Under the pieces are notes generated by a model. The model made no database searches. It was given only the letters and a program-made list of their open reading frames with translations, and was not told the DNA's origin. From contig CAZAJQ010000002.1 in assembly GCA_964485795.1 (NCBI GenBank), positions 65,043 to 129,042 of the forward strand: a DNA stretch of 64,000 nucleotides, read 5' to 3'. The position numbers and the translations under genes are program-made. Below, in pieces: positions 1 to 64,000 of this stretch; positions within the stretch are counted from its first letter, which is position 1; each line of letters opens with the position of its first letter. This stretch comes from an uncultured Gammaproteobacteria bacterium. GTDB lineage: Bacteria; Patescibacteriota; Patescibacteriia; VMEV01; CAZAJQ01.

Positions 1-1476
1 CAATGCAATGGGAAGGGGCAATGCTCCGGCATTGAGGCGATTGACAAGCTGTTTCGCTTCCGGAACCGTAAAATCTCCGGTGATCACCGCATTGCCATCG
101 GAAATTTCTTGCTGCACGGTGGGAATGCTGATTGGGGTTCCGTCCAAAAAAATCGCCACCGGCTTCTGAATATTTCTTCGAGTGATTTCGCTAAAAAGCT
201 TTTTTCCCTCGTCATTGAATCGCAGCTCAACCTGTATCTCATTGGTATCCGGATGAAATTGTAAACCGCTCGATTCGAGTTCTTTTCCGGAAAGATTCGT
301 ATTTTTCCATTCATCGCGCTGCGGCAATATATCTTCTTTGGCGGTTTTTCTTGCAATGATATGGCGCACCCTATATTGCTCGGAAGGACGATCCTCGATG
401 CGATGAATGAGATGGTATCCAAACTGTGTGAGTATCGGCTCGGAAATCTTACCATTGTCAAGCGAAAACGCGGCGTCTTCAAATTCCTTGACCATAATAC
501 CTCGCTGAAAAAAGCCAAGATCACCTCCAGCGCTATCCGCTCCGGGCTCGGTGGAATGTTCCTTGACCAATGATTCGAAGTTTTCTGGCGATGCCTGACT
601 TTTGAGCTCTAAAATCTTTTTCAACGCTTCGTCTTGCGTGATTTGGCTTTCGCAACCCGTGGATCCTTGATAACAAAGTAAGAGATGGCGCGCATGCACC
701 TCCTTGTCGTCCAGCCGCTCTTCCACTCGCAAAAGAGCAAAGCTGGCGGAATTCTCGATAACTTCCGTGATTTTCCCGACCGATGCTTTTTTGGCCGCAG
801 CGAAATATTCCGGCATATTGGATGTTATCGGGATATCGAGCAATCCTCCGGTTTCCTTGGTGCCGGCATCCTCCGAATATTCTTTGGCAATGTCCTCAAA
901 GGCCACCTGACCGGAAAGAAGTTTCTTCCGCGCTTCATCGATCTTTTTTTTCGCGGCCTCATTGCGCGTTTCCAGTTCTTTCTTTTGCTCGTCACTAAGT
1001 TCGCGGGTATCGGGCGCGTCATTGAGCTCCTTAAACTCGAGCAACGGTGTTTCTCCGATCATGCGAATGGCCTCATGAACATCAGACACTCCAGCCAATT
1101 CCACGATGATCTGATGGTTTCCCGAAACCTGGATATTGGGCTCGGAAACGCCAAACGCATTCACTCGGCGCTCGATGACGTCTCGCGCTCCTTCCAAGGC
1201 TTCGCTTTCGCTTTGCTGACGGATATTGGACACATCCGCTTGATAAATCAAATGCGTCCCGCCCACCAGATCCAATCCCAGTCGATACGATAATGAATTC
1301 CTCGGAAGCTGGACAAAGGAAAACGGCGTGGAACGCAAAGCGGCATTCATCGCGTCTTGCAAGCCATTCCACCGGGCGGGAAAAATGATGGCGACGGAAA
1401 CGCCGCACAGTGCGAGAATGCCAAGTGTTTTCCACAGAAGCTTTTTTCTTGGAACAGCTCTCAAGCGGCTCCACAT
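1..1476 (-). CDS. secD: Protein translocase subunit SecD (or SecDF), 5' partial; start at 1476, continues past the window start
   Basis: Manual translation of the minus frame from ATG at 1476 gives MWSRLRAVPRKKLLWKTLGILALCG... (N-terminal TM helix), then ...LGLDLVGGTHLIYQADV... and ...NRLNAGALPLPIAL at the window edge. These are classic SecD periplasmic-domain motifs. The frame has no listed stop, so the ORF track omitted it as it runs off the window. Confidence 0.7.
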   Translation of the reverse strand, partial: MWSRLRAVPRKKLLWKTLGILALCGVSVAIIFPARWNGLQDAMNAALRSTPFSFVQLPRNSLSYRLGLDLVGGTHLIYQADVSNIRQQSESEALEGARDVIERRVNAFGVSEPNIQVSGNHQIIVELAGVSDVHEAIRMIGETPLLEFKELNDAPDTRELSDEQKKELETRNEAAKKKIDEARKKLLSGQVAFEDIAKEYSEDAGTKETGGLLDIPITSNMPEYFAAAKKASVGKITEVIENSASFALLRVEERLDDKEVHARHLLLCYQGSTGCESQITQDEALKKILELKSQASPENFESLVKEHSTEPGADSAGGDLGFFQRGIMVKEFEDAAFSLDNGKISEPILTQFGYHLIHRIEDRPSEQYRVRHIIARKTAKEDILPQRDEWKNTNLSGKELESSGLQFHPDTNEIQVELRFNDEGKKLFSEITRRNIQKPVAIFLDGTPISIPTVQQEISDGNAVITGDFTVPEAKQLVNRLNAGALPLPIAL

Positions 1477-1680
1477 CCATAATACCGACCTTTTGAATCC
1501 GTAAACCATAAATCCTAAAAATCTTTTCATACGGGGAATATTAGTGAAAAACAAAAACTTTCTTTTATCAAGAAAGAATCATATTGCCAAAAATTGTAGC
1601 AGGGAAAATTTCTCAAATCAAGACGTCCGTTCTTACCGCGTCGGACTTTGACGATCAAAAGTATGACCGAAAAGCGATTA

Positions 1681-1709
1681 TTGACAGAAAAACTATAAAT
1701 CGCTAGTAT
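1681..1709 (+). promoter_or_regulatory. Sigma70-like promoter for rpmA (TTGACA, 17 nt spacer, TAGTAT)
   Basis: TTGACA at 1681-1686 and TAGTAT at 1704-1709, about 30 nt upstream of the rpmA ATG. Confidence 0.5.
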
Positions 1710-1740
1710 TTGAGCATAAACATGAATCTGAGATACATCT

Positions 1741-2019
1741 ATGGCAACAAAAAAAGCTGGTGGCTCCACAGCCTTAGGGCGTGATTCGCAGTCCAAACGT
1801 CTGGGCATCAAAATCCATGATGGACAATTCGCCAAGCCCGGCGCCATTATCGTGCGTCAAAGAGGATCCAAAATCCGAGCGGGAAAAAATGTCATGACCG
1901 GAGTGGATTATACGCTTTTTGCAAGCGTCACCGGAAAGGTTCACTTTCGCTCAAAAAAACTCCATTCTTTCACCGGTGCTTTGAAGCAGGCCAAGTTTGT
2001 GGATGTGCTGCCGGCCTAA
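1741..2019 (+). CDS. rpmA: 50S ribosomal protein L27
   Basis: [51 protein letters not shown]... is the canonical L27 sequence. Confidence 0.95.
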
Positions 2020-2045
2020 ATCGTGAAATTCACTTTTGACGATAC

Positions 2046-2080
2046 CAAACGTCCTCTCATGGAGGGGACGTTTTTGATTG
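2046..2080 (+). terminator. Rho-independent terminator after rpmA (bidirectional position, convergent with pyrG)
   Basis: aaACGTCCTCtcatgGAGGGGACGTtttt: about 9-10 bp GC-rich stem followed by a T-run. Confidence 0.5.
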
Positions 2081-2095
2081 GCTGCGACAGGTTTT

Positions 2096-3760
2096 TTATG
2101 CGTTCTGTGAGCGCTGTACGCCGGAACGACGTAAGGAATCGCATGCCACCTCGATGAACTTGGCAAACAAAGGATGCGGATGAAGCGGTCGGGATTTAAA
2201 CTCGGGATGAAATTGTACACCCACAAAAAAGGGATGAACATGCACCGGAAGCTCGATGATTTCCACCAAAGTTTCATCCGGAGAAAGACCCGATAAAACC
2301 AAACCCTTTTCGCAAAGCCTTTCCCGATAGGCATTGTTAAATTCATATCGGTGACGATGCCGTTCGGAAATTTGTTTCCTGCCATAGGCCGCTTCCGCCA
2401 AACTGCCTTTTTTCAAAATGCATTCATACGCCCCAAGCCTCATGGTGCCCCCGTATTTTTTTTCCGCCATATACTTCCGCTGAGTAGGCATGATATGGAT
2501 CACCGGGTGATCGGCGGCGTCATCAATCTCGGCGGTATTGGCGTCCTTGATGCCCGCCACGTTGCGAGCGAATTCAATCGTCGCAAGCTGCATGCCGTAA
2601 CACAGTCCGAAGTATGGAATATTATTTATGCGCGCATATTCTATGGCTCGGATTTTACCCTGCACACCGCGAGATCCAAATCCCCCGGGGACAATGATGC
2701 CGTTGTATCCGGAAAGTTCGGAAAGTTTTTCCGAATCCTTTTCATAGCCCCCCGAGTCAAGCCAATCGATCTTTGGCTTGCGGTGCAGATGCCAACATGC
2801 GTGTTTTACCGCCTCTATCACGGATATATAGGAATCCGAAAGCACAAAGTCGCCGGTTTCAAAATATTTCCCCACAATACCGATCTTGATTTCGTTTTTG
2901 GCATCATCAATGTCCGCGAGAAGCTTTCTCCACTGTTTGAGATCTTTTGACCTCGGCTTCATGCCAAAGGACGACAATATTTTATTTCCCAAATCATCTT
3001 CCTCAAAATTGATCGGTACGCGATAGATGGAGTCCACATCGGGAGCTGAAATGACCCGATCGACGCCGACATTGCAAAAGGTCGAAATTTTTTGTTTTCT
3101 TGGAGCGTCAAGCGAGTGCTCTCCTCGGCATACGATGAAATCCGCAAGAATCCCAGCGGAATTCAAGGTACGGGCGGCATACTGCGTGGGTTTGGTTTTC
3201 ATTTCCCCGACATTGGAAGGTACGGGCAGGTAACTCACCATGATAAAAATTACATCCTGAGGAAATTCGCTTTTCATCATTCTTCCGGCTTCCAAAAAAA
3301 GGATGTTTTGATATTCTCCTATGGTTCCTCCGATCTCGACGATCAAAAAATCGGCTTTTGAAATCTCGGCGGCTTTTTTGATGCGCGAAATCACTTCCAT
3401 GGGAATATGCGGCACCACTTCGACGCATTTCCCACCATATTCAAGGTTTCTCTCTTTTTCGATGACGCTCAAATACACTCGACCGGTCGTCATATAATGA
3501 GTCGAAAGAATGTCCTGATCCAGAAATCGTTCATAATTGCCGATATCCTGGTCGGTTTCATCTCCGTCTTCGGTGACAAACACTTCCCCGTGTTCCGTCG
3601 GATTCATGGTACCGGCGTCAACGTTGATGTAGGGATCGATCTTCACCGCCGATACACGAAATCCCTTGCTCTGCAAAATTTTTCCGATGGACGCCGCAGT
3701 AATGCCCTTTCCGACTCCGGACATCACTCCTCCCACGACGAAGATGTATTTGGTGTTCAT
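2096..3760 (-). CDS. pyrG: CTP synthase
   Basis: MNTKYIFVVGGVMSGVGKGITAASIGKILQ... N-terminal synthetase domain and C-terminal glutamine amidotransferase (GLCYGMQLA) are typical of PyrG. Length 554 aa. Confidence 0.95.
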   Translation of the reverse strand: MNTKYIFVVGGVMSGVGKGITAASIGKILQSKGFRVSAVKIDPYINVDAGTMNPTEHGEVFVTEDGDETDQDIGNYERFLDQDILSTHYMTTGRVYLSVIEKERNLEYGGKCVEVVPHIPMEVISRIKKAAEISKADFLIVEIGGTIGEYQNILFLEAGRMMKSEFPQDVIFIMVSYLPVPSNVGEMKTKPTQYAARTLNSAGILADFIVCRGEHSLDAPRKQKISTFCNVGVDRVISAPDVDSIYRVPINFEEDDLGNKILSSFGMKPRSKDLKQWRKLLADIDDAKNEIKIGIVGKYFETGDFVLSDSYISVIEAVKHACWHLHRKPKIDWLDSGGYEKDSEKLSELSGYNGIIVPGGFGSRGVQGKIRAIEYARINNIPYFGLCYGMQLATIEFARNVAGIKDANTAEIDDAADHPVIHIMPTQRKYMAEKKYGGTMRLGAYECILKKGSLAEAAYGRKQISERHRHRYEFNNAYRERLCEKGLVLSGLSPDETLVEIIELPVHVHPFFVGVQFHPEFKSRPLHPHPLFAKFIEVACDSLRRSGVQRSQNA

Positions 3761-3827
3761 AGATGTCTATTCGCAAAAAAAAATTTGAGATGACTCAAGA
3801 TGAAAATGCATCAAAACTTATTGTCAA

Positions 3828-3856
3828 AGTATACCAGCAGCTCTTCCCTCAAGCAA
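3828..3856 (-). promoter_or_regulatory. Candidate sigma70 promoter for pyrG (TTGCTT, 17 nt spacer, TATACT on minus strand)
   Basis: Reverse complement reads ttgcttgagggaagagctgctggtatact, about 40-70 nt upstream of the pyrG start. Confidence 0.35.
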
Positions 3857-3860
3857 AAAA

Positions 3861-4865
3861 TCATGCGTCTTTTTTCCCGGACATGACTTCCAAAACTCCC
3901 GAAACGATGTCCACATGCAATGGGGTGAATCCAAACGGTTCTCCGTCGATATGCACGTCGATATTTTCCTCGCTTTCCAGAGAAACTTTTTTTGCCTTTC
4001 GATATTCCACATCCCCGCCCCGATAGTTTCCCAAGATTCCCAGTGAAATTTTCATCATATAGGAAATCAGGGCGGCCGCGCTTTGTTTTTTAAAAATCAC
4101 AATATCAAGGAATCCATCGTCAATCACGGCGTCCGACGTGATTTCAAATTCTCCGGCATAGAAACGCGTATTGCAGATGATCGCAAAAAAACCTTCGGTG
4201 CGAACGGTATCATCGATCATGATGCGAAGCTTTTTGTGACGATAGGTGAAGAAAACTTTCATGACGGCCAGAATATACGCAAAGCTTCCGAACATGCGCT
4301 TGATGCCCGGTCGAACTTCTTTGACGGCCCGAGCGTCAAATCCCACTCCGGCGGCGATGCTGAAATACCGACCGTTGGCGCGCCCAAGATCGATGATTTG
4401 CGGTTTTCCGGAAACGCATATTTCCAAAGCCTCGGTCAATTCAAAAGGAATCTGCATCTGTGCCGCAAAACTGTTTGCCGTTCCCAATGGCAGCACGCCA
4501 AGCCTTGCTTTGCCGCCTGCCATACCATTGATGACTTCATTGATCGTTCCGTCGCCACCTGCCGCAATAATGAGATCTACGCTTAAAATAGCCGCTCCGC
4601 GCGCAAATTCCGTCGCTTCTCCGATTTTTTTTGATTCAAAAATTTCGACGGAGATATTCTTTTTTTGAAAAAAATTCCTGACGGTGTCAAGAATTTCACG
4701 GTTTGATTTTTTCGGCACGTAAAGATTTCCGAGCGTCTTCATGCTGAGCTTCTTCAAAGGCGGAATCCTCCCGCGCATGGAGCCCGCCAATGGATTGAAA
4801 ATCACGGCTACTCTTTTGATGTGCATAGCGTTTTTTTTCACATTGCGAGAAACGCAAATTTTCAA
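3861..4865 (-). CDS. Diacylglycerol/lipid kinase catalytic-domain protein (YegS/BmrU family)
   Basis: DAGK_cat-type motifs (IIAAGGDGTINEV, GTANSFA) in a 334-aa protein. Confidence 0.75.
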   Translation of the reverse strand: MKICVSRNVKKNAMHIKRVAVIFNPLAGSMRGRIPPLKKLSMKTLGNLYVPKKSNREILDTVRNFFQKKNISVEIFESKKIGEATEFARGAAILSVDLIIAAGGDGTINEVINGMAGGKARLGVLPLGTANSFAAQMQIPFELTEALEICVSGKPQIIDLGRANGRYFSIAAGVGFDARAVKEVRPGIKRMFGSFAYILAVMKVFFTYRHKKLRIMIDDTVRTEGFFAIICNTRFYAGEFEITSDAVIDDGFLDIVIFKKQSAAALISYMMKISLGILGNYRGGDVEYRKAKKVSLESEENIDVHIDGEPFGFTPLHVDIVSGVLEVMSGKKDA

Positions 4866-4871
4866 AACAAA

Positions 4872-5249
4872 TCAACCGAACAATTTTTTCCAAAAATTCG
4901 CCTTTGAAGGCGTTTCGGATATTTTTCCCTTCGACGGCGCAAGCAAGGACCGATGCATGCGCGTAATGCGATAGGCTTCTTTCGTGACAAGCTCGGAATC
5001 ATATTCTGCCGAATGAGCGGTTTGCCCCTCATACATTGCCGCCTTCATATCGAGATGAAGATTTATGGAAAAATCCTTCGATGTTTCGTCCAAAATATAG
5101 ATGTGAAATCGAGGATATTTTGCGCCTCCATGCAAGGTACGTACAAAGCTTACTTTTTTCGTATGAAAATCGCGAATCTGGGTATATCCGCACTTGCGAA
5201 GAAAATTTCGGCTGTTCTGGGTGATATTGCTTTCGTATTTGAGATTCAT
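4872..5249 (-). CDS. Hypothetical protein (125 aa)
   Basis: The ORF is in the operon orientation between ctp and the lipid kinase. The antisense ORF 4953..5432 looks non-protein-like. I recognise no family. Confidence 0.3.
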   Translation of the reverse strand: MNLKYESNITQNSRNFLRKCGYTQIRDFHTKKVSFVRTLHGGAKYPRFHIYILDETSKDFSINLHLDMKAAMYEGQTAHSAEYDSELVTKEAYRITRMHRSLLAPSKGKISETPSKANFWKKLFG

Positions 5250-5286
5250 ACATCGCTCATGAAAAATTTCTATGGCCTCAACGCCT

Positions 5287-6570
5287 TTATTGAGCCTTGC
5301 TGGCAGAAATCTTTTCCTTCACAATATCGCATTGCAAAAAATCCGAAAGGCATTGCTTCATCATCTCAAAAGCAAAATCCAGCTGAGGATCGCGCTCCGC
5401 CTGATAATCTTCCTCAGTCATGGGAACCTTGACGTCCGGGGCGATGCCCATGCCTTCGATCTGACGCGACTTGGGGGTCAACCATTTTGCGATCGTGATT
5501 TTCACGGCCGAGCCGTCGGAAAGTTCGTGAATTTCCTGAACCGTGCCTTTTCCAAACGAGGTTTCTCCGACGAGTACAGCAACTCCATAGTCCTGCATTG
5601 CACCGGCAACGATCTCCGAAGCCGAGGCCGAGGCCTGATTCATGAGGACGATGGTAGGAATTTTCGCGAAAAGCGGAATGCCTTCTGCGGAGTACTTTTC
5701 GATTTTTTCTTCCGAGTACTTTTGCTGGACGACAATCCCTTTTTCCACCCACAAACTCGATACTTCAATGGCCTTGTCCAAATATCCGCCGGGATTATTT
5801 CTCAAGTCAAGAATGATTTTTGGGGATTTCATTTTTAAAATCTGCGGAGCGATCGCATGGAGCATGTCCGAGGTATCGGAATTAAAATGCGAAAGCGTGA
5901 TATGAGCGACTTCATCCTTGATATCGAGCTTGACGCTGATGATGGCTATGGTGTCTCGCACCACGAGAACCTCTCGATTTTGCTGCCCCTCGCGGGCAAG
6001 CAGCAGCTTCAGCGTCGTGCCCTTTTTCCCGCGAATTTTGCGAACGGCCTCTTCGAGCGGCATCTGCGTCGCGTCTTCTCCGTCAATGGCGAGAATGGTG
6101 TCGCCCGAACGTATGCCGGCTTTTTCCGCCGGAGTTCCGGAAAGTGGCGCTATGACGGTCAAAAACCCATTTTTTATGGCTATCTCAATGCCTATGCCTT
6201 CAAAGCTGCCATTGAGCTCTTCGTTGAACTGCTTGTATTTTTCTGGATCAAAAAAGTACGAATACGGATCGCCGATTCCCGCAACCATTCCGCTCATGGC
6301 GCCGTAAAAAAGTTTAGTTTCGGGGAAAGGACGATCAACATGCTGACCGGAAAGCAAATCCCATGTTTTCCAGAAAAGATTAAAATCAACCTTTTTTGAC
6401 AAATATTCCGGAATGGCTTCTTTGTTCTCGACGCTACCATTGCCGTTTTCTCGCAAGATGCGAGATGCTTTCCCCGAATTTCCCAAAAACAATCCAAGCC
6501 CGAAGGCGATGATGAGAAAAACAACAACGGATTTCACGGATAAAGGCTTTGATGACGTAGACATAATCAA
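5287..6570 (-). CDS. ctp: Carboxyl-terminal processing protease (S41) with PDZ domain
   Basis: N-terminal TM helix; PDZ segment (GIGIEIAIKNG...AGIRSGDTILAIDG); S41 catalytic region (LDLRNNPGGYL, VLMNQASASASEIVAGAMQD, GETSFGKG). Confidence 0.9.
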   Translation of the reverse strand: MIMSTSSKPLSVKSVVVFLIIAFGLGLFLGNSGKASRILRENGNGSVENKEAIPEYLSKKVDFNLFWKTWDLLSGQHVDRPFPETKLFYGAMSGMVAGIGDPYSYFFDPEKYKQFNEELNGSFEGIGIEIAIKNGFLTVIAPLSGTPAEKAGIRSGDTILAIDGEDATQMPLEEAVRKIRGKKGTTLKLLLAREGQQNREVLVVRDTIAIISVKLDIKDEVAHITLSHFNSDTSDMLHAIAPQILKMKSPKIILDLRNNPGGYLDKAIEVSSLWVEKGIVVQQKYSEEKIEKYSAEGIPLFAKIPTIVLMNQASASASEIVAGAMQDYGVAVLVGETSFGKGTVQEIHELSDGSAVKITIAKWLTPKSRQIEGMGIAPDVKVPMTEEDYQAERDPQLDFAFEMMKQCLSDFLQCDIVKEKISASKAQ

Positions 6571-6604
6571 TAATAATGAAAGCTTTGCTCATTTTCTTGC
6601 ATTT

Positions 6605-7870
6605 CTAACCCTGAATTCTTCGGATATCGGCTCCGAGCGTCGTGAGACGCTGATCGATATTTTCATAACCTCGATCGATGTGATGAATATTGTTCAGCTC
6701 CGTGGTGCCTTCCGCTATGAGGGCTGCGATGACCAGCGCCATACCGGCGCGAATATCCGGACTGTCGAGCTTTTTTGCATATAATTTTGTCGGGCCGAGG
6801 ACGATCGCGCGATGTGGATCTGCCAAAATGACATTGGCTCCCATGGAATTGAGTATATCGGTGTAATACAATCTGCCGTCGTAAATCGTTTCATGCACGA
6901 GGCTCATACCCGTGGCTTGAGTGAGAAGCACGGTAAACGGAGCCTGAATATCCGTAATAAATCCAGGATATTCATGGGTCTTGACATTGATCGCCGTCAA
7001 TTTCCCTGATTTTTTTATGATGACCGAGTCTTTTTCACGCTGAAATTTCGCTCCAACCTGCTCGAGATTGGTCCAGAAAACTTCAAGATGATCGGGATTG
7101 CAATTTGTAATGCGCACCTCGCCTCCGCTCAATGCCGCCATCGCGGCAAAAGTGCCGGTTTCGATGCGATCCGGAATGATCGTTGCCGTACCTCCCGACA
7201 ATTTTTTCACTCCCTCGATCACCAAAGTACTCGTGCCAATGCCGCGTATCTTCGCACCGCAGACATTCAAAAAATGGCAAAGCTCTTGAACTTCAGGCTC
7301 GAGCGCGACGTTGATCAAGGTACTGGTACCGTCGGCAACCGTGGCGGCCATAATCATGTTTTCCGTGCCGGTATGGGTCACCCATCGGAACACAAGTTTT
7401 GAAGCTTTGAGTGTTTTCCCTTTTAACTTGAATGAAACGCTGTCGGCCTTTGTGGTTACGCTCACACCCATTTTCTCGAGATTTTCCGTTGTCATGTCAA
7501 TCGGACGTCTGCCAATGGCGTCTCCTCCCGGCAAGGAGAGCTTCACTTCCCCAAATCGAATAAGCAAAGGTACGATAAAGAGAATCGACGCACGCATTTT
7601 TCTCACAAACTCATCCTTGATCAAATGACTTGAAATATTGGCGCAATTGATCACATAAGAATGCGTTCCTTCTTTTTTCACGGATGCGCCCAAATCCACA
7701 AGGATATCGGATGCCACATGAATATCAAGAATGTCAGGGACATTGTGAAGGATAACGTCCTCATCCGTGAGAATGGCCGCCGCAAACATCTTGAGCGCTT
7801 GGTTCTTCGCACCGTATACCGCAATATCACCATGCAGGATATTTTGCCCGGTAATGAGAAATTTCGACAT
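6605..7870 (-). CDS. murA: UDP-N-acetylglucosamine 1-carboxyvinyltransferase
   Basis: MSKFLITGQNILHGDIAVYGAKNQALKMFAAAIL... Full-length MurA, 421 aa. Confidence 0.95.
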   Translation of the reverse strand: MSKFLITGQNILHGDIAVYGAKNQALKMFAAAILTDEDVILHNVPDILDIHVASDILVDLGASVKKEGTHSYVINCANISSHLIKDEFVRKMRASILFIVPLLIRFGEVKLSLPGGDAIGRRPIDMTTENLEKMGVSVTTKADSVSFKLKGKTLKASKLVFRWVTHTGTENMIMAATVADGTSTLINVALEPEVQELCHFLNVCGAKIRGIGTSTLVIEGVKKLSGGTATIIPDRIETGTFAAMAALSGGEVRITNCNPDHLEVFWTNLEQVGAKFQREKDSVIIKKSGKLTAINVKTHEYPGFITDIQAPFTVLLTQATGMSLVHETIYDGRLYYTDILNSMGANVILADPHRAIVLGPTKLYAKKLDSPDIRAGMALVIAALIAEGTTELNNIHHIDRGYENIDQRLTTLGADIRRIQG

Positions 7871-7944
7871 ATTTGCTATTATTTTTATAGCTGCATCGTA
7901 TCAGCCTTTGCCGGTTTCTTCAAGCAGGATTTTTCTCATGCCCA

Positions 7945-9390
7945 ATGAAGGAAATGGATGCACGTTTTTTTATCCTTTTTGTTCAATATCTTATGGACAT
8001 CCTCTATCGTCGATTCCTCGTGCTTATTTTTGCTCTCGTCTTTGTGATATCCGCCCCCCTTCTTATCCTCTCCACCGCCGGCTATCGCTACAATGCGAAA
8101 ACCGGAAGTTTTGAAACCACCGGAGTTCTCGTCATCGATACCTTACCCACCAAGGCGGATATTTTCATTAATGATCGACTCAACCGTGAGAAAACCGATA
8201 CCATTCTGACTCGCCTCTATCCGGGGAATTATAACATTCGCATAGAAAAACCCGGTTATCATGCATGGGAAAAAAATCTCTCGATCAAACCCACGCTCTC
8301 GACCTTCATCAAAGACCTGCCGCTGCTTCGCAAAGAATTTCCGCTGCTTCGCGTTTCGGGAACAATACTCGATTACAGGATAGCACCAAACCAAAAATCG
8401 GTCGTTTTTCAAACACAAGAAGCTCCGGAAAAACTCTGGTATTTTTCGGCCGCTGAAAACACACCATTCCTCGTTGCAAAAGACAGTGAGACATTACCGA
8501 TCAGCCTCAGGTTGATAACCTGGAACGAACGCAATGACAGAGCCTTTATTCTCCTGAAACGAGGAACTCAAACACAAGCTTTCGTCTTTGATTCTGCGAA
8601 GATGACGGTAACGCTCATACCGTTTTTGTCCGGCAACGATATTCGAAAATTCGCATGGAACGGAATCTCTCCGTCGGGGTATCTTCTCGAAAACCGATCC
8701 ATTCTTTTTGTCGATTTCGAAAAAAACTTATCGGAAAAATATTTTTCAAATCCCGAGGACGTTTTGCTCGATCTGATGGTTTTTCAATCTTCGGTTTTTG
8801 TACTCACGTTTGATCCCAAAAAATCATCGGGAGCGTTTCAAAAAATTCACATCAGCGAATCGGGAGAAAAAAAAATGCAATCGTTGCTGACGATCGATAT
8901 CAGCGATCAGGCACAATTTACCGATCACATCAATGACGCGTTCATCGTCTCCGACGCGGCGAATGATCGCATGATTGCCATATCCCCGGCCAACGACGCT
9001 TTGCATTCTCAGCAAATTTCCGTCCAACAAACGAATATGGTCATCAAGCATGCCAACAATGAAGGTTCTTTTCTCGCGGGCAATAATCATGAAATACAAT
9101 GGTGGCCGGACGGCATATCGTTTTCTTCTCCCGTCAAAAAAACGCTCCTCCTGCGAACCGGTAAAACGCTCGCATCCGTGAATTTTTCGATTGACGGATA
9201 TTGGATATTGTATGCCACGAAAGATGCCATTCACGCATTGGAATTTGACGGCAGAGATGCCAGAAACGATGTCTCGCTCGTAACCGCCGACAGGTTGGAA
9301 GCTTTTTTCCTCAATAAAAACGGCGATGAAATTTTTTTCCTTGGCAGCTATGACGGCAAAGAAGGCATTTTCTCACTTGATATTCACTAG
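7945..9390 (+). CDS. Membrane-anchored PEGA-domain protein with C-terminal beta-propeller-like region (hypothetical)
   Basis: N-terminal TM helix. PEGA-like segment (DIFINDRLNREKTDTILTRLYPGNYNIRIEKPGYHAWEKNL). The rest is a repetitive beta-rich region. The only long plus-strand gene in the core; its 3' end overlaps rfbD convergently by 18 nt. Confidence 0.55.
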   Translation: MKEMDARFFILFVQYLMDILYRRFLVLIFALVFVISAPLLILSTAGYRYNAKTGSFETTGVLVIDTLPTKADIFINDRLNREKTDTILTRLYPGNYNIRIEKPGYHAWEKNLSIKPTLSTFIKDLPLLRKEFPLLRVSGTILDYRIAPNQKSVVFQTQEAPEKLWYFSAAENTPFLVAKDSETLPISLRLITWNERNDRAFILLKRGTQTQAFVFDSAKMTVTLIPFLSGNDIRKFAWNGISPSGYLLENRSILFVDFEKNLSEKYFSNPEDVLLDLMVFQSSVFVLTFDPKKSSGAFQKIHISESGEKKMQSLLTIDISDQAQFTDHINDAFIVSDAANDRMIAISPANDALHSQQISVQQTNMVIKHANNEGSFLAGNNHEIQWWPDGISFSSPVKKTLLLRTGKTLASVNFSIDGYWILYATKDAIHALEFDGRDARNDVSLVTADRLEAFFLNKNGDEIFFLGSYDGKEGIFSLDIH

Positions 9391-10239
9391 ATAACGCTCC
9401 AAGGCATCCTTCCAGTGCGGTTGAACGGGGCATTTTGTATTGCGAAGCTCTGAACGCATCGGACGCCGAGCGGGACGTGTAAGCCGCCCTGAAGGTATGG
9501 GAACGATTTTTACGGCTTCATTTTTCGCCGCCGAGAAAATACTTTCGGCAAAATCATACCAGCTGCATACCCCGTAATTTGAACCGTGATAGATTCCATC
9601 CGGGTACTCTTGAAGTATCAATCGGGTCGTAAAATCGATGATATCCGGAACATAGGTGGGGCAGCTGAATTCATCGTTTACCACCGGAATCTCTCTTTTC
9701 TCGTTCGCAAGCCGCAACATGCTTGACACAAAACTCGATTTGCCGTTTGGGCTGCACTCTTCGCCGCCGAAGAGTCGAGAAATTCGTATCAAATAGTATC
9801 TCTGAGCGTTTGAGAAAACGTTTTTTTCTCCGGCAGCCTTGGATTTCCCGTAGCGATTGACGGGATTTTGCGCAAAATTTTCGACATAACCATGGGTATT
9901 CACCCCGTCAAAAACATAGTCGGTCGAAAAATGAATCAGGAGTATTTTTTTTTCATGGCAGAGCATCGCCAAAAGCTTGGGAAGTTCGGCATTGATACGC
10001 ATCGCTTCGCGAGCATACGCTTCGTCGGTTTCCATCCGATCGACATCATTACACGCCGCGCAATTCATGACGATATCTGGGGAATACGCGATGAAAAGAG
10101 AATGAATTGCTTCGCTCTCAGAAAGATCGGCATCACAACGATCGATGCCGATACACTCATGACCCGAAATGTCTTTTTTGAAAAACGCTGCGCCGAGCAT
10201 TCCGCGACTCCCCAAAATAAGTATCTTTTTGGTTTTCAT
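9373..10239 (-). CDS. rfbD: dTDP-4-dehydrorhamnose reductase (RmlD family)
   Basis: MKTKKILILGSRGMLGAAF... Rossmann N-terminus and SDR-type RmlD architecture, 288 aa. Confidence 0.8.
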   Translation of the reverse strand: MKTKKILILGSRGMLGAAFFKKDISGHECIGIDRCDADLSESEAIHSLFIAYSPDIVMNCAACNDVDRMETDEAYAREAMRINAELPKLLAMLCHEKKILLIHFSTDYVFDGVNTHGYVENFAQNPVNRYGKSKAAGEKNVFSNAQRYYLIRISRLFGGEECSPNGKSSFVSSMLRLANEKREIPVVNDEFSCPTYVPDIIDFTTRLILQEYPDGIYHGSNYGVCSWYDFAESIFSAAKNEAVKIVPIPSGRLTRPARRPMRSELRNTKCPVQPHWKDALERYLVNIK

Positions 10240-10646
10240 ATCCGTAAGGTCGCTCTCGCCCGCTTAAACGCATCGTAATCTTCGATATAGTCCGATCGAT
10301 CCGGTCGGTATGTTGTGGACGAAAGCGCGACAAGGATCGCGTCAGAAGAAAAATTTTTAAAATGATGCCAGACATAGTTGCCGATCAAAATGGCTTCCGC
10401 TCCGGCGTTCAACGGGATATCCTGCAGTCCTTTGCCGGCGTCCAGCTCGGCCGTTGCGCTTCCCTGAATCAAAAAAAAGAGCTCTTGCTCTTCTCGATGG
10501 CAATGAGCCCCGGTCGGCGCTTGCGGACATACGATCCAATACACTCGCAATATCGGGAAATCAACGTATTCAGCAAGCTCCATGGGATGCAATGTGTATC
10601 GTGGCGTATCAACTCGACGTATCGGAAAAACTCGAAACGATGTCAT
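10236..10646 (-). CDS. WxcM/FdtA-like cupin, putative dTDP-4-keto-6-deoxyhexose 3,4-ketoisomerase
   Basis: 136-aa cupin with GAHCHREEQELFFLIQGSA...DGK and C-terminal ...SDYIEDYDAF, which resemble FdtA/WxcM rather than the longer RmlC. ATGA stop/start overlap with both neighbours. Confidence 0.6.
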   Translation of the reverse strand: MTSFRVFPIRRVDTPRYTLHPMELAEYVDFPILRVYWIVCPQAPTGAHCHREEQELFFLIQGSATAELDAGKGLQDIPLNAGAEAILIGNYVWHHFKNFSSDAILVALSSTTYRPDRSDYIEDYDAFKRARATLRI

Positions 10647-11704
10647 AGCGTTTGTGAAACCATCATCATGTCGCTGGAGCGTTTCAGCGATTGCTGAAAC
10701 GCATTCATTTCATGCTCCTTTTTGGTAATGATATTGTGCACCCATGCTGAATTTGACCGATACCATTCGATGGTGTCTTGCAATCCTTCAAGAAAATTTT
10801 TCGCATGGTACTTCGGCTTCCATCCGAGGCTTTCCATTTTCCGCGGATCAATCGCATACCGACGATCATGACCGGGCCGATCCGTCACATACTCGATGCT
10901 TTCTTCGGATCGTTTCATGAGAGCCAGTATCATGCGCGTCAATTCGATATTGCTTCTTTCGTTATCGGCGCCGATATTATACACTTCCCCGTCTTTTCCC
11001 TTTTCCAAAAGCATATCGAGCGCCTCGCAATGATCCTCCACATGGATCCAATCGCGGACATTTTTCCCGTCCCCGTACACCGGCACTTTTTCCCCATTGA
11101 GCAATTTGCAAACAAAAAAAGGAATGAGCTTTTCCGGAAATTGATATGGCCCGTAGTTGTTTGAACAATGCGTCACGATCACGGGTACCCGATGCGTGGC
11201 GACATACGCGCGACACATGAGATCTCCTCCGGCCTTAGCCGCAGCATATGGCATATTCGGCGCAATGGGTGAATCTTCGGTAAACGCGTCATCGCTTTCG
11301 AGGGGCAGTGAACCATACACCTCATCCGTGGAGACATTGATCATGCGCGAAATGCTCTTTTCGCGCACCAGGTCAAGAAGCATTTGCACCCCCAATGTGT
11401 TCGTCAGCACAAAATCGCGGCAACTGACATGGATGGAGCGATCCACATGCGTTTCTGCCGCAAAATTGATGATATGCGTGATGCGGTGTTTTTCCGCAAC
11501 GCTTCGCAGCAATGCGATATCCGTAATATTTCCCCGCACAAAGGTATAACGAGGATCATTTTCTACGGCTGAAAGATTTTCGAGGTTGGCCGCATACGTC
11601 AAACAATCGTAATTGACGATACGACGATCCTGATGGCGCCTCAAAGACGCGAGAATGAAATTTGAGCCTATAAAACCCGCTCCCCCGCAAACGAGAAGAT
11701 TCAT
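10643..11704 (-). CDS. rfbB: dTDP-glucose 4,6-dehydratase
   Basis: MNLLVCGGAGFIGSNF... NAD Rossmann, YxxxK; 353 aa. Confidence 0.9.
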   Translation of the reverse strand: MNLLVCGGAGFIGSNFILASLRRHQDRRIVNYDCLTYAANLENLSAVENDPRYTFVRGNITDIALLRSVAEKHRITHIINFAAETHVDRSIHVSCRDFVLTNTLGVQMLLDLVREKSISRMINVSTDEVYGSLPLESDDAFTEDSPIAPNMPYAAAKAGGDLMCRAYVATHRVPVIVTHCSNNYGPYQFPEKLIPFFVCKLLNGEKVPVYGDGKNVRDWIHVEDHCEALDMLLEKGKDGEVYNIGADNERSNIELTRMILALMKRSEESIEYVTDRPGHDRRYAIDPRKMESLGWKPKYHAKNFLEGLQDTIEWYRSNSAWVHNIITKKEHEMNAFQQSLKRSSDMMMVSQTL

Positions 11705-12111
11705 ACAAAGGCTTGCATTATTTTTGCCGCCACAGCTTCCATTTCACCTTTCGCATACTTTTTCCCCTTCCAGAGCTGATAACCGTCCGAGGCTTTTCTC
11801 GGCATAACATGAATATGCATATGAAACACGACCTGTCCGGCCGCCGAACCGTTGTTGATGCCGATATTCACTCCCTCATAGCCAAACGCCGAAAGAACCG
11901 CAGCGGCAATCCTTTGCGACTGTATCACGGTATGGGAGAGGACATCCTTGGGGGTCGAAATGAAATCAGGATAATGTGTCTTTGGCACCACCAAAGTATG
12001 ACCGATATTGACCGGAGAAATATCCAAAAAAGCCATCACGATATCGTCCTCGTACACCAAAGCTTTTGGCAATGCGCCGCTGATGATTTTACAAAAAATG
12101 CAGTCGTTCAT
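11701..12111 (-). CDS. HIT-family (histidine triad) nucleotide hydrolase
   Basis: MNDCIFCKIISGALPK... and the HMHIHVMPR histidine triad. Confidence 0.85.
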   Translation of the reverse strand: MNDCIFCKIISGALPKALVYEDDIVMAFLDISPVNIGHTLVVPKTHYPDFISTPKDVLSHTVIQSQRIAAAVLSAFGYEGVNIGINNGSAAGQVVFHMHIHVMPRKASDGYQLWKGKKYAKGEMEAVAAKIMQAFV

Positions 12112-13382
12112 AATTTCAATTCCTCTTCGATGGCCATAAGGCGATTGTACTTTTCCACGCGTTCGGATCTCGAAAGCGATCCTGTCTTGATATAGTCGGC
12201 ATTGACCGCGCAGGCGAGATCAGCAATGAAGTCATCTCCGGTCTCACCCGAACGATGCGAAACAATCACCTGGTAATGATGTTTTTTGGCCAGCATGATG
12301 GCATCGATGGTTTGGGACAAACTTCCAATCTGATTGACCTTTATGAGAATAGCATTCGCCACTTTCATGTCAATCCCGGTTTGCAGGCGCTTGACATTGG
12401 TAACAAAAAGATCGTCTCCCACGAGCGCCGCACGATCGTGGACGACCTTGGTCAATGCTTGCCATGAATCCCAATCGTCCTCGGCCAGCGGATCTTCCAA
12501 AACTTCAAACGGATATTTGGAAAGCCAACGTTCTATGGTATCCATAAGTTTGTCGGCTTCCCACCATATGCCCTTTTTGGCGAATTCGTACTTATTTTTA
12601 TTGTAAAATTCCGACGCAGCAAAATCGCATCCCAAAAAAACATCATGACCGGCCTGATACCCCGATTTCGCTATAGCATCCAGCAGAAGCTTCACCACCG
12701 CTTCATTGTCTTTGGGCCCGTCCGCAAAACCTCCTTCATCGCCGACAAGCGTCAAAAAACCTTTTTTTGCAAGCAGACTTTTGAGGGTATGAAAAATTTC
12801 CGCACCCATGCGAACGCGATCACGGAAACGCTTTGCATGGGGAATAATCATAAATTCCTGAATAGACAACCCGTTATTCGCGTGTTTGCCGCCGTTGAAA
12901 ATATTCATGGTTGCCAGCGGCATGACAAATTTTTTTTCCGAAATGCCATACACCTCTCGCATCCAGCGATACAAGGGCTTTTTTTGAGCGAGCGCTGCGG
13001 CTCGCACGCATGCCATCGACACCGCCAAAATCGCATTGGCACCCAGCGATGATTTATTTTCGGTCCCGTCCAAATCGATCATGGCTTGGTCGATGTCGCG
13101 CTGCTTTCGGCTGTCCATTCCGATCAACTTTCTCAAAATGCGCGTTTCTATGTGTTTGCAGGCTTTTTGAACGCCTTTCCCATGGTATCGCTCGGGATCA
13201 CCATCGCGCAGCTCAAGAGCCTCGTGTATACCGGTGGAAGCTCCTGAAGGAACGGAAGCGTCCGCAGAAACTCCGCTTGAGAGCGTGACGCTGCATAAAA
13301 CCGTCGGATTGCCGCGAGAATCCAATATCTCACGAGCTTGAAAATTTTTTATTTTCATAGGTTCCCGGATAAAGTGTTTCAA
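12108..13382 (-). CDS. eno: Enolase (phosphopyruvate hydratase)
   Basis: ...KIKNFQAREILDSRGNPTV... and full-length enolase motifs. The true start may be the internal Met at about 13358 (MKIKNF...). Confidence 0.95.
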   Translation of the reverse strand: MKHFIREPMKIKNFQAREILDSRGNPTVLCSVTLSSGVSADASVPSGASTGIHEALELRDGDPERYHGKGVQKACKHIETRILRKLIGMDSRKQRDIDQAMIDLDGTENKSSLGANAILAVSMACVRAAALAQKKPLYRWMREVYGISEKKFVMPLATMNIFNGGKHANNGLSIQEFMIIPHAKRFRDRVRMGAEIFHTLKSLLAKKGFLTLVGDEGGFADGPKDNEAVVKLLLDAIAKSGYQAGHDVFLGCDFAASEFYNKNKYEFAKKGIWWEADKLMDTIERWLSKYPFEVLEDPLAEDDWDSWQALTKVVHDRAALVGDDLFVTNVKRLQTGIDMKVANAILIKVNQIGSLSQTIDAIMLAKKHHYQVIVSHRSGETGDDFIADLACAVNADYIKTGSLSRSERVEKYNRLMAIEEELKL

Positions 13383-14316
13383 TGATTTTTTTCAAAACAT
13401 TAGCCGATGAGCGAAAGGCTTTTTTTTCACCCGCGTTCATGGGTACCAAAAGCTTACTTTTGATCCCTGCGCGATTCACGATACAGGGAACGCTCACGCA
13501 AACGCCGGATACGCCGGCATAGTCGGAAACATAGGCTGAAAGGGGGAGAATGTCGTTTTTGTCCTGCATCACGGCCTGCGCGATACGCTTCACCGCCGAA
13601 CCGATGCCGTACATGGACGGCACTCCGGATCTGATGATATCATACGCGGCGTTTCTGGCATTCATGAATGCGGCATCCGTCGCTTGCTTGGTATATGATT
13701 TCATTTTTTGCAAAGGAATTCCTCCCGCCTGCGCCGAACTCCACACCGGAAATTCCGAATCTCCATGCTCACCGAGGATATACGCGGAAATATCATGAAG
13801 GTTGACGTCAAGTCGCTTGCCAAGCTCAAAACGCAAACGCGCCGAATCAAGCACGGTTCCGCTCCCAAAAATCCGATGCGCGGGATACCCCGATTCGCGT
13901 AAAGCAATATAGGTAAGCACGTCCACGGGATTGGAAACCATGACAATGATCGCCTCGGTGGTATGGCGGCAAATTTCATGCATGATGGAAGCGACGATCG
14001 TCGCATTCGTTTTTATCAAATCAAGTCGACTTTGACCGGGATGCTGCTGCGGCATGCCGGCGGTAATGATGATCATGTCCGCGTCTTCGCATGCGGAATA
14101 ATCATGAGCCGCTTTCAAGTCAATGGCTCGCGTGAACATCATGCCACCCGCAAGATCCAAGGCAAGGCCTTTCGCTTTTTTGAAACTTTTGTCCATGAGA
14201 ACCATTTCGTGCATGAGCTCGTCGTGCATCAGCGCATAGGCGCATGCCGAACCGACATTTCCGCAACCGATGATAACCGCTTTGAGATGATCTTTGTTTT
14301 TTCTTTTTTGAGACAT
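13330..14316 (-). CDS. ldh: L-lactate/malate dehydrogenase
   Basis: KAVIIGCGNVGSACAYAL... NAD-binding N-terminus and the LDH/MDH fold. Start reassigned to the internal Met (MSQKRKNKDHLKAVIIG) at 14316. The ORF-track start at 14388 would overlap gap. Confidence 0.85.
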   Translation of the reverse strand: MSQKRKNKDHLKAVIIGCGNVGSACAYALMHDELMHEMVLMDKSFKKAKGLALDLAGGMMFTRAIDLKAAHDYSACEDADMIIITAGMPQQHPGQSRLDLIKTNATIVASIMHEICRHTTEAIIVMVSNPVDVLTYIALRESGYPAHRIFGSGTVLDSARLRFELGKRLDVNLHDISAYILGEHGDSEFPVWSSAQAGGIPLQKMKSYTKQATDAAFMNARNAAYDIIRSGVPSMYGIGSAVKRIAQAVMQDKNDILPLSAYVSDYAGVSGVCVSVPCIVNRAGIKSKLLVPMNAGEKKAFRSSANVLKKIIETLYPGTYENKKFSSS

Positions 14317-14320
14317 ACAT

Positions 14321-15319
14321 TTACAGAGATTTTGCGACAATCTGCGCCATTTCCACCAATCGATGGGAATATCCCCATTCATTGTCATACCACGAGAGAA
14401 TCTTCACAAAGTCGCCGTCAATCACACGCGTCAAACTCAAATCGACGATGGCGGAATATTCGGATCCGATGATGTCGGAAGACACGATCGGATCATTCGT
14501 TACGCTGAGTATGCCGCTATAACGTCGGTTTTCAGAAGCCTCGATAAACGCGCGATTCACTTCGTCTTCCGTGGTTTTGTGCGCAAGCAGGAGCGTAAAA
14601 TCCGACAGAGAACCCGTCATGATCGGCACTCGGAGGGCAAGACCGTCGAATTTGTTTTCCAGCTCGGGAATGATGCGCGTGGTGGACACGGCCGAGCCGG
14701 TGGACGTGGGGATGATATTGCCGGCCGCCGCTCGAGCGCGACGCAAATCCTCATGCGCATTATCATGGAGCCGCTGATCGCTCGTATAGGCATGCACCGT
14801 GGTCATAAACGATTTCAAAACCCCGAATCGACTGTGCAGCACTTCAATCACCGGCGCAATGCAATTCGTGGTGCAGGACGCATTGTCGATGATATCATCA
14901 CCTTTATAATGATCGGAATTCACGCCGAGAATATAGGGCAGCACATCATCTCCCTTGGCGGGAGCGGATATGATCACGCGTTTGGCCCCCGCCGTGAGGT
15001 GCATGGACGCCTGCTCTCGCGAACGAAATACACCCGTGCATTCAAGCACGATATCAATGCCGAGTTTTTTCCATGGCAGCTGCAATGGATCCTTCACATT
15101 GAATACAGGGATCTTTTTCCCGTCGATGATGAGGTTGCTTTCGTCGTGCTCCACCTTGCGGTCATATCTTCCGTATACCGTATCGTATTTCAAAAGATGC
15201 GCGATCGTGGCCGTATCGCTCATATCGTTGATGGCCGCGATGCGCACCTTTTTTTTCACGGCCGCTTTAAAGGTATTACGCCCGATGCGACCAAAACCAT
15301 TGATAGCTATTTTTGCCAT
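14321..15319 (-). CDS. gap: Glyceraldehyde-3-phosphate dehydrogenase
   Basis: MAKIAINGFGRIGRNTFKAA... and the ...ASCTTNCIAP catalytic Cys motif. Confidence 0.95.
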   Translation of the reverse strand: MAKIAINGFGRIGRNTFKAAVKKKVRIAAINDMSDTATIAHLLKYDTVYGRYDRKVEHDESNLIIDGKKIPVFNVKDPLQLPWKKLGIDIVLECTGVFRSREQASMHLTAGAKRVIISAPAKGDDVLPYILGVNSDHYKGDDIIDNASCTTNCIAPVIEVLHSRFGVLKSFMTTVHAYTSDQRLHDNAHEDLRRARAAAGNIIPTSTGSAVSTTRIIPELENKFDGLALRVPIMTGSLSDFTLLLAHKTTEDEVNRAFIEASENRRYSGILSVTNDPIVSSDIIGSEYSAIVDLSLTRVIDGDFVKILSWYDNEWGYSHRLVEMAQIVAKSL

Positions 15320-15384
15320 ACTATGAGTTAATAATGACTTTTATCATACCATGCGCGCTTGCAAAAATTCCAGTCATGAGGAAT

Positions 15385-15412
15385 GAAAAAACCCGCCTTT
15401 GCGGCGGGTTGC
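15385..15412 (-). terminator. Rho-independent terminator downstream of tsf
   Basis: Minus strand reads ACCCGCCgcaaaGGCGGGTtttttc: GC stem, 5-nt loop, then a T-run. Confidence 0.55.
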
Positions 15413-15452
15413 TGCGAAGCAATCACTTGGATAACCTTCACGGCGATCGATC

Positions 15453-15476
15453 GCGTTTTCAGATCTGAAAACGCGT
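15453..15476. repeat. 24-bp perfect palindrome cgcgttttcagatctgaaaacgcg spanning the tsf stop codon
   Basis: Exact inverted repeat read directly from the sequence. The stop codon (15459-15461) sits inside it. Confidence 0.6.
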
Positions 15477-16043
15477 GAATTTGCCGATATCGATTTTTTC
15501 TCCGAGTATGGAAATTTTTTCGGCCATAAGCTCTTCAACGGTCTTGGCCTCGTCTTTGAAAAAAGTTTGCTTGAGAAGACATACCTCTTCATAATATTTT
15601 TGCATTTTGCCTTCGACGATTTTCGCAAGAATCTCCTGAGACTTGGCGCTTGCGCTGCTTTGTTCGGCGATAATTTGCTTTTCTTTTTCGAGAATATCGG
15701 CTGGAATGTCTTCCGGGCGAACATAAAGCGGAAACGTCGCGACGATCTGCATGGCGATATCATGCGCAAGAGACAAAAACACTTCATTTCGCGCCACAAA
15801 ATCCGTCTCGCATAAAAGCTCAACCATTGCCGCGATTTTCTTGTTGGCATGCACATACTGCCCTATCACTCCCTCTTTGGTGATATGATCGTTGCGTTTG
15901 GAAGCTTTTGCCACTCCATGTTTTCTCAGAATTTCCTCGGCTTTTTCCATCGAATCGCCCGACTCTTTCAAAGCTTTCACGATATCTCCTATGCTCGCTC
16001 CGGTCTTTTTCCGAAGCGCGAGAAGCAATTCTTTTTGACTCAT
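15459..16043 (-). CDS. tsf: Elongation factor Ts (short form)
   Basis: MSQKELLLALRKKTGASIGDIVKALKESGDSMEKAEEILRKHG... UBA-like N-terminus plus an EF-Ts core. Located immediately downstream of rpsB. Confidence 0.9.
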   Translation of the reverse strand: MSQKELLLALRKKTGASIGDIVKALKESGDSMEKAEEILRKHGVAKASKRNDHITKEGVIGQYVHANKKIAAMVELLCETDFVARNEVFLSLAHDIAMQIVATFPLYVRPEDIPADILEKEKQIIAEQSSASAKSQEILAKIVEGKMQKYYEEVCLLKQTFFKDEAKTVEELMAEKISILGEKIDIGKFTRFQI

Positions 16044-16137
16044 AGGTATCTTTCTTTAAAATTTTTAAATCTTATTTGATTTTTTTTTGCGAACTGCGAA
16101 ACGGTCGCTTAACGCGATTTAACTTCAAAAAAAAATG

Positions 16138-16875
16138 TTATGCTTGGGGTTCGGGCATGATTTTTTTGTCATTCCCCGCCACCTTCATCATGTCGGCTTT
16201 GGCTTCAAGAATCGTTTTCGCAATGAATGCGGTAATAAGATCGATGGACTTGATCGCATCGTCATTGGCGGGAATCGGATAATCGACGAGCTCGGGATTG
16301 GCATTGGTATCCACCATCGCAATGATGGGAATCCCCTTTTTTCTGCATTCATCAACGGCGGTCTTTTCGCGCCCAATATCGACAACATAGATCGCACTCG
16401 GAAGCTTATCAAGCATTTCTATGCCACCGATGAAATTATCAAGCCGCCCTATTTCTTTTTCAAATTGCAATTGTTCTTTTTTCGTGTACTTTTTCAATTG
16501 GCCGGATTCTCTTCGCTGCTTGAGATTGCGAAATTTATTTATCAATCGATGGATTTCCGCAAAATTGGTGATCAATCCTCCCAACCAACGATTCGTCACC
16601 GACGGCATTCCGCATTCCTTCGAATACTTTTTGATAATCTCGACGGCCTGCTTCTTCGTGCCCACAAAGAGGATGTTTCCTCCCTCTTTCATCGTATCGC
16701 TCACAAATCGAGAGGCCTTTTCCAAGGCTTTTTGAGTGGATTCGAGATGAATGAGGTGTACCCCGCTTTTGAGCATGAAAATATGGGGTATCATCTTTGG
16801 ATTGCGCTTGGACTTGCGATGTCCGAAATGCACGCCGCTTTTGAGCATGTCTTCCATGCTGGGTATCTGAACCAT
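16138..16875 (-). CDS. rpsB: 30S ribosomal protein S2
   Basis: MVQIPSMEDMLKSGVHFGHRKSKRNPKM... is the canonical S2 sequence. Confidence 0.95.
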   Translation of the reverse strand: MVQIPSMEDMLKSGVHFGHRKSKRNPKMIPHIFMLKSGVHLIHLESTQKALEKASRFVSDTMKEGGNILFVGTKKQAVEIIKKYSKECGMPSVTNRWLGGLITNFAEIHRLINKFRNLKQRRESGQLKKYTKKEQLQFEKEIGRLDNFIGGIEMLDKLPSAIYVVDIGREKTAVDECRKKGIPIIAMVDTNANPELVDYPIPANDDAIKSIDLITAFIAKTILEAKADMMKVAGNDKKIMPEPQA

Positions 16876-17095
16876 ATCCTTAATATCCTTTTTCCCTTGT
16901 GTGCAATGACCTCATATGAGGCAGGATAGGCTACCAAGGGAGGGGGGAAAACCCCATGAAAAAGGATAGAATTTAATAATAAATGTATCAAAGATACGTC
17001 AATGTAACATTTTCATCGTCAAAACGCAAGTCAACGGCAAAAATTCCAAGCGCCAGAGCAACCGCTAGAAAAAAACTTTTTTTCATACCTTTTTT

Positions 17096-17524
17096 TCACT
17101 TTGACGAATGATCAAAATAGGTTTTTCCAGTTTTATAGGCATCCACAGCCATTGCGCAAAACTCAAACATCGGCTTCGGAAGAGCGTCGAGATCGTACCA
17201 ATTCCATGACTCACACTTCTCTGATTCCAAAACGCTTGGGATGCCGTTTTTCCAGTCAGCCATCAAGCCGATATGAACATAATGCTTCGGGGCATACGAG
17301 ACAACGTTCGCCACAAATTGAAACCTCACATTTTGAATCTCAATGCCGCATTCCTCCATGGTTTCGCGTCGGCCACAATGTTCAAATGTCTCGAGATAAT
17401 CAAGATGTCCGCCTGGAAACGAATATTCCCCGGATCCATGCGATCCTTTTCTTTTGCCAAGAAGAATTTTCACATCTTTGAAAATCATCACTCCCACGCC
17501 AACCTTAGGTTTTTGTTCTTCCAT
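17096..17524 (-). CDS. NUDIX hydrolase
   Basis: NUDIX box GGHLDYLETFEHCGRRETMEECGI. Start set at the internal Met (MEEQKPK) so the gene does not overlap the 3' end of secA. Confidence 0.8.
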   Translation of the reverse strand: MEEQKPKVGVGVMIFKDVKILLGKRKGSHGSGEYSFPGGHLDYLETFEHCGRRETMEECGIEIQNVRFQFVANVVSYAPKHYVHIGLMADWKNGIPSVLESEKCESWNWYDLDALPKPMFEFCAMAVDAYKTGKTYFDHSSK

Positions 17525-17549
17525 ATGAATGTTTCTTTTTAAAAAAAAC

Positions 17550-20294
17550 CTACCTCCCATGACACTTTTTGTATTTCTTTCCGGAACCGCAAGGACACAG
17601 GTCATTTCTTCCGACTTTTGGTACCGATGAAGACGGGGTGGTATCCTGCTGATTCATTTCATCGCTTGATGGAGAAAGATTTTCAGAGGACGATGGAGAG
17701 CGACTCTTGGAATTTGTCTCAATCGATCCCCTTCCCGTTTGCATCGCCTCTTGCGAAAAGACGGCCGGAAGCATATCCAGTCCGACGGCGGTTTTGAAAA
17801 ATCCGTAGGCAATCTGCTTTTGAATGCTTTTTTGGAGAATATGAAACAAACGAAACGACTCTTTCTTGTATTCTATCAATGGATCTCGCTGTCCGTACCC
17901 TCGAAGTCCGATACCCGCACGCAGATGGTCGATGGATTCGAGATGCTCGATCCAAAGCGCATCGATGCTGCGAAGAATGATTTGCCGCAAAATATCAGCT
18001 ATCATGTCCTCCGAAAATCGCAAATCTTCTCTCATGCGCTTCAATAACTCATCGTATGCGTGATCCGAACTTTGCAAAAAAAACTCCAAAATCTCTTTTT
18101 TCGTGTTTTCGACACTCTCTCCATCCATGGCCCTTCGATGAAGGGCTTGCAAACTCTTCCACGCCTCCTCCGGTAAACCATACATGCTTTTTGCGGTTTC
18201 AAAAATTTCCCTGATATTCCAATCATCCGGCCGTTCATCCGAAGTATGAAATGAAACAAAATCCTCGATTTCCTTGTCGATGTTTTCCGATACCATGTCA
18301 AAAAGTAATTCGGGATTTGCAAATGAAAAGAGTAAAATCGTGCGCCTTTTTTTGTAAATGGATTCGCGCTGCTTATTCATGACATTGTCGTATTCCACAA
18401 CATGCTTTCGGATATCAAAGTTGTGAGTTTCAACTTTTTTTTGCGCGGTTTCGATGGATTTTGAAATCAGTTTGTTTTCGATGGGCATATCTTCGGGCAT
18501 ACCGAGACGCTCCATGATGCCCGCGATGCGATCGGATCCGAAAATGCGCATGAGATCATCCTCCATGGAAACATAAAATTGCGAATGACCGGGATCTCCT
18601 TGTCTTCCGGATCTGCCGCGAAGCTGGTTGTCGATACGCCGAGACTCGTGTCTTTGGGTGCCGATGATGCAGAGTCCGCCAAGCCCGCGCACTTCATCGG
18701 CGACGCTTCTGTCATACGGGTGACCGCCGAGGATGATATCCACGCCTCGACCGGCCATATTGGTGGCGATTGTCACGGCTCCTTTTTTTCCCGCTTGGCT
18801 GATGACTTGGGCTTCCCTTTCATGCTGCTTGGCGTTCAAAACATGGTGTTCGATGCCCTGCTCTGAAAAAAGTTTGCTGAGAATTTCGTTTTTTTCGATC
18901 GAAATCGTTCCCACGAGGACGGGCTGGCCTCTTTTTTGCAATTCTTTCACTTCTTCTGCCACGGCTCGAAATTTCCCCATTTCCGTTTTGTAAATACGGT
19001 CGGAGAGGTCCTTGCGTATCATGGGCTGATGCGTCGGAATCACGCGCACTTCCAACCCGTAAATTTTATAAAACTCTTCTTCTTCGGTGATGGCCGTACC
19101 CGTCATCCCCGAAAGCTTCCGGTATTGTTTGAAATAATTCTGAAACGTGATCGTCGCAAGCGTAATGCTCTCCTGCTGTATTTTGACGTTTTCTTTTGCC
19201 TCCAAAGCCTGATGAAGACCTTCCGAATATCGTCTTCCGGGCATCAAACGACCGGTGAATTCATCCACGATCACGACTTCACCGTCTTTGACGATATAAT
19301 CCACGTCATTTTTGAAAACGTACTCGGCTTTGAGCGCCTGTTCGAGATGATGCACGGCCGATATGCCGCTTTCGACGTAAATATTTTCCACGCCGAGCAT
19401 ATTCTCCACCTTGCGGATGCCGTCGTCGGTCAGCGTGGCGGTACGGCGTTTTTCGTCGACGTTGAAATCTCTGTCAATCGAAAGTTTTCGAACCATGTCG
19501 GCAAACTGATGATACTTTTCCGTGGCGTCTTTTGCGGGAGCGGAAATGATCAGCGGCGTGCGCGCTTCGTCGATCAAAATGCTATCCACCTCGTCAACGA
19601 TCGCATAATGAAGCTCTCGCTGCACGATGCGCTCCTTGGAATCGGCCATATTGTCTCGCAAATAATCAAAGCCGAATTCATTGTTCGTCCCGTAGGTGAT
19701 ATCGCATGCATAGGCTTCGCGCCGAGTGCAGGGAACAAGAAAATTCATATCGATTTTTATTCCCTGATCGCGCACCTTATCGGCGGCAGGATCCGTGTTT
19801 TCCTGATATCGAAACGCAGTCGCATGAACGATGCACCCAACGCTCAAACCCAAATATGAAAAAATCTGTCCCATCCACTCGGCGTCGCGTTTTGAGAGGT
19901 AATCATTCACCGTGACGATATGCACCCCTCGTCCGGTCAAGGCGTTCAGATACGCGGAAAGCGTGGCCGCCAGAGTCTTTCCCTCGCCGGTTTTCATCTC
20001 GGCGATATGTCCGCGATGCAAAGCGATGCTGGCCAGCAGCTGCACGTCATAATGACGCTGCGAGAGCGTCCGCTTTGCAGCTTCTCGAACACTTGCAAAC
20101 GCTTCGGGCAATATATCGTCAAGAGCGACGCCATTCGCAATTTTGCGTTTAAAATCCTGCGTTTTCTCACGAAGCTGTTCCCGAGTTAGAGCGGACATCT
20201 CGTTTTCAAACGCATTCATGCGCTCGATAATAGGCTGCCATTTGCGAGCAAATTTCTCGTGCGGATCGCCAAATATTTTCGTATAAAGTGACAT
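17550..20294 (-). CDS. secA: Preprotein translocase ATPase SecA
   Basis: 914 aa. DEAD-like motor motifs and the C-terminal zinc-binding tail [14 protein letters not shown]. Confidence 0.95.
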
Positions 20295-20520
20295 GGAGAT
20301 GAGGTTAAAAAATTGATGAAACGCAAGCGTCTCCCAAGCAATATCCCTTCAGATCCGCCATTTCCAGAATCCAAGATGCGGGAATTGTACCCTTGTCGCG
20401 AAAATCGGGCAAGAGTTTTTCGCGAATGCTTTCACTCCACTGACCCAAGGCGGGATTTTCAAGCTCCAATGTCCCAATTTTTTAGAAAAATATCTTCGAA
20501 AAGAGGGATATCCGATAATC

Positions 20521-21372
20521 TCATACGTTATGATCAAGATGTTTTTTTTCCAGATACAGTATCATGCATTCCATCAATTCAACCGTCGTTTGCACGGCTG
20601 CGGCGTCCATACTGCGCAAAATGACGCGAAACCAGTCGGCGTCAAAATCCATATCGCGGATATTCGCACGAAACGAAACGATTTTTGACGCGCATTCCTC
20701 CCCCACCTCTTGCGTCAGTATTTCCACATCAAGCAAAGTCAAAGAGATATATCGTCCGAACGGATTTTCGGTCTTTATGGATATGCCAAAGAGAAAATCG
20801 TTCAAAAAATATATACGTTTTCCGACCGGAAATTTCAATCCATCTTCGGTCACTTCCGAGATTCCCATGCTCGCTCCCAAATCAAGCAATTTCCGAGAAA
20901 TATCGGCGGGCAATGATCGAAATCCGAAAATAAGCTTGAGCGTCAACGCCACAAGACTTGCAAAAATCATTCCCCAAAAAAGTACTGCAAATTCCGAGGA
21001 AAATATCCGTTCCTCATACGTCCTATACCGATATACATTGGATGCGAGACCAAAGGCAACATAGAATATCACCGGAATAATATACAGAAAATATTGAAAA
21101 AAATAAATGTCCCTGTTTCGCTTGCTATTGATGAAAAGATCCGGACGAAACTTCGAAAGAAGCGCTTGAAATTGAATATCAAGCATTGTCCCGAGTTTTT
21201 TTGACAGCAACACATATCCTGCGAGTGCGGGGATAAAAACGATAAAGGAGAGCGCAAACCAAAGCGCGTAAAGCTGCGGGATCGTCAGTCCAAAAACAAA
21301 AAAAAGGAATTCCAATCCTATGCTCCAAAAACAAACGGCGGTCACTATTTTTTTGAATTTCTTTTTATCCAT
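20521..21372 (-). CDS. Hypothetical polytopic membrane protein
   Basis: Several hydrophobic helices (FWSIGLEFLFFVFGL..., YFLYIIPVIFYVAFGL..., VLFWGMIFASLVALTL) and a soluble C-terminal region. Start moved to an internal Met to avoid a large overlap with murC. Confidence 0.45.
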   Translation of the reverse strand: MDKKKFKKIVTAVCFWSIGLEFLFFVFGLTIPQLYALWFALSFIVFIPALAGYVLLSKKLGTMLDIQFQALLSKFRPDLFINSKRNRDIYFFQYFLYIIPVIFYVAFGLASNVYRYRTYEERIFSSEFAVLFWGMIFASLVALTLKLIFGFRSLPADISRKLLDLGASMGISEVTEDGLKFPVGKRIYFLNDFLFGISIKTENPFGRYISLTLLDVEILTQEVGEECASKIVSFRANIRDMDFDADWFRVILRSMDAAAVQTTVELMECMILYLEKKHLDHNV

Positions 21373-21385
21373 ACGCTGTAAAATG

Positions 21386-22783
21386 TCAGCATGTTCGAAC
21401 GACATTTTCCGCCTCGCGGTAAATGTCTCCGGCTCCCAAAAACAGCAACACGCTTTTTTCGTCTGCAAATGGGCTTACCAAATCCCGAATATTCGAAAGG
21501 TTTTCCGCGAATTGAACGGATCTTTTTTTGCGTTTTTCTTTATCCCGCGCTCGAATCGCCGAAACCAAATCTTTGGAACTGATGTCCGCATTCGTAAGAT
21601 CATCCCTGCCGATGACGTGAAATATTTCACTCATTATCACGGCATCAGCGTCGTCAAATGACGAGACGAACTCTAAAAACAATTCTTTCGTGCGATGATG
21701 ATGATGCGGCTGAAAAATCGCGATAACTTTTTTTTCGGGGTAAAACTCCTTTGCTCCCGCCAAAACCGAACGCAAGGCCGACGGATGATGAGCATAATCG
21801 GAAATCACCGATGCTCCGCGATATTGCCCGAGGAGCTCAAAACGTCTCCACGTGCTTTGAAAACGCATCAGCGTTTTCGCGATCGCATCGGACTCCACGC
21901 CCAGCTCCAAGGCCATGAGGCTTGCCGCTGCGGCATTGGCGATATTGTAATCGCCGGGAAACCGCATCGATGTTTGAATTGTTTCCTCATGCTTCCATGT
22001 CAAATCAAAACACATCTTTCCCGCGCGAACGATTCCTTTTGACGCTTTCAAATCCGCTGACGCAAGAAATCCGAACGTCTTGGTTTTCAACTCGGATTTT
22101 TCGATGCGATCTTTGAGGATCGGATCGTCGGCATTGATGACGGCAAATCCCCGATGTCGAATCTTGTCCAAAAATTGCTGAAACGATGCGATTTCATTGT
22201 CAAACGTCTGAAAATAATCCATGTGATCCGGCTCTATATTGGTGATGATTTCGTACGTGGGATGCAAAAGAAGAAAATGATCTCGAAATTCGCAGGCTTC
22301 CACCACGAGGAATTCGCCTTTCCCGCCGCGAAAATTGCTTTTCCACTCCTTCACGATGCTGCCGACAATCACCGTCGGATCCAGCCCGGCCGCCTCAAGC
22401 ATCAGCCCCAGCATGGCCGTCGTAGTCGTTTTCCCCTTGTTTCCGGCTATGGCAATAGTGGTATAGAGTTTTGACAGCTCCCCCAGACAAGCGTTGTAGC
22501 TCATCTGACGGATACCTCGCGCAGTCGCCATCGTTCGTTCGGGATTACCTTCCGGAACCGCCGAGCTGTACACGATCAAATCAACGCTATCGTCGAGATG
22601 CTTTGCATCATGTCCGATGAACATTTCAACACCTTTTTTTTTCAAATCATCCGTTATAAATGATGCGTTTTGATCCGATCCCGATACCGTGATGCCGCGC
22701 GAATGAAACCATTTTGCAAGGGCTGAAATACCGATGCCTCCGATACCGATGCAATGTATTTTTCGGAATTTTTCAAATTTCAT
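21386..22783 (-). CDS. murC: UDP-N-acetylmuramate--L-alanine ligase
   Basis: MKFEKFRKIHCIGIGGIGISALAKW... Mur ligase N-terminal, central and C-terminal domains (GNKGKTTTTAM). Confidence 0.9.
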   Translation of the reverse strand: MKFEKFRKIHCIGIGGIGISALAKWFHSRGITVSGSDQNASFITDDLKKKGVEMFIGHDAKHLDDSVDLIVYSSAVPEGNPERTMATARGIRQMSYNACLGELSKLYTTIAIAGNKGKTTTTAMLGLMLEAAGLDPTVIVGSIVKEWKSNFRGGKGEFLVVEACEFRDHFLLLHPTYEIITNIEPDHMDYFQTFDNEIASFQQFLDKIRHRGFAVINADDPILKDRIEKSELKTKTFGFLASADLKASKGIVRAGKMCFDLTWKHEETIQTSMRFPGDYNIANAAAASLMALELGVESDAIAKTLMRFQSTWRRFELLGQYRGASVISDYAHHPSALRSVLAGAKEFYPEKKVIAIFQPHHHHRTKELFLEFVSSFDDADAVIMSEIFHVIGRDDLTNADISSKDLVSAIRARDKEKRKKRSVQFAENLSNIRDLVSPFADEKSVLLFLGAGDIYREAENVVRTC

Positions 22784-23862
22784 ACATTTTTTGATTTCGC
22801 GAGTGTTATGATGATGTCCGAAATCCTTTCATTCGCGCCTTTCATCATGATAGCGCCGATATTATTTTGCAATGAACTTTTTTTATTGTCATTGTCAAAG
22901 AGCTCCATAAGCATGTTTGAAAAAAAATTCGGATCAAAACTCGCTTCGTCATATGTAAGCGCCGCCTTTTTTTCTTCAAAGTATCGGGCGTTTTCTTCTT
23001 GATGCGAGCGAGGAAGCGGGATAAGGAGGGAAACTTTTTTCAAAAAACACAACTCGGTCAATGTGGACATTCCGGCGCGAGACACCACGATGTCGGCGCA
23101 TGACAAGATATCCGCCATCGCATCCGTGGCGAAGTGCATCGCATGGTAGCGATCCCTGCCCTTCGCGATACGCGGCAATTTCACATCTTTTTTCTCCCCG
23201 AGAAGATGGATCACCTGAAATCGCTTCAGAAGAATCGGCAATGACGTCGTGATTTTTTCATTGAGATGCAAGGCGCCGCTCCCTCCGCCGGTAATGAGCA
23301 ACACGGGGAAATCATGGGTCAATCCGAACGATTGATACGCTTTCTCCTTGCTTCCGCTCAATATCTCCGGACGCACGAGATTTCCGGTCAATTCGGTTTT
23401 TTCTTTTTGAAACGATTGGAGGGTGATCTCAAACGTAACCGTGATTTTTGTCGCCATGCGGCTGCAAATGCGGTTTGCCAGTCCCACTTTCACGTCCTGC
23501 TGATGCATGAGACAAGGAATTTTCAGCCGTTGTGCGGCGATAAAAACCGGTACGGCGACAAATCCCCCGACTGATACGATCACATCCGGCCGATAGGTTT
23601 TCAACGTTACATACGACTGACAGATGCCCAAGAGCACCTTCCATGGATCCACGAGATTCCAAAGAGAAAAGTACCTTCGCCATTTTCCCGAAAAAATCTT
23701 TTTTTGATCGATGCCATAATCCGCTGCAAGTTTTTTCTCCATCGATGAACCGGATCCTATCAATAAAAAATCACACGGCGTCTTTTTTTCAAGCGACTTT
23801 TTCAAGGCAAAAAGCGGCATCAACGCTCCGCCGGTGGACCCCCCGCAAAAAACGATTTTCAT
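22780..23862 (-). CDS. murG: Undecaprenyldiphospho-muramoylpentapeptide beta-N-acetylglucosaminyltransferase
   Basis: MKIVFCGGSTGGALMPLFAL... GT28 N- and C-terminal domains. ATGA overlap with murC. Confidence 0.9.
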   Translation of the reverse strand: MKIVFCGGSTGGALMPLFALKKSLEKKTPCDFLLIGSGSSMEKKLAADYGIDQKKIFSGKWRRYFSLWNLVDPWKVLLGICQSYVTLKTYRPDVIVSVGGFVAVPVFIAAQRLKIPCLMHQQDVKVGLANRICSRMATKITVTFEITLQSFQKEKTELTGNLVRPEILSGSKEKAYQSFGLTHDFPVLLITGGGSGALHLNEKITTSLPILLKRFQVIHLLGEKKDVKLPRIAKGRDRYHAMHFATDAMADILSCADIVVSRAGMSTLTELCFLKKVSLLIPLPRSHQEENARYFEEKKAALTYDEASFDPNFFSNMLMELFDNDNKKSSLQNNIGAIMMKGANERISDIIITLAKSKNV

Positions 23863-23971
23863 AACTTTCTATGTATTACAAAGTTTCCCCTGCGATCTGA
23901 ATGCTCATTTCAAATTCATGAGAATCAAAACCCTCGATTGATGACTCGCTTGTCAAAAATATCATCATCAT

Positions 23972-25075
23972 TCAAGCTGAAACATATCTTTTTTTCTTCA
24001 TGGACTGCTCCACGGTTTGCTTGGAAATATTGATCAAAATGCCCACCGCTATGAGCAATATCACCAATGACGAGGAACCATAGCTGATGAAAGGCAAAGT
24101 CAAGCCTGTCAAGGGAAGTAATCCTACCATGGCGGCAATGTTGATAAAAGCCTGCAATGAAATCCACGATACGATTCCGGCCGACAAAAGCATGGAAAAC
24201 CGATCCGGAGCGTATCGAGCAATAAAAAAACCGCGATAGGCCAATAGTCCGAACAAAATGACAAGAAACGAAATGAATACAAATCCCAATTCCTCGGCCA
24301 TCACCGCGAAAATCGAATCTCCGATCACTTCCGGCAAATACAGATGTTTTTGCCTTGAATGTCCGAATCCGACTCCAAAGAGTCCGCCGGATCCGATGGC
24401 GAGCAAGGCCTGATTGATATGATAGCCAGCGCCTCCGGGATCAAGATCGGGATTGAGAAAAACTTTGAACCGCGCCGCTCGGTACGGTGCGATGCGGATG
24501 AGCAGGGCAAGAAACGCCATACCCGCCATACCAAGGCCCAAAAGATACTTCACGGATGCCCCGCCGATAAAGTATACGACGAGACTGATCATGACAATGA
24601 TGGACATGGTGCCGATATCCGGCTGCATGGCGATAAGGAAAATAACGAGAAGCAACGCGCTTACGAAAGGTATGAATCCGCTTTGAAAATCCTTGACCTT
24701 GCGCTCTCCTCTTTTTTCCAGCCATGCCGCCAAATACATGAGAAAGGTAAGCTTCAAAAGTTCGGACGGTTGAAATGCGATGCCGAAAAAATTCACCCAG
24801 CTTCGCGCTCCTCCCAGCTTTATTCCGATTCCCGGAATGAAAACCAGTATCAGGAGCGCCATCGTGAAAAGCAACAAGAGAAAAGCGTATTTTTTCCACA
24901 CTCGATAATCGATGCGTGAAACGATAAAAAGAAAAACCAGCCCCGGCAATACGCCGTACAAAAGCTGATGTTTGATGTAATAATAACTGTCTCCGAATTT
25001 ATGAAACGCTACGGCCGTGCTCACCGATGAAAGCATGAACAACCCAAAAAAAAGGATGCTCGCAAAAATCCCCAC
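23972..25075 (-). CDS. ftsW: SEDS-family peptidoglycan glycosyltransferase (FtsW/RodA)
   Basis: 10-TM SEDS protein. Position between murD and murG suggests FtsW. Confidence 0.8.
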   Translation of the reverse strand: MGIFASILFFGLFMLSSVSTAVAFHKFGDSYYYIKHQLLYGVLPGLVFLFIVSRIDYRVWKKYAFLLLLFTMALLILVFIPGIGIKLGGARSWVNFFGIAFQPSELLKLTFLMYLAAWLEKRGERKVKDFQSGFIPFVSALLLVIFLIAMQPDIGTMSIIVMISLVVYFIGGASVKYLLGLGMAGMAFLALLIRIAPYRAARFKVFLNPDLDPGGAGYHINQALLAIGSGGLFGVGFGHSRQKHLYLPEVIGDSIFAVMAEELGFVFISFLVILFGLLAYRGFFIARYAPDRFSMLLSAGIVSWISLQAFINIAAMVGLLPLTGLTLPFISYGSSSLVILLIAVGILINISKQTVEQSMKKKRYVSA

Positions 25076-25148
25076 AAACCAATAATCCGCTTTGTGATAC
25101 GCGATGTTTTTCAGAAACGATGTCTCAAAAAAGAAATTTTGAGTTCCT

Positions 25149-26567
25149 TCACTTCTCGTCCGAGCCAGTTATTTTTTTCACCTCCTCGATGAATTGCATC
25201 CCGCGCGTGAACTCATCGTAAAAAGGAAGCCAGCTCACTCCCGGAGACAAGAGCACGATATCGCCGCTTGTCGCCCCTTGATGCGCAAGTGCAACCGCCT
25301 CCTTCATATCCGAGACTTTTTGACCAAACGCCGGGAAACTTTCGGAAGCTTTGCCGGGAAGCAGTATCAATTTTTTCACGCGATCCGCGATTTTTCCGTT
25401 CATCTCTGAAAGATCCAGCCCCTTGGCGTTGTTTCCTCCGGCGATGAGAATAATCGGGTTGTCCGGAAAGGTATCCAATGCGGCGACGGTGGCGTACGGC
25501 GTGGTGGACGTCGTGTCATTGTAATACCGAACCCCGTTTTGATCGGCGATCAATTCAAGACGATGCGGAACTCCCGTAAATCCGTAGACCGCGTTTCGTA
25601 TCTTGGCATCGGAAATATCCGCAAGCTTTGCCGCGCATACCGCGAGCATGACATTGCCAACATTGTGTTTGCCCAAAAGTCGGATTTTGGAAATGTCTAT
25701 CAAAGATTCATCGTTTTGACCGTCTGAAAAATGGATATGACCGTTCATTTCATAACAGCCCATCTTTTTTGATCCGAGGCTGCCCTTGTGCGTGCAATAA
25801 TACACTTGAGCCGGCGCGTCTTTTGACATGGCAAGGGCTTCTTCATTGTCCAACGTGGTGACGAGAAAGTCATTTCGACCCTGATACAGCATAATATTTC
25901 GCTTGGCGTCTTTGTAGGCCTGGAAACTCCCGTGTTTTTCCAGATGGTCGGGCATGAGATTGGTAAGCACCGCAATATGGGGAGCGGGCGTGGATGCGTC
26001 GAAATTTTCCAGCATGAAGCTGGAAAGTTCCAGCACGACCGGAGTATGTGGCGACACTTCATCAAAATGCGCCAGCGGCGATACGGTCACATTTCCGCCC
26101 AGTATCGCGTCCGGATATTGCGAGGCGATTATTTTGTGAATCAAAGTCGTGGTCGTGGTTTTCCCGCGCGTGCCGGTAACGGCAACGATGTTTTTGCTCG
26201 GGGTATTTTTCAAAAAAAGCGTAATGTCATTTTCGACGGAAATATGATTTTTTTTTGCATGTGCGATATAGACGCTCTTCATCGGCACATCGGGATTTCT
26301 CACGATCATGTCCGCATCTTCAAAGTCCGAGAGTTCATGTTTTCCGAGGACAAAGCGAACGCGATCGTCGCGTATCGAGTGCTTGCGCATGAAATCGCGC
26401 AATGAAGCGAGCGGAGCCGCGAGGGCGATCTCGTCCAAAAGATCGGTGACGGTCACTACGGCACCGTGAAGCAATAAAAACTTCGCGGCCGATATGCCGC
26501 TTCCCTGGCCATACCTTCCCAGTCCCATAACCGTGATAATTTTATTCAAAAAAAGATTGCGTTTCAT
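25149..26567 (-). CDS. murD: UDP-N-acetylmuramoylalanine--D-glutamate ligase
   Basis: ...VMGLGRYGQGSGISAAKFLL... and the GTRGKTTTT P-loop, in the mur cluster context. Confidence 0.9.
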   Translation of the reverse strand: MKRNLFLNKIITVMGLGRYGQGSGISAAKFLLLHGAVVTVTDLLDEIALAAPLASLRDFMRKHSIRDDRVRFVLGKHELSDFEDADMIVRNPDVPMKSVYIAHAKKNHISVENDITLFLKNTPSKNIVAVTGTRGKTTTTTLIHKIIASQYPDAILGGNVTVSPLAHFDEVSPHTPVVLELSSFMLENFDASTPAPHIAVLTNLMPDHLEKHGSFQAYKDAKRNIMLYQGRNDFLVTTLDNEEALAMSKDAPAQVYYCTHKGSLGSKKMGCYEMNGHIHFSDGQNDESLIDISKIRLLGKHNVGNVMLAVCAAKLADISDAKIRNAVYGFTGVPHRLELIADQNGVRYYNDTTSTTPYATVAALDTFPDNPIILIAGGNNAKGLDLSEMNGKIADRVKKLILLPGKASESFPAFGQKVSDMKEAVALAHQGATSGDIVLLSPGVSWLPFYDEFTRGMQFIEEVKKITGSDEK

Positions 26568-26679
26568 ATTTTTCTCTTTTTCGATGCTTTGGATTCTCGA
26601 CTATGAATCTTCGTTTTTTAAAAAAAATGATACGCTCTTTGCTCCGCGATAGAGCTTCAGCGCATTCCGATAGTTCGCA

Positions 26680-27438
26680 TCACCATGTCTTCATTCCGGC
26701 TATCGTCAAAAGTCTTTTTCCAAGAACCTCTCCTTTCTGCCGATAATACGAAGGAAGATGTTTTGATGAACACGAGGTGCAGATCGGAGAAATTTCGATC
26801 TTTTTCACTCCAAAATCCTTGAGCACCGCTTCGTTTGCGGCTCGGATGTCCAGTACCCGTTTTCCGCCGGTTTCAAACGCCGCTTTTTTTCCGAACATGT
26901 TTAAAAAATTCTCATACCTGCTGTCTTTCGCCATTGCAACGTCATAGCAACAGGAACCGATGGACGGACCCAAATATGCGATCAGCTCGCAAGGATCGAT
27001 TTTCCATCTTCTCACCATCATTTGCAAAGCGTTTCCGGTAATATTTTGCAATGTCCCCTTCCATCCGGCATGGATATTGGCAATCACGTCGTTTTCCGGG
27101 TCGTAGAGAACGACGGGAACGCAATCGAGTGTCTTGATGACGAGGTATATCCCGTGTTTATCCGTCAGCATTCCATCCGTATTTTCGACTCGGCCAAAAT
27201 TTTCCTGCAATCCCCTTCCCCGATCATCATGGGAAACTTCCCTGACATTCCCCGAATGCGTCTGATCGCAAGCGACGCAATCTTCATAGGAAAGGTTCGA
27301 TTCGGAAAGCAGGTTTTCAAATTCCTGCGATCGAATATCCGAAAGATTTTGTCGAGTCGAACTTTCAAATGTCAGCACCATGACCCGCGGGTATCGTGAT
27401 AATGATTCGGAATAATAACCCTTTACCGATTCGCTCAT
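26680..27438 (-). CDS. pgeF: YfiH/PgeF-family (DUF152, Cu-oxidase_4) peptidoglycan editing factor / purine nucleoside phosphorylase-like
   Basis: ...HSGNV...LTDKHGIYLVIKTLDCVPVVLYD...NIHAGWKGT...CTSC... match YfiH-family motifs. Start set to the internal Met (MSESVK) abutting the mraY stop. Confidence 0.7.
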   Translation of the reverse strand: MSESVKGYYSESLSRYPRVMVLTFESSTRQNLSDIRSQEFENLLSESNLSYEDCVACDQTHSGNVREVSHDDRGRGLQENFGRVENTDGMLTDKHGIYLVIKTLDCVPVVLYDPENDVIANIHAGWKGTLQNITGNALQMMVRRWKIDPCELIAYLGPSIGSCCYDVAMAKDSRYENFLNMFGKKAAFETGGKRVLDIRAANEAVLKDFGVKKIEISPICTSCSSKHLPSYYRQKGEVLGKRLLTIAGMKTW

Positions 27439-28514
27439 ACGGATAAAAACATGGAATGATCCAAGAGAAACAGAGAAAGTCCGAGCACGGCCGCCATAAA
27501 TCCGATCACCCAAAAACGCATGGTGATTTTGTGCTTTGGCCAACCGAGGGCTTCAAAATGATGATGAATCGGTGCGGAGAGAAACACTTTTTTTCCGAAC
27601 AATTTTTTTGACGTCAGCTGAATGGCCACGCTTGCCGCCTCAAGAAAAATAAGAAATCCGATGACGAGCAGAAGTATCACCGAGTCCGTGATAAAGGCGA
27701 TCACCGCTATCGTCGTGGTCAATCCCAAGCTTCCGGTTTCACCCATATAAAATCGTGCGGGAGGGATATTGAACCACAAAAATCCCAGAAGCGCTCCGAC
27801 GATCACCGCGCAAAGTACGGCCAGATCATATTGCCCGCGCACAAAAGCCATCGCCGCAAACGTCGCAAATATCGTCGAGAAACTTCCGCCCGCAAGGCCG
27901 TCCAGCCCGTCGATGACACCGCCGGAAAAAACCGCCAGCATCATAAAAATGAAAAAAGGCGCATACCAGATTCCAAGCGAAATATCTCCCCAAAATGGCA
28001 CATGGAGCGTATGCCATCCCAATTTTTGATAAAACCAATACGCTCCCACCATCCCGATAAGCAACACCACAAAAGCTCGTATGCGAAAACTCAAGCCGGC
28101 TCCTTTTTTCACGGGGCCGATGCCGAGGATGACAAGGATATCGTCAATCAATCCGAGAAGCGACGCCGAAATAAGCGTGAAAAATGGAATCCATGTTTGC
28201 TCGCGGCTCAAAAAATTCAGCCGATCCCACAAGGGGCTCGGAAGAATCCATGAAAGTAAAAAAACCCCACCTGTCAAAATCAAAGTCGTCCCCCATACGA
28301 GGATACCGCCCATGCGTGGCGTGCTCACTTCGGCAGTCCCGTGCAATTTGGTGAAAATCGGAGTCGCCGAACCGTCCGGAGCCTCGGTACGCGCCTTTTT
28401 TTTCCAGCATTGATATTTATAAAGGTAATGCGTCAAAAGCGGAGCGCATACTATGGAAATGGCGAATGCTACGGATGAAAAAACAAACATGCGAATGGCA
28501 AAAAAGGTATCCAT
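27435..28514 (-). CDS. mraY: Phospho-N-acetylmuramoyl-pentapeptide transferase
   Basis: 10-TM protein with MraY-family motifs (DDxxD-like LIDDILVILG, HHHFE). Confidence 0.95.
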   Translation of the reverse strand: MDTFFAIRMFVFSSVAFAISIVCAPLLTHYLYKYQCWKKKARTEAPDGSATPIFTKLHGTAEVSTPRMGGILVWGTTLILTGGVFLLSWILPSPLWDRLNFLSREQTWIPFFTLISASLLGLIDDILVILGIGPVKKGAGLSFRIRAFVVLLIGMVGAYWFYQKLGWHTLHVPFWGDISLGIWYAPFFIFMMLAVFSGGVIDGLDGLAGGSFSTIFATFAAMAFVRGQYDLAVLCAVIVGALLGFLWFNIPPARFYMGETGSLGLTTTIAVIAFITDSVILLLVIGFLIFLEAASVAIQLTSKKLFGKKVFLSAPIHHHFEALGWPKHKITMRFWVIGFMAAVLGLSLFLLDHSMFLSV

Positions 28515-28519
28515 AAAAA

Positions 28520-28873
28520 TTATACATTGAGAAGGAGACTAAAGATGCCGGCTATAATCAGGATGATTTGGCAAATCATCGACGCAAAGACAAAAAAGTA
28601 CGTCAATAGCATATTCTTTCGAAAAAACAGCAATGCCATCACGGTATTGATCAAAAAAATGACGCTTCCCAAAGCCGGAATCACGTAGATGTAATACCAG
28701 TAATGCTGAAAATCAATATTGAAATAGATGTTGTAATGAAGAGGAATGGGATTTTCGGAAACCACGACTCGGCTCGATATGAAAAAATACAAAACCGCAT
28801 TTCCGATCAAAGCCATCAGTACCCCAAACAAAAGAGGCTTGGTGAAAAAAAAATCTTTGAACAATGATTTCAT
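28520..28873 (-). CDS. Hypothetical small membrane protein (117 aa)
   Basis: Three to four hydrophobic helices. Tightly packed between mraY and the cysteine desulfurase gene. Confidence 0.4.
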   Translation of the reverse strand: MKSLFKDFFFTKPLLFGVLMALIGNAVLYFFISSRVVVSENPIPLHYNIYFNIDFQHYWYYIYVIPALGSVIFLINTVMALLFFRKNMLLTYFFVFASMICQIILIIAGIFSLLLNV

Positions 28874-30069
28874 ATTTTTTTCATTCGCAATTCACGCACT
28901 TTTTTTTCAATCACGGAGATGCAGCGATTCACTTCCTGCAGCGTATTGTATTTTCCAAACGTGAATCGCAAAGAAGATGCGGCAATCTCGGCATCGGCTT
29001 TGATGGCCGTAAAAACGTGCGATACGGACAGTGAACCTGAGGCGCACGCCGATCCATGTGATGCGGATATTCCCTCATGATCAAGGGAAAGAAGCAAGGC
29101 TTCGGCGGTTATTCCCCTGAAACTCACATTGACGTTGCTTGGAACGCGATGCTTGAGACTGCCATTGATCACCGTTTCGGGAATGGTTTTTAATCCTGAA
29201 AGGAAGGCCTTTTGCAAACATATCATTTTTTCACGCCCATGTTCTTTTTCGTCCTTTTGCATCTCAACGGCTTTTCCCATTCCGACGATAAGGGGTGTGT
29301 TCTGCGTACCGGGTACAATGCCCCTTTCCTGCGAACCACCAAAGCATATGGGATCTACTTTCACACCTCGTCTGATGAAAAGCGCGCCGATGCCCTTTGG
29401 CCCGTAGATTTTGTGACCGCTGCATGAAAGCAGATCCACCGCCAATGCGTTCACATCGCATGGCAGCCATGCGATAGCCTGCGTGGCATCCGTATGAAAT
29501 ATGATCGGAATATCCCCGCCTTTCAAACGCTCTTTATTGAGATCTCCTATCGCCTTTCCTATCTCCGCAATCGGCTGAATGGTCCCGAGTTCATGGTTCA
29601 CATACATGACGGACACCAAAAAAGTTTGGGGTGAGATGTGCTTTACAAGCTCCGAAACGTCCACATGGCCGTCTTTTCGAACGCCGACAAAGGATACTTC
29701 AAACCCGTTTCGCTCCAGCGCAATGCATGTCTCAAATACCGAAGGATGCTCGATGGCGGTCGTCACGATATGAAGCTTCCCGTTTCCGTATTTTCTCCTT
29801 GCGAAACCCGCCGCTCCCTGCAAGGCGATATTATTGCTTTCCGTAGCGCCGCCCGTAAAAAAAATCTCACCGTAATGACATCCAAAAAAATTCGCTACCC
29901 TATCGCGACTCTTGTCAATCGCCGCAATGGCGGCCTGTCCATGGGCGTGAACGCTGCCGGGATTCCCGTAGTGGGTCAAAAAATACGGTCTCATGCTTTC
30001 CCATACGTCGCTGTCCAGCGCGGTACTGGCGGCATTGTCAAAATATATAGGGTGCTTTTGATATTTCAT
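28870..30069 (-). CDS. Cysteine desulfurase (NifS/IscS-like, class V aminotransferase)
   Basis: MKYQKHPIYFDNAASTALDSDVWESMRPYF...GNPGSVHAHGQ...SGHKIYGPKGIG...CASG. PLP-lysine and catalytic Cys-loop motifs. Confidence 0.85.
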   Translation of the reverse strand: MKYQKHPIYFDNAASTALDSDVWESMRPYFLTHYGNPGSVHAHGQAAIAAIDKSRDRVANFFGCHYGEIFFTGGATESNNIALQGAAGFARRKYGNGKLHIVTTAIEHPSVFETCIALERNGFEVSFVGVRKDGHVDVSELVKHISPQTFLVSVMYVNHELGTIQPIAEIGKAIGDLNKERLKGGDIPIIFHTDATQAIAWLPCDVNALAVDLLSCSGHKIYGPKGIGALFIRRGVKVDPICFGGSQERGIVPGTQNTPLIVGMGKAVEMQKDEKEHGREKMICLQKAFLSGLKTIPETVINGSLKHRVPSNVNVSFRGITAEALLLSLDHEGISASHGSACASGSLSVSHVFTAIKADAEIAASSLRFTFGKYNTLQEVNRCISVIEKKVRELRMKKI

Positions 30070-30150
30070 AACGCCGCACCGTATCATGAAAAATTACAAA
30101 AAACAAGGCTTTTCCTTTGTTTATTATTATAGCATACTGACCCGACCGGC

Positions 30151-31989
30151 TCACTTGGCATTGACGATCGCTTTGATTCTTCGGATTCCGGAGCCGCAGG
30201 ATTCTTCCTTGGTGATGCGAAACCCTTTCAATTCTCCCGTACGATTCACATGAGGACCGCCGCAAATCTCGACGGAAAAATCACCGACGGTATACACTTT
30301 CACTTTTTCTCCATATTTTCCCTCAAAAAGACCTATGGCACCGCGTTCCTTGGCTTCTTTCACGGTCATCTCCTCATAAGTCACCGACATATCTTTCGCG
30401 ATTTGCTCATCGACGATTTTTTCCACGGCGCGGATTTCGGCGTCCGTCATTTTTCTCTCAAAATTGAAATCAAATCGAAGGCGGTCTTTGGTGATATTGC
30501 TTCCTTTTTGATTCACATGGTTTCCCAGCACCTGTTTCAAGGCTCGATGAAGGAGATGGGTGGCGGTATGGAGTTTCGTAGTTTCGTCGCTGGCATCCGC
30601 GAGTCCGCCCTTGAACATGCCTGCTGACGCGGTTCGCGAAAGCTCCCGATGCTTCTTCATCTCCTCTTCAAAAGCCGCCCGGTCGATCGAAACGCCATTT
30701 TCCTTGGCCAATTCTTCGCTCATTTCATAGGGAAACCCATAGGTCGAGAAGAGAACAAAAGCTTCTCTTCCGGACAAACTCCCGGATTGAGCCGATTTTT
30801 CAAACATTTTCAATCCCGTGTCCAAAGTTTCACGAAATTTCCTCTCTTCGCGCTTCATTTCGTCGACGATAAATGCCTTGCGCGGTTCCAAATGCGCATA
30901 ATGGTTTGAAAAAAGTCCGATGATCGTATGCGCGATATCCGCAAGAAAATCCTCTTTCATGCCGATATGATCGCCAAACCGTATGGCTCGACGAATGAGT
31001 CGGCGAGTAAAATAGCCCTGCGCCATATTCGAAGGTACGGCACCGTCGGCGAGTATGAATACCGCGGCCTTGATATGATCGGCGATGATTTCAAAGGCGC
31101 GATATTCGTTTTCATACGATTTCCCCGAAAGTTCGGATATTCGCCTCATGATCGGCATGAAAAGCTCGGTGGTAAAGACATTGTCCTTGCCTTCATGAGC
31201 CATTGTGAGCCGCTCGAATCCTCCTCCAAAGTCGATGTTTTTGTTTTGCAATTCTTCCCAGCCATTTTCGGATTTTTTGTACTGCATAAATACCGAATTG
31301 CCGATCTCGATGAATCGTCCGCAATCGCAGTTTACATGACAGTATTTTCCGTACTTCGCATCATGTTCCTTGCCGGTATCATAAAACGTTTCGGAATCCG
31401 GCCCCCCCGGCTCCCCGACCGCATCTCCGCGCTGCCACCAATTTTTATCCACATAAGCAAATATCCTTTGATTGCCGCCAAAATGAATTTCCACTCCGGG
31501 TCCGTCTTCGCCTTTTCCGGACGTTTGGGGCCCCTCTTCGGCCTTGATGCCGTATTTCTGAAACACTTCCTTGAGAATTTCAATGGCTTGAGTATCCTTT
31601 GGTGCATCTTTGGATCCGCCGTACACGGTTTGATACAGTCGACCTGAATCGAGTTTCAACACTTCGACAAGAAATTCATACCACCATGAAAGCTGTTCTT
31701 TTTTGAAGTAATCACCCAGCGACCAATTTCCGAGCATTTCAAAAAGCGTATTATGACGATGATCGCCGACTTCCTCGATGTCTTTGGTGCGAAACGAAGG
31801 CTGGCTATTGCAAAGTCGCTTCCCTGCCGGATGTTTTTCGCCGAGCAAATAAGGAACCAGAGGAAACATCCCCGAATTCACAAAAAGCAAACTGGGATCG
31901 TTTTCAGGAATAAGTGAAGCCGCACTGATGATGGCATGGCCTTTGGATGCGAAAAAATCAAGATAGGATTTGCGAAGTTCAAAGGGGGA
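30151..31989 (-). CDS. alaS: Alanine--tRNA ligase, short form lacking the C-Ala domain
   Basis: MSPFELRKSYLDFFASKGH...LLFVNSGM...FEMLGNWSLGDYFK... (catalytic domain), then HTATHLLHRALKQVLG and CGGPHV (editing domain). The protein ends about 30 aa after the editing domain. Start set at the MSPFEL Met. The ORF-track start at 32142 adds 51 non-conserved residues. Confidence 0.9.
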   Translation of the reverse strand, partial: SPFELRKSYLDFFASKGHAIISAASLIPENDPSLLFVNSGMFPLVPYLLGEKHPAGKRLCNSQPSFRTKDIEEVGDHRHNTLFEMLGNWSLGDYFKKEQLSWWYEFLVEVLKLDSGRLYQTVYGGSKDAPKDTQAIEILKEVFQKYGIKAEEGPQTSGKGEDGPGVEIHFGGNQRIFAYVDKNWWQRGDAVGEPGGPDSETFYDTGKEHDAKYGKYCHVNCDCGRFIEIGNSVFMQYKKSENGWEELQNKNIDFGGGFERLTMAHEGKDNVFTTELFMPIMRRISELSGKSYENEYRAFEIIADHIKAAVFILADGAVPSNMAQGYFTRRLIRRAIRFGDHIGMKEDFLADIAHTIIGLFSNHYAHLEPRKAFIVDEMKREERKFRETLDTGLKMFEKSAQSGSLSGREAFVLFSTYGFPYEMSEELAKENGVSIDRAAFEEEMKKHRELSRTASAGMFKGGLADASDETTKLHTATHLLHRALKQVLGNHVNQKGSNITKDRLRFDFNFERKMTDAEIRAVEKIVDEQIAKDMSVTYEEMTVKEAKERGAIGLFEGKYGEKVKVYTVGDFSVEICGGPHVNRTGELKGFRITKEESCGSGIRRIKAIVNAK

Positions 31990-32025
31990 CATAGAAAAAA
32001 AATTAACGGCTTCACATGAAATTGT

Positions 32026-32054
32026 ACTATACAAAAAATCTCGTGGATAGACAA
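32026..32054 (-). promoter_or_regulatory. Candidate sigma70 promoter for alaS (TTGTCT, 17 nt spacer, TATAGT on minus strand)
   Basis: Reverse complement reads ttgtctatccacgagattttttgtatagt, about 35-65 nt upstream of the alaS ATG. Confidence 0.4.
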
Positions 32055-32074
32055 ATAAGCGTCGGCGGAAGGTT

Positions 32075-32135
32075 GAAAGGGAGTTGGGGGAGGTTGGGGT
32101 GGACACAGAGGTCCACGCCAACTCCACCCCAACTC
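32075..32135. repeat. GC-rich imperfect palindrome (GGTTGGGG / CCCCAAC-type arms) upstream of the alaS promoter
   Basis: gggagttgggggaggttggggtggac-acagag-gtccacgccaactccaccccaactcc. Arms about 24 nt with a few mismatches or indels. No U-run. Confidence 0.5.
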
Positions 32136-32201
32136 CACTCAAACCCCACCCAAGTCGACCTATTCCAGCGTAGCCTTCCGAGGATTTCTTTTTTTAACAA
32201 A

Positions 32202-32232
32202 AAAAAATCCCTTCATAAGAAAGGATTTTATA
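32202..32232 (-). terminator. Putative terminator of the lipoprotein gene
   Basis: Minus strand reads aaATCCTTTCttatgAAGGGATTttttttttg: imperfect stem plus a T-run. Lies 25 nt past the stop at 32255. Confidence 0.4.
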
Positions 32233-32254
32233 AAAACAAAATATATAAAAAAAT

Positions 32255-33397
32255 TTATTTAAGCACTACAAACCACCCTACTTGAACGGAAATTTGGCCG
32301 GTGGCGTCAATCAAATTTCCGGAAAGATCAAAAATTTTATATTTCGTATTCCCGCCAAAAGTCAATCTGACGGGACCGCTGGTATTGTTATAGATAACAA
32401 CACATTTTAATCTCTCAATGTACTTGACCACCGTGGGAGTGGTGGCAACATCAAAACTCATGTCGAGAAAACTGCTCCCACTTTGAACCCCGGTACCCAT
32501 ATCCAGCCCGTAGTCATGCTTTGCTGGGTTCAACCTCAAAGCATTTTCTCTCGGCCCTGCCTTGGTCAGGGACAGGAAGATTTTATTCCAACCGAGGCTA
32601 TCGAGCCATAAAACGAGACCGATAAATGAAAGTTCCAAATCGTGCTTGGCCTGATCTGTTGTTGCACCGGTTTGATCTCCCAAAATTAAATAAGAATTTA
32701 ATTTTGGAAAGCCATTCTGAACTAAGGTGGAATAAAATTGCCCGGGATTTGAGTTTTGATCGCCGGATATAATCCCTGGATCATTCCTTAACCCGGTCTC
32801 AGTATAAGGCAGCCCCACGAGATTATTGAACCCTCCCCAAGACCCCCATGTTTGAAATCCGGCATTTTTGAATTCCTGCCAGAGATCTTTCAAATTTGGA
32901 ATCACTTCGTCCATCGTGTCCATAAACACTCCTTCCTGGTAAGCGAATCCAGGACGATGATTTTGAACATAACTGACGCAATACTGCCTCACGGATGAAT
33001 CTTCCAACTTTACCCTTACGATATCGGTTGGGATGCTAGGATTGGGAACAAGCTGGGCATCACTAAAGCCGAACTTGGTCATCAAATCCGTTTTTTTCCC
33101 CTTCACCGGTAAATAGATCAAAACTGTTCCCTGACCTAGTGGACGCAAGAAATCAATTTTGGATGTGGAATCAAAGAATGACACCCAGCCATTGATAAGC
33201 AAGAATGCATCAGATAATGCTTTGGCCTCATTATAAGAAATGAGGTGACCAAAAACTTTTATCTGATAATCCGCAGGGGGGGCAGCCAAGGGAGCGGAGG
33301 TGGTTTGAGTTTTGGGCTTATAGTTTTTCACCTCAATACCACAGCCAGTAAGTAACAGAGCCATAACACCAAGAACGAGCACAGCATTCATCTTCAT
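32255..33397 (-). CDS. Hypothetical lipoprotein (signal peptide plus lipobox LLTGC)
   Basis: MKMNAVLVLGVMALLLTGCGIEV... The mature part is rich in G/N/T/Q/S with no recognisable domain. Strong SD (TTAGGAGAtttctcATG) at the MKMNAV start. Confidence 0.55.
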   Translation of the reverse strand: MKMNAVLVLGVMALLLTGCGIEVKNYKPKTQTTSAPLAAPPADYQIKVFGHLISYNEAKALSDAFLLINGWVSFFDSTSKIDFLRPLGQGTVLIYLPVKGKKTDLMTKFGFSDAQLVPNPSIPTDIVRVKLEDSSVRQYCVSYVQNHRPGFAYQEGVFMDTMDEVIPNLKDLWQEFKNAGFQTWGSWGGFNNLVGLPYTETGLRNDPGIISGDQNSNPGQFYSTLVQNGFPKLNSYLILGDQTGATTDQAKHDLELSFIGLVLWLDSLGWNKIFLSLTKAGPRENALRLNPAKHDYGLDMGTGVQSGSSFLDMSFDVATTPTVVKYIERLKCVVIYNNTSGPVRLTFGGNTKYKIFDLSGNLIDATGQISVQVGWFVVLK

Positions 33398-33745
33398 GAG
33401 AAATCTCCTAATCAAAATAAAAAAATGTACGGTATTTACCATCACACCTCTTCAACCAATTTCCGCTGAAATTCGTCAAAAAAGGTGTGATGCCAAATAT
33501 TTCTTGAATGCGTATTTTTATACTATTTTTCATATTTTGTCAAATTTTCACGCTAATGAATAACCTCTGTTTCCGCTCTCTGTGATAATGACTCTACTCC
33601 CTCCTTCTTATTTTCAAACCTCTCAAAACGTCCCAACAAAGCCGCGGAGCTATATTTTTGAATCAACCTCCTTCACTATTTCGCATCATAGTAAATATAG
33701 GCGGCTTGCATTTCCTTTATATTAGCCAATTATCCTCTAATCTAG

Positions 33746-33774
33746 TTGACATCATTAACAAAATATGATATTTT
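33746..33774 (+). promoter_or_regulatory. Sigma70-like promoter (TTGACA, 17 nt spacer, TGaTATTTT extended -10) for the 33822 gene
   Basis: ttgacatcattaacaaaatatgatatttt, followed by SD GGCGGAGGAAAG 5 nt before the ATG. Confidence 0.5.
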
Positions 33775-33821
33775 GTTTAGTTGTTGAAATTCTGATTTTA
33801 AAGTTATTTTAGCCACAAAAA

Positions 33822-35162
33822 GTGGCGGAGGAAAGATTCATGGAAAGAAAAATCTTTTTGGCAATTTTTTTTATCTTTACAATTTTTTTGGGGAATGAAG
33901 TGCTAGCGTTTGGTCAGGAAGAATTTAAAGTTTATCTCAATCCGAAATTCATCAATGACCCTGATACCATTGATAGCTGGAGATCAATGTCTGATCTCTT
34001 GATCAAAGGTATTGACAGTCTGGATCAGGCGCTCAAGCAAGATCCATACGGACGCGGCATGTGGAGACTCGCATCTTTTGGACTCTTATGGTTGCATACG
34101 GAAGGGGAATCTACTTTGATACATGAGAGAGGGCACAGAAGGCTCCATGAGAATTATCTAGGAGTTCGAAAATTCCGTCTGGAAACCAAGGATAAGACAC
34201 ACTCGGTGTCTGCCAATTATCTCACGGAATATCTGTATGGCATCGGCGCCTATGGATATGAGACGCATTTTTATACCTCATTCATAACTGCTGACCAGCT
34301 CACTGAGTTCATGCAAAGATACTCAGATAAAGTAGGAGAAAACCCAGAGAAGCACTTTCAAACTACTGGATTATATTATGGCGATGGGCTAAATCGACAA
34401 CAATATGCTTCAGAAGAGTTAGAGGGGAGGTTCCTGCAAGAAAAAGTGCATCCGCTCCATGGCGTGTCATATTTTGATAACATGCGCAGCGCGCTCTTCT
34501 ATGGAGGAATTGAAAATCAAACTTTTGGGGATCCTTATAATTATATCAAGTGGGCTCGCTATGGTGACGTCCGAACATCAATGAAAGATTTGAAGTATCA
34601 TTCTCAGATACCAAAAATTCTTCTCTCGAGAACGAGTTGGGTGGCCTCACTTGGGGTAGTAGGATGGCTTCTCATCCCAAGAACCATAGAAGAAAACTGG
34701 AAAAAAATTCTCAACCTTGGTAGCTTTCTACTGCCAAAAAAAATGGGAAGAATTTTCATGCCTGACTTTGCGACATATCTCACCTCGCAGGGGGTAACAT
34801 GGAAAACGACCGTTCCATGGAAGTCACCAGTGGGAATATGGCAACTCTCGGCAGAGACCAACGCCATCTTCAACAATGTACGGGGGAAGGCCATCAGTGA
34901 AATTTCTCTGAAATATGATTCCGCTTATTTCCGAGACATGTTCCGGTGGTCAAATAAACTCGTGCTCAATCTCAACGGGAGAGGGTTCTGGAATGAGACT
35001 GAACTGGGACTGAAATTCCCCATCGGTCTCGAAGTCGGTGTCAAGTATAGCGTTGGATACGGCTTCACATACTGGAGAGAAGTAGGCGGAAATACGGCAT
35101 ACTTCCTCAAAGAGCGTGAGGTGAATTTCAAACTCTATCTCAAATACGATCTCAGTTTCTAA
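33822..35162 (+). CDS. Secreted hypothetical protein with HExxH motif and C-terminal beta-strand-rich region ending in Phe
   Basis: N-terminal signal peptide (IFLAIFFIFTIFLGNEVLAFGQ). HERGH matches the HExxH zincin motif. The C-terminus is alternating aromatic/hydrophobic (...VGYGFTYWREVGGNTAYFLKEREVNFKLYLKYDLSF). Strong SD. Confidence 0.55.
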   Translation: MAEERFMERKIFLAIFFIFTIFLGNEVLAFGQEEFKVYLNPKFINDPDTIDSWRSMSDLLIKGIDSLDQALKQDPYGRGMWRLASFGLLWLHTEGESTLIHERGHRRLHENYLGVRKFRLETKDKTHSVSANYLTEYLYGIGAYGYETHFYTSFITADQLTEFMQRYSDKVGENPEKHFQTTGLYYGDGLNRQQYASEELEGRFLQEKVHPLHGVSYFDNMRSALFYGGIENQTFGDPYNYIKWARYGDVRTSMKDLKYHSQIPKILLSRTSWVASLGVVGWLLIPRTIEENWKKILNLGSFLLPKKMGRIFMPDFATYLTSQGVTWKTTVPWKSPVGIWQLSAETNAIFNNVRGKAISEISLKYDSAYFRDMFRWSNKLVLNLNGRGFWNETELGLKFPIGLEVGVKYSVGYGFTYWREVGGNTAYFLKEREVNFKLYLKYDLSF

Positions 35163-35192
35163 AAATTGGAAAGGAATTTGTTCATTATAAAA

Positions 35193-35230
35193 ACCTCTTT
35201 TTACAAGGAGGTTTTTGTTTTTTCATAAAA
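35193..35230 (+). terminator. Putative rho-independent terminator after the 33822-35162 gene
   Basis: aaAACCTCTTtttacaAGGAGGTTtttgtttttt. Confidence 0.4.
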
Positions 35231-35345
35231 AATAAATATCCAAGTTGACTTTTTTATATTTTTATTATTATATATTCAGTTACGGTTTAATCGTTAGTAC
35301 TTTGATATTTTTTACTTTTATGCCCATAGAGGGCAGGGAGTTGCC

Positions 35346-36152
35346 ATGAAAAATTGGATTAATTTTATTGATATTTCCTGTGAGCTGCAGGAAATTGAAA
35401 AAGGAGAGAAAATGCAAAAAGAGGGGTATGATAACATGCAGCTCAAAAATCTAGATGCTGATCCAGAGATTATAGCCATGGAAAATGAAATCAAAAAAAT
35501 TAAGAAAAAAATTGATGAAGTGAAAAAGGAAAAAGCATGTCATGAAATAGCCCTTATGGAACGTGGAGCAGCGCTTCGGATACATGGAACTGAAACCATT
35601 GAAAAAAAATTCAGCGAGTTTATGAACCGCGCCGAAAACGGGGAGCTGGGAGTCGGGCATCTCGCCTTGGTGAAGAGCATTCCACCCTATTTTGCTCGAT
35701 TGCTGTGTATCAATGGAATGGAATTCGCTTGCGTCAATTCCAGCAAAATTCTCGGCCATCACATATATCCCAGTCTGTTCAAGGATTTCAATTCAGGGAA
35801 GGTAAAGGATATCTATATAAAGGTAAAATCAATCGACCATACAGAAATCAATCTCAATGACGCAAAAGCTCTCTTTGAGCGAATCGCCATGGAAATGATT
35901 CAGCTCGGAGAAATTTTGAATCCTTTCTGTAAAATCCCCGGCTTCGAAATCCCTATCGGGGTATGCTATTTGCTCTCGGAAAAAGGCGATTCTGACCGAG
36001 TCACCTATGGAGCGAGATTAAACTCAGGGAGGTATGCACTGGTGGATAAAAAATTTGAGCTGAATTATTTTTCCATCGATCCCTATGGCAAAATCCATGT
36101 CGAGGGAATGCCAGAAGATCACGCAGACGTAGAGAAGTTCTTTAAAAAGTAA
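35346..36152 (+). CDS. Hypothetical protein with N-terminal coiled-coil (268 aa)
   Basis: Lys/Glu-rich heptad-like N-terminus (EIKKIKKKIDEVKKEKA). No signal peptide. SD AGGGAG 5 nt before the ATG. Family unknown. Confidence 0.5.
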   Translation: MKNWINFIDISCELQEIEKGEKMQKEGYDNMQLKNLDADPEIIAMENEIKKIKKKIDEVKKEKACHEIALMERGAALRIHGTETIEKKFSEFMNRAENGELGVGHLALVKSIPPYFARLLCINGMEFACVNSSKILGHHIYPSLFKDFNSGKVKDIYIKVKSIDHTEINLNDAKALFERIAMEMIQLGEILNPFCKIPGFEIPIGVCYLLSEKGDSDRVTYGARLNSGRYALVDKKFELNYFSIDPYGKIHVEGMPEDHADVEKFFKK

Positions 36153-36173
36153 TTTATTTTTTCAAAAGGATCA

Positions 36174-36210
36174 TAAAAAAACCGCGCATACAAAAACGCG
36201 GTTTTTTTTC
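36174..36210 (+). terminator. Rho-independent terminator (plus-strand gene 35346-36152)
   Basis: aaaaaaACCGCGcatacaaaaaCGCGGTtttttttc: perfect GC stem plus a T-run. Confidence 0.55.
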
Positions 36211-36221
36211 GTTTTAATGAC

Positions 36222-36256
36222 AAAAAAAGGGAGAGAAACATTTTCTCTCCCTAAAA
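36222..36256 (-). terminator. Rho-independent terminator of the Cys-rich precursor peptide gene
   Basis: Minus strand reads GGGAGAGAAAatgTTTCTCTCCCttttttt: 10-bp perfect stem, 3-nt loop and a 7-U run. Lies 6 nt after the peptide stop codon. Confidence 0.6.
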
Positions 36257-36261
36257 TTCAG

Positions 36262-36426
36262 TTATTTCCTACAATTGCAGTTGCAATTGCAAGCATTGTC
36301 TCCGCACTTTCCGGAACATTGACTCCCATTAGTTTTGGGGGTAATGCCAGATGGCTTCACTGCCGGGACAATCTTTGTAACAAGATGTTTCTCGAGCAGT
36401 ATTTTTTTCATCTGCGCAGTAGACAT
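36262..36426 (-). CDS. Cys-rich small peptide, candidate RiPP precursor (54 aa, six Cys in the C-terminal 18 residues)
   Basis: Manual translation of the minus strand: MSTAQMKKILLEKHLVTKIVPAVKPSGITPKTNGSQCSGKCGDNACNCNCNCRK*. SD GAAAGGAGG (36432-36440) sits 5 nt before the ATG. Dedicated terminator. The gene begins 73 nt downstream of a radical-SAM/SPASM gene on the same strand. Absent from the ORF track because it is under 60 aa. Confidence 0.6.
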   Translation of the reverse strand: MSTAQMKKILLEKHLVTKIVPAVKPSGITPKTNGSQCSGKCGDNACNCNCNCRK

Positions 36427-36431
36427 TGCTG

Positions 36432-36440
36432 CCTCCTTTC
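36432..36440 (-). promoter_or_regulatory. Shine-Dalgarno site (AAAGGAGG) of the precursor peptide gene
   Basis: Reverse complement of cctcctttc. 5 nt spacer to the ATG at 36426. Confidence 0.5.
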
Positions 36441-36499
36441 TGAGTAAAATATTTCAGAAACTTCTCACACTTCAGCCTTATTCGATAGGTATCACCTCC

Positions 36500-37537
36500 T
36501 TACATAGGAATAACTTCCCTAGGATCATATACAAACCATAATAAAGGACAACCGCCACCGCATTCATGATATTGTTTGCAATTCAGACAAGTTTCCGCAG
36601 GAATTCTCACGAGCATGTCATTAAACTCTCGTCTCTCAGAAGTATCCCAAAACGTTTGTAACCCTTCCGCATCACTGAAGTCTTCCCCGAGTTTACCGAG
36701 TGTAAAACCATGCATGGCGTTACAGGGGATAATCCTTCCCCGATCATCAAATATCACACCGCTCCGTTGCATAACATGACATCCGCTATAAATCTGATTC
36801 CTTTCTTTCAAAAGCTTTGAAAACTCCTGAGAAAAAAGACAGAAAGGGAGTGAAACATGTATCGAGAGCTTTTCACCAACTCTTTCATAGAGTCTCGGGT
36901 AAATCTCTTCAAATTTCTTTGCAGCGTTTTTCGGATCAATCATACACCCTTTTTCTGCCACTAAATTCGTATTAAAGGTCGTCGTGCAAAATTCCAACGA
37001 TACATGCGGAGCACCATTTTTACATGCTATATTCACCATTTCATCAAGATTCCCTATATTTAATTCGGTGATGGTAATAGATACGCTGAATCCAATGTTT
37101 GATTGCGATAAATTTTGGATTGCAGCTAGAACCTTGTGAAAATTATTCGCCTTTGTAAGACGCCTTTGCTGTTCTTCATTGCCAGCTTTCAAAGAGACAC
37201 TCACGTTTAATTTCAAACCATCAAATTTTTGAAGATATTTAGGGTCTGAAAAGCGAACACCATTACTGACCACCACAGGATAAAGATCCATATCATTGGC
37301 GCATGATATAAGCTCTGGTAGAGGTTTCCAGAGGGTTGGTTCACCACCCAAAATCTTTGGGCTCAAAATCCCCAAATCTCGAGAAATCTGCAAATATTGT
37401 TTCGCTTCATCAAACGTCATCTGAGAACTTGGAGTAAATCCTGTGGAACTCGCATAGCACCAACTGCATCGCAACTGACAAGCACGGTTAACGGTAATCC
37501 AGATACCAGAAATACCGTTATCTGTTTTCTGATCCAT
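36500..37537 (-). CDS. Radical SAM enzyme with C-terminal SPASM domain (putative peptide maturase, anSME-like architecture)
   Basis: CQLRCSWCY (CxxxCxxC) at residues 21-28. GGEPTL SAM-binding motif. C-terminal CHVMQ...IIPCNAMHG...ETCLNCKQYHECGGGCPLLW (Cx2Cx5Cx3C) is a SPASM/twitch auxiliary cluster signature. SD AAAGGAG 7 nt before the ATG. 345 aa. Confidence 0.85.
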   Translation of the reverse strand: MDQKTDNGISGIWITVNRACQLRCSWCYASSTGFTPSSQMTFDEAKQYLQISRDLGILSPKILGGEPTLWKPLPELISCANDMDLYPVVVSNGVRFSDPKYLQKFDGLKLNVSVSLKAGNEEQQRRLTKANNFHKVLAAIQNLSQSNIGFSVSITITELNIGNLDEMVNIACKNGAPHVSLEFCTTTFNTNLVAEKGCMIDPKNAAKKFEEIYPRLYERVGEKLSIHVSLPFCLFSQEFSKLLKERNQIYSGCHVMQRSGVIFDDRGRIIPCNAMHGFTLGKLGEDFSDAEGLQTFWDTSERREFNDMLVRIPAETCLNCKQYHECGGGCPLLWFVYDPREVIPM

Positions 37538-37602
37538 GATAAGGCTCCTTTATTAAAAAAATTCTTAAACAACTACCCATTAAGTATTCAACATATATAG
37601 CA

Positions 37603-38739
37603 CTATCCGGCTATATTCTTCAAGCTTTCCACGATCACCCCTCCCCCGATCAGCTTCTCGCCTTTATAGAAAACCGCCGACTGGCCGGGCATGACGGCAC
37701 GCTGGGGGCTATCGAATTCAATGCGATACCGCCCGTCTCCAAGCTTTTCCATCACGAACGCCGGCTCGCGATGATGATATCGGATGGAGCAGATCACCGA
37801 CATGGGAAGAATCGGCAGTTTTCCGTCAATCCAATTTGTGGATTCGCAAACCAAAGTTTTTGAAAACAGCTTGGGATCATTGCGATCATAGGAAACTTCA
37901 AGGATATTGTCATCGTAATTCAGACCAACCACATACATCGGCCCGATACCGCCAAGCTTGATTCCTTTTCTCTGTCCGAGCGTATAGAGCGGCAAACCGT
38001 CATGCTTTCCGACAACATGGCCATTGCTATCAAGAATATCTCCGGGTACGAGCACAAGATGACGCTTCAAAAATGGATACTGATCTTTTTCTTTGTAAAA
38101 ACACACTTCCTGACTGTCCGGCTTTTTTGCGGTCGGGAGGCAATAGTCTTCGGCCAGTTTGCGAACTTCGGTTTTTCTAAAATTGCCGAGGGGAAACAGG
38201 ATACGCTTCATCTGACTTTGCGTGAAATGATACATGAAATACGACTGATCTTTTTTCTCGTCAATGCCGCGAAGCAAAGCATGGCTCCCATCGGATTCCT
38301 TTCTGATGCGCGCATAATGACCGGTCGCGACGGCATCGCAGCCGAGCTCATCGGCACGATTGAGAAACTCGCCGAATTTCACGAATTGATTGCAATTCAG
38401 GCATGGATTGGGTGTCAATCCGCTTTGGTATTTGCGAATGAAGTCATCCACGACTTTTTCCTTGAACGTTTTTCGAAAATTAAGCGTGTAAAGCGGAAAC
38501 CCGTACGAATGAGCGATTCTTCGAGCCCCTTCATAGGCGTCCAGATCGCAACATTTATTTTGAGCCGAATCCATCGTCAAAGTGTCAAATTTCACATCCG
38601 CGGAGTCCAAGGATTCCTCCCAAAATTTCATAAAGATGCCGACCAAATCATGCCCTTTTCCAGCAAGCATCGCGGCAACGACGGAGCTGTCCACTCCGCC
38701 CGACATGGCCACGAGAATTTTCTTTCGAGCTCTTCCACT
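37603..38739 (-). CDS. mnmA: tRNA-specific 2-thiouridylase
   Basis: KILVAMSGGVDSSVVAAML PP-loop, catalytic Cys residues and the C-terminal beta-barrel. Start set at the MSGRARKK internal Met. Confidence 0.9.
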   Translation of the reverse strand, partial: SGRARKKILVAMSGGVDSSVVAAMLAGKGHDLVGIFMKFWEESLDSADVKFDTLTMDSAQNKCCDLDAYEGARRIAHSYGFPLYTLNFRKTFKEKVVDDFIRKYQSGLTPNPCLNCNQFVKFGEFLNRADELGCDAVATGHYARIRKESDGSHALLRGIDEKKDQSYFMYHFTQSQMKRILFPLGNFRKTEVRKLAEDYCLPTAKKPDSQEVCFYKEKDQYPFLKRHLVLVPGDILDSNGHVVGKHDGLPLYTLGQRKGIKLGGIGPMYVVGLNYDDNILEVSYDRNDPKLFSKTLVCESTNWIDGKLPILPMSVICSIRYHHREPAFVMEKLGDGRYRIEFDSPQRAVMPGQSAVFYKGEKLIGGGVIVESLKNIAG

Positions 38740-38928
38740 CATATATAAAAAATCGAAACTTTTGAGTTTCGCTTTTAAACAGCTTAAATTAGAATATTTG
38801 CGTTTGGAAGTCAACTTTTCTAGAGACAGTCTCAAGAATCTCGCGCAATGGTGAATTTAAAACCTCATAAGAGGCTGCATAACCCAAGACCGTTCGAGGT
38901 TTGCCATCGAGAAGTGCTTGCACACGCT

Positions 38929-39348
38929 TCACTTATCGGCGCTCATCCGATCCAGCGCTTCATTCACCAGCGTATCCGCATGCTTATTTTTTTCCCGCGG
39001 AATATGATGGAACCGAACTTTTTTGAAATTCGAAAGAAAATTCCAAACCTCAAGATAGATGACCGCGATATCCGGATGTTTCACCCTGTACACTCGCTTC
39101 AGCTGCTTCACCACGAGCAAGGAGTCCAAAAAACAATCCACCTCCTCGGCTCCCAGTTCTTTCGCTTTATGCAGTCCTGCAAGGAGCGCCCGATACTCGG
39201 CCTGATTGTTCGTCGTGCTCCCGATATATTTTGAAACCGTCGCAACGACCTCATTTGTTTTGCCGTCCGATATCACCGCCCCGATCCCGGCCGGCCCGGG
39301 ATTTCCCCTCGCTCCTCCGTCAGAAAAAATTACGACTTTTTTATGCAT
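38929..39348 (-). CDS. rnhA: Ribonuclease HI
   Basis: VVIFSDGGARGNPGPAGIGAV...NNQAEYRALLAGL...DSLLVV...HIPREKNKHADTL. RNase H type-1 DEDD motifs. Confidence 0.85.
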   Translation of the reverse strand: MHKKVVIFSDGGARGNPGPAGIGAVISDGKTNEVVATVSKYIGSTTNNQAEYRALLAGLHKAKELGAEEVDCFLDSLLVVKQLKRVYRVKHPDIAVIYLEVWNFLSNFKKVRFHHIPREKNKHADTLVNEALDRMSADK

Positions 39349-39379
39349 ATCTTCTCCGTCAAAAAAAAATCACAAAACA

Positions 39380-41125
39380 TCACTTTGAAGATGTCCCCGA
39401 TACCTTTCTCATATCGATGATCTTGAGCTGCAATTCCCGATTGCCGTTCCATTCATTCACATCAATCTCATACACGATATCCACCGTATCGCCAGCAGCA
39501 AGCATGCCGACCCAATGCCCGAGCTGAAAACCGATGCATTTTCTTTTCGCTTTCCCGTCGGTAAGCGTCATTTGCAAATGCTTCTGATCTTTTCCCACGG
39601 CGCGAACCGTATCAAGTGACAATCCATAGCTAACAAACTTGATGGGAGGATTGGCTTCTCCGAAGGGTTCGAACTTTTTGACCTCATCATAGGTTGTCCA
39701 GCTAATGTCGGAAAACGGCAATTCAAAATCTATGCCGATCTCCGGTATGAGATCCTTGCCGGAAAGCTGCCGTTTGGCTTCAGCAAGCATTCGTTCATGA
39801 AATTTTTCAAACGAAGCGTCCGACGCCAAGCTGAATCCGCAGGCGGCTTTATGTCCGCCGAATTTCGCGAGCATGTCCTTTTGATGCGTGATGGCCATGA
39901 TGCAATCGTATCCCTTGATGCCTCTTCCCGACCCGGCGATGAACTCATTGAGATTGCCCAAAATATAAGTGGGGCGATAAAATCTTTCGGCTACCTTTCC
40001 GGCAACAAGCCCAGCAAGTCCGATATTCCAATGTTTTTTATACAGCAAAATCGCAGGAGCGTCCGCATCATACGACTTCATCTCCAAAAGCACCTCTTCA
40101 AACATCTGATCGGTGGTCGCTTTTCTTTTTTGATTGTTCTCTTCGATTTTTTGAGCCAAATCATACGCGGTATTCGGATCCTCGCTCATCAGCAGCTCAT
40201 ACGCGAGACTGGCATGATCCATCCTTCCGGCGGCATTGATGCGAGGAGCCACGGCAAAAGCGATATGGTATGTGCTCACCGTGTCTTTTTCGGGATGCAA
40301 TTTCACACCCGCATTGTTGAGCAAATAACGAAGCCCCAGACGACGCGTCTTGTGCAAGACGATGAGCCCATACTTCACCAAGGTGCGATTTTCGCCGACC
40401 AGCGGAACCAGATCGGCCACCGTGCCGATCGCGGCCAAATCAAGCAGCCACTTTTCAAATGCCCTACAGGCAGCGACTTCGGTCTCGTCCGCTTCGCACG
40501 ATCGAAGCAGCAGCCCCTGCGCAAGCTTGAACGCCACTCCGGCACCGGCCAATTTTTTAAATGGATACTTCTCTCCGGAAACTTGGGGATGAAGTGTCAG
40601 ACAATCCGGCAATACCTCCGGAGGATGGTGATGATCCGTCACCATCACCGTCATGCCCATCTCCTTCGCCAACGCTATTTCTTTTTCATTGCTAATGGCG
40701 CAGTCAACCGTGATGATGTGTCGCGTTCCTTTGTCCCTGAGATACTCAAGCGCCTTCACGTTCAAACCGTATCCTTCCTTCTCCCGATGCGGCAGGTAAG
40801 CGTCAACCTCGGCTCCCAGCTTTTTGAGCGTGCTGACAAGGATCACGGTTCCGCTCACACCGTCGGCATCATAGTCTCCATACACTGTTATTTTTTCATG
40901 TTTGCGGATGGCGTCAAAAATATGCGCGACGCATTTTTCCATCTGCGAAAACAAAAAAGGATGATGGATGTCCAAAGCGTAATCCGCGTTCATGAATTCA
41001 TCCACCTGCTCCTGCGTTTTGAGATCGCGATCGTAGAGAAGCTGCAAAACGAGCGGCTGAATTTCGGGAAATCGGAGTCGAAATTCCTCGGGAGCCTGTG
41101 TTTTGATAATCCACTTTTTTTCCAT
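39380..41125 (-). CDS. recJ: Single-stranded-DNA-specific exonuclease RecJ
   Basis: DHH (ITVYGDYDADGVSG...VTDHHHP) and DHHA1 domains, plus a C-terminal OB fold. 581 aa. Confidence 0.9.
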   Translation of the reverse strand: MEKKWIIKTQAPEEFRLRFPEIQPLVLQLLYDRDLKTQEQVDEFMNADYALDIHHPFLFSQMEKCVAHIFDAIRKHEKITVYGDYDADGVSGTVILVSTLKKLGAEVDAYLPHREKEGYGLNVKALEYLRDKGTRHIITVDCAISNEKEIALAKEMGMTVMVTDHHHPPEVLPDCLTLHPQVSGEKYPFKKLAGAGVAFKLAQGLLLRSCEADETEVAACRAFEKWLLDLAAIGTVADLVPLVGENRTLVKYGLIVLHKTRRLGLRYLLNNAGVKLHPEKDTVSTYHIAFAVAPRINAAGRMDHASLAYELLMSEDPNTAYDLAQKIEENNQKRKATTDQMFEEVLLEMKSYDADAPAILLYKKHWNIGLAGLVAGKVAERFYRPTYILGNLNEFIAGSGRGIKGYDCIMAITHQKDMLAKFGGHKAACGFSLASDASFEKFHERMLAEAKRQLSGKDLIPEIGIDFELPFSDISWTTYDEVKKFEPFGEANPPIKFVSYGLSLDTVRAVGKDQKHLQMTLTDGKAKRKCIGFQLGHWVGMLAAGDTVDIVYEIDVNEWNGNRELQLKIIDMRKVSGTSSK

Positions 41126-41275
41126 AGACGATACAAAAAAAATACTCTTTCAACGCCTTTTGAAGCTATTTGTTCATCCCAGCAACGGAGCGATGGTAAA
41201 AATAATCATCGAGGCGATCATGATGATGACGATGCATTTCCACAATTTCTCCGCAAATTTTTTTTTCATAATCGT

Positions 41276-43060
41276 TCACCTTTTCAATACCGACAAAAAA
41301 ACATCGGGCGGTATATCCACCTTTCCTTGTCCCATTTCTTTCATCTTTTTTTTGCCCTTTTTCTGCTTTTCAAGCAATTTTCTCTTACGCGTCACATCGC
41401 CTCCGTAGAGTTTTGCGATCACATCTTTTCTCATCGCCGGAATGCGAGCGGCGGCGATGACTTTTGACCCGATGGCCGCTTGTAATTTTACTTCAAAAAG
41501 TTGCTTGGGTAAAACGGTTTTCAGCTTTTCCACGACTCTTTTTCCCGAATAATAAGCGTCGTCACGATACACAATGCTCGCCAATGCGTCCACGACTTCT
41601 TCGGCGATGAGGATATCGAGACGGATCACATCCGAAATCTGGTAATGGGAAAATTCATAGTTCAAAGATGCATAGCCTGAGGTGGCGGATTTGAGAATAT
41701 CGTAAAAATCCACCAGCAATGAAGAAAGCGGCAATTCATAGTGCAGGATGGCGCGCTCCTCGAGAACGTATTCGGTGGTGAGATACTTACCCCTTTTTTC
41801 GGCCACAAACGGCATGATATTCCCGACATACTTGCTGGGAGTGATGATGTCCACTTTCATGATCGGTTCTTCGATATGTTCGATCTGAGATGGATCGGGT
41901 AATTCTTGGGGCGAACGAATCGTCATGTTTTCACCGTTGGTTTTCACCACCTTGTACGCCACCGACGGAACCGTGATGATGAGATCAAGCCCAAATTCGC
42001 GTTTGAGTCTTTCTTGGAAAATTTCCAAATGCAACAACCCCAAAAATCCGCATCGAAAACCAAATCCCAAAGCGGGCGAATGCTCGGGTTCGTAGAGTAA
42101 AGACGCGTCCGTGAGTTTGAGTTTTTCTATTCCTTCGCGCAAAAATTCAAAGGCGCTTCCTTCTTTGGGAAATACTCCGGCAAAAACCATGGATTTTATT
42201 TCTTTGTATCCGGATAATGCTTCAGATACTCGGGGTGCGGCGATCGTATCTCCCACGCGGCAATCTCCGACCGCTTTCATGCCGGTCACGACATAGCCTA
42301 TTTCTCCGGATACGAGGCGCTCGCATTTTTTTCGATCGGGTTTGAAATACCCGACTTCCAAGACTTCGGCCTCTTTGGCGTTTGCCATGAATTTCACCCT
42401 GTCTCCTCGGCGAATGGAGCCGTCGACCACCCTGACATACGCGATCACACCCTGATAATCATCAAAGTAGGAATCAAAAATCAATGCTCTCGCCGGCTTT
42501 TCATCGGCCGCTTCCGGGGGGGGCACATGCTTCACAACCGCCGAAAGAACGGCCTCCACGTTTTTTCCTGTTTTCGCGGAAATTTTTACGATCTCATCTT
42601 CGGTGAAACCCAGCAATTTCTGCACTTCGCTCACCACGCGAGGAACATCGGCGGCCGGGAGGTCGATTTTATTGATCACCGGAATGATGGAGAGATTTTG
42701 ATCCAGCGCCAGATACAGGTTTGCAAGAGTTTGTGCCTGTATGCCCTGCGTCGCGTCAATAAGCAGCACGGCTCCTTCCACGGCCGCGAGCGAGCGAGAC
42801 ACCTCATAGGAAAAATCCACATGACCCGGCGTATCGATGAGATTGAGAATATACTCTTGACCGTCAAGCGAATATTCCATGCGCACGGGTTGCAGCTTGA
42901 TGGTAATGCCGCGTTCCCTCTCCAGATCCATGGAATCCAGCACCTGTTCCTTCATATGCCGCTTATCCACCGTACCCGTGATTTCCAAAAGCCTATCAGC
43001 CAAGGTGGATTTACCGTGGTCGATATGGGCTATGATGCAGAAATTGCGAATATTCGTCAT
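41276..43060 (-). CDS. lepA: Elongation factor 4 (LepA)
   Basis: [25 protein letters not shown]...DTPGHVDF...NKID. GTPase motifs plus the LepA C-terminal domain. 594 aa. Confidence 0.95.
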
Positions 43061-43132
43061 GGAATCTCAAAAAAATGTGCCATTCAAGGAAAAATATGGA
43101 TTTACACTAACAAATAAAATCATAAAAAAGAA

Positions 43133-43176
43133 GAGGTCGTGCATGTTTAATTTTGGATTGAATACGGCACGACCTC
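43133..43176 (-). terminator. Putative terminator (10-bp stem GAGGTCGTGC/GCACGACCTC, large loop, U-run on minus strand)
   Basis: Inverted repeat read from the sequence, followed on the minus strand by cttctttttt. Lies downstream of the 43203-43538 gene. Confidence 0.4.
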
Positions 43177-43202
43177 AAAAAAAGGTTGAATAAAATGATT
43201 TC

Positions 43203-43538
43203 TTAGGCGTCAGTAACTTCCATCGCTTCAAACACCTTGTATTGCAGCGGATTTCTGACAATAAGTTTATTCCTCTCCAGCGCCATCTTCAGGAGTTTCA
43301 TCTGAAGAGGTTTCCCTACGGAAATTTCGAGTTGACATTCGCCATCATCACAATAAGCGAAGATTCCTTCATTGCAAAGACTCGATCCTGCATACCCGCG
43401 CTGAATCTTTAAAAGAAAAACACTTCCCGTCTTCTCCACGAGGATTTTCATGCATGTGATCGAATAGACAACGTCTTCTTTAACAGAAAATCGCTTCTGT
43501 TCCCCTACCCTGAAAAAAAACTCAGTTTCCGAATTCAT
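43203..43538 (-). CDS. Hypothetical protein (111 aa from internal Met)
   Basis: ORF in the operon orientation downstream of the ligase-like membrane protein. No confident family (PilZ-like considered, not supported). Confidence 0.3.
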   Translation of the reverse strand: MNSETEFFFRVGEQKRFSVKEDVVYSITCMKILVEKTGSVFLLKIQRGYAGSSLCNEGIFAYCDDGECQLEISVGKPLQMKLLKMALERNKLIVRNPLQYKVFEAMEVTDA

Positions 43539-43629
43539 CTTTATTTCCTTTCCAACCGTTGAAAAATAAGAAAACATTCGAGCACAACAAGAAAAAAATA
43601 TACCATGAAATTCGATAGCGTACAACCTT

Positions 43630-45189
43630 TCATGCCTCCCTTTCCACATCGATCAAAAGTTTTCTCTCGATAATCACGGCAACCGCCATCACATATGCGA
43701 TGCCCAGCGGATGATTCAGGTAGGGCGTGAACATATGCACCGCAAGCAAAGCAAAAAAACTCAAAAGCATTCCAAAAAGATACGCCACGAATTCTTGATT
43801 TCCGCGCTTCTCGGCCGCAAAAAATTGCCGTACGCCTCGATAGCCTATTGCGCAAAGGAAGGTCAAATAGGCCATCATGCCCAAGAAACCCATTTTCAGC
43901 CATTGATCCAAATACCCCCATTCAAAAGCCGACGTCGTGATCACCCCGCTTCCGCCGGTTTGTTTGCGAACGGTCGGGTCATTGGAAACATAGGTGACGG
44001 CAGCGCCGAACCCTTTACCGAAAAAAAATTTCCCCGAAATCGAATTCCAAAGCGGCGGAAGCATCTGAAAACGGGTTGACAGCGCGGCCTCATCTTCATA
44101 GCCAAAGGCTCGGCTGGAAAAAACGTCCAATGCGTTGAAATCTTTTGCCGAAGGAATGGGAAATTTCACGGTAATCACGATCAGAATCAAAGCTAAAAAA
44201 ATGGTGGAAAAAATCAAACATCCTTGCAAAAAAATCCCTTTCCAAAACGATTTTGAATACCATGAAAAAATGATGATCCAAACCAGCGACGCCGCAAGCC
44301 CCGCGACCCAAAAACTTCTCGAAAAACTCATGAGCAGGACGGCTCCAAAAATCACCATGTGGCCATACCAAAAAAGCTGAACGCCGCTTAATCGCAGTGA
44401 TGCCTTTTTTACCTGCGGGAGAATATAAAAAACGCTGACGCAAACGGTGAGTATGAAAAATATCATCAAAGCATATATTTGGCTTTGGAAAAAAATGCGA
44501 TAAAAGGGCTCTTGCACTTTTGTGATTTCTCCCACGCGGGTATCTCTCACCCATGTATAGACGATTTTTAATATCGGGAGAAAAAAGGGATGTGAAAACA
44601 GATACAGCAAAACGAACATTTTTAAAATACCTCCCCACAAAGCTCCCAAAAGAACGGAAAGAAAAGTTTTCAAGCGATCTATTGAGATAAACGTTTCAAA
44701 AAGGGGGAAAAAATATGCATAATACAAAAATCCGTTTACATCAAAAAAAATCTCCCGCCTGTCGTTTCCGCTCAAAAATCCGTTGATGACACCCCATATC
44801 AAAAAAAGAAAAAAAATACCGGAGAAGATTATAGGCACTCGCAATGATGAATTTAACAATCGAGGAAATGATAGAAACGATTGATATTTTCGATCGAGGA
44901 GAAATCTTACAAACCAAATACCCATCACGCAAACAAAGATTCCCACTCGCAAAGAAAGCGAAACCCCACCGACGTTGAGCGCCAGCACATACCCCCATGA
45001 TCCGATCATCAGCTCGGTAAAGGCGGCGTAGAGTCCATATTCGAGGCGACGCAATGCGGCGCAAACGACGGCGACGATGACAGCGACAAAAAAATACGGT
45101 TCCAAAACCGGTACGATATGCGCCAAGAGTGAAATCACTTCCACGCAAACGACGCCGAGAAAACTCAGCAACATGATTTTCTTTTTCAT
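43630..45189 (-). CDS. Polytopic membrane protein, O-antigen ligase/polymerase-like (Wzy_C-type)
   Basis: About 12 predicted TM helices and a large periplasmic loop. Sits beside a GT4 glycosyltransferase and a Wzx flippase. Confidence 0.45.
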   Translation of the reverse strand: MKKKIMLLSFLGVVCVEVISLLAHIVPVLEPYFFVAVIVAVVCAALRRLEYGLYAAFTELMIGSWGYVLALNVGGVSLSLRVGIFVCVMGIWFVRFLLDRKYQSFLSFPRLLNSSLRVPIIFSGIFFLFLIWGVINGFLSGNDRREIFFDVNGFLYYAYFFPLFETFISIDRLKTFLSVLLGALWGGILKMFVLLYLFSHPFFLPILKIVYTWVRDTRVGEITKVQEPFYRIFFQSQIYALMIFFILTVCVSVFYILPQVKKASLRLSGVQLFWYGHMVIFGAVLLMSFSRSFWVAGLAASLVWIIIFSWYSKSFWKGIFLQGCLIFSTIFLALILIVITVKFPIPSAKDFNALDVFSSRAFGYEDEAALSTRFQMLPPLWNSISGKFFFGKGFGAAVTYVSNDPTVRKQTGGSGVITTSAFEWGYLDQWLKMGFLGMMAYLTFLCAIGYRGVRQFFAAEKRGNQEFVAYLFGMLLSFFALLAVHMFTPYLNHPLGIAYVMAVAVIIERKLLIDVEREA

Positions 45190-46391
45190 GTGACGATGGA
45201 CTCAATATGTCTCATGATGGGTTCCATTCTTTTTTCCCAGGTATGCTCCCTCATTTGTTCGCGCCGCATCAGCCTCTTGTCTTCCGAATCGGTTTCAAAA
45301 GCCACGCGGATATTGGCCAAAAACTCATCATGTCCGTCGGAAAGGTAAACGAGGTTCGCAAAACGCGTGAGAGAATCAGATCGGGTCGCCACCACCGGTT
45401 TTCCGCAGGCGAGGTAATCGTAGAGTTTCATGGGATCCATTGACTCGCAAAAAGCGGAGTTTTTATGCGGTATGATGGCCACGTCAAACGCGTTGATCAA
45501 TGCGACTGCGGAAACGTATGGCACTCTTCCGGGAAAAAAAACGTTTTCATACCCACCCAGCTCACGATTCACTTCATCGGCGACGGTTTTCCAAATTTCT
45601 CCGGCGATGATAAAGGCAAATTCGGGATAACGCAAAACGGCCTGCTTTACCAAAGCTATGTCAAAACGTTCCTGGACATTGCCCACATAACCGACGACGG
45701 TTCTTTTTTTCCCGGCAATATCAAACGGATTGATATGAAATAATTTCTCAAGCTCTTCATGAGCATTATTTTTGCATGCGCTTGCAAACGCTTTCACATC
45801 CACGCCATTGGGAGAGAAAAAGGCTCTTGAATGTCCATGAAATTTTTCAAGAAGCCTCTTGGAAACCGTAAAAATCACGTCGGATCTTTTTGCGATCACA
45901 TCGTAATTTTTTGATAATTCCTTTTTATACTTCTTATAATTGGGATGCAGCGACCAGTCGTCCACGGCATGAAAGACAAATTTCGCATCCGGAAAAGCAT
46001 CGAAATAATCGATATACAGAGGATTGTATGACCATACCACTGGCGGCTCATCCCATTTTTTTGCATACTCGACGGCCAAGCGATCCGAAAATCCGGTGGA
46101 AAAAACGATTTTTTCGTTTCTTCGACCGAATATATGCGCGGGAAAATACAATTGACCCGACGCATTTCCCATAAGATAGCCATCCTTTCTGACATACATG
46201 CGATCCAAAAAAAACATCCGAAATTTTCTTTCCAATGAAAACGGAAGAAAATCAATGGCAAGGATATGCGTCACTTCATCTCGTTTCGAGAGTTCGGAGA
46301 GTATCTGCCGATTGCAATTGACGACACCCTTTTCCCAATCCGAAGCCGGAGACATATTGTACATCACGATATTCATAGCCGTGGAAATCAT
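45186..46391 (-). CDS. Glycosyltransferase, GT4 family (glycos_transf_1)
   Basis: C-terminal GT-B motifs (GYVGNV...FIIAGE...NVFFPGRV...CGKPVVAT) with the conserved E. Confidence 0.8.
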   Translation of the reverse strand: MISTAMNIVMYNMSPASDWEKGVVNCNRQILSELSKRDEVTHILAIDFLPFSLERKFRMFFLDRMYVRKDGYLMGNASGQLYFPAHIFGRRNEKIVFSTGFSDRLAVEYAKKWDEPPVVWSYNPLYIDYFDAFPDAKFVFHAVDDWSLHPNYKKYKKELSKNYDVIAKRSDVIFTVSKRLLEKFHGHSRAFFSPNGVDVKAFASACKNNAHEELEKLFHINPFDIAGKKRTVVGYVGNVQERFDIALVKQAVLRYPEFAFIIAGEIWKTVADEVNRELGGYENVFFPGRVPYVSAVALINAFDVAIIPHKNSAFCESMDPMKLYDYLACGKPVVATRSDSLTRFANLVYLSDGHDEFLANIRVAFETDSEDKRLMRREQMREHTWEKRMEPIMRHIESIVT

Positions 46392-46490
46392 CGTTTGCTG
46401 AGCCGATCATTTCGGATATCCATTCCTTTGCAGAAAAAAGCATATGCGAAACATTCCGGAGAAGAGATTTTAAATTCAATCGTTATAGAA

Positions 46491-47948
46491 TCAATATTCA
46501 CGCTCCTCGACGCTCAGATGCGTTGAAGGTTTTCGAAAATACGACAATAACTCATTCAAATCATGGCGATCCACGATGCGGAAAACAAATAGTCCGACTG
46601 TATAGATCAGCCCTCCGACGGGGATCGCAGCGAGAAAATGAATGAAATTTTTCGACCAAATCACCCCAAGCATCATGATCATCGCCAAAAAGAGAGTTTT
46701 CGCGAAAAAAAATACCATACCCATCCTCAATCGGACGAGGCGGTTTGCAAAAAACATGCCCAAAACAAGAAATATGCCGTAGCTTATCAAAAGCGAAATG
46801 CTGGCTCCAATATGCTGACTTCGGGGAATGAGTATGAAATTCAAGACAACATTGCTCACCAAGACGGCGGCCAAAATCCATGTATGCTGCTTTTGACGAT
46901 TGCAACCGTTCAGCAACGCTCCCACGGGAAACGTCAAAAAAGAAAAAATGATTGAGAGGCTCATGAAGGAAAGCGCGGGGATGGAAAGCGCAAAAGCATC
47001 GGAATACACCATCATAATGATATCCCGCGATAAAGCGAATATCCCAAACGCGATCGGAAATGAGATCACGGTCATATATTTCAATCCCGTTTCATAGAGA
47101 TGCGCCAGTTTCGCGCGATTCGTGTCATAAGCTTCGCTGATGGCTGGATATAATGCCGCGGAAAATGCGATGGGAATGAATTGCAAAGCAAAAGTGATCT
47201 TATACGGTACGGAATACAAGCCCAAAAATTTTTCACCGGAAAGAAACGCCAAGAGCAGCTGATCGGAAAGCCCGAAAAGTCGCGCAAACACGGCGGAAAG
47301 TGCAAACGGTATCGATAGAACGGTGATTTTTTTCATGAGCGAAACGTCCCGATAGGGCTTGATCGCGACACCCAATTTATTCCGGAGCAAAGCAGCCGAC
47401 CAGATGATCTGAAATACGCTTCCGACCAATAATGCGAAAAGCAAAGTGTACAGGGGAGCATGAAGGAGGAGAGCGCCCGTACCGACCAGCAACGTGATGG
47501 CCTGACTCACGATAATCGCCATCGATTCATAACGCAAATTTTGAAACCCGCGAAAAACTCCCCAAAAACTCAATGTAAATGCATCCAATATCATGGTCAG
47601 GAGAGCCAAAGCTATCATCAACTTCATGTCAAACGGCTTTTGGAGAAAAAAAAGCGATATCCCAAGCATCGCCGCAACCAATGCGGAGAGAAATGATTTG
47701 ACAACGCATATGGCCGAAAGGTAGGAGGCGGCTCGCTTGCGATCTTGCGCCACTTCGCGAATGAGAATCGGCGTGAATCCAAGGTCCACGAACACGGCAA
47801 AAAGCCCCGCAAATGAAAGCGAAAACGTATACATGCCGGTAGCCTCCACGCCGATAAAACGCGTTATCAACGTAAAGTAGAGAAAAGAAAAAATCTTTTG
47901 CCCCACATAGGCGAATGTCAAAAAAGTAGCGTTTTTTGCCAATGACAT
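46491..47948 (-). CDS. Polysaccharide biosynthesis flippase (Wzx, MOP superfamily)
   Basis: 485 aa, about 14 TM helices. The N-terminus MSLAKNATFLTFAYVGQKIFSFLYFTLITRFIG is typical of the Polysacc_synt family. Confidence 0.8.
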   Translation of the reverse strand: MSLAKNATFLTFAYVGQKIFSFLYFTLITRFIGVEATGMYTFSLSFAGLFAVFVDLGFTPILIREVAQDRKRAASYLSAICVVKSFLSALVAAMLGISLFFLQKPFDMKLMIALALLTMILDAFTLSFWGVFRGFQNLRYESMAIIVSQAITLLVGTGALLLHAPLYTLLFALLVGSVFQIIWSAALLRNKLGVAIKPYRDVSLMKKITVLSIPFALSAVFARLFGLSDQLLLAFLSGEKFLGLYSVPYKITFALQFIPIAFSAALYPAISEAYDTNRAKLAHLYETGLKYMTVISFPIAFGIFALSRDIIMMVYSDAFALSIPALSFMSLSIIFSFLTFPVGALLNGCNRQKQHTWILAAVLVSNVVLNFILIPRSQHIGASISLLISYGIFLVLGMFFANRLVRLRMGMVFFFAKTLFLAMIMMLGVIWSKNFIHFLAAIPVGGLIYTVGLFVFRIVDRHDLNELLSYFRKPSTHLSVEEREY

Positions 47949-48041
47949 AAAGACGAATAAAGATCCTCTCTGGTACCAGAGATCATATCATAAAAAAAGC
48001 CCGCAGATGAGCGGACTTTTTTCTTCTCACTGAAAAAAAGT

Positions 48042-48488
48042 TTAACGTTTGGCCCATTGCGGCGCTCGTCGGGCTTTTTTCAAACCCGGCTTACGACGCT
48101 CTTTCACTCTCGGATCGCGTGTGACAAAACCCGCCTTTCGAAGCGTTTTTTTGTTTTCCGGATCCAGCAAAACCAATGCCTTGGCGATACCATGTCGCAA
48201 GGCGTCCGATTGTCCGCGTTTTCCACCGCCATAGACTTTGGCATCCACGGAATATTCTTTTTTCATGCCCAGCACCTGAAACGGCGATACGATCGCATAC
48301 TTCATATCGGCCGTAAATCCCAAAACCTGTTCATAATTTTTCCCATTGACCACAATATCACCCTTGCCGGTCATATACAGCTTCACTCTCGCGATGGATG
48401 ATTTTCTCTTTCCCACCGCATAAAGGTACTTTCCTTCGAAAGCGGCTTTTGAGTCATTTGATTCGACTGATGGAGATGGCTTCGTCAT
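48042..48488 (-). CDS. rpsI: 30S ribosomal protein S9
   Basis: GKRKSSIARV...GGGKRGQSDALRHGIAKAL...RDPRVKERRKPGLKKARRAPQWAKR. Confidence 0.95.
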   Translation of the reverse strand: MTKPSPSVESNDSKAAFEGKYLYAVGKRKSSIARVKLYMTGKGDIVVNGKNYEQVLGFTADMKYAIVSPFQVLGMKKEYSVDAKVYGGGKRGQSDALRHGIAKALVLLDPENKKTLRKAGFVTRDPRVKERRKPGLKKARRAPQWAKR

Positions 48489-48494
48489 AAGAAA

Positions 48495-48857
48495 TTACTT
48501 GTTTATGGTCAAGCGTTTCAACCAGATTTTCTTTAATTTGTTCTTTGGCAGCATGGTATTGATAGCATGTTCCAAAACTTTTTTCGGATTATGCTCCATC
48601 AAAGAATCCATATGCTCCTCGATGATTCCGCCCGGATATCCGGTAAATCGATAATATTTTTTTTGCTCCAACTTTCGCCCTGAAGTGCGCATCTTTGAGA
48701 CGTTGTTGACGATCACAAAATGTCCCATATCGATATGGGGAGTGTAGTCAACGCGATTTTTCCCCCGTAAAAGTCGAACGATTTCCGAAGCCAATCTTCC
48801 CACGATTTTATCCGTGGCATCAAGCGTAATGGTTTTTCTTTCAAGAGTTGTATTCAT
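48495..48857 (-). CDS. rplM: 50S ribosomal protein L13
   Basis: ...LDATDKIVGRLASEIVRLLRGKN...YYRFTGYPGG... Confidence 0.95.
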   Translation of the reverse strand: MNTTLERKTITLDATDKIVGRLASEIVRLLRGKNRVDYTPHIDMGHFVIVNNVSKMRTSGRKLEQKKYYRFTGYPGGIIEEHMDSLMEHNPKKVLEHAINTMLPKNKLKKIWLKRLTINK

Positions 48858-48866
48858 ATCCTCGCC

Positions 48867-49217
48867 TTATACAAATTGAATAACCGACACTTTCGCGGCA
48901 TCTCCGCGTCGCTGCCCCATATTCATGATTCTCGTATACCCGCCGTTTCTCTTCGCGTATCGCGGACCGATCACTTCCAGCATTTTCTTGACGGCATTTT
49001 TGTCGGTAAAAAATCGCAACAATTGTCTTCGAGTCGCGATATCGTTGCTTCGGCTCTTGGTCACATAACGCTCGATTATCGGACGAATCTCTTTTGCTTT
49101 CGCTCGAGTCGTTTTGATCTTTTCATACAAAACCAAGCTGGTCGCCAAATTTCGAAGAAGCATTTTGCGATGCGGAGTGGTGCGTTTGAGAATTCTGCCC
49201 TTATGAAGATGTTTCAT
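48867..49217 (-). CDS. rplQ: 50S ribosomal protein L17
   Basis: MKHLHKGRILKRTTPHRKMLLRNLATSLVLYEKIKTTRAKAKE... Confidence 0.95.
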   Translation of the reverse strand: MKHLHKGRILKRTTPHRKMLLRNLATSLVLYEKIKTTRAKAKEIRPIIERYVTKSRSNDIATRRQLLRFFTDKNAVKKMLEVIGPRYAKRNGGYTRIMNMGQRRGDAAKVSVIQFV

Positions 49218-49235
49218 AGACTTCGGTCAATGGAA

Positions 49236-50114
49236 TTATTCGGTTTTTTTCGGTCTTCCGCGTTTTTTCTTTTCTTGCGTGGATTCGTCGGCGATCGGTG
49301 ATTCTTCCTGCGCGCCGGCTGTCAATCCCGCTTCCGCGACTTCCACGACATGTTCATCGGCCGTTGACGGTTCGACGGCGACTTTCGCGCGGCGCTCCTC
49401 GTCTTGCTTTGCAAGCGCTTCTTTGAGATTGGATTTGGTCATGAGATGCAGGTGCATGATAAGGGTATCGGCCGCATAAGCGCATGCCTCTTCGGCCGTG
49501 ATCGTGCCGTCGGTTTCGACGGTCAAAATGAGCTTGTCAAAATTCGTCATCTCACCGACGCGAACGTTTTCAATCTTGTAGCCGACATTGACGAGAGGAA
49601 CAAAAATACTGTCAATATCGATCACTCCGACCTCTTCTCGATCGGTTCTCTGCTCCGTAGCATAGTAGCCAAAACCTTTTTTCACGAAAATATCCATTTC
49701 AATAGGCTTTTTTGCATCCGTCACCGTAAAAAGCGCAAAGTCCGTATTAATGATCTCAACAGCCGAATTTTTGTCTATTTGCCCGGCTTTCACGATCCCC
49801 TCTTCATCGACTTTCAGATGCAGTCGAATCTCTTCATCCGTGTTTTCAAAAATTTTCATGCGCAGCTTTTTGAATCGCAAAATTATCTCAATAGCATCTT
49901 CCAGCACCCCAGGTATCGTGGCAAATTCATGATCCACTCCCTTAATTTTTATGGCCGTAACCGCCGCTCCGGGAATCGACGACAAAAGTACGCGACGCAA
50001 AGTATTGCCAAGCGTTGTCCCATACCCAGGGAAAAGCGGCTCAAAAATAAGCTCCGACTTTTTGTCCGTAATGTTATGAAATTGAATTTTTTCAGGCAAT
50101 GGTATGGTTTTCAT
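49236..50114 (-). CDS. rpoA: DNA-directed RNA polymerase alpha subunit, no recognisable alpha-CTD; Lys/Arg AT-hook-like C-terminus
   Basis: N-terminal domain (...FEPLFPGYGTTLGNTLRRVLLSSIPGAAVTAIKIKGVDHEF...) is canonical. No alpha-CTD helix-hairpin-helix segment is recognisable in the tail. The protein ends with an acidic linker then ...TQEKKKRGRPKKTE (RGRP AT-hook core). 292 aa. Confidence 0.9.
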   Translation of the reverse strand: MKTIPLPEKIQFHNITDKKSELIFEPLFPGYGTTLGNTLRRVLLSSIPGAAVTAIKIKGVDHEFATIPGVLEDAIEIILRFKKLRMKIFENTDEEIRLHLKVDEEGIVKAGQIDKNSAVEIINTDFALFTVTDAKKPIEMDIFVKKGFGYYATEQRTDREEVGVIDIDSIFVPLVNVGYKIENVRVGEMTNFDKLILTVETDGTITAEEACAYAADTLIMHLHLMTKSNLKEALAKQDEERRAKVAVEPSTADEHVVEVAEAGLTAGAQEESPIADESTQEKKKRGRPKKTE

Positions 50115-50183
50115 ATTTTTGATGATAAATTTTTACCTTTCGGCCGTACGCATTTATCATGTTAATGATGAATAAAAAAATGA

Positions 50184-50798
50184 TTATCTTGAATAAAATT
50201 CGACAACGGTTTTGACATTCGCCGTTTCCATCTGACTCGTCACATCCGGATCGGAAATGATTTTGCCTTCGAATTTTGCGGCATCAAGGTACAGCCACCC
50301 GGGTATGTTTTTGCCGGTCAAATCTTTTGCCAAATCACGGTACATCTTGGACTGCTTGCTTTTTTCGCGGATACTGATGATTTCTCCGGTTTTCACGCGA
50401 TATGAGGGGATATTTACTTTTTTGCCGTTCACAAGGATATGAGCGTGAGAAACTTTTTGCCTCGCTTCGGCGCGGGTTTTGGCGAACCCAAGTCGGTAAA
50501 TGACATTGTCCAGTCGACGCTCCAAAAACTGCAAAAGATACAAGCCCGTATCACCTCTCTTCACCCTCGCTTCCTTGTATGCCTTGATAAATTGCTTTTC
50601 TCGCAATCCATAGGAACGCTTCAGCCTTTGCTTGGTGCGAAATGCCGTCCCATATTCGGTCAATCTCGGCATACCCTTGGGGCCATGCATTCCCGGCGGA
50701 TATTTTCGTCGCGTCAAAACCTTTGCGCACGATTCATTGTCAAAAATCTTTACACCCTCTCGTCTGCAAATTTTTCCTTTGGTTAATTTTGATGGCAT
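50184..50798 (-). CDS. rpsD: 30S ribosomal protein S4
   Basis: MPSKLTKGKICRREGVKIF...PGMHG... plus the S4 domain. Confidence 0.95.
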   Translation of the reverse strand: MPSKLTKGKICRREGVKIFDNESCAKVLTRRKYPPGMHGPKGMPRLTEYGTAFRTKQRLKRSYGLREKQFIKAYKEARVKRGDTGLYLLQFLERRLDNVIYRLGFAKTRAEARQKVSHAHILVNGKKVNIPSYRVKTGEIISIREKSKQSKMYRDLAKDLTGKNIPGWLYLDAAKFEGKIISDPDVTSQMETANVKTVVEFYSR

Positions 50799-50810
50799 AC
50801 GTGAATATAA

Positions 50811-51212
50811 TTATACTCTTCGAGGTCTCGGAGGACGGCATCCATTGTGCGGAATGGGGGTGATATCTTTGATCGTGATAACTTCCAATCCATTGGCGTT
50901 CAAGGCTCTGACCGCGGATTCTCTTCCCGTACCGACTCCTTTCAAAAATACGTCGACCTGCTTCATCTGATGAGAAATCTTTGCGGCGGCGTCCTTCACG
51001 ATCATTTGCGCCGCATAAGCCGTGGCTTTTTTGGGACCCTTGAACCCCATTTTCCCCGCGCTTGCCCATGACAGAACATTCCCCTTTTCATCCGTAAAGG
51101 TTACCAAGGTGTTGTTGTACGTGGCCTTGATATAGGCGCGACCTCGAGAAGGGATGGATACCTTTTTGCGTTTTTTCCGAGCTCCTTTTTCTTGGGCTAA
51201 AGCCATATGCAA
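50811..51212 (-). CDS. rpsK: 30S ribosomal protein S11
   Basis: ...[30 protein letters not shown]...[26 protein letters not shown]. Confidence 0.95.
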
Positions 51213-51224
51213 TGTTTAGAAAAA

Positions 51225-51611
51225 TTATGTCTTCTGACCGGTAAGCTTGCGTCCGCTTCCCATGGTCTTGCGAACGTTTCCTCGGACGGTGCGGCTATTG
51301 GTCTTGGTTCTCTGCCCTCTCACCGGAAGACGCTTGGCATGACGAATGCCTCGATAGCAATTGATTTCGCGAAGCAAACGAATATTCAGAAGCTTTTGGC
51401 GACGAAGATCTCCTTCAACGACCATTTTTTTTACGGCATCACGAATGAGATTGACCTGATCGTCGGAAAGGCTTTTGGTGCGGATGCTTTTGTCGATCCC
51501 AAGATCATCCAAAATGCGTACCGACATTTTACGACCGATGCCATAAATGTACATGAGTGCGACCTCGATTCTTTTGTTATCCGGCAATGCCACTCCTGAG
51601 ATGCGTACCAT
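51225..51611 (-). CDS. rpsM: 30S ribosomal protein S13
   Basis: MVRISGVALPDNKRIEVALMYIYGIGR... Confidence 0.95.
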   Translation of the reverse strand: MVRISGVALPDNKRIEVALMYIYGIGRKMSVRILDDLGIDKSIRTKSLSDDQVNLIRDAVKKMVVEGDLRRQKLLNIRLLREINCYRGIRHAKRLPVRGQRTKTNSRTVRGNVRKTMGSGRKLTGQKT

Positions 51612-51646
51612 AAAAAAAATTTAATTCTCTAAAGAATACATTTGGA

Positions 51647-51763
51647 TTATCCCTGTCTCTGTTTATGCTTGGCGATTTTTTTACAAATCACCACCACTCG
51701 CCCTTTGCGTCTGGTGATGATGCAATCCTTGCAGATTTTTTTGACCGATGCTCTGACTTTCAT
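51647..51763 (-). CDS. rpmJ: 50S ribosomal protein L36 (38 aa; missed by ORF track)
   Basis: Manual translation: [38 protein letters not shown]. Canonical L36 with a CxxC...C...H zinc ribbon, in the expected infA-rpmJ-rpsM position. Confidence 0.85.
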
Positions 51764-51800
51764 AAACCAAAAGTTCGTAAGATAATTTTATCTGAAACCA

Positions 51801-52019
51801 TCAATATCGATAGACGATTCTTCCCTTGGTAAGATCATAGGGACTGAACTCGATCTTTACTTTGTCCCCGGGCATGACTTTGATCTTGTGCATGCGAATC
51901 TTCCCCGACAGATGCGCTAAAATCGTATGACCGTTTTCCATGGTCACGCGAAACCGCGCTGCGGGTAAAGCTTCAAAAACGGTACCGTCCATGGTAAGGA
52001 CTTCTTTACCCTGCGTCAT
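51801..52019 (-). CDS. infA: Translation initiation factor IF-1
   Basis: [72 protein letters not shown]. Confidence 0.95.
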
Positions 52020-52131
52020 AGCTGAATACCTTCAAAGAAAAAAAATGAATCATGCAGAGAATCAATAAAAAATATGGATATACCTCTGATACCCACATTT
52101 GATCTTTTGGCTGAAAATCGTACTTTTTTGA

Positions 52132-52158
52132 ACATTAATGATAGTATACGGGTTCAAA
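52132..52158 (-). promoter_or_regulatory. Candidate sigma70 promoter for infA-rpmJ-rpsM... (TTGACT, 16 nt spacer, TATACT on minus strand)
   Basis: Reverse complement reads ttgacttttctttttgaacccgtatact, about 110 nt upstream of infA. Confidence 0.35.
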
Positions 52159-52290
52159 AAGAAAAGTCAAGGATTGCGCTGCCGTATCGAGCAGCTCAAT
52201 GTCTTCGAAGCACAAAAAATCAATAAATAAACCTCCTTTCTCGACTTGCTATGAAACAAGTGAAAAAAGAGGTTTAAACGTGATACGCCC

Positions 52291-53649
52291 TCAGCTTTTT
52301 AAGAGTCGTATCCTCATATTTCTGTAGTTGACCATGAAATCGACTATCCATGGGAGTTTCATAAACTCATCACGCTTACTCAATGTATCCCATAAAAGAT
52401 CGAAAACTTTGATGAAATGCTTTTGGCCGTGATTCGCCTGATAGAGACAGTACATGACCGCCATCATCTCCTCCACGGATTTAAAAACGGTCCAGGAAAA
52501 ACCATCCTTTTTATTCTTCGCCCCTTTTACCGACAATCCGTACAGCTCAGTTATTCTCGAAATAAAATGGATAGGTATGAACTGAGACAGTGGCTTGATA
52601 TATTTTTCTTGAAACATTGCCTCATCTTCAGCTTTCCATTTTTTTCCGAATGAACCTTTTTTCTGATAGGAAGCCATATCTCCCAAAAATATTTCTCCCA
52701 TATCATGAATGAGGGACATCAATACATAGTCTCGAGGCTCTATTCTCCGATAATGAGGAGAAAGGATGGAGAATCCTGCTCTGCAAAGTTTGATGATATG
52801 CTCCAGAACAGTTTCATAATTTCCATAAACTTCTCCGTTGGCTCTGCTGATCCAGCGGTTAATCCCGTCGAGCGAAAAAATGGCATCAAGAAAAAAAATG
52901 GCATGATCATCGTTCATAGACCCTGAAAAAAAAATTTGCCAATACTTCTTTTTTGATAACGCCTCTTTGCATTTTTTAAATTGGAGTTGGCAAAAAAAAC
53001 TTCCCCAGGCTGCTTTTTTTGCATCGATTGCCATGGACACTTGTACACGCCAGTACAACCAGTCGCAAATCATGATGCAATCATTGATCAATTCGGATCC
53101 CTGTTCTCGAGTCAAATTCAAAGAATCTTTTACAAACCGCGTGTCCCGGCTGTCCAAATAGGGAACCTTCAAATCAAATACATGCTTTGACTCTTGAGCG
53201 TACAGCTTGAAAATTTCCACTTGCAAATCATAGTGATTCAAAGCCAAACTGGTTACATCTCCCATCCGATGCCATATCAGATCTCGAAAAAGAATATGGG
53301 AAAACAGCCGCGCCTCCAAACTTTCAGCTCCTTCCGACATATCCATTCCATAGATATCGCAGAGTTCCTCATATGTCTTTTCGTGCAGCATGGCGCAGAG
53401 AATAAACAATCGCAAATACGCCTGATGAAGCCCCGTGAACTTTTTTGGAGGAAAATAGAAAGCACACTTGTACGGCTCATACTCACGAAGTATTTTGCAC
53501 ATCCACGCGTCAAACTCCAGATGCTGCTTTAATGTTTGAGTCGATACTTTCTTTCCCGTTTTTGGAGATTTTTCTTTCATACAAAAGTCCTTTCCATTCA
53601 AATAAAAATAACAAAAAACATGCCACGACATCCGTATCATAGCATCCAT
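52291..53649 (-). CDS. Hypothetical protein with C-terminal HD-domain-like phosphohydrolase motifs
   Basis: ...ETVLEHIIKLC...(28 aa)...LMSLIHDMGEIFLGD... matches the H...HD...D pattern of HD domains. The N-terminal 250 aa have no recognisable family. AT-rich ORF inserted upstream of infA. Confidence 0.5.
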   Translation of the reverse strand: MDAMIRMSWHVFCYFYLNGKDFCMKEKSPKTGKKVSTQTLKQHLEFDAWMCKILREYEPYKCAFYFPPKKFTGLHQAYLRLFILCAMLHEKTYEELCDIYGMDMSEGAESLEARLFSHILFRDLIWHRMGDVTSLALNHYDLQVEIFKLYAQESKHVFDLKVPYLDSRDTRFVKDSLNLTREQGSELINDCIMICDWLYWRVQVSMAIDAKKAAWGSFFCQLQFKKCKEALSKKKYWQIFFSGSMNDDHAIFFLDAIFSLDGINRWISRANGEVYGNYETVLEHIIKLCRAGFSILSPHYRRIEPRDYVLMSLIHDMGEIFLGDMASYQKKGSFGKKWKAEDEAMFQEKYIKPLSQFIPIHFISRITELYGLSVKGAKNKKDGFSWTVFKSVEEMMAVMYCLYQANHGQKHFIKVFDLLWDTLSKRDEFMKLPWIVDFMVNYRNMRIRLLKS

Positions 53650-53752
53650 ACATTAGTAAATCTCATCACGAAAGTCAAAAATAAGAAATAAAAAAGCCTC
53701 CCTTGTATCGTTTCTTGTTACAACACGCGGGAGGCAATATTCCTGTTTTAAA

Positions 53753-54001
53753 TTACACGGGACTGTGCTTCTTGAGAAGCACTTCAATCATGGTGACTAG
53801 GTCGCCGATGGTTTCTCTGGGCCCTTCATAACTATGGGTTTTTACATTGAATAAATCTTCTATTCGGTTATAAAGAACCAGATAACCAATCTCATCAAAC
53901 CATCCACTCAGTGGGGTACTTTCCATGATAAGTTCCCCGGGAATGGGCGTGTCTTCGAATAGAATTGTTGCTAATGTAGTAAAAATTTCAGCTCGGTTCA
54001 C
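53753..54001 (-). CDS. Small hypothetical protein, possibly carrier-protein-like (82 aa)
   Basis: Segment ESTPLSGWFDEIGYLVLYNRIEDLF loosely resembles the helix-II region of ACP/DltC-type carrier proteins. Hairpin plus U-run (53675-53735) downstream. Weak assignment. Confidence 0.3.
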   Translation of the reverse strand: MNRAEIFTTLATILFEDTPIPGELIMESTPLSGWFDEIGYLVLYNRIEDLFNVKTHSYEGPRETIGDLVTMIEVLLKKHSPV

Positions 54002-54262
54002 TCTTTTTTATCCTTTCATAAAAAAGCAGTCCATATCCTAAAACTTTTTTTAAGGTTTCACTAAACCCCTTTTTCTTACATGCTCATGTCCTTTGAGGTT
54101 TTCAGAGTTTTTTTCGTTGGCCTCCTTCATCTGAAAAAACCTACCTTTCTTTATTTCTTTATCAAAACAACGAACAAAACAACAAATAGTATCCACTCCA
54201 AGCTCGGAAGTCAAGCTATCGCATTGAATCCCCCCTTGGTATACAAACGACTTCTTGTCATT

Positions 54263-55384
54263 CTATCCTCCCGCCAAATTCACGAAAAACCCGAAAATTC
54301 TGCCTCCATATCTCTGGATATCCTGAAACGTCACCACCACCATCAGAGTTATCAGAAGCGCAAAGCCGATGCCGTGGGCGATATTTTCAAATCGCATGCT
54401 CAGCGACCTTCCTCCGCGAAGAAGCTCAAAAAACAGAAAGAGAATACGCCCCCCATCAAGAGCCGGAAAAGGAAGAATATTCACAATCGCAAGGTTCAAA
54501 GAAAGAAAAGCCGAGAATTGCAAAAGCTGCACAAAACCTCGCTCCACGACCTCGCCGGTCAAAACCGCAATGCCTATGGGGCCAGTCACTTCAAAGTCAA
54601 CCTTTTCACGCTGAATAAACTTCACGACCAATCCCGCGAGCGCCTTTCCCACCTCCCATGTAATCACGGCCGTTTCAGAAAAACCTTTCACTGCAGCATT
54701 CAAAGGAGCATAAGAGACGATCCCGATATGCGCCAATTCGATGCCGAGAATATTTTTTTGATAATCATCATTCCATTCGGTTTTCACCCAAAAATTCAAT
54801 ATTTCCTGCTTCCGTTGCAAAGCCAGACTGATTTCGCGATCTTCTCCCTCTCTCAAAATTGCATTGAACTCATCGGTATTCTTGACGGGTCGATAATTGA
54901 CGCTCAAAATGCGATCATGGGAAAGAATTCCAGCTTCATATGCGGGGCTTTTTTCAAGAACGGAAACGATTTCCACACGGCTGTCGGAAATCATGGCCGC
55001 GGAATCATCGGAAACCCGATCCAATGGCATGGTGACGCCCATCATGAATGTCACGGACAAAAGTACGCCCGCCAAAATCATATTCATGATCACTCCGGCG
55101 CTCAGAATATATGCGCGCGCCAGGATGCTTTTGTTTGAAAAACTGCTCGGGTTTTCCCGATCTTCGCCGGTTTCGCCTTTGATTTTCACAAACCCTCCCA
55201 AAGGAATCCAGTTGACTGAATACAAGGTATCGCCTTTTCGATACGAAAAAATCCGCGGTGGAAATCCGATCGCAAATTCATCAACCTGCACGCCCATGTG
55301 CTTGGCGGCCATAAAATGACCGAGCTCGTGGACAAACACGAGCAATGCAAGGACGGCTATGAATGCAAGTATGGTGGATATCAT
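54263..55384 (-). CDS. rseP: Site-2 protease RseP (M50 zinc metalloprotease with PDZ)
   Basis: MISTILAFIAVLALLVFVHELGHFMAAK (HExxH in TM1). PDZ region. C-terminal TM helices with an LDGG motif. Confidence 0.9.
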   Translation of the reverse strand: MISTILAFIAVLALLVFVHELGHFMAAKHMGVQVDEFAIGFPPRIFSYRKGDTLYSVNWIPLGGFVKIKGETGEDRENPSSFSNKSILARAYILSAGVIMNMILAGVLLSVTFMMGVTMPLDRVSDDSAAMISDSRVEIVSVLEKSPAYEAGILSHDRILSVNYRPVKNTDEFNAILREGEDREISLALQRKQEILNFWVKTEWNDDYQKNILGIELAHIGIVSYAPLNAAVKGFSETAVITWEVGKALAGLVVKFIQREKVDFEVTGPIGIAVLTGEVVERGFVQLLQFSAFLSLNLAIVNILPFPALDGGRILFLFFELLRGGRSLSMRFENIAHGIGFALLITLMVVVTFQDIQRYGGRIFGFFVNLAGG

Positions 55385-55396
55385 GAAACAATGGGG

Positions 55397-55951
55397 TTAT
55401 ATTTCCCGCAACTCGGTCGATTTTTTCTCTGCCAATTCACGAATTTTTTCATTATATTCGCCGCAAAACATATCCAGCTCTTTCAAATATCGAAATTTAT
55501 CGTCTTCGGTGATATCTTTCCCCTTTTCGGCTTCCAATATCGTTTCGCGAGCCTTGTCCCTCGCCTGTCGAACCTTGATTTTTGCATCTTCGACTTTTTC
55601 ACCGAGCTTTTTTATCAGCTCATTTCTTCGCTCCTCGGTAAGCGGAACCATTCCGATCCGAATCATATTCCCTTCATTGACCGGCGAAAATCCAAGATTC
55701 GCGGCGGCGATGCTCCTTTCAATATCTTTAATCACGGACTTGTCCCAAGGCTCGATGGCGATCGTTTTCGGATCCGGCGCTGAAATACTCGCCAATTGCT
55801 TGAGCGGGCTTCGCATGCCATAGGCTTCGATACTGATGTCTTCGACCATCGCGGGATTGGCCCTGCCGGTACGAATCGTCACAATGTCTTTTTTGAAATA
55901 CTCGATAATGCCGTCAAATTGAGGTTTGTGTTCGAATACAAATGGATTCAT
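55397..55951 (-). CDS. frr: Ribosome recycling factor
   Basis: ...FDGIIEYFKKDIVTIRTGRANPAMVEDISIEAYG...TEERRNELIKK... Start set at the internal Met (MNPFVFEH), giving 184 aa. Confidence 0.9.
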   Translation of the reverse strand: MNPFVFEHKPQFDGIIEYFKKDIVTIRTGRANPAMVEDISIEAYGMRSPLKQLASISAPDPKTIAIEPWDKSVIKDIERSIAAANLGFSPVNEGNMIRIGMVPLTEERRNELIKKLGEKVEDAKIKVRQARDKARETILEAEKGKDITEDDKFRYLKELDMFCGEYNEKIRELAEKKSTELREI

Positions 55952-56120
55952 AGGAGAGTACGTTATCCAAAAATTATGAGGTTGCCGATCTATTACAAAA
56001 TATCGTCGGAATATCTGCACGGCGTAATAGGCTTGCTTTACTACCGCATGTGGCTTCAATATCTTTCATAATTTTCCGTTCATTGTCAATGATTCGGAAA
56101 CGCTCCATGTGATGAAAGTT

Positions 56121-57149
56121 TTAAAGCGGCGATATGGCACCCAGATAGAGGGTATTGAAATCTTTGGGATCGATCAATATCGGATGCCCGACACGCTTCG
56201 TGGGAAGAGGTGCGGTGCTCCATGTCTTGCCGCCATCAATCGAATGATAAAAATTCGTCAGCGTCGAGTAGTATATCTCATCGGAATTTTTGGGATTCAC
56301 GGACACGCTGAAAATGAACACTTTCCCTATTTCGGACAAAAGAGGAATATTCACCCAATTTTTACCGCCATCGGTGCTTCGGAAGAGGCCGTAATTGGAA
56401 GCATAGAGTATTCCGTCTTTTTGATTCGCATCCGGCTGCATATCGCGATAAATCCACGCTTCAAAAAGCCCTTCCAAACTCTGGCTGACATTGTCCCATG
56501 TCTCACCGGCATTGGAGCTGCGATAGATGCCGCGCTCGGTGAGAGCAACATAGATGATGCGAGTGTCACGCTCGTTGATGACGATACGCTCGATCTTGTC
56601 CAAAAATTTTTGCAAAAGCCTCCAGCTTTTCCCGCCGTCTTCGCTAGCGAGCAAACTGCCGTTTGAAAGCGACGCATACACTTTTTCCGGATTGTACCCG
56701 TCAATCTGAAAATCCGTCACCAAATCCTGATTCGTATCCGTATAGAGAAGCTCCCATGCATTCCCGCCATCCTTGGTTTTGAATATCTTCCAATCTATGG
56801 CCGTATAAATCACCTTGCTGTCTTTGGGATGAACCTTGATCGTTTGCACTCTGCCTTTATTCGTGAAAAAGGGTATCCACGTTTCACCGCCGTCTTTTGT
56901 CAGAAAGGCTCCGTCTTCGCGCGACCCCAGATAGATGATCTTGCTATCCTGCGGGTCAAACTGCATCGTGACCACATTCACCTTGTCAATCGCTAGAGTT
57001 TTGCGTCCTTGCTTGCCTATGAAAACCTTTTGCTCCCATTTCCCCCCCTTGTTTGAACTTCGAAAAACACCGCCGTCCTGCGTCTTTTGCACGGTAATGC
57101 AACCCGTCAACAAAAAGGTGCATAAGAAAAGAAAACATATTTTTTTCAT
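56121..57149 (-). CDS. BNR/Asp-box repeat lipoprotein (Ycf48/sialidase-like beta-propeller)
   Basis: Lipobox FLLTGC. At least seven S/TxDGGxxW repeats (TKDGGETW, TKDGGNAW, SEDGGKSW, STDGGKNW, SIDGGKTW...). Start set to the internal Met (MKKICFL) with a 4-nt overlap of holB. Confidence 0.7.
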   Translation of the reverse strand: MKKICFLFLCTFLLTGCITVQKTQDGGVFRSSNKGGKWEQKVFIGKQGRKTLAIDKVNVVTMQFDPQDSKIIYLGSREDGAFLTKDGGETWIPFFTNKGRVQTIKVHPKDSKVIYTAIDWKIFKTKDGGNAWELLYTDTNQDLVTDFQIDGYNPEKVYASLSNGSLLASEDGGKSWRLLQKFLDKIERIVINERDTRIIYVALTERGIYRSSNAGETWDNVSQSLEGLFEAWIYRDMQPDANQKDGILYASNYGLFRSTDGGKNWVNIPLLSEIGKVFIFSVSVNPKNSDEIYYSTLTNFYHSIDGGKTWSTAPLPTKRVGHPILIDPKDFNTLYLGAISPL

Positions 57150-58087
57150 ACTCGCTGTTTTTTTATTTGAAGAAAAAGATTTTGTAAAAGAAGGGGCTCG
57201 GACAAAGGGATCTTTTCCATTTTCCGTCTCCACTCCAAAATCCAATCGGCGATCATTTTATGAGAAAGGAGTCTCTGTTGTTTTTCAGAAGCATCCTCAC
57301 CCTGATCGCTCTCCAGAAATGATTTTCTCACGCGATGCAAAACAAAATCCATAACTTCAGAAATATCGTGATGCTTGATGATGTCCTGCTCATTGTCCAT
57401 ACTCCCCCGATCGAGAATATCGGAAACCAATTTCCAAAGCTTCAGAGCGTGTTCAAAATCATCCCTGTTTTCCGCATATCGTTTTGCACAACCGAGCTTT
57501 CCAAACGTAAGCTCCGCAATGTTTTTTGCTTCATCATCGGAACAGGACAAGTCTTTCAAAAAATCAAAGATTTCGACATCGGATGCGATCGAAACCGAAT
57601 ACTTTTGAGTTCGAGAAAGCATGGTGGGAAGCACGTTCGAAAGGTTGCTCGATGTCATCAAAAAAATCGTGCCGGGAGGCGGTTCTTCCAGAAGTTTTAA
57701 AAGTGCATTGCCCGCTTCAAGGGAAAGATGCTCGATGTTTTTCAGTATAGCAATTTTATACGAACCGAGAAACGATTTTTGATACAGGGTTTCCTTCAGT
57801 TGCCGTATGCGTTCGATGGGAATAAAAAATTTTTCCGATTCTTTTTCCAAAAAATAAACATCCGAATGAATCCCTTTTTCCATCTGCGAGCAATGTAAAC
57901 ATCGACCGCAAGGAACAAAAGCCTTTCCATCGGGTTTTTCGCACAGGATCATCTGGCAAAAACACCGCATCAGAGTCGATTTGCCGACATGCGAAGGGCC
58001 GGAAATCAACGTGGCGTGATGGATTCGCCGTAAACGCAATGCGAGTCGAAAAATATTTTTTTGCGTCTCATGACCGAAAACTTTCAT
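57146..58087 (-). CDS. holB: DNA polymerase III subunit delta'
   Basis: ...HATLISGPSHVGKSTL... P-loop-like, CGRCLHC zinc module and an AAA+ clamp-loader fold. 313 aa. Confidence 0.85.
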   Translation of the reverse strand: MKVFGHETQKNIFRLALRLRRIHHATLISGPSHVGKSTLMRCFCQMILCEKPDGKAFVPCGRCLHCSQMEKGIHSDVYFLEKESEKFFIPIERIRQLKETLYQKSFLGSYKIAILKNIEHLSLEAGNALLKLLEEPPPGTIFLMTSSNLSNVLPTMLSRTQKYSVSIASDVEIFDFLKDLSCSDDEAKNIAELTFGKLGCAKRYAENRDDFEHALKLWKLVSDILDRGSMDNEQDIIKHHDISEVMDFVLHRVRKSFLESDQGEDASEKQQRLLSHKMIADWILEWRRKMEKIPLSEPLLLQNLFLQIKKQRV

Positions 58088-58168
58088 AGTTTTAAAAAAG
58101 ATTCCCCGCTCAAGAAATCAACGGATAGACATCATGGAGTTATCCTGAATTTTACATCATGCCGTGCT

Positions 58169-59176
58169 CTACCGTGTCGCAAGGAGACTTCTTTTGTACG
58201 ACTCGAGATTTTCAAGGGCAACACCCGTGCCTTTTGCCACGCAAAGCAAGGCTTCATCGGCAACATACGCGCTGATTCCCGTGGCGCGGGTCAATAATTT
58301 ATCGATGTTGCGCAGCAAGCTGCTGCCTCCCGAAAGTATCATGCCTTTTTCGATGACATCGGCGGCCAATTCCGGAGGCGTCTTATGAAGCACGTCTTTT
58401 GCGGCGATAATAATGCCCTCAAGCTCGTTTTGAATGGCATCCGTCACATCGTCGGAACTCACCACAATGCTTTTCGGCAAACCCGAAAGCATGTCTCTTC
58501 CTCGAACTTTCATACTCAATTTGTCATCAATATAGAGAGCCGATCCGATCTGAATCTTCATCTGCTCGGAAGTGCGCTCACCGATGGCAAGTCCGTATTT
58601 CTTACGAATATGCTCGGAAATGGCCTGATCAAGCTTATTGCCTCCGATGCGAACCGAGGTGCTTGCCACGATCCCGCCCAGGGAAATGACCGCCATTTCC
58701 GATGTTCCTCCTCCGATATCGATGATCATATGACCGGATGCGCTTCCGATGGGAATATTGGCTCCGATCGCGGCGGCAATGGGTTCTTTGATGATATAGG
58801 CCGCCTTCGCTCCGGCGGCGATCGTGGCGTCAATGACGGCACGTCGCTCGGTAGAAGTGATGCCGGCGGGTACGGCCACCATAACCTCGGGACGAAAAAA
58901 ACGTATGCCTCCCAAGGCTTTATTGATAAAATAGCGCAGCATGGCTTCCGTGGTCTTGTAATCGGCAATCACGCCCTCTTTGAGAGGACGTGAAGCGATG
59001 ATGGTTTCCGGTGTTCGTCCAAGCATTTCCTTGGCTTCGAATCCGACGGCCATGACTTTTTTATCTCTTGTCGAAATGGCCACCACCGAGGGTTCATTGA
59101 TCACAATGCCCTTTTTGGGTACGTGCACGAGCACATTGGTCGTGCCCAAATCAATGCCGATTTTGCGAATAAACAT
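58169..59176 (-). CDS. mreB: Rod shape-determining protein MreB
   Basis: MFIRKIGIDLGTTNVLVHV... plus actin-fold phosphate motifs (DIGGGT). Confidence 0.95.
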   Translation of the reverse strand: MFIRKIGIDLGTTNVLVHVPKKGIVINEPSVVAISTRDKKVMAVGFEAKEMLGRTPETIIASRPLKEGVIADYKTTEAMLRYFINKALGGIRFFRPEVMVAVPAGITSTERRAVIDATIAAGAKAAYIIKEPIAAAIGANIPIGSASGHMIIDIGGGTSEMAVISLGGIVASTSVRIGGNKLDQAISEHIRKKYGLAIGERTSEQMKIQIGSALYIDDKLSMKVRGRDMLSGLPKSIVVSSDDVTDAIQNELEGIIIAAKDVLHKTPPELAADVIEKGMILSGGSSLLRNIDKLLTRATGISAYVADEALLCVAKGTGVALENLESYKRSLLATR

Positions 59177-59194
59177 GGTAAATGCGGATACGCT

Positions 59195-61099
59195 TTACTC
59201 AGCGAAAAATATCTCCACGCGCTTATCTTCACGCAAAGCACTGGAAACTTTCAAGGCCGTTTCGCCATCGAGCTTTCCATCAAGCTCGGATGAGAAGGAT
59301 TCGATTTTTTCTCCAAAATCCGCGGATAATGAAATCGTCGGATTCGTACCCGGCTGTTTCTGAACCATGAGTTCATAATGATTTTCACGAAGCGACGTTT
59401 CTATCGTTTCCGGTAGCACATATTCAAATTTCAAAACTCCCGTCTTACCCGGCTCAATGGAAATGAATCCGCCAAAATACGTCTTGCCAAATTCATCGGC
59501 CACCGTCACTTCGCCGGCCGCATCGCTTCTATCCGTATCCATCACTCCTTTTGAGGAAATCAGCTTGGCTCCCTTTGGCACATACACCCTCGTATAGGTG
59601 CGGTAGCGCGTGATACGCGGGTCAAAATTGCCGGTATGCGTATAAGTGATTTCGACTGACGCCACGAACTTCCCTTCTTGCTTCGCAACTTTGTATAGAA
59701 TGTCTCTCTTGATGACCGGATCGGTTTTCAAACTGCCGAGGTTGGCGTCAACGACCATGAGATAATCCCCATCCTGCGTATCAATGGTACCACCTCCCCA
59801 ATACTTCACGATATGCGCCTGATAGATTTCGTTGCGATGGAACATAAGAATGTCCTTTTCTTTCAAAGAAGTCTTCACCGCCGCCCAAATATCCGCAAGC
59901 TTCCCCAAAGGAAGATTTTGGATTCTCTTGATCATTTCGATAGCAATATCATTGATGATTTGTTTTCTCTCATCGTCGCTGGGACCGATTTCGCTGGGTT
60001 CCCTGCGATATTCGAGCAAGTCGACGAAGTTTTCCGGCGTATACACGATATTTTTCACAGTAACGTTTCCCACCACATTCATCACTCGCGCCACCGATGC
60101 GGGCATCACGGCAATCACCCCGTCAAACTGCAAATCACCACCCTCTTTGCGATAAAAATCCAATGCGCGATTGGCCGATGCCGGAAAATGCGGATCCCAA
60201 TTGGAGTCTCTCAGGTACCAATACGGGATGTCCAGATACCTCGCAAGAGGTGCCGGAGGGGTTTCCTGAAAGAAGTCTTTGGACGGAATATCCAGAGAAT
60301 AGATATTTTCCGTCTGAATATGCTCCACTTCTCCGGAATCAACGCGTACGATGCCGTAATTGCCGATAAAGCCTCCGGTGGGTCGAAGCTCATCGCTGTT
60401 TTGCAGGAGAAGAAGATAATTCTGCGAAACCGGATAACCGGATATGAAAGGAAACAACGTCGAAAAATCATAGGCTTCGGAGACGTATTGATGCGCTTTC
60501 TGCAATCCCGCGGTGAATTTGTTCGCTAGATTGCGAATTTCCGTATGAACTTTGGGATTTTGATCGATCTCGATGATGGCCACCTGCAATCGCTCGATGG
60601 AATCGTTGAGCTCGCCGATCAATGGAATGGATTCGGAAATTTTTCCCAAGATAAATCTCTTTTGATCCTTATCAAGCTCGGATACCGATATGGATCCTTT
60701 GTTCGTCGCTTCATAAATCTCGTCGAATTTCACCAAAAATTTATCGCCGGTGGACATGATCGAAAGCCCGTGCTTGAAAACCGAAGCAACGGCTTTGTAC
60801 TGCGCATTGTAAAAAGGAAGCAGACGAAAAATGAAGGTCATTTTCAGAGACCAATAGGCGCGTTTGAATTTCTTTTCCGCAGATCGAATATGTTCCGCGG
60901 CGGTTAAAAAATTATTTTTTTCCGAAAGCTCGGCTTTTGCGGCCGTAAGGTAATCGCGACCGTCATTGGTGAAATCATAGGTCAATTTCATCCCTATCAT
61001 TCCCAAAAATATGCAAAATACCAAGATGATCAAAATCACTGTGGTAAGCCTGTTGATGTCCTTCAACGAATAAAAAAATTTTTTGAGCGTGATAAGCAT
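59195..61099 (-). CDS. Hypothetical membrane-anchored extracytoplasmic protein (634 aa)
   Basis: Single N-terminal TM helix (TTVILIILVFCIFLGMIGM) and a large extracytoplasmic domain. Located immediately downstream of a processive GT2 gene. Family not recognised. Confidence 0.5.
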   Translation of the reverse strand: MLITLKKFFYSLKDINRLTTVILIILVFCIFLGMIGMKLTYDFTNDGRDYLTAAKAELSEKNNFLTAAEHIRSAEKKFKRAYWSLKMTFIFRLLPFYNAQYKAVASVFKHGLSIMSTGDKFLVKFDEIYEATNKGSISVSELDKDQKRFILGKISESIPLIGELNDSIERLQVAIIEIDQNPKVHTEIRNLANKFTAGLQKAHQYVSEAYDFSTLFPFISGYPVSQNYLLLLQNSDELRPTGGFIGNYGIVRVDSGEVEHIQTENIYSLDIPSKDFFQETPPAPLARYLDIPYWYLRDSNWDPHFPASANRALDFYRKEGGDLQFDGVIAVMPASVARVMNVVGNVTVKNIVYTPENFVDLLEYRREPSEIGPSDDERKQIINDIAIEMIKRIQNLPLGKLADIWAAVKTSLKEKDILMFHRNEIYQAHIVKYWGGGTIDTQDGDYLMVVDANLGSLKTDPVIKRDILYKVAKQEGKFVASVEITYTHTGNFDPRITRYRTYTRVYVPKGAKLISSKGVMDTDRSDAAGEVTVADEFGKTYFGGFISIEPGKTGVLKFEYVLPETIETSLRENHYELMVQKQPGTNPTISLSADFGEKIESFSSELDGKLDGETALKVSSALREDKRVEIFFAE

Positions 61100-61262
61100 A
61101 GGTATTGAAAAATGGTTATGAAATGTTTTTTTATAAAAAACCGAATTGGAGCCCTAAAATTAGCCTAAAATCTTTAAAAAGTCAAGGGACGTCACCGCTT
61201 TGCGTCGTGAAAAATCACCATGCGGTTCCATGCGAAATTGACGCTTATGCTTGCGAAATTTT

Positions 61263-62741
61263 TTATTTTCTTCCTCGGCTTTTCTCAGTCACCCAGAAGC
61301 CGAGATATTTTCCAAGCATGAGTCTGGTCTGCGATTCAATGGCAGGAATGGCTCCAAAAAGGATGAATGTAACCGGCAATAAAAACCACTGCAGGATCAT
61401 GGTGATGATCTTATGGTGGGGTTGGCCCATTGGCTTTGGAAGGAGGAGGAAAAGACTGATGCCGGCCGATGCGAAAATACCGATCATGGAGGCGCTCATA
61501 AGCCACTGAAGAACATAGGGCGCCGCCTGAGCCAATGCCGTCGCTTTCAACTCCGCGGGCGCAACGTAGAGCGGCAGATATCCAAGCAAAAAAAGCAAAA
61601 TTGGAGCTGTGGCCCATGTGTACATGCCTTCAACATGATTGAAAAGATACTTGATCTTCAAGCGAAACGGAATGGTGTTTGGCGTGAAAAAAAACTTTTC
61701 CATCATATAGGGAAAATGTTCCACGCCCCATGCCCAGCGTCTCTGCTGTTTATACAGATTTATCGCGGCTCGCAAAAGCGTGGGAGCCGTCACCGTATCC
61801 ATGGAAACCGGTATAAAAAGCGGGGTGACGGTATAGTCACCCTGATAACGGACAAAGCATTGCAAAAAAATCCTGCTGTCGTCCGTAACCTTGTCCTTTT
61901 CCCAAAATCCCACGTCAACCAAGGCTTTGAAAGGCATTGAATGCGACGAAAAAGTGAAAAGACGATCCGGCCTCGCCAGCTCTGTAAAAAGCCAAAATGT
62001 GGTGCCAAACGCTGAAATGCGCGTCACCATCGGAGCGTCCCAAATATTGTTGTTGTACAGCACCGCGGGCTGATACGAGGTGCGCAAACGATCCGGGTGA
62101 GACAAAAACGTCTGCGTCAAATGTGCGAAGTATTGCGGATGCACGACGGTATCCACGTCAAAATACGAAACGATGATATTTTCATAGGGTATCTTGATAT
62201 CGTCAATGTACTCCTGAGCCCTATGCCCCGCCCAATTCGCGTTGGCTCCCTTGGCTTTGATTTCTCCCCTAAGGTTATCGGGGTGCAGAGTGATAAGAAT
62301 ATGCGCGAATTTTGATGCGTATTTTTTTGAAATGGCTTTGGAAACTTTTGCAAAATGCTCCTTGGATCGCTCCTCCCCGGCCAGAACGACGATCATATGC
62401 TCTTTGGGATACTTCGAAGCCAGGAGCGCTTCAAAGGTCTCTTCCACCACTTCATAGGGCTCTTGATACATGGGAAGGAAAATGAGGTGACGTATCTCTC
62501 GCCAATCCGCGTTTGCGCGCAGCTTTTGATACCAATCCACCTGTAACGCTCTACGATAGGCGATCCAACCGTGAAAAACGAAAATGACGAAATACAAAAC
62601 GCGCAAAAGCCATAACAGCGAAAAAATGATGATAAAATAAATCACCCACAAAGGGGCGATAAATGAAAAAAGTATGGAGCATACAAAGGTAGTCCATACC
62701 AAAAAACCGGGAATGATTTCAAAAATTCTGTAGCGATACAT
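61263..62741 (-). CDS. Processive family-2 glycosyltransferase (cellulose/chitin-synthase-like, membrane-integrated)
   Basis: N-terminal TM helices. DVD (D.D) motif and QQRRWAWG (QxxRW) motif. C-terminal TM helices. Confidence 0.8.
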   Translation of the reverse strand: MYRYRIFEIIPGFLVWTTFVCSILFSFIAPLWVIYFIIIFSLLWLLRVLYFVIFVFHGWIAYRRALQVDWYQKLRANADWREIRHLIFLPMYQEPYEVVEETFEALLASKYPKEHMIVVLAGEERSKEHFAKVSKAISKKYASKFAHILITLHPDNLRGEIKAKGANANWAGHRAQEYIDDIKIPYENIIVSYFDVDTVVHPQYFAHLTQTFLSHPDRLRTSYQPAVLYNNNIWDAPMVTRISAFGTTFWLFTELARPDRLFTFSSHSMPFKALVDVGFWEKDKVTDDSRIFLQCFVRYQGDYTVTPLFIPVSMDTVTAPTLLRAAINLYKQQRRWAWGVEHFPYMMEKFFFTPNTIPFRLKIKYLFNHVEGMYTWATAPILLFLLGYLPLYVAPAELKATALAQAAPYVLQWLMSASMIGIFASAGISLFLLLPKPMGQPHHKIITMILQWFLLPVTFILFGAIPAIESQTRLMLGKYLGFWVTEKSRGRK

Positions 62742-62925
62742 GGGAATACAATTTCAAATATTCAGAGGGAATCAAACAAAACAGCCAAGAAGATGAAACG
62801 ACCCTTTCGTCAAATAGTATAGCAGGAATTCATTCCGCAAAAAATAAAAATTTCCACGGCTTGGGCCGGGATGTCTCGAATATAAAAAAATCCCCCGCAT
62901 GACGAAGAGGAATTTTTTTCCTGAC

Positions 62926-63633
62926 CTATTTACCATGTTCTGAAATGTCTTTTTTCAAAAGTTCCATCACCTCCTTGGCATGTTCTCTGCCTCCGAGACC
63001 GAATGCCAATCCAGCGGCCAATGCGACCATGGCGATAAACCCCGTGTACAGCGTCGCGATAAAATGCTGGGCGATATCCAGCTGCACCAGTGCCGCCATC
63101 GCCGCAAAAACCACCACCGCCCACTTTGCCAATCCGGCCAAAAGTTTTGCGGATCGCAATTCGGCCGCGCTCACCGATTTGTAGACGATTTGGAACATGA
63201 AATTGCCCAAAAGTATCCCGGCGAGCAAAATAATAACCGCGATGAATACATTGGCGATGAAATCCACTATGCTGCTGAGAAATTCATTGATCTGTTGCCA
63301 CTGCAATATGTCCGCCGAAGCCACCAAAAAAACGATGACGAGAAGCCACTTCGCAATCCATCCGAGCAATATCGCGACATTGAGCTTTATTCCGGCCTTG
63401 ATGAAACTTTCTTTGAGCCCGACATTTTCGATGAGCTCATCGATCTTCAAGGCTTCAACGATCTTTTTGATAAAATTCCCCACGAATCCCGCGATAAACC
63501 AACCGATGACAAAGATAATCACCGCCCCCAAAAAATTCGGCAAAAACTTAATGAAGGCAAGCCAAATTTCCTGAAATGACGATGTCAGAACTATTGCCCA
63601 AGCTTCAAGAATTCCTGTTTCCATACGGTTCAC
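62926..63633 (-). CDS. Small-conductance mechanosensitive-channel-like membrane protein (conserved TM-helix repeats)
   Basis: 235 aa with about five TM helices and repeated LxxxGxxhhhxxxxhxxh segments. Assignment by pattern only. Confidence 0.45.
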   Translation of the reverse strand: MNRMETGILEAWAIVLTSSFQEIWLAFIKFLPNFLGAVIIFVIGWFIAGFVGNFIKKIVEALKIDELIENVGLKESFIKAGIKLNVAILLGWIAKWLLVIVFLVASADILQWQQINEFLSSIVDFIANVFIAVIILLAGILLGNFMFQIVYKSVSAAELRSAKLLAGLAKWAVVVFAAMAALVQLDIAQHFIATLYTGFIAMVALAAGLAFGLGGREHAKEVMELLKKDISEHGK

Positions 63634-64000
63634 CTCCTTTCAATAAGGAATCAATTACCCATCCATGATAGCAGAGAAGGAAAAATACGCAAATGACGTT
63701 TTTTCCGTCATGATTGAAAAGAAAAAAGCGTTCTCCTTTGAACGCCTTTTAAGATTCCCAAACTTACAAAAAAAGTGCGGCATGTCGCTCTCCGATCTGC
63801 TCTCCGAGACGAATGGTCGCCTCCACCTTTTTTGGATCCCTCTCAAAGGTATCGGCGGCCGGCATCTCTTGCGGCGCGATCACGGATATCTGATGTTTTG
63901 CGATAAACTCCCAAGTCTCGCGCTGATAATCCGGATGCTTGCGAAACACAAACCAAAGCTTGGGGAACATGACAAACGCAAGAAGCTGCATCCATACGCT

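Follow-up and report, generated by a model that had tools for sequence, protein, structure and literature searches.

A small accessory island with a radical-SAM/Cys-rich peptide cassette, probably acquired horizontally, between mnmA and alaS of a Patescibacteria chromosome

In the 64-kb window (the whole stretch of DNA that was analysed) the core genes alaS and mnmA are separated by a block of accessory genes, which raises the question whether this block was brought in from elsewhere or is an old part of the chromosome that has evolved fast. The first-pass annotation had placed it between two conserved housekeeping genes, and profile matches identify both: alaS (30151–31992, minus strand) matches NF002436 with 709.6 bits and mnmA (37603–38742, minus strand) matches NF001138 with 403.9 bits. 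At the protein level they are 70% (alaS, in an alignment beginning at residue 1) and 61% (mnmA) identical to their counterparts at the related locus L007. The ATG at 31992, which has no Shine-Dalgarno (SD) sequence, was taken as the true alaS start; a longer TTG-started ORF reaching to 32142 was rejected as spurious. The intervening block (31993–37602) measures 5.6 kb. Five genes lie in it, with the radical-SAM (rSAM) gene included and not, as had been counted before, in addition: a lipoprotein gene (32255–33397, minus strand, 380 aa), the gene of a HExxH protein (33840–35162, plus strand, 440 aa), the gene of a 268-aa protein (35346–36152, plus strand), a Cys-rich peptide gene (36262–36426, minus strand, 54 aa) and a rSAM/SPASM gene (36500–37537, minus strand, 345 aa, PF04055 at 1.7e-17). 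A search for extra SD-led small ORFs within the island gave none. The genes thus occupy both strands, while the surrounding core genes are all on the minus strand, as first described. We consider it probable that the block is a lineage-specific, horizontally acquired islet of 5.6 kb, carrying a rSAM/peptide cassette together with three other genes.

The strongest indication comes from synteny. The five-gene set is missing between mnmA and alaS in all five Patescibacteria relatives that were found (mnmA 50–61% identical). In three of them mnmA is directly followed by alaS, with gaps of 64 nt (L007, mnmA 61% identical), 135 nt (L096, 56%) and 80 nt (L097, 51%); in the other two (L008/L009, 52%, and L098, 50%) one small ORF sits between the two genes. 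L007 conserves the entire order lepA-recJ-rnhA-mnmA-alaS-nifS-117aa-mraY, without the island. Because mnmA and alaS are neighbours in all five relatives, we read the block as an insertion. Its site would be the short spacer between two ancestrally adjacent genes of a Patescibacteria/CPR chromosome.

In a metagenome-derived contig, an abrupt change of composition such as the one seen here could also arise from joining the DNA of two organisms. We regard such an assembly chimera as extremely improbable, since independent assemblies of two runs tile the island at 100% identity. With the junctions taken as ~32150 and ~37570, three Logan contigs (L099, L003 and L001; runs SRR12113424 and SRR12113383) cover 30322–39766 including the interior and both junctions, and where contig tails do not match, they consist of Nextera adapter sequence. 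Both of the runs in which the host organism occurs contain the island.

The block had further been described as AT-richer than its flanks by eye, and the calculation agrees. Its GC content is 0.402 compared with 0.463 in the remainder of the window, the lowest value among all 5.4 kb windows (outside mean 0.462, sd 0.014, minimum 0.426). GC3 of the island genes is 0.36–0.46 against 0.528±0.039 in core genes (p=9e-5), the log-likelihood per codon is -0.07 to +0.01 against 0.10±0.037 (p=3e-6), and the L1 distance of coding tetranucleotides is 0.353 against 0.141±0.015 for core genes, with a core maximum of 0.168. All four measures therefore set the island apart from its flanks. The unannotated genes of L008 are shifted the opposite way, to higher GC (GC3 0.586 vs 0.359), which argues for exchange among lineages of differing GC and against a uniform drift towards AT.

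Synteny break and composition shift together support the first-pass reading of a horizontally acquired or fast-evolving island. They also have to be weighed against a second history, in which the segment is ancestral, the sampled relatives each lost it separately, and its odd composition and want of close homologues reflect fast evolution of weakly constrained accessory genes. The lineage is thinly sampled, the nearest mnmA being 61% identical; no relatives could be detected for the lipoprotein or the 268-aa protein; and the small ORFs in the mnmA-alaS spacer of L008 and L098 indicate that the slot is variable. However, loss would be required in all five relatives, three of which have spacers of only 64–135 nt, and GC3, codons and tetranucleotides deviate even in the gene of a conserved enzyme (rSAM, GC3 0.36). 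The GC-rich deviation of the unannotated L008 genes fits this history poorly as well, and we consider it unlikely. The data can be explained without fast evolution, which may have acted on the lipoprotein and the 268-aa protein.

If the island was acquired, it shows no visible means of insertion: integrase, transposase, tRNA and flanking direct repeats are all absent. Pfam, NCBIfam and PHROG searches gave no integrase, transposase or other mobility domain in the five island proteins and a tRNA scan gave no tRNA gene in the whole 64-kb window, so that the earlier impression of ends free of integrase, transposase and tRNA holds. The sole direct repeat spanning the boundaries is 19 nt long with an 84% match and lies within coding sequence. 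These absences count against a decayed prophage, integrative element or plasmid insertion, a reading to which the occurrence of the rSAM family on viral contigs of IMG/VR and the spread of the genes over the two strands, with separate signals for each gene, lend some colour. Those viral contigs number just 2 of 2.9 million, however. Apart from generic radical-SAM matches of the rSAM enzyme there was no significant match in PHROG and none in PADLOC, and searches of the phage, plasmid and IMG/VR collections gave no match for either the lipoprotein or the 268-aa protein, which makes such an element very unlikely. The islet, which has no mobility machinery of its own, may have arrived by recombination after DNA uptake.

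All five island genes are preceded by AGGAG/GGAGG-type SD sequences (-7.3 to -11.9 kcal/mol): AGGAG for the lipoprotein gene, GGAGG for the HExxH gene, GGGAG for the gene of the 268-aa protein, AAGGAGG for the peptide gene and AAGGAG for the rSAM gene. Only 4 of 45 core genes have one at the first ATG (Fisher p=6e-5), in line with the contrast between strong SDs in the island and an SD-poor core that had been noted earlier. Core genes without SD, here and in the relatives, recall the SD-independent translation reported for Bacteroidia and for Parcubacteria without anti-SD motif; of the 16S genes of Parcubacteria, only 48% are reported to show this motif (PMC7797042, PMC13000453, PMC9297842). 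The host differs from these systems in carrying near-perfect SDs on a minority of its genes, mostly unannotated or accessory ones, the five of the island among them.

This contrast admits an explanation by gene class: accessory, envelope and independently transcribed genes would be SD-led and core operons not, and the island would be a mere cluster of such genes. Counted over six loci from related genomes, a strong SD stands in front of 16 of the 31 genes that lack a Pfam match but of only 9 of the 70 that have one (p=9e-5). HExxH-family genes at three related loci (L091–L093) have an SD and their immediate neighbours do not, and about 90% of the distinct cassette peptides described below have a strong SD. 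Since strong SDs thus also precede unannotated genes in SD-poor relatives, an SD alone is no proof of a foreign donor; the contrast is weaker evidence of one than at first sight and may reflect gene class rather than origin. As an account of the whole locus, gene class leaves the synteny break and the shift in GC, codons and tetranucleotides unexplained, and we think it quite improbable in that role. It fits without conflict alongside a shared, horizontally circulating gene pool.

Transcription signals distinguish the island less clearly than the first-pass annotation had suggested. Consensus-like promoters number only two, each matching at 10/12 positions: TTGACA-18-AAAAAT in front of the lipoprotein gene (33514–33543, minus strand) and TTGACA-17-TATTTT, with a TG, in front of the HExxH gene (33746–33774, plus strand). 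The total of promoter-like sites is nevertheless at chance level (27 vs 22.5±4.9). A hairpin followed by a T-run ends each of the four transcription units, as had been described, but such terminators are not distinctive, their density being not significantly above that in the remainder of the window (11/81, p=0.08). Intrinsic terminators follow the lipoprotein gene (32204–32229, minus strand, 11-bp stem), the HExxH gene (35187–35218, plus strand, 14-bp stem) and the peptide gene (36228–36252, minus strand, 11-bp stem with 5 GC pairs), the last of which ranked first in the scan. A further hairpin at ~36181–36211, between the convergent genes of the 268-aa protein and the peptide, has A-runs and T-runs on its sides and was matched by the terminator scan at 36204 (plus) and 36180 (minus); it could terminate transcription both ways.

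At the left edge of the inserted DNA lies an imperfect GC-rich hairpin with 25-nt arms (32079–32147), which occurs once in the 64-kb window. It stands between the island and a promoter-like site of alaS (32026–32054, minus strand; TTGTCT-17-TATAGT, 9/12 match, TG right before the -10 hexamer). The 64-nt mnmA-alaS spacer of L007 also has such a site (TTGATT...TATATT), and a promoter role of the site for alaS is suggested by its sequence. The leader of alaS, 262 nt long, folds with z=-5.5; an Rfam search, including the hairpin, returned no family.

The island's products had been called all secreted or unknown, which is roughly right, with an N-terminal signal-type hydrophobic segment in only two of them. 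The lack of recognisable homologues, also stated for them, applies only to the lipoprotein and the 268-aa protein: 129 matches were obtained for the rSAM enzyme, 46 distinct relatives for the peptide and 24 remote ones for the HExxH protein. The lipoprotein has a signal peptide, its single hydrophobic segment at the N-terminus, and a lipobox (MKMNAVLVLGVMALLLTG directly before the Cys, LLTG/C) that follows the pattern [LVI][ASTVI][GAS]C after the signal peptide. It forms a singleton cluster, with no homologue in Pfam, NCBIfam, PHROG, PADLOC, PDB, phage, plasmid and IMG/VR searches. The 268-aa protein is cytoplasmic, carries a short helix rich in K and E close to its N-terminus, and has no homologue in the profile libraries and the phage, plasmid and IMG/VR collections; two weak PHROG matches (E 0.03–0.05) are not significant.

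The HExxH protein consists of a signal peptide, a helical domain containing the motif and a C-terminal beta-meander of ~150 aa whose last residue is Phe. The motif lies within the modelled helix 69–107, and all 24 sequences compared share H95, E96 and H99. Fold searches gave beta-barrel matches only; a PDB sequence search and Pfam searches with all 24 family members gave none, and neither a described peptidase family nor a third zinc ligand was found. We describe it as a putative secreted zinc metalloprotease whose C-terminal beta domain is porin-like. Its family is small and has so far been found in CPR genomes, with one member in Candidatus Jorgensenbacteria and two CPR-like loci.

In the rSAM enzyme, the motif C20-x3-C24-x2-C27 (CxxxCxxC) is invariant in 41 sequences, as are C253, C272, C317, C320, C326 and C330 of the SPASM Cys set, with C233 conserved in at least 90%. 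The C-terminal motif C317-x2-C320-x5-C326-x3-C330 reads CX2CX5CX3C. The Pfam SPASM model does not match the enzyme; JGI labels its homologues "radical SAM protein with 4Fe4S-binding SPASM domain". The peptide gene lies 73 nt downstream and encodes a leader with ...TKIVPAVKPSG... and the core CSGKCGDNACNCNCNCRK. A Cys-rich ORF with the same leader motif and a CxC core follows the rSAM gene at a distance of 14–146 nt at 61 of 80 related loci, and peptide tblastn matches were obtained at L013, L017, L018, L010 and L020. The residue between the Cys of CxC is mainly D (46), N (22) or Q (14). We have seen the rSAM/peptide cassette at more than 450 metagenome loci and found no description of it in curated families and the literature. 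A small HExxH gene follows the peptide at 33–36 of 64 non-redundant loci. The island cassette has neither this gene nor a transporter gene and is therefore perhaps incomplete or inactive.

An enzyme of this kind would most likely modify the CxCxCxC C-terminal core of the 54-aa peptide, probably by cross-linking Cys to Asn/Asp through thioethers, if the analogy with the synthases of sacti- and ranthipeptides holds. As in the synthases SkfB, CteB and PapB, CxxxCxxC is combined with SPASM cysteines, and the gene adjoins that of a short peptide whose leader is conserved and whose C-terminal core is rich in Cys. The nearest solved relatives in a PDB sequence search are SkfB, SuiB, CteB and anSME. 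No N-terminal RRE is present, however: the rSAM core starts at about residue 13 and aligns from residues 113, 136 and 95 of SkfB, SuiB and CteB, respectively. The best peptide-maturase scores are 50–60 bits against cut-offs of 300–625 bits, below those of all named families searched (PapB, StsB, SkfB, ScmE/F, GeoRSP and others); the PapB model aligns over almost the full length and still gives only 53.8 bits against a cut-off of 340. The CxCxCxC core with D, N or Q between the Cys differs from the Cx3D and SCIFF patterns, and from sacti/ranthipeptide systems the cassette is further set apart by its third gene, where present, coding for a small HExxH protein and by its mainly CPR distribution. 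SCIFF shares a short peptide with six C-terminally concentrated Cys next to a rSAM/SPASM gene, but the leader of the island cassette ([ILV]xPxxxPxG) and the Cys spacing are different, and the 54-aa peptide matches no NCBIfam family up to E 0.1 (ten relatives, none up to E 1). The likeness to anSME, an enzyme that acts on Cys/Ser of a protein substrate, extends to the absence of an RRE, a similar length and a full-length alignment (17–327 to 15–330). The island enzyme reaches 42.7 bits against the 349-bit anSME cut-off, and its partner is a small Cys-rich peptide, with no sulfatase gene nearby.

The lipoprotein, the HExxH protein and the 268-aa protein have no tblastn match at the 80 rSAM-cassette loci, which indicates that the cargo is made of separate modules. 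It would comprise at least two unrelated ones in four self-contained transcription units, with an SD for each gene. The closest homologue of any cargo gene is only 43% identical, too distant for a donor to be named. Of the rSAM relatives with a named source, most come from Patescibacteria, Moraniibacteria, WWE3 and Pacebacteria, and one from Erysipelotrichaceae. Other Patescibacteria are the most likely donor, because the placeable rSAM and HExxH relatives are mostly found there and because a survey of 125 Patescibacteria genomes described hundreds of genomic islands, mostly transferred within the phylum (PMC12455944, mSystems 2025). Like those islands, the present one is a compositionally deviant accessory block in a streamlined CPR genome with its placeable relatives in Patescibacteria. 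It differs in its very small size (five genes), in having no mobility gene, tRNA or end repeat, and in occupying a spacer of only 64–135 nt in three relatives. Among the points that weigh against acquisition is the distance of the nearest relative, only 61–70% identical at the protein level, which leaves some room for loss in the relatives.

As islands of this phylum are already documented, the island itself is ordinary, though unusually clean. A wider reading, which we put forward tentatively and hold to be possible rather than probable, is that it samples a clade-wide, horizontally circulating accessory pool of SD-poor Parcubacteria-type genomes, whose genes would be marked by near-perfect SDs, with two initiation modes per cell, and which would also carry an undescribed RiPP class widespread in Patescibacteria (RRE-less rSAM/SPASM enzyme, CxCxCxC peptide and, in most cases, a small HExxH protein). 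The cassette is compact and tractable for heterologous expression, its source organisms being not culturable. A porin-like beta domain in the HExxH family is unexpected, as the host bacteria are thought to lack an outer membrane. Finally, an SD-less core next to accessory genes with strong SDs is a testable pattern that bears on how translation starts in reduced organisms.

The window derives from a Patescibacteria (CPR) genome: among named sequences, its mnmA gene matches best those of Patescibacteria and Candidatus Buchananbacteria (49–52% identity), and nearly all of its genes are carried on the minus strand. Between alaS, which closes the left flank (minus strand, true start at 31992), and mnmA, which opens the right flank (minus strand, stop codon ending at 37603), lies an interval of 5,610 nt with five genes. 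These encode a lipoprotein (32255–33397, minus strand, lipobox LLTG|C), a secreted 440-aa protein with an HExxH motif (33840–35162, plus strand), a 268-aa protein without signal peptide (35346–36152, plus strand), a Cys-rich 54-aa peptide (36262–36426, minus strand) and a 345-aa radical-SAM (rSAM) enzyme (36500–37537, minus strand). No additional small ORF with a Shine-Dalgarno (SD) sequence was found in the spacers of this island. The region is tiled at 100% identity by independent Logan assemblies of two runs (L099 covering 30322–36319, L001 36276–37570 and L003 36788–39766), which rules out an assembly chimera. An island-less variant, considered on account of the unmatched ends of the assembled contigs L001, L002 and L004, was rejected since those ends are Nextera adapter sequence.

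A search of species-representative genomes with mnmA returned a Zetaproteobacteria locus with 41% identity as the sole match, and the clade is therefore not among the species representatives. Gene order was compared on contigs encoding mnmA homologues that were found by protein homology search. In the closest relative, L007 (mnmA 61%, alaS 70% and lepA 72% identical to the genes of the window), the order lepA-recJ-rnhA-mnmA-alaS-nifS-117aa-mraY is exactly that of the window, with a mnmA-alaS spacer of 64 nt. L096 (mnmA 56% identical) shows the order recJ-rnhA-mnmA-alaS with a spacer of 135 nt, and in L097 (51%) the spacer is 80 nt long. Two further relatives carry a single SD-led ORF between mnmA and alaS, of 145 aa in L008/L009 (52%; L008 11202–11639) and of 48 aa in L098 (50%; 9091–9237). 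Both ORFs are unrelated to the island proteins, and DNA may have been inserted repeatedly between mnmA and alaS. The arrangement in the relatives indicates that the adjacency of the two genes is ancestral and the five-gene block lineage-specific. The synteny comparison proposed in the first-pass annotation thus speaks for an insertion relative to all sampled relatives, none of which has the block between mnmA and alaS.

The island had been described as AT-richer by eye, and its GC content is indeed 0.402 compared to 0.463 for the remaining window. This is the minimum among all 5.4 kb windows; those outside the island have a mean of 0.462 (sd 0.014) and a minimum of 0.426. The composition and codon usage tests suggested at the time all separate the island from the core genes: GC3 of its coding sequences is 0.36–0.46 versus 0.528±0.039 in the core (p=9e-5), the log-likelihood per codon under core usage is -0.07 to +0.01 versus 0.10±0.037 (p=3e-6), and the tetranucleotide distance is 0.353 versus 0.141±0.015 in core-gene runs of the same size, the highest of which reaches 0.168. 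Since the GC3 of coding sequence deviates as well, AT-rich spacers are not the sole cause of the shift, and the composition of the island is foreign to its host. In L008 we noticed the reverse direction, with a GC3 of 0.586 in genes lacking a Pfam match versus 0.359 in annotated genes (p=0.001). Since unannotated genes are shifted to higher GC3 there, composition favours transfer over uniform drift. The same core genes have a GC3 of 0.354 in L007 and of 0.528 in the window, which points to a strong shift of genome GC inside the lineage. A second stretch of low GC (0.38–0.41) is located at 51500–54500 and contains the genes 52291–53649 and 53753–54001, with an HD-domain/YfbR-like protein whose codon usage is atypical (0.006 per codon in log-likelihood) and an 82-aa ORF of unknown function. 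This stretch is a candidate for a further accessory patch. Outside the island, codon usage deviates most (-0.018 per codon) in a 148-aa ORF at 43203–43649, which has a GC content of 0.405 and no Pfam match.

The contrast between strong SD sequences in the island and an SD-poor core was borne out. All five island genes are preceded by an AGGAG/GGAGG-type SD (-7.3 to -11.9 kcal/mol), whereas this holds for only 4/45 core genes when assessed at the first ATG (Fisher p=6e-5). The gene at 62926–63624, among just four outside the island that have an SD, encodes a product with a mechanosensitive-channel-type TM helix (PF05552); its SD is a perfect AAGGAGGTGA (-13.2 kcal/mol). Core genes of the relatives are SD-poor as well, and for Parcubacteria, no more than 48% of 16S genes were reported to have a detectable anti-SD motif (PMC9297842). 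Across L007, L008, L097, L098 and two loci of the HExxH family (L092, L093), a strong SD precedes 16/31 genes without a Pfam match but only 9/70 Pfam-matched genes (p=9e-5); the former include the small ORFs in the mnmA-alaS slot of L008 and L098. Genes of the HExxH family are among them too, and their direct neighbours have no SD. Strong SDs thus characterize accessory genes throughout the clade, and the contrast does not prove a foreign donor. It suggests two classes of translation start within one genome, and we found no paper describing such a split between core and accessory genes.

The island comprises four transcription units, each closed by a hairpin followed by a T-run. The dedicated terminators reported earlier are thus present, but such sites are not significantly denser in the island than in the rest of the window (p=0.08). 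Only two consensus-like promoters can be recognized, and promoter-like sites overall do not exceed chance. As no terminator was seen after mnmA, the rSAM-peptide unit may be transcribed by read-through from mnmA, ending at the strong terminator at 36228–36252. On the other side, alaS would be transcribed from its own promoter-like site at 32026–32054, downstream of a GC-rich imperfect hairpin with 25-nt arms (32079–32147). This hairpin is located in the alaS leader (31993–32254), with the last island terminator on one side and the promoter-like site on the other; it occurs once in the window, matches no Rfam family and would not fit into the 64-nt mnmA-alaS spacer of L007. Compared to shuffled sequence, the leader has a much stronger fold (z=-5.5). 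In addition, the 5' leader of the lipoprotein gene contains a 20-nt inverted repeat (33433–33499, 85% complementary, 27-nt loop) within a divergent spacer of unusual length (442 nt).

In the rSAM enzyme, a C-x3-C-x2-C motif is invariant and accompanied by a SPASM-type set of cysteines including C317-x2-C320-x5-C326-x3-C330. Its rSAM core begins at about residue 13, leaving no N-terminal RRE. Its scores fall well short of the curated cut-offs of all NCBIfam families (PapB: 53.8 bits, cut-off 340); its nearest solved relatives are SkfB, SuiB, CteB, MoaA, PqqE and anSME. We found 129 homologues with at best 43% identity, the named ones mostly from Patescibacteria, Moraniibacteria, WWE3 and Pacebacteria and one from Erysipelotrichaceae, and relatives are encoded at no fewer than 454 metagenome loci. 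Only two IMG/VR viral contigs carry this family, one of them with a member of 32% identity (L094, IMGVR_UViG_3300047523_000011, 44 kb; 5001–5999). At 61/80 fetched loci a Cys-rich ORF follows the enzyme gene on the same strand at a distance of 14–146 nt. A leader of the form ...[ILV]xPxxxPxG... and a CxC-rich core are common to the 46 distinct peptides, about 90% of which have a strong SD. Between the cysteines stands mostly D (46), N (22) or Q (14). The peptide of the window conforms to this scheme, with the leader ...KIVPAVKPSG... and the core CSGKCGDNACNCNCNCRK, and has tblastn matches to five cassette loci; no match to a curated peptide family was obtained. By analogy with sacti/ranthipeptide synthases, the enzyme would probably cross-link the Cys-rich core, with D, N or Q between the cysteines as plausible acceptors. 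At 33–36 of 64 non-redundant loci (e.g. L011, L013, L046 and L038) the peptide is followed by a small HExxH protein of 130–220 aa, a candidate leader peptidase for this cassette. These proteins belong to no Pfam family and form two clusters, mutually related at 92% hhalign probability. The window cassette lacks this third gene; the 268-aa island protein and the 440-aa HExxH protein are both unrelated to it (hhalign probabilities ≤8%). In the literature covered, on CPR with rSAM, RiPP or ranthipeptide, we found no description of the cassette.

For the 440-aa HExxH protein, 24 remote relatives with 24–32% identity were detected among 1.8 billion representatives. The residues H95, E96 and H99 do not vary within the family, whose C-terminal strand mostly terminates in F or Y. 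The family has no Pfam or PDB sequence match; Candidatus Jorgensenbacteria encodes one member, annotated as a hypothetical protein, and two loci of the family resemble CPR genomes. AF2 modelling from the alignment gave a high-confidence structure (pLDDT 83.7, pTM 0.85), in which a helical domain with the HExxH motif precedes a beta-meander some 150 aa long. For the lipoprotein, a single-sequence AF2 model was unusable (pLDDT 34.6). Neither the lipoprotein nor the 268-aa protein has a match in Pfam, NCBIfam, PADLOC, PDB, phage genomes, plasmids or IMG/VR, and PHROGs yield only two weak matches for the 268-aa protein (E 0.03–0.05) and nothing for the lipoprotein; judged from these sequence searches, both are candidate orphans.

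Three of the five genes (rSAM, peptide and HExxH) thus belong to families, and the earlier statement that the island genes have no recognisable homologues does not hold for them. Members of these families come mostly, or to date exclusively, from Patescibacteria. The lipoprotein, the HExxH protein and the 268-aa protein do not occur near the rSAM cassette at any of 80 other loci, and the island therefore consists of at least two independent modules. An origin from a phage or a defence system was rejected: apart from the weak PHROG matches of the 268-aa protein, only generic radical-SAM matches were obtained (PHROG, PADLOC viperin models). As noted earlier, integrase and transposase are missing: island proteins have no mobility domain in Pfam or NCBIfam, and neither a tRNA nor an Rfam family was found. 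The proposed search for direct repeats at the boundaries gave none that was convincing. Because integrase, repeat and tRNA are all absent, arrival would have been by recombination rather than site-specific integration. The island would have come horizontally from other Patescibacteria, in agreement with a survey of this phylum that reported many genomic islands and mostly intra-phylum transfer (PMC12455944).

Taken as a whole, the interpretation as an island is supported and the finding is real. The island is a small genomic islet that is not self-mobile and, as a kind of object, ordinary. Of greater interest are the apparently undescribed cassette of rSAM enzyme and CxC peptide, the HExxH family and its porin-like domain, and the way in which SD usage separates core from accessory genes.

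Follow-up and report, generated by a model that had tools for sequence, protein, structure and literature searches.

The window analysed here, a 64-kb stretch of DNA, probably contains a minimal two-gene RiPP cassette in which a radical-SAM/SPASM maturase devoid of an RRE forms thioethers in the short Cys-rich precursor encoded by the following gene. The reading of the enzyme-peptide pair as a RiPP system is supported, and the pair, found again in hundreds of ultra-small bacteria, most of them uncultured, almost certainly represents a real, uncharacterised modified-peptide family. A search of the open-access literature found no paper describing this family, although absence is thereby not proven. 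The 54-aa peptide would be the substrate of the enzyme, and the enzyme most likely links the core Cys to residues close by through thioethers; the biological role, the acceptor residues and the direct binding of the leader proposed below are put forward as readings.

Organisation of the locus

The features of the locus are collected in Table 1. The original prediction, of a 345-aa radical SAM enzyme with a CxxxCxxC motif and a C-terminal SPASM Cx2Cx5Cx3C cluster, followed 73 nt downstream on the same strand by a six-Cys ORF with a strong Shine-Dalgarno site and its own hairpin and seven-U terminator, was borne out in each of these elements, including the peptide sequence as quoted. The small ORF translates as MSTAQMKKILLEKHLVTKIVPAVKPSGITPKTNGSQCSGKCGDNACNCNCNCRK, with Cys at positions 37, 41, 46, 48, 50 and 52, and the intergenic gap spans 36427-36499. 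The terminator comprises a stem-loop (36252-36228) and seven U (36227-36221), with a predicted RNA fold of -18.4 kcal/mol (z = -2.84 against shuffles). A putative promoter-like site within the rSAM gene, one of 8 such sites found by a consensus scan against 4.2 expected, could on its sequence give the peptide a separate transcript. Neither the Rfam nor the tRNA scan matched anything in the window, indicating that it holds no riboswitch or leader RNA and no taxonomic marker; the nearest homologues point to a CPR-like source.

Table 1. Coordinates of the cassette and adjoining features within the window
Feature	Position	Strand	Basis or remark
Radical-SAM/SPASM peptide maturase gene	36500..37537	-	ORF, 345 aa
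Shine-Dalgarno AAGGAG of rSAM gene	37545..37550	-	7 nt 5' of ATG; read from sequence
Promoter-like site TTGTCC-16-TATGAT, 9/12	36524..36551	-	consensus match only; inside rSAM 3' end
Shine-Dalgarno AAAGGAGG of peptide gene	36432..36439	-	5 nt 5' of ATG; read from sequence
Precursor peptide gene (putative), 54 aa + stop	36262..36426	-	ORF; family recurrence
Conserved leader motif T17-G27 (TKIVPAVKPSG)	36346..36378	-	signature T-x3-P-x3-P-x-G, alignments
Cys-rich core C37-K54, CSGKCGDNACNCNCNCRK	36265..36318	-	sequence; leader/core boundary approximate
Intrinsic terminator, 11-bp stem + 3-nt loop + U7	36221..36252	-	stem-loop and U run; RNA fold
Convergent 268-aa neighbour	35346-36152		without HExxH motif or family match

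The peptide gave no NCBIfam match, the SCIFF peptide model TIGR03973 included, and is absent from a collection of 15 billion public proteins, as are all of the family peptides that were looked up; a word-indexed search for homologues, run on the peptide by itself, came back empty because such peptides are not in that database. A 76-aa ORF on the opposite strand had been thought to mask the peptide gene in automated annotation. This was not demonstrated, since the antisense ORF is missing from the same collection, and the peptide is thus merely uncalled. Neighbouring genes in the window encode AlaRS, NifS/IscS, MnmA, RNase HI, RecJ and LepA. Neither MnmA nor NifS is conserved beside the rSAM gene in other loci, and the 268-aa neighbour is likewise not conserved next to rSAM homologues.

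The enzyme and its relation to curated families

The enzyme carries the radical SAM motif C20-x3-C24-x2-C27 and matches PF04055 well above the gathering score (64.6 bits against 29.5), placing it in the radical SAM superfamily. Its C-terminal part, C253-x13-G267-x4-C272 and then C317-x2-C320-x5-C326-x3-C330, follows the SPASM pattern (TIGR04085/PF13186; C-x9-15-G-x4-C, then C-x2-C-x5-C-x3-C). An alignment of 33 homologues keeps the nine cluster Cys without exception, and G267 in at least 90%. SPASM domains usually have a seventh Cys ligand downstream of the Cx3C; in none of the 33 family sequences is there a Cys beyond C330, and the Pfam SPASM model PF13186 reported no match to the enzyme even at E<=1, two observations that weigh against a thioether-forming cassette. 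The near-invariant C184 and C233 might serve as replacement cluster ligands. A confident AF2 model of the enzyme (pLDDT 92.3) has the SPASM fold; its Foldseek neighbours are SuiB (TMq 0.73) and anSME (0.67-0.69), both matched over the full length, and SkfB, and the epimerase EpeE is also among the matches. No N-terminal RRE was found, the first strand of the model beginning at residue 11 and the rSAM motif at residue 20, and the ORF list for the locus has no ORF between the enzyme and peptide genes that could encode a stand-alone RRE. Catalytic-proximity mapping of six positions from sequence landmarks (PMC10288494) suggested a mixed sacti/ranthi profile, with Y28 StsB-like and H254 CteB-like, and was not relied upon.

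In a profile scan the enzyme fell below every curated NCBIfam/Pfam subfamily threshold. The highest-scoring NCBIfam models were MoaA (71.3 bits against a cut-off of 325), PqqE (64.7 against 381), MftC (64.7 against 265) and NirJ2, with lower scores for StsB (NF045574; 59.9 against 625, a partial alignment of residues 9-169), PapB (NF047865; 53.8 against 340) and anSME (TIGR03942; 42.7 against 349). The PqqE, MftC, PapB and anSME models align over the full length, in the case of PapB from end to end (residues 9-331 on model positions 2-317 of 330), with scores far under their cut-offs. The SCIFF maturase model TIGR03974 is absent among the best 25 NCBIfam matches, all at most 71 bits, and alignment with CteB is restricted to the rSAM core (61 bits). 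No such subfamily model reached or approached its cut-off for the enzyme, its 33 + 10 homologues, 54 family peptides or 6 accessory proteins.

The identity of the leading models could suggest an anSME-type or cofactor-maturation enzyme, acting on sulfatase, PQQ, mycofactocin, molybdopterin or heme d1, that is followed by the small ORF through chance. We find this barely credible, as these models score 4 to 8 times under their curated cut-offs, the ORF downstream of the rSAM gene is kept family-wide, the peptide has neither a C/S-x-P-x-R sulfatase motif nor a C-terminal Val-Tyr, and there are no sulfatase, pqq or mft genes near the locus. Scores and gene context together effectively refute such an identity, which by the terms of the original prediction would have counted against it.

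A recurrent peptide family and its probable modification

The enzyme family is discrete, forming 555 clusters (E<=1e-30) in a search of 1.84 billion proteins, and occupies 252 loci in species genomes, mostly of Patescibacteria/CPR; cassette carriers include Moranbacteria, WWE3, Parcubacteria groups and Saccharibacteria-labelled MAGs, together with gut Firmicutes. One carrier, Pumilibacter muris CLA-AA-M08 (locus L060), is in culture. A precursor-like ORF was detected by HMM within 1 kb of the rSAM gene in 62 of 81 loci, in 49 of the 62 on the same strand and immediately 3' of that gene, and at least 7 further divergent small ORFs beside rSAM homologues were recognised by eye. Across the 81 loci, the density of small ORFs with CxCxC is 0.33 per kb up to 1 kb from the rSAM gene and 0.039 per kb beyond, an 8.4-fold difference. 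Each of the four closest relatives (L082, L083, L084 and L085) has a precursor-like ORF in the seemingly 'empty' gap after the rSAM gene. At one of these, L083, the neighbouring genes are phage-like; a phage origin as the general context was rejected, with a single full-length member among 2.9 million viral contigs.

Between the window and L082, the closest enzyme relative, the peptides are 50% and the enzymes 43% identical. Three pairs of related small ORFs gave dN/dS of 0.14-0.19 (a further pair, L027/L033, was left out as misaligned), and these values, with the peptide identity to L082, indicate that the small ORFs are coding. The leader is conserved, with P21 invariant and T17, P25 and G27 in at least 90% of a 13-sequence alignment, and the T-x3-P-x3-P-x-G motif is also visible across a 49-sequence alignment. 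The cores are hypervariable, with 3 to 27 Cys, although the C-terminal CxCxC (C48, C50 and C52 in the window) is at least 90% conserved among 54 family peptides. Of 380 intervals between Cys, 213 have the CxC spacing, which thereby dominates, its middle residue being Asp in 36% and Asn in 19%; Asp and Asn together make up 54% of these positions against 10% in leaders. A short ORF linked to the enzyme, with a conserved leader and a variable core across taxa, is the generic pattern of a RiPP pair. The predicted architecture of maturase and leader/core peptide, the co-occurrence of a small Cys-rich ORF with rSAM homologues and its conservation at the amino-acid level were all upheld by these comparisons, as was the statement that the core resembles neither SCIFF nor CXXX-repeat cores, since no such model matched any of the 54 peptides.

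In 32 of 37 CPR-labelled loci there is a third gene, for a small HExxH-x18-E protein with a predicted zincin fold; in most CPR loci it lies downstream of the peptide gene, and all 23 Firmicutes-labelled loci are without it. The protein is a candidate gluzincin metallopeptidase, a group in which HExxH is joined, on a zincin fold, by a Glu ligand about 18-20 residues further on. The prediction that no protease lies nearby holds for the window, where all 64 kb, searched by HMM in six frames, gave no HExxH partner, but is atypical of the family. The window likewise contains no exporter, and both absences speak against a cassette. Loss of a partner so widespread in CPR could mean that the two genes are a decaying or orphan remnant that no longer functions. 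This is very improbable: neither ORF is disrupted, each has a strong Shine-Dalgarno site and the terminator is clean, the cluster Cys and leader invariants are all retained, another locus (L001) repeats the same terminator-ended two-gene layout, and none of the Firmicutes-labelled loci has the HExxH gene.

The Cys-rich tail, the missing protease and exporter, and the sulfur and Fe-S housekeeping genes in the neighbourhood (MnmA, NifS/IscS) would also be compatible with a metal or Fe-S partner protein (an electron carrier, a chaperone or a metallothionein-like protein), the real substrate of the rSAM enzyme lying elsewhere. Such a protein would be expected to have a fixed number and spacing of Cys, whereas here the Cys-rich core varies and it is the non-Cys leader that is conserved. 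In several loci, L017 and L050 among them, one enzyme is moreover accompanied by at least two different precursors, most CPR loci have a zincin-fold gene after that for the peptide, and neither MnmA nor NifS travels with the family; we therefore judge this alternative improbable.

The same RiPP pair might instead undergo a different modification. SPASM enzymes also form C-C and C-O links and epimerise, and the enzyme might carry out one of these reactions or alter another side chain, the Cys then forming disulfides or a metal site. SuiB, the closest structure, is a C-C bond-forming enzyme, which counts against thioether formation, and EpeE matches too; the HMMs of the thioether-forming families PapB and StsB are far from their cut-offs, and the CxC-rich, Asp/Asn-rich tails look like metal-binding sequences. 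Cys, however, is the sole near-invariant feature of the core, the characterised SPASM systems with Cys-rich cores (SCIFF/CteB, PapB, NxxcB, StsB and QhpD) are all known to use it as a thioether donor (in part PMC10288494, PMC8939145), and the core has no conserved aromatic residue, Lys or Trp of the kind used in C-C cross-links. On balance a modification other than a thioether appears unlikely.

For the thioether-forming cassette we propose the following course. The N-terminal residues of the 54-aa product, about 36, would constitute a leader with the recognition motif T17-x3-P21-x3-P25-x-G27, and the last 18 residues, CSGKCGDNACNCNCNCRK, the core. The 345-aa maturase, having no RRE, would bind this leader directly; SAM would be reductively cleaved at the C20/C24/C27 cluster and a hydrogen atom taken from a core residue, after which the SPASM auxiliary clusters may help to couple that carbon to the sulfur of a core Cys. 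Repetition of this coupling would yield several intramolecular thioether cross-links, the acceptors most likely being the Asn (elsewhere in the family Asp) between the Cys. The enrichment of Asp and Asn could instead reflect solubility or metal binding rather than acceptor chemistry. SPASM enzymes are documented to use Asn, Asp and Thr to accept thioethers (PMC8939145), and StsB converts a CxCxC core to three sactionines (PMC10288494). In most CPR relatives the leader would probably be removed by the downstream zincin-fold protein; in the window genome an unlinked protease may do so, or the step may be absent.

A bolder reading, which we hold tentatively and consider possible but doubtful, is that of a new RiPP class, made mainly by genome-reduced CPR/Patescibacteria episymbionts, in which an RRE-less SPASM enzyme reads the T-x3-P-x3-P-x-G leader and converts the alternating Cys and Asx of CxCxCxC to an unbroken ladder of very short thioether rings, or makes of them a scaffold that binds metal. 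We know of no characterised RiPP with a ladder topology on an alternating Cys-Asx run. Were such a class real, its product could serve in attachment to a host, in competition or in acquiring metals. CPR/Patescibacteria have, as far as we are aware, tiny genomes and almost no recognised secondary metabolism, and the retention of a cassette of two or three genes in genomes so small implies a selected function. To define the product would be to gain a maturase family that recognises its leader in a new way, possibly a new cross-link topology on CxC repeats, and a handle on CPR-host chemistry. The precursors escape current annotation, and because it has no RRE, the maturase would likewise be missed by RRE-based mining such as that behind the compendium of 15,000 enzymes in PMC10288494. 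At only 1.3 kb, the cassette is directly testable by heterologous expression.

Relation to characterised systems

Among characterised maturases, anSME resembles the window enzyme in size (about 350-370 aa), in combining an rSAM core with SPASM, in having no RRE and in the direct binding of peptide that is proposed for the window enzyme, but its substrate is the sulfatase C/S-x-P-x-R sequence, converted to formylglycine, and it has no dedicated small precursor. The SCIFF/CteB system (TIGR03973/TIGR03974) similarly pairs a compact maturase with a six-Cys peptide whose role is not known, usually with neither protease nor transporter. CteB has an N-terminal RRE, and the SCIFF peptide, which is centred on Clostridia, shows high conservation and an unvarying arrangement of Cys; the window enzyme, in contrast, has no RRE, and no SCIFF model matches its peptide. 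The Haft-Basu in-silico systems (CXXX-repeat/CcpM, FibroRumin and Clo7bot), which were reportedly found by genome context and are said to be largely uncharacterised, also join rSAM/SPASM genes to short, repetitive Cys-rich peptides. Their repeat unit is CxxxC where that of the present family is CxC, and their enzyme models do not appear among the best matches, whilst FibroRuminTarg gave a marginal match in one of 54 family peptides (E = 0.04).

The StsB/StsA (BlaB/BlaA) sactipeptides of Streptomyces likewise combine a radical-SAM/SPASM-type enzyme with a CxCxC core, all three Cys of which become thioether donors in StsA (PMC10288494), and the StsB family, like that of the window enzyme, evaded family-based annotation. 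StsB is nevertheless larger (466 aa against 345) and works with the RRE protein StsC, and the acceptors in StsA lie in a downstream GxGxG, giving a hairpin, whereas the window core has CxCxCxC with no GxGxG and is almost empty after the CxC run. The SPASM rSAM ranthipeptide maturases PapB (freyrasin, Cys-x3-Asp), NxxcB (Asn-x-x-Cys) and QhpD (Cys to Asp/Glu) attach Cys sulfur to Asp, Asn or Glu at the beta or gamma carbon (in part PMC8939145). The family cores described here, in which Cys predominantly alternates with Asp or Asn, are akin to these substrates, and differ in their CxC spacing rather than Cx3D or NxxC, in their leader motif and in the HExxH partner.

The two-gene locus and its surroundings

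The original prediction of an rSAM (radical-SAM/SPASM) gene followed by a short six-Cys precursor-like peptide was borne out in full: the 54-aa sequence is exactly as first quoted, and the gene order, the 73-nt gap past the rSAM ORF and the hairpin with its seven U residues were all recovered on reading the window. The small ORF carries Cys at positions 37, 41, 46, 48, 50 and 52, is preceded by AAAGGAGG at 5 nt from its ATG, and is followed by an 11-bp stem with a 3-nt loop whose fold reaches -18.4 kcal/mol (z = -2.84). The next gene downstream is convergent with the peptide gene and has a terminator-like site of its own. The spacer between MnmA and the rSAM gene shows no sigma-70-like site on the coding strand, and the rSAM gene contains, at its 3' end, a 9-of-12 match; a scan of the window for tRNA and Rfam families gave zero matches.

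The neighbours are housekeeping genes (NifS/IscS-type cysteine desulfurase, short AlaRS, MnmA, RNase HI, RecJ and LepA); the rSAM gene starts 66 nt beyond the end of MnmA. Since neither cysteine desulfurase nor MnmA is a conserved neighbour at other family loci, the adjacency of these sulfur-handling genes is probably coincidental. The three sizeable ORFs between 32255 and 36152 are likewise not conserved beside homologous rSAM genes.

Features of the window and of related loci (L numbers denote loci of rSAM homologues)
Feature	Location	Strand	Remarks
Sulfur-handling housekeeping genes	window 28870-32142 and 37603-38835		NifS/IscS-type cysteine desulfurase; tRNA 2-thiouridylase MnmA; flank the locus
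Predicted lipoprotein, 396 aa	window 32255-33445	-	no NCBIfam match
446-aa protein	window 33822-35162	+	N-terminal hydrophobic segment; no NCBIfam match
268-aa protein	window 35346-36152	+	no NCBIfam or Pfam match
Back-to-back terminators	window 36185-36252		between convergent 268-aa and peptide genes
GC hairpin	window 36185-36200		first of the two; flanked by A- and T-runs; could act both ways
Peptide-gene hairpin	window 36252-36228		second of the two
54-aa peptide ORF	window 36262-36426	-
345-aa rSAM ORF	window 36500-37537	-
L082 peptide	gap after rSAM		MMTTQSFLAKRKSTGVVPAERPKGACGNTPGANCSNCVGQCNCKCAPQCNCNCR
L083 peptide	gap after rSAM		MSHAMSMLSQRNATKIVPSARPEGF...QCNCNC...CKCRK
L085 peptide	gap after rSAM		...CENCTGQCNCNCAPACNCS
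Erysipelotrichaceae loci	L017:100-1527; L050:3779-5195		two different CxC-rich precursors, one each side of rSAM
Eubacteriales/Clostridia MAG loci	L047:5031-6125; L048		364-aa protein directly after rSAM, no short peptide
Same-organism Logan contig end	L081:1290-1314		Nextera adaptor-like sequence (CTGTCTCTTATACACA)
Cassette on 42-kb Logan SRR22388065 contig	L083:1-9026		rSAM, peptide with own hairpin terminator, HExxH gene
Pumilibacter muris CLA-AA-M08 (L060)	NZ_CALPCN010000002.1:279286-288275		precursor with 15 Cys (…CDCACVCECDCDCHCVCECDDCDCYC…)

Conservation of the enzyme-peptide pair

A one-genome-per-species scan returned 252 relatives of the enzyme, of which the best 80, together with the window, make up the 81 loci analysed here; by record label the 80 comprise 37 from CPR/Patescibacteria, 23 from Firmicutes and 20 from other groups or without a label (Myxococcales and Nitrospirota among them). 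Cys-rich small ORFs lie directly after the rSAM gene at most of the 80 loci, as in the window. A precursor HMM built from 54 small Cys-rich peptides matched within 1 kb of the rSAM gene in 62 of the 81 loci (49 downstream and nine upstream on the same strand, four downstream on the opposite strand), a count that is partly circular as the model was trained on these same peptides; only two matches lay further away. The density of CxCxC-containing ORFs is a model-free measure that avoids this circularity: up to 1 kb from the enzyme it was 0.33 per kb, versus 0.039 per kb elsewhere. At least seven loci (e.g. L008, L056 and L077) hold divergent precursors missed by the HMM.

Among the closest enzyme relatives, the rSAM gene is followed by a gap of 260-340 nt, empty according to gene callers, that in each case encodes a peptide; that of L082 is 50% identical to the window peptide, the enzymes being 43% identical. 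Across 13 aligned peptides the leader residue P21 never varies, and T17, P25 and G27 each occur in 90% or more; that the small ORFs code for protein is supported by dN/dS values of 0.19, 0.17 and 0.14 in three related pairs. The linked small ORFs, the conserved leader and these ratios support the interpretation first proposed: the two genes form a conserved maturase-precursor pair with leader/core architecture, and are very probably a RiPP maturase and its precursor.

None of the 54 peptides matched an NCBIfam or Pfam family, and the exact window, L082 and L085 sequences are absent from a collection of 15 billion proteins, as is the antisense 76-aa ORF. A Logan contig from the same organism is the only place where the peptide gene was called, and there the end of the contig cuts the gene short; because that end is adaptor-like, the called 56-residue product is chimeric at its C-terminus (…CNCNCTVSYTH). 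The 364-aa protein of L047 and L048 has a CxC-rich stretch of ~90 N-terminal residues (…NCNCDCDCRCNCDC…CDCNCVCDC…) joined to a larger C-terminal domain, and could represent a precursor combined with a further module.

Clustering of all neighbours yielded one recurrent partner of 120-240 aa, whose gene comes right behind that of the precursor, on the same strand; it comprises three BLAST clusters connected by HMM. This HExxH partner occurs in 32/37 CPR-labelled, 0/23 Firmicutes-labelled and 9/20 other loci, and its invariant residues (G104, G107, Y109, H132, E133, H136, K154 and E155) give the signature HExxH-x18-E. It matches no Pfam or NCBIfam family, and all 39 of its database relatives are annotated 'hypothetical protein'. 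A putative leader peptidase is the more likely, though not the sole possible, role, since some HExxH proteins of RiPP clusters act as oxygenases and not as peptidases (PMC12636437). A six-frame HMM search of the whole 64-kb window found no such gene, so that the window represents a minimal two-gene form. Locus L001, whose enzyme is 41% identical, shares this layout, with a hairpin terminator and then convergent genes; at L038 a convergent ABC exporter stands at that place instead.

The enzyme and its family

The enzyme contains the cluster motifs C20-x3-C24-x2-C27, C253-x13-G267-x4-C272 and C317-x2-C320-x5-C326-x3-C330. Pfam recognises the radical-SAM core only (PF04055, 64.6 bits), its SPASM model giving no match even at E<=1, and the 72 NCBIfam matches are weak, with best scores (bits/cut-off) for MoaA (71/325), PqqE (65/381), MftC (65/265), NirJ2 (62/500), StsB (60/625), PapB (54/340) and anSME (43/349). 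No curated cut-off was approached by any of 33 aligned homologues or of ten more Firmicutes, Myxococcales and Bacteroidota members. All 33 aligned sequences keep the three rSAM Cys and the six Cys of the SPASM motifs, and at least 90% of them keep C184 and C233; because none has a Cys beyond C330, they lack the customary final SPASM ligand. In the confident AlphaFold2 model (pLDDT 92.3, pTM 0.90) the first strand begins at residue 11, too early for an RRE to fit at the N-terminus. Foldseek against the PDB returned SuiB (TMq 0.73), anSME (0.67-0.69) and SkfB (0.64), and a profile search of PDB sequences returned SuiB, MoaA, SkfB, CteB, PqqE and anSME, each scoring 48-72 bits. The SPASM enzyme is intact and of the three-cluster type; family scores, conserved Cys and fold together therefore identify an RRE-less rSAM/SPASM protein of anSME-like architecture, outside all described subfamilies.

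A word-indexed search gave 131 homologues (best non-self 43% identical), those named being mostly from Patescibacteria, Moraniibacteriota, WWE3 and Pacebacteria. Among 1.84 billion representatives, profile scanning picked out 555 proteins at E<=1e-30 versus 25,950 at 1e-10; the enzymes form a discrete family, with roughly 500 clusters when grouped at 50% identity. Almost all members measure 335-360 aa. A few have further domains attached, and P0115, P0217, P0233, P0235, P0250 and P0254 (560-680 aa) carry an additional domain of ~220-330 residues, C-terminal in most and N-terminal in P0254.

The L083 cassette lies amid phage-like genes (Acb2/Tad1 hairpin, RNase H, HAD-PNKP, Metallophos, Phage_ProQ_C-like and Band_7), which suggests that at least one family cassette is carried on a phage or mobile element. 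The sole full-length member in a viral-contig scan was L087 (peptide MYPTPRLRTTGIPQEPLIGV...CQCADCDTNDC). Pumilibacter muris is a cultured mouse-gut isolate, making its product experimentally accessible.

Proposed chemistry and comparison with known systems

We propose that the T-x3-P-x3-P-x-G leader would be bound directly by the enzyme, as with RRE-less or RRE-bypassing SPASM enzymes, and that the core Cys would then be cross-linked. The SuiB leader is bound outside its RRE. With the customary Aux-cluster ligands missing, an iron site could stay open to a substrate Cys, as it does in CteB. Cys is the sole near-invariant core feature of the family peptides, CxC is the dominant spacing (213/380 intervals), and its x is Asp in 36% and Asn in 19%, versus 10% for both together in leaders. 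Documented acceptors of SPASM thioether synthases are Asn, Asp and Thr (PMC8939145), and StsB forms three sactionines on a CxCxC core (PMC10288494). These observations support the thioether reading, and the full statement, maturase, precursor and thioether chemistry together, appears reasonably probable. Catalytic-proximity positions, tentatively placed by sequence landmarks only, are Y28 (as in StsB) and H254-V255, the latter equivalent to H-Q in CteB and K-L in StsB (PMC10288494).

An rSAM gene beside a Cys-rich peptide is a familiar theme, and many such families still await characterisation. The present family, however, occurs widely in genome-reduced CPR bacteria, escapes annotation, works independently of an RRE and is compact enough for direct testing. 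Every test of family membership that could be run was negative, no description was found in the open-access literature, and RRE-based compendia would exclude the family by design (PMC10288494). It is an uncurated rSAM-RiPP family and not a categorically new system: its working principle resembles that of the SCIFF/CteB, PapB, NxxcB, QhpD and StsB systems and its build that of anSME, while it is set apart by the lack of an RRE and by a new leader signature, by a core of CxC repeats right at the C-terminus, by an HExxH partner without described function in CPR, and by a CPR-centred distribution.

Follow-up and report, generated by a model that had tools for sequence, protein, structure and literature searches.

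Many pairs of a radical SAM enzyme and a small peptide exist that are still uncharacterised. Those SPASM maturases of Cys-rich core peptides that have been characterised, namely AlbA, SkfB, CteB, PapB, QhpD, NxxcB and StsB, generate bonds between sulfur and carbon (PMC10288494, PMC8326336, PMC9413430). In the sactipeptide systems StsA/StsB and BlaA/BlaB of Streptomyces the maturase is an MftC/PqqE-like SPASM radical SAM enzyme and the core carries Cys at alternate positions; the StsA core reads CxCxCx4GxGxG, its CxCxC strand is stitched into a sactionine ladder, and the products of both systems are hairpins laddered by Cys thioethers (PMC10288494). The systems PapB/freyrasin, NxxcB and QhpD rely on periodic Cys motifs of the CX3D or NxxC type with Asp, Glu or Asn as thioether acceptors, the use of Asp and Asn by PapB, QhpD and NxxcB being documented in part in PMC9413430.

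The SCIFF systems (CteA/CteB, Tte1186; ranthipeptides) combine a SPASM enzyme with a peptide of ~50 amino acids containing six Cys near the C-terminus, and they reside among ordinary genes with no dedicated protease or transporter. Likewise, tandem Cys periodicity beside a SPASM maturase is found in the Haft-type targets, i.e. the CXXX-repeat, Cys-every-fifth CefA, ACGX-repeat, FibroRumin and Clo7bot peptides. Moreover, the enzyme anSME consists of a radical SAM barrel and a SPASM domain (about 350-370 amino acids) and has no RRE, but its substrate is a sulfatase with the sequence C/S-x-P/A-x-R rather than a leader-bearing peptide. The locus described here shares features with each of these systems.

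Within the window, i.e. the whole stretch of 64,000 nucleotides that was analysed, an ORF on the minus strand (36262..36426, including the stop codon) encodes a peptide of 54 amino acids, MSTAQMKKILLEKHLVTKIVPAVKPSGITPKTNGSQCSGKCGDNACNCNCNCRK. The earlier note had described six Cys within the last 18 residues, spaced C-x3-C-x4-C-x-C-x-C-x-C, behind a Cys-free and Lys-rich leader-like segment. Re-reading the sequence reproduced this description exactly: the Cys are located at residues 37, 41, 46, 48, 50 and 52, and residues 1-36 (36319..36426, minus strand) contain no Cys and six Lys. The core region, residues 37-54 (36265..36318, minus strand), reads CSGKCGDNACNCNCNCRK and ends in three consecutive C-x-C steps at the C-terminus; D43, N44, N47, N49 and N51 are available as partners for the six Cys.

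The ORF is furnished with expression signals on the same strand. A Shine-Dalgarno sequence AGGAGG, read from the sequence, is positioned 5 nucleotides 5′ of the ATG (36432..36437), and an intrinsic terminator is present at about 36221..36252, comprising an 11-bp stem AGGGAGAGAAA/TTTCTCTCCCT, a 3-nucleotide loop and a T7 tract, with the stem beginning 10 nucleotides 3′ of the peptide stop codon. When ORFs of at least 40 amino acids with at least six Cys in their last 19 residues were counted, the window yielded one, compared with a mean of 0.03 in 100 shuffles. In addition, reads assembled independently (L001, SRR12113383) gave a contig that agrees fully with the window until it ends in a Nextera adapter, and short Logan contigs of SRR12113383/4 carry both the enzyme gene and the peptide gene.

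The decisive context of the peptide, which the earlier note did not mention, is a radical SAM/SPASM maturase gene on the same strand (36500..37537, 345 amino acids), located 5′ of the peptide ORF and separated from it by a spacer of 73 nucleotides (36427..36499, minus strand). Thus, a short ORF lies directly beside a same-strand radical SAM enzyme with a SPASM/twitch domain, as indicated by the distance, the Cys motifs and the SuiB/anSME fold. The gene order is lepA, recJ, rnhA, mnmA, enzyme, peptide, two convergent ORFs without any family match, alaS and a NifS/IscS-like desulfurase gene. Beside the cassette the surroundings are of housekeeping character, with no gene for a transporter, a protease or immunity and no mobile element, and a search of the whole window with Rfam at the gathering threshold and for tRNAs revealed neither a non-coding RNA family nor a tRNA. 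The enzyme and peptide genes are probably co-transcribed, possibly together with the upstream mnmA, and transcription would end at the hairpin 3′ of the peptide.

The enzyme harbors the motif CxxxCxxC at C20, C24 and C27, and a profile alignment (A1) places invariant Cys in a SPASM half of the form C253-x13-G-x4-C272, followed by C317-x2-C320-x5-C326-x3-C330. A Pfam scan returned the Radical_SAM domain only. An AlphaFold2 model based on 57 homologues (pLDDT 93.8, pTM 0.91) gave SuiB (TM 0.71) and anSME (0.68), along with SkfB and PqqE, as top matches in Foldseek, and a profile search of PDB sequences retrieved SkfB, SuiB, CteB, PqqE, MoaA and anSME. Among these neighbours in fold and profile, SkfB, SuiB, CteB, PqqE and anSME are SPASM enzymes that modify peptides, which speaks for a role in peptide maturation. 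Because the matches to SkfB, SuiB and CteB start only at their residues 113, 136 and 96, respectively, the enzyme is devoid of an N-terminal RRE; the radical SAM motif begins at residue 20, and no PqqD/RRE match was obtained among the neighbouring genes with Pfam or NCBIfam. The architecture is therefore that of anSME, consisting of barrel and SPASM without RRE.

This similarity extends to the cluster ligands, as C272, C317, C320, C326 and C330 align one-to-one with C276, C317, C320, C326 and C330 of anSME. A seventh C-terminal SPASM Cys is lacking: since the enzyme ends 15 residues past C330, nothing in it corresponds to C348, which in anSME serves the second auxiliary cluster as its fourth ligand. 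The alignment A1 reveals eight conserved extra Cys (C184, C233, C253, C272, C317, C320, C326 and C330), of which C184 and C233, nearly invariant in the enzyme family, might substitute for C348. By analogy with CteB, the missing counterpart may leave room for an auxiliary cluster with an open site, which in CteB binds a Cys of the substrate. Alternatively, two auxiliary clusters could obtain all of their ligands from these eight Cys, like those of anSME, and a CteB-like open site would then not exist.

The exact window peptide is absent from 15 billion proteins, and neither a word-index search nor phmmer against 1.84 billion representatives returned anything useful. As direct searches with the peptide were fruitless, its homologues were found via the enzyme, for which databases hold 127 homologues with 30-43% identity. 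From genome and metagenome collections 160 loci were fetched, and 136 were left after removal of duplicates. An adjacent Cys-rich small ORF on the same strand was present in 101 of these 136 non-redundant loci, whereas the same criteria applied to random anchors in the same loci scored 41 of 758 (5.4%), corresponding to an enrichment of ~14-fold for the enzyme family. The Cys-rich ORF is located downstream of the enzyme gene in 89 cases and upstream in 12, the latter mainly in Firmicutes. According to their labels, the host genomes are mostly Patescibacteria (CPR), comprising Saccharibacteria, Moranbacteria, WWE3, Portnoy-, Falkow-, Nealson-, Kuenen-, Vogel-, Zambryskii- and Paceibacteria as well as CPR2; the others are Clostridia, Erysipelotrichaceae and a few further MAGs.

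Alignment of 37 family peptides with the window peptide (A2) revealed a Cys-free leader of the form M-x2-3-L-x2-LL-x5-[ST]-G-[IV]-x-P-x3-P-x-G, with the consensus LL-x5-T-x3-P-x3-P-x-G and an invariant Gly at the position of G27. In the window peptide this motif is represented by LLEKHLVTKIVPAVKPSG (residues 10-27, nucleotides 36346-36399, minus strand). A leave-one-out HMM of the leader alone, trained with the window sequence withheld, recovered the window peptide with E=3e-5 when all 1398 segments from the six frames of the window were scored; the second-best segment reached 0.53. This match therefore establishes a homology that is independent of the Cys composition. When the A2 profile was used to search 5.8 billion proteins, only six short matches were obtained, none of them named.

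In contrast to the leader, the cores are hypervariable, both in their sequence and in their length, and contain between 2 and 26 Cys. The comparison of leader and core that had been proposed in the earlier note hence resulted in a bipartite precursor, with a leader that is homologous across the family and a variable core, which co-occurs with the enzyme across genomes. Homologues without the Cys pattern had been named as evidence against this assignment; the homologues retain the pattern. Taken together, the SPASM neighbour, the pairing in 101 of 136 loci, the leader homology, the variable cores and the lack of any match to a Pfam or NCBIfam peptide model bear out the proposal of a leader-plus-core precursor of an unrecognised RiPP type. 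The ORF is a real precursor gene that is unannotated in public protein collections.

The spacing C-x-C dominates the family cores and accounts for 261 of 504 gaps between consecutive Cys. Its middle residue is D in 91 and N in 39 cases, so that these two make up half of all middle residues, followed by K and Q with 23 cases each; R, H, P, V and Y occur as well. The alternation of Cys and Asn emphasized in the earlier note is thus correct for the window peptide but does not hold as a conserved feature, and judging from these counts the conserved unit of the family is C-x-C. Overall, the cores consist of 30% C, 14% D, 10% G and 6% N with few hydrophobic residues, and Asp is three times enriched over the leaders, where it amounts to 4.7%. 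Odd numbers of Cys were found in 38 of 87 family peptides (44%). Furthermore, the enzymes nearest to the window enzyme are paired with the most similar cores of the CNC type: the core ends are ...CNCKCAPQCNCNCR and ...CSNCVGQCNCKCAPQCNCNCR in L082 (43% enzyme identity), ...CNCNCAPACNCS in L111 (41%) and ...CKNCICKCQNCKCGHC in L002 (41%).

In most relatives the cassette comprises a third gene. Of the 98 loci whose 3′ flank extends over 1.2 kb or more, 62 (~63%) encode a protein of 125-240 amino acids with an HExxH motif 3′ of the peptide, and the gene is present in nearly every one of the closest CPR relatives for which the flank is long enough. The HExxH proteins fall into three BLAST clusters that belong to one superfamily (HHalign probabilities of 97%, 98% and 85%), and their sole family signal is a sub-threshold match to a SprT-like zincin. 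Within the 64-kb window no homologue was detected by tblastn at 1e-3, and no HMM match was better than E=0.3. Since no HExxH homologue is found within 64 kb, the window cassette is a minimal two-gene form, as are the SCIFF cassettes.

A comparison with the known systems underlines both likeness and distance. The Cys of the window core occupy alternate positions as in StsA; the CNCNCNC arrangement had been regarded as unfamiliar, but CxCxC spacing has a precedent there (PMC10288494). However, the GxGxG acceptor strand of StsA is absent from the window core, the leaders differ, and 2 to 26 Cys occur per peptide in the window family. StsB moreover contains an N-terminal RRE, whereas the match of the window enzyme starts at position 95 of the StsB profile. 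The peptide likewise displays neither the core (GGCGECQTSCQSACKTSC type) nor the leader of SCIFF, and the RRE-like N-terminal domain of CteB is absent from the enzyme. With PapB, NxxcB and QhpD the family shares the abundance of D and N between Cys, but their motifs are not CxC, and D/N is not conserved across the window family. Unlike the Haft-type repeats, the family has a period of 2 (CxC), and no NCBIfam model of such a peptide or maturase matched. The system would work like SCIFF/CteB and StsA/StsB but belongs to neither.

These results suggest that the locus is probably a two-gene RiPP cassette of a SPASM maturase and its precursor, the product of which would be cross-linked by Cys thioethers in a sacti- or ranthipeptide-like manner. 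The family-wide coupling and the pattern of conserved leader and variable core suggest that the pair in the window acts as enzyme and substrate, with the leader as the putative recognition element. The RRE-less enzyme would then recognize the leader motif (LL...T-x-IVP-x3-P-x-G) directly. Such a mode is not without parallel, as in the crystal structure of SuiB with SuiA the leader reportedly contacts the bridging and catalytic regions and not the RRE. Subsequently, 5′-deoxyadenosyl radical chemistry together with the auxiliary Fe-S clusters would act on the C-terminal core rich in C-x-C, giving rise to a tightly cross-linked product with bonds from Cys sulfur to carbon, either in a neighbouring or in a cross-strand residue. 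The accepting position may be the alpha carbon, as in sactionines, or, in Asp and Asn, the beta carbon, as in the ranthipeptide type made by PapB, NxxcB and QhpD. In most relatives the HExxH protein, as a presumed peptidase, probably removes the leader; in the window genome another protease may act, or the leader may be retained.

Taken by itself, Cys thioether cross-linking is the chemistry that we favour, by analogy with the enzyme relatives and in view of the Cys-rich cores, though with slightly less than even confidence. It is favoured because characterised SPASM maturases of Cys-rich cores make S-C bonds, because the known acceptors Asp and Asn are the commonest residues between the Cys, because the CxCxC strand of StsA forms a sactionine ladder, and because the odd Cys counts speak against an end state in which all Cys are engaged in disulfides. 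An all-disulfide design was considered separately and is unlikely in light of the odd-numbered peptides. On the other hand, SuiB, anSME and PqqE, which are among the nearest structural neighbours, are not thioether-forming enzymes. Between the Cys, the family shows no conserved residues, so that, as read from the cores, no one acceptor rule would fit all members. In addition, a Cys content of ~30% combined with a scarcity of hydrophobic residues would likewise suit a peptide that binds metal, and the window contains neither an HExxH partner nor a transporter, which counts against the cassette reading.

A metal-binding product is the main rival explanation. In this case, the peptide would resemble a metallothionein or a chalkophore or constitute a small Fe-S-binding peptide, the Cys would mostly remain free thiolates, and the enzyme would contribute no more than a small number of modifications or the preparation of the scaffold. 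Metallothioneins are classically spaced C-x-C, and the cores, besides their Cys content, are rich in D, G, N, K and S with almost no hydrophobic or aromatic residues and have no preference for even or odd Cys numbers. The absence of a transporter or immunity gene from the housekeeping surroundings points in the same direction, and the wide distribution in reduced genomes hints at a physiological rather than an antibiotic role. However, models of metallothioneins or other metal-binding families in Pfam or NCBIfam matched no member except for CopL in one (E=0.23), the number and spacing of the Cys vary in a way that is unlike a defined metal site, and strict pairing with a SPASM enzyme and a conserved leader are typical of covalent maturation; we therefore regard this explanation as unlikely. 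A genuine RiPP with another chemistry, which appears decidedly improbable, could involve an anSME-like oxidation that turns Cys into formylglycine or a thioaldehyde; further candidates are cross-links of the C-C or C-O kind, Cys-Cys chemistry and epimerisation at alternating positions. It accords with the anSME architecture, the aligned SPASM cysteines and the absence of an RRE, with the fact that the best structural match, SuiB, makes a C-C link, and with the eight conserved extra Cys, which could saturate both auxiliary clusters; the C-x-C alternation would suit a modification of every second residue. Yet, with the anSME model (TIGR03942) the enzyme reaches only 42.7 bits where 349 are required, the peptide lacks C/S-x-P/A-x-R, the cores are devoid of the Trp, Tyr and Lys donors that are typical of C-C cross-linkers, and thioethers are the usual outcome for characterised SPASM enzymes with Cys-rich substrates (PMC10288494, PMC8326336).

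Membership in a curated family, i.e. SCIFF, the CXXX-repeat, Cys-every-fifth, ACGX-repeat, FibroRumin or Clo7bot peptides or the StsA/BlaA sactipeptides, is effectively refuted and has a very small residual probability. The logic of a SPASM enzyme beside a Cys-rich peptide is the same, StsA shares the CxCxC motif, and one family member gave a weak match to FibroRuminTarg (E=0.041); this match, the CopL match mentioned above and a match to MSCRAMM were discarded as composition noise. However, the window peptide matched no Pfam or NCBIfam family at E<=1, a scan of 47 further relatives for curated peptide families gave no significant match, and 37 family members matched no Pfam family. The NCBIfam equivalogs scored 40-71 bits with the window enzyme against cut-offs of 180-650, with MoaA, PqqE, MftC, NirJ2, StsB, PapB, DynA and anSME all failing. 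As regards SCIFF (TIGR03973/TIGR03974), the peptide has no TIGR03973 match, and the maturase model, which was outside the best 25 matches of the window enzyme, gave a family member 53.6 bits, the cut-off being 425. Likewise, the StsB model (NF045574) scored 59.9 bits against 625, with a core that lacks the GxGxG strand, the PapB model (NF047865) 53.8 bits against 340, with a core that lacks the CX3D repeat, and the rSAM_ACGX model 51.7 bits against 400. That the ORF arose by chance and has no function, a notion for which its missing annotation in public protein collections could be put forward, is refuted by the comparative data and carries a practically negligible probability, given the Shine-Dalgarno site, the terminator, the leader homology, the 14-fold enrichment and the shuffle expectation.

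With thioether maturation as the favoured reading, the window alone represents a well-supported RiPP precursor, as judged from the sequence data, and not a new principle. The family is uncurated and widespread; its hallmarks are a leader motif not shared with other families, a Cys core with a period of 2 and, usually, a mini-zincin partner. Across many CPR lineages and some gut Firmicutes, these results define a recurrent cassette in which a radical SAM enzyme and a peptide are mostly joined by an HExxH protein. Full-text searches of the literature turned up no account of this family; the 2022 'bioinformatic atlas' of radical SAM RiPPs was outside the scope of this search, and a prior unnamed listing is possible there. 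As the compendium of PMC10288494 is limited to RRE-associated enzymes, the RRE-less family should be missing from it, and the maturase falls outside that dataset.

It is conceivable, though doubtful, that the family constitutes a new RiPP class of Patescibacteria (CPR) and some Firmicutes, in which an RRE-less SPASM enzyme, an undescribed leader motif and C-x-C repeats lead to a structure unlike the known sacti- and ranthipeptides. If so, the candidates for the product are a ladder of very small thioether rings between adjacent or i+2 residues, or a covalently pre-organised poly-thiolate metal binder, and the dedicated mini-zincin (HExxH) partner would complete the system. Patescibacteria have tiny genomes with very little secondary metabolism. 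As the cassette is retained although these genomes are extremely reduced, its product might have a role in metal handling or in contacts with the host cell and not act as a classical bacteriocin. In any case, the leader motif and the enzyme profile permit mining for unannotated short genes that are missed by gene callers, and the two genes provide a compact test case for radical SAM chemistry on C-x-C repeats. A homologous cassette in a cultured isolate, Pumilibacter muris (L060), makes experiments feasible.

The spacer between the two genes contains a further Shine-Dalgarno-like sequence, AAGGAGGTGA (36492-36501, minus strand), which overlaps the TAA stop codon of the enzyme gene. An alternative small ORF behind this sequence, raised as a possibility in the earlier note, can be dismissed, since the spacer is closed in all three frames, and the element is hence an orphan. 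As the peptide ORFs of the relatives usually start nearer to the enzyme stop codon, i.e. 20 nucleotides before to 40 nucleotides after it, AAGGAGGTGA may be left over from a former start site of the peptide.

In 62 of the 98 loci with sufficient flanking sequence, the precursor gene is followed by a gene for a small HExxH protein of 125-240 aa, as in L008 (2376-2771), L004 (5248-5748) and L021 (5153-5809), where L-numbers denote fetched loci encoding homologues of the radical SAM/SPASM enzyme of the window. The carriers comprise, among others, L003-L016, L021-L027, L031, L080 and L083-L087, and their HExxH proteins form one superfamily, for which no family match was obtained in Pfam and NCBIfam, except for a sub-threshold SprT-like one. 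These proteins probably serve as leader peptidases. The HExxH gene is missing from the window and from L002.

A different arrangement was observed for the homologues in Firmicutes, where the precursor is located upstream, not downstream, of the enzyme gene (L020, 2624-3058; L022, 3702-4001; L034, 3780-3998; L068, 3778-4038; MAGs of Lachnospiraceae, Clostridiales and Bacillota). The core of these precursors consists of the period-3 repeat ACGACGACGACG (Cys-Gly-Ala). These cassettes yielded no match to the NCBIfam model for ACGX-repeat peptides, and the rSAM_ACGX model was likewise not matched (51.7 bits versus a cut-off of 400).

In the window, the cassette is directly preceded by mnmA on the same strand (37603-38835, minus strand), separated by a gap of 65 nt. 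Since mnmA is not conserved as a neighbour of the cassette in the other loci, this adjacency is probably a coincidence. A NifS/IscS-type cysteine desulfurase is encoded approximately 6 kb from the cassette (28870-30087, minus strand). Moreover, two ORFs of 446 aa (33822-35162) and 268 aa (35346-36152) on the plus strand converge on the cassette, neither of which was matched by Pfam or NCBIfam at E<=0.1, and a second terminator-like hairpin (36185-36200) is located between them and the peptide.

A strong SD-like sequence, AAGGAGGTGA (36492-36501, minus strand), overlaps the TAA stop codon of the radical SAM gene and is not followed by an ORF. Among the relatives, the start of the peptide ORF coincides with the stop codon of the enzyme gene or lies within a few nucleotides of it; therefore, AAGGAGGTGA may be left over from a start position used previously, or it may be a ribosome standby site.

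The C-terminus ...CNCNCTVSYTH of the peptide in L001, a Logan contig encoding the same enzyme and peptide, was rejected as an artefact, because the Nextera adapter CTGTCTCTTATACACATCT at the contig end (1296-1314) artificially truncates the ORF.

The cassette of the cultured isolate Pumilibacter muris strain CLA-AA-M08 (L060, NZ_CALPCN010000002.1), comprising a homologous enzyme (32% identity) and a precursor of 89 aa with a long CDCDC/CVCEC core, offers an experimentally tractable way into the family. Some genomes harbor two or three paralogous cassettes, as seen in L005 (2247-3305 and 4001-5029) and in L029, L039 and L065, which belong to one Myxococcales MAG. In addition, 11 loci encode a second radical SAM protein, of 486 aa, in the vicinity of the cassette.

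Follow-up and report, generated by a model that had tools for sequence, protein, structure and literature searches.

A two-gene cassette lies on the minus strand of the window, by which the whole 64-kb stretch of DNA analysed is meant (Table 1). Its first gene encodes a radical SAM/SPASM enzyme that is a putative peptide maturase. The second, an ORF located 74 nt 3' of the maturase gene on the same strand, encodes a short peptide, the candidate precursor. Each of the two genes is preceded by a strong Shine-Dalgarno site. The two-gene cassette is closed by an intrinsic terminator, which begins 9 nt past the precursor stop codon. On the upstream side, the gene preceding the maturase gene is mnmA, with its end at 37603. 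The maturase ATG is at 37537, and an in-frame TAA is found five codons upstream of it. This means that no hidden N-terminal domain is possible.

Table 1. Features of the cassette and of the adjoining low-GC stretch, in positions of the window.
Feature	Position	Strand	Basis or remark
Lipoprotein-like ORF, 396 aa	32255-33445	-	no Pfam/NCBIfam match
ORF, 446 aa, signal-peptide-like start, HERGH motif	33822-35162	+	no Pfam/NCBIfam match
ORF, 268 aa, converging on the precursor gene	35346-36152	+	no Pfam/NCBIfam match
Intrinsic terminator, 11-bp stem, 3-nt loop, T-run	36220..36252	-	scan and sequence reading
Putative precursor peptide gene, 54 aa, MSTAQMKKILLEKHLVTKIVPAVKPSGITPKTNGSQCSGKCGDNACNCNCNCRK	36262..36426	-	ORF and leader HMM match
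Core, residues 34-54, Cys 37, 41, 46, 48, 50, 52, terminal CNCNCNC	36265..36327	-	translation
Leader, residues 1-33, motif T17-K-I-V-P-A-V-K-P-S-G-I28	36328..36426	-	leader HMM
Shine-Dalgarno sequence AAAGGAGG, 5 nt 5' of the precursor ATG	36432..36439	-	sequence reading
Radical SAM/SPASM putative maturase gene, 345 aa	36500..37537	-	no accessory domain at either terminus
SPASM domain, residues 256-336, with C272, C317, C320, C326, C330	36530..36772	-	TIGR04085
Radical SAM cluster codons, C20-x3-C24-x2-C27	37457..37480	-	from translation
Shine-Dalgarno sequence AAGGAG, 7 nt 5' of the maturase ATG	37545..37550	-	sequence reading

GC content is low (0.40-0.42, as compared with 0.46-0.49 in most of the rest of the window) in a stretch at roughly 32-38 kb, and the cassette is at its edge. 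Judging from this base composition, the low-GC stretch with the cassette may be a horizontally acquired island. Three ORFs to which neither Pfam nor NCBIfam gave a match are also located in this stretch (32000-38000).

The maturase is composed of a radical SAM core and a SPASM domain only, and no RRE (RiPP recognition element) is fused to it. The match to PF04055, covering residues 15-167, scored 64.6 bits against the Pfam gathering threshold of 29.5, and the match to TIGR04085 scored 39.2 bits against a cut-off of 27; that to Pfam PF13186 was below threshold (15.1 vs 21.5 bits). The AlphaFold2 model (pLDDT 95) shows these two parts and nothing else. Strands and helices alternate in the predicted fold, as they would in a partial TIM barrel. 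In the fold comparison with solved structures, 300-303 of the 345 residues align to the catalytic and SPASM parts. The ORF limits with the in-frame stop, the model, and this alignment bear out the statement of the initial annotation that the enzyme lacks an N-terminal RRE. A cryptic RRE-like fold at the N-terminus, named there as the finding that would speak against it, is absent from the confident model. The start of the cluster motif, placed at residue 21 in the same annotation, was off by one, since translation puts the first cysteine at C20. The C20/C24/C27 motif is invariant in alignment A1 and is found in 110 of 111 family members.

When the family profile was aligned with known enzymes, the alignment started at residue 15 of anSME, residue 36 of PqqE, and residue 10 of the ChlB radical SAM domain. 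The corresponding starts were residue 137 of SuiB, 113 of SkfB, 92 of CteB, and 107 of TigE; all four of these enzymes have N-terminal domains. The starts and the model agree with the minimal domain layout of the anSME/PqqE type that had been proposed. The proposal that the enzyme is closer to anSME than to the ranthipeptide synthases was right as to the domain layout only. The profile alignments gave the layout of anSME and PqqE, with CteB having an extra N-terminal domain, but in sequence and fold the maturase is equally far from SuiB, SkfB, ChlB, anSME, and CteB, and its score against the anSME model TIGR03942 is 42.7 bits as compared with a cut-off of 349.45. The other anSME model, NF010321, gave 12.8 bits against 441, over the SPASM part only. 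The best full-length alignments among the equivalog-type models were those with the peptide maturases MftC, PqqE, PapB, DynA, ScmF, and GeoRSP. The scores for PqqE (TIGR02109, 64.7 bits vs 381.35) and MftC (TIGR03962, 64.7 vs 265) were nevertheless under the cut-offs, and so were those for the thioether maturases PapB (NF047865, 53.8 vs 340), StsB (NF045574, 59.9 vs 625), and SkfB (TIGR04403, 49.5 vs 300).

The SPASM cysteine motif of the maturase is C253-x13-G-x4-C272 and C317-x2-C320-x5-C326-x3-C330. In a residue-by-residue alignment with anSMEcpe (PDB 4K36-4K39), C272 corresponds to C276 of anSME, and C317, C320, C326, and C330 are numbered identically in the two enzymes. Seven auxiliary cysteines, namely C233, C253, C272, C317, C320, C326, and C330, are invariant or nearly invariant in the family. 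The last cysteine of the seven-Cys SPASM motif, equivalent to C348 of anSME, is absent from the maturase, which stops at residue 345. The family proteins likewise stop about 15-20 residues past CGGGC, without the last canonical SPASM cysteine. Goldman et al. (2013) are reported to have assigned C348 as the fourth ligand of auxiliary cluster II in anSME. On the ligand assignment of that work, here presumed to apply to the maturase, the ligands would be C233, C253, C272, and C330 for auxiliary cluster I and C317, C320, and C326 for cluster II. The ligand set of cluster II would then be one short, and an iron site might thereby stay open to a substrate cysteine. By analogy, an incompletely ligated cluster would fit the coordination of the substrate cysteine at an auxiliary cluster, which has been proposed for thioether-forming enzymes (PMC9413430). 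An extra cysteine, C184, is located at the end of the β6 strand and is kept in 87% of the family members. From its conservation, C184 could stand in as the fourth ligand of cluster II. A compensating C-terminal cysteine was sought in the sequences of members without C184; mostly none was found, and there was no clean pattern.

The enzyme might be considered a true anSME, or an anSME-like Cys-to-formylglycine oxidase, with its sulfatase encoded elsewhere. The minimal layout and the numbering of four SPASM cysteines are indeed those of anSMEcpe. However, the scores against both anSME models are as given above, SuiB, SkfB, and ChlB are equally close to the maturase or closer, and an equivalent of the C348 ligand is lacking. 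No match to the sulfatase family PF00884 was obtained among the 23 window ORFs scanned (three neighbours, ten small, and ten large ones). In addition, the conserved partner of the maturase is a leader-bearing Cys-rich peptide, whereas the partner of anSME is a sulfatase. We regard an anSME function as highly improbable.

The maturase belongs to a large family. A profile search of 1.84 billion representatives gave 629 clusters (50% identity) of relatives with about 340-350 aa at E ≤ 1e-30. At least 131 relatives are found in the 90%-clustered collection, and nearly all of them have 335-365 aa. The profile match begins no more than 30 residues from the N-terminus in 147 of the 150 best representatives, and the first cluster cysteine is at median residue 17.5 in the 111 full-length members. 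These short N-termini mean that the missing RRE is a trait of the family. A few members are longer by 70-120 residues at the N-terminus, and no PqqD domain was detected in these.

Some members show other variations in size. In one N-terminally extended member, a SPASM fragment seems to have been fused in front of the enzyme. The proteins P0115, P0119, P0354, P0356, P0361, and P0370 (560-587 aa) have an extension of about 230 residues on the C-terminal side of the SPASM domain, and these extensions contain neither a Pfam domain nor an HExxH motif.

Eighty related loci were retrieved. They are labelled Patescibacteria/CPR (37 loci), Firmicutes (23), or only "bacterium" (8), and the remaining few are labelled Myxococcota, Nitrospirota, Verrucomicrobiota, Bacteroidota, or Proteobacteria. 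The family is concentrated in Patescibacteria. The genome of the window also belongs to this group, since the LepA encoded in it shows no more than 70% identity to its relatives, which are proteins named Komeilibacteria, Falkowbacteria, Uhrbacteria, and Patescibacteria group. Several copies of the cassette are present in some genomes; for example, L028, L039, and L065 are three loci of one Myxococcales MAG. At some loci, two precursor genes are located beside a single maturase gene (L017, L050, and L058 complete the list of multi-copy or double-precursor loci). One cassette is found in a cultured isolate, Pumilibacter muris strain CLA-AA-M08 (L060, NZ_CALPCN010000002.1), where a precursor of 92 aa with 15 cysteines is encoded directly 3' of the enzyme gene. 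This isolate provides an experimental handle, which the CPR members do not.

The peptide encoded in the window is Cys-rich like the precursors of the sactipeptide/ranthipeptide functional class, with six cysteines within its final 18 residues, and its core contains no aromatic residue. When the ORFs of the window were searched with an HMM of the leader made from other loci, this peptide was the sole match (E = 1.8e-9). The curated families gave a different result. No Pfam or NCBIfam match was obtained for the peptide at E ≤ 0.01, it did not match SCIFF or any other curated precursor family, and a related precursor scored 13.9 bits against the FibroRumin family, for which the cut-off is 45. The exact 54-aa sequence is absent from a collection of 15 billion proteins, in which neighbour proteins from the same contig of 151,863 bp are present. 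This means that the gene is not annotated publicly.

Similar peptides were found beside the enzyme at the other loci. In a set of 81 loci (the 80 related loci and the window), a small ORF with at least four cysteines among its last 30 residues was taken as Cys-rich. Under this strict definition, a Cys-rich small ORF adjoins the enzyme gene in 57 of the 81 loci, just downstream on the same strand in 49 and just upstream in 8; the number expected for an equivalent length of sequence is about 0.04. The adjacency is conserved across phyla at roughly 14 times expectation. The strict filter was failed by 24 of the 81 loci, several of which have peptides that are more distant or have three cysteines.

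The peptides share a leader, in which a short helix-like N-terminus is followed by a motif resembling T-x-I-x-P-x3-P-x-G-I. The leader HMM also matched the equivalent peptides of 18 related loci, and 19 of the 81 loci in total were reached by the iterated HMM. A strict regular expression found the motif in 14 of the 81 loci only, and a looser form of it is visible in many more. No single model suits leaders of such shortness and divergence, and the adjacency statistic is therefore based on Cys-richness. The cores of the family are 25% cysteine, and the CxC spacing is dominant, accounting for 142 of 247 successive Cys pairs. The residue between the two cysteines of CxC is Asp 51 times, Gln 18 times, Lys 16 times, Asn 15 times, and Arg 10 times. 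Read at the sequence level, a leader and a CxC-repeat core beside the enzyme are the signature of a RiPP maturase and its putative precursor.

It should be mentioned that some loci have atypical substrates (L047, L048, L057, L074, and L080). In some Firmicutes loci, the CxC region is the N-terminus of a larger protein; that of L047 (7031-8125) has 364 aa and a repeat-rich C-terminal part. At others, the precursor has about 100-115 aa with 21-27 cysteines. These large Cys-rich proteins and long precursors mean that the substrates are not always small peptides.

The pairing with the Cys-rich ORF might be incidental if the maturase were an enzyme of cofactor or small-molecule metabolism, of the MoaA, AhbD, or NirJ type. 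The scores against such models are far under their cut-offs (e.g., 71 vs 325) and come mostly from the N-terminal core only. The adjacency across phyla and the shared leader motif also speak against this idea, which hardly deserves credence.

Only one other family recurs beside the enzyme. On clustering of the neighbours, a small zincin-like HExxH protein was found in 40 of the 80 related loci, where it is encoded after the precursor, and it was the sole recurrent partner family. No such small zincin-like HExxH protein is encoded in the 64-kb window.

Our preferred reading is that the enzyme is an RRE-independent RiPP maturase which binds the leader directly, and that it acts on the Cys-rich peptide of 54 residues from the next gene downstream; we assign a probability of about 0.7 to this model as a whole. 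In the window ORFs scanned and at the 80 loci, the enzyme has an RRE neither fused to it nor nearby. No match to PF05402 (PqqD) was present among the 23 window ORFs (three adjacent, ten small, and ten larger ones), and no RRE-sized neighbour recurred within 2.5-4 kb of the enzyme at the 80 loci. When 201 small ORFs (60-150 aa, up to 2.5 kb away from the enzyme) were clustered iteratively, no group apart from the HExxH family was present in more than four loci. A stand-alone RRE gene, for which a search had been suggested in the initial annotation, thus did not come to light. It had been reasoned there that leader recognition must be either intrinsic or in trans. This follows from the lack of an RRE in cis, and the missing RRE-like neighbours favour intrinsic recognition.

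Recognition in trans would require a separate PqqD-like protein as the source of the RRE, with its gene at some other place in the genome. PqqD serves PqqE and MftB serves MftC in this manner, and the genes for these two RRE proteins form clusters with those for their enzymes. The minimal layout of the maturase is shared by PqqE and MftC, which, at 64.7 bits each, are also among its best full-length equivalog alignments; this lends some weight to the alternative. Moreover, the search covered the 64-kb window out of a contig of about 152 kb, and PF05402 is an insensitive detector that misses most RREs (PMC7470986). The related loci nevertheless show none of the clustering known from the PQQ and mycofactocin systems: a discrete PqqD or MftB counterpart is seen neither in the cassette nor at the related loci, no RRE-sized ORF recurs beside the enzyme, and the window ORFs scanned gave no PF05402 match. 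The terminator closes the window cassette directly after the precursor, and the precursors are unrelated to those of PqqE and MftC. An RRE acting in trans seems improbable.

Intrinsic recognition of the leader, which we prefer, is not unusual in itself. RREs are present in only somewhat more than half of the prokaryotic RiPP classes (PMC7470986), and RRE-independent RiPPs have been described as well known, with DarE as an enzyme that has no RRE (PMC10705402). As RRE-independent RiPPs are already known, the missing RRE of the maturase is real but unsurprising.

The manner of recognition differs among the related enzymes. SuiB (PDB 5V1Q/5V1T) shows only 16% identity to the maturase and has an N-terminal RRE of about 120 residues. 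The N-terminal domain of CteB, the maturase of the SCIFF ranthipeptides (PDB 5WGG), comprises about 90 residues, and residues 3-182 of the maturase align with residues 92-285 of CteB. In the PapB papers, docking of the leader is assumed to be by an RRE (PMC9413430, PMC12373016). From the PapB family (NF047865), the maturase is separated by its score of 53.8 bits against 340. Enzymes of the DarE, DynA, and ChlB type are RRE-independent like the maturase, but they form aromatic C-C or C-O-C cross-links in cores that are not Cys-rich. The DynA model (dynobactin) gave 51.5 bits on the maturase against a cut-off of 450. DarE (darobactin) binds via an N-terminal lobe of about 60 residues (PMC10705402), which the maturase does not have. 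ChlB is fused to an α-ketoglutarate-dependent HExxH oxygenase, whereas the HExxH partner of the maturase family looks like a small zincin peptidase.

On the proposed mechanism, the leader of the adjacent peptide would dock directly on the body formed by the catalytic and SPASM parts of the maturase. SuiB provides a precedent for leader docking on the enzyme body. Another precedent for direct docking is the ChlB structure with the leader bound, as far as the title of PDB 9GM3 tells, and DarE is a third (PMC10705402). The cluster held by C20, C24, and C27 would cleave SAM to give the 5'-deoxyadenosyl radical, and this radical would take a hydrogen from one of the core residues, usually the Asp, Asn, Gln, or Lys between the cysteines. 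The sulfur of a cysteine would then join that carbon to form a thioether, as in sactipeptides and ranthipeptides. The reaction would proceed from one CxC unit to the next, with the electron taken up and carried off by the auxiliary clusters. Where the zincin-like HExxH protein is present, which is the case at half of the related loci, it would probably remove the leader. In the genome of the window, with this protein absent from the window, leader removal would fall to some unlinked protease.

Thioether formation in the CxC-repeat core has about an even chance of being the chemistry of the maturase. The adjacent peptide might instead be matured by non-thioether chemistry, for example formation of C-C or C-O cross-links, epimerisation, or cysteine oxidation, and the product might possibly be a metal-binding one similar to metallothionein. 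The closest solved relatives by profile and fold make either a Lys-Trp C-C bond, as SuiB does in streptide, whose precursor is not Cys-rich, or cyclophanes, as ChlB does; the enzyme passes no thioether-maturase model; and the high cysteine content of the cores with the CxC spacing resembles that of metal-binding peptides. The lack of aromatic residues in the window core, however, argues against Trp/Tyr cross-links, and cysteine is the only invariant feature of the cores. In all known sactipeptides and ranthipeptides, cysteine acts as the donor. Asn is the acceptor in the case of NxxcB. The residues between the cysteines in the cores are mostly Asp, Gln, Lys, and Asn, and Asp and Glu are acceptors of PapB (PMC9413430). 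Non-thioether chemistry is unlikely, all in all, and thioether formation is preferred.

What is less ordinary than the missing RRE is that the family is uncurated and concentrated in Patescibacteria, that its precursor is unannotated, and that the last SPASM ligand is missing. There is no curated Pfam or NCBIfam family for any of the three components, i.e., the maturase, the precursor, and the HExxH protein. In the literature on CPR/Patescibacteria together with ranthipeptides or radical SAM RiPPs, only BGC surveys were found, and nothing on the maturase family. The cassette might, rather tentatively, represent a distinct and undescribed class of RiPPs widespread in Patescibacteria. Such a class would combine an RRE-less maturase of 345 aa, a precursor distinguished by a leader motif of its own and a core of CxC repeats, and, often, a mini-zincin leader peptidase. 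The leader would be read directly, an incompletely ligated auxiliary Fe-S cluster without a C348 equivalent would hold the substrate cysteines, and alternating residues of the product would bear closely spaced, tiny thioether rings in a ladder, or else another novel cysteine chemistry. This view is possible but doubtful at present.

To our knowledge, Patescibacteria (CPR) are usually reported to have few biosynthetic gene clusters or none. In one survey, no BGCs at all were found in its Patescibacteria MAGs (PMC11613949). Genome mining based on RREs is represented by RRE-Finder and by data sets of RRE-associated radical SAM enzymes (PMC7470986, PMC10288494). Because no RRE is present, mining of this type cannot detect the cassettes of the maturase family. 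The enzyme of 345 aa and its putative substrate of 54 aa offer a compact system for studying leader recognition without an RRE. The family of about 630 clusters points to a capacity for peptide natural products in ultra-small, probably host-dependent bacteria that has been missed by current tools.
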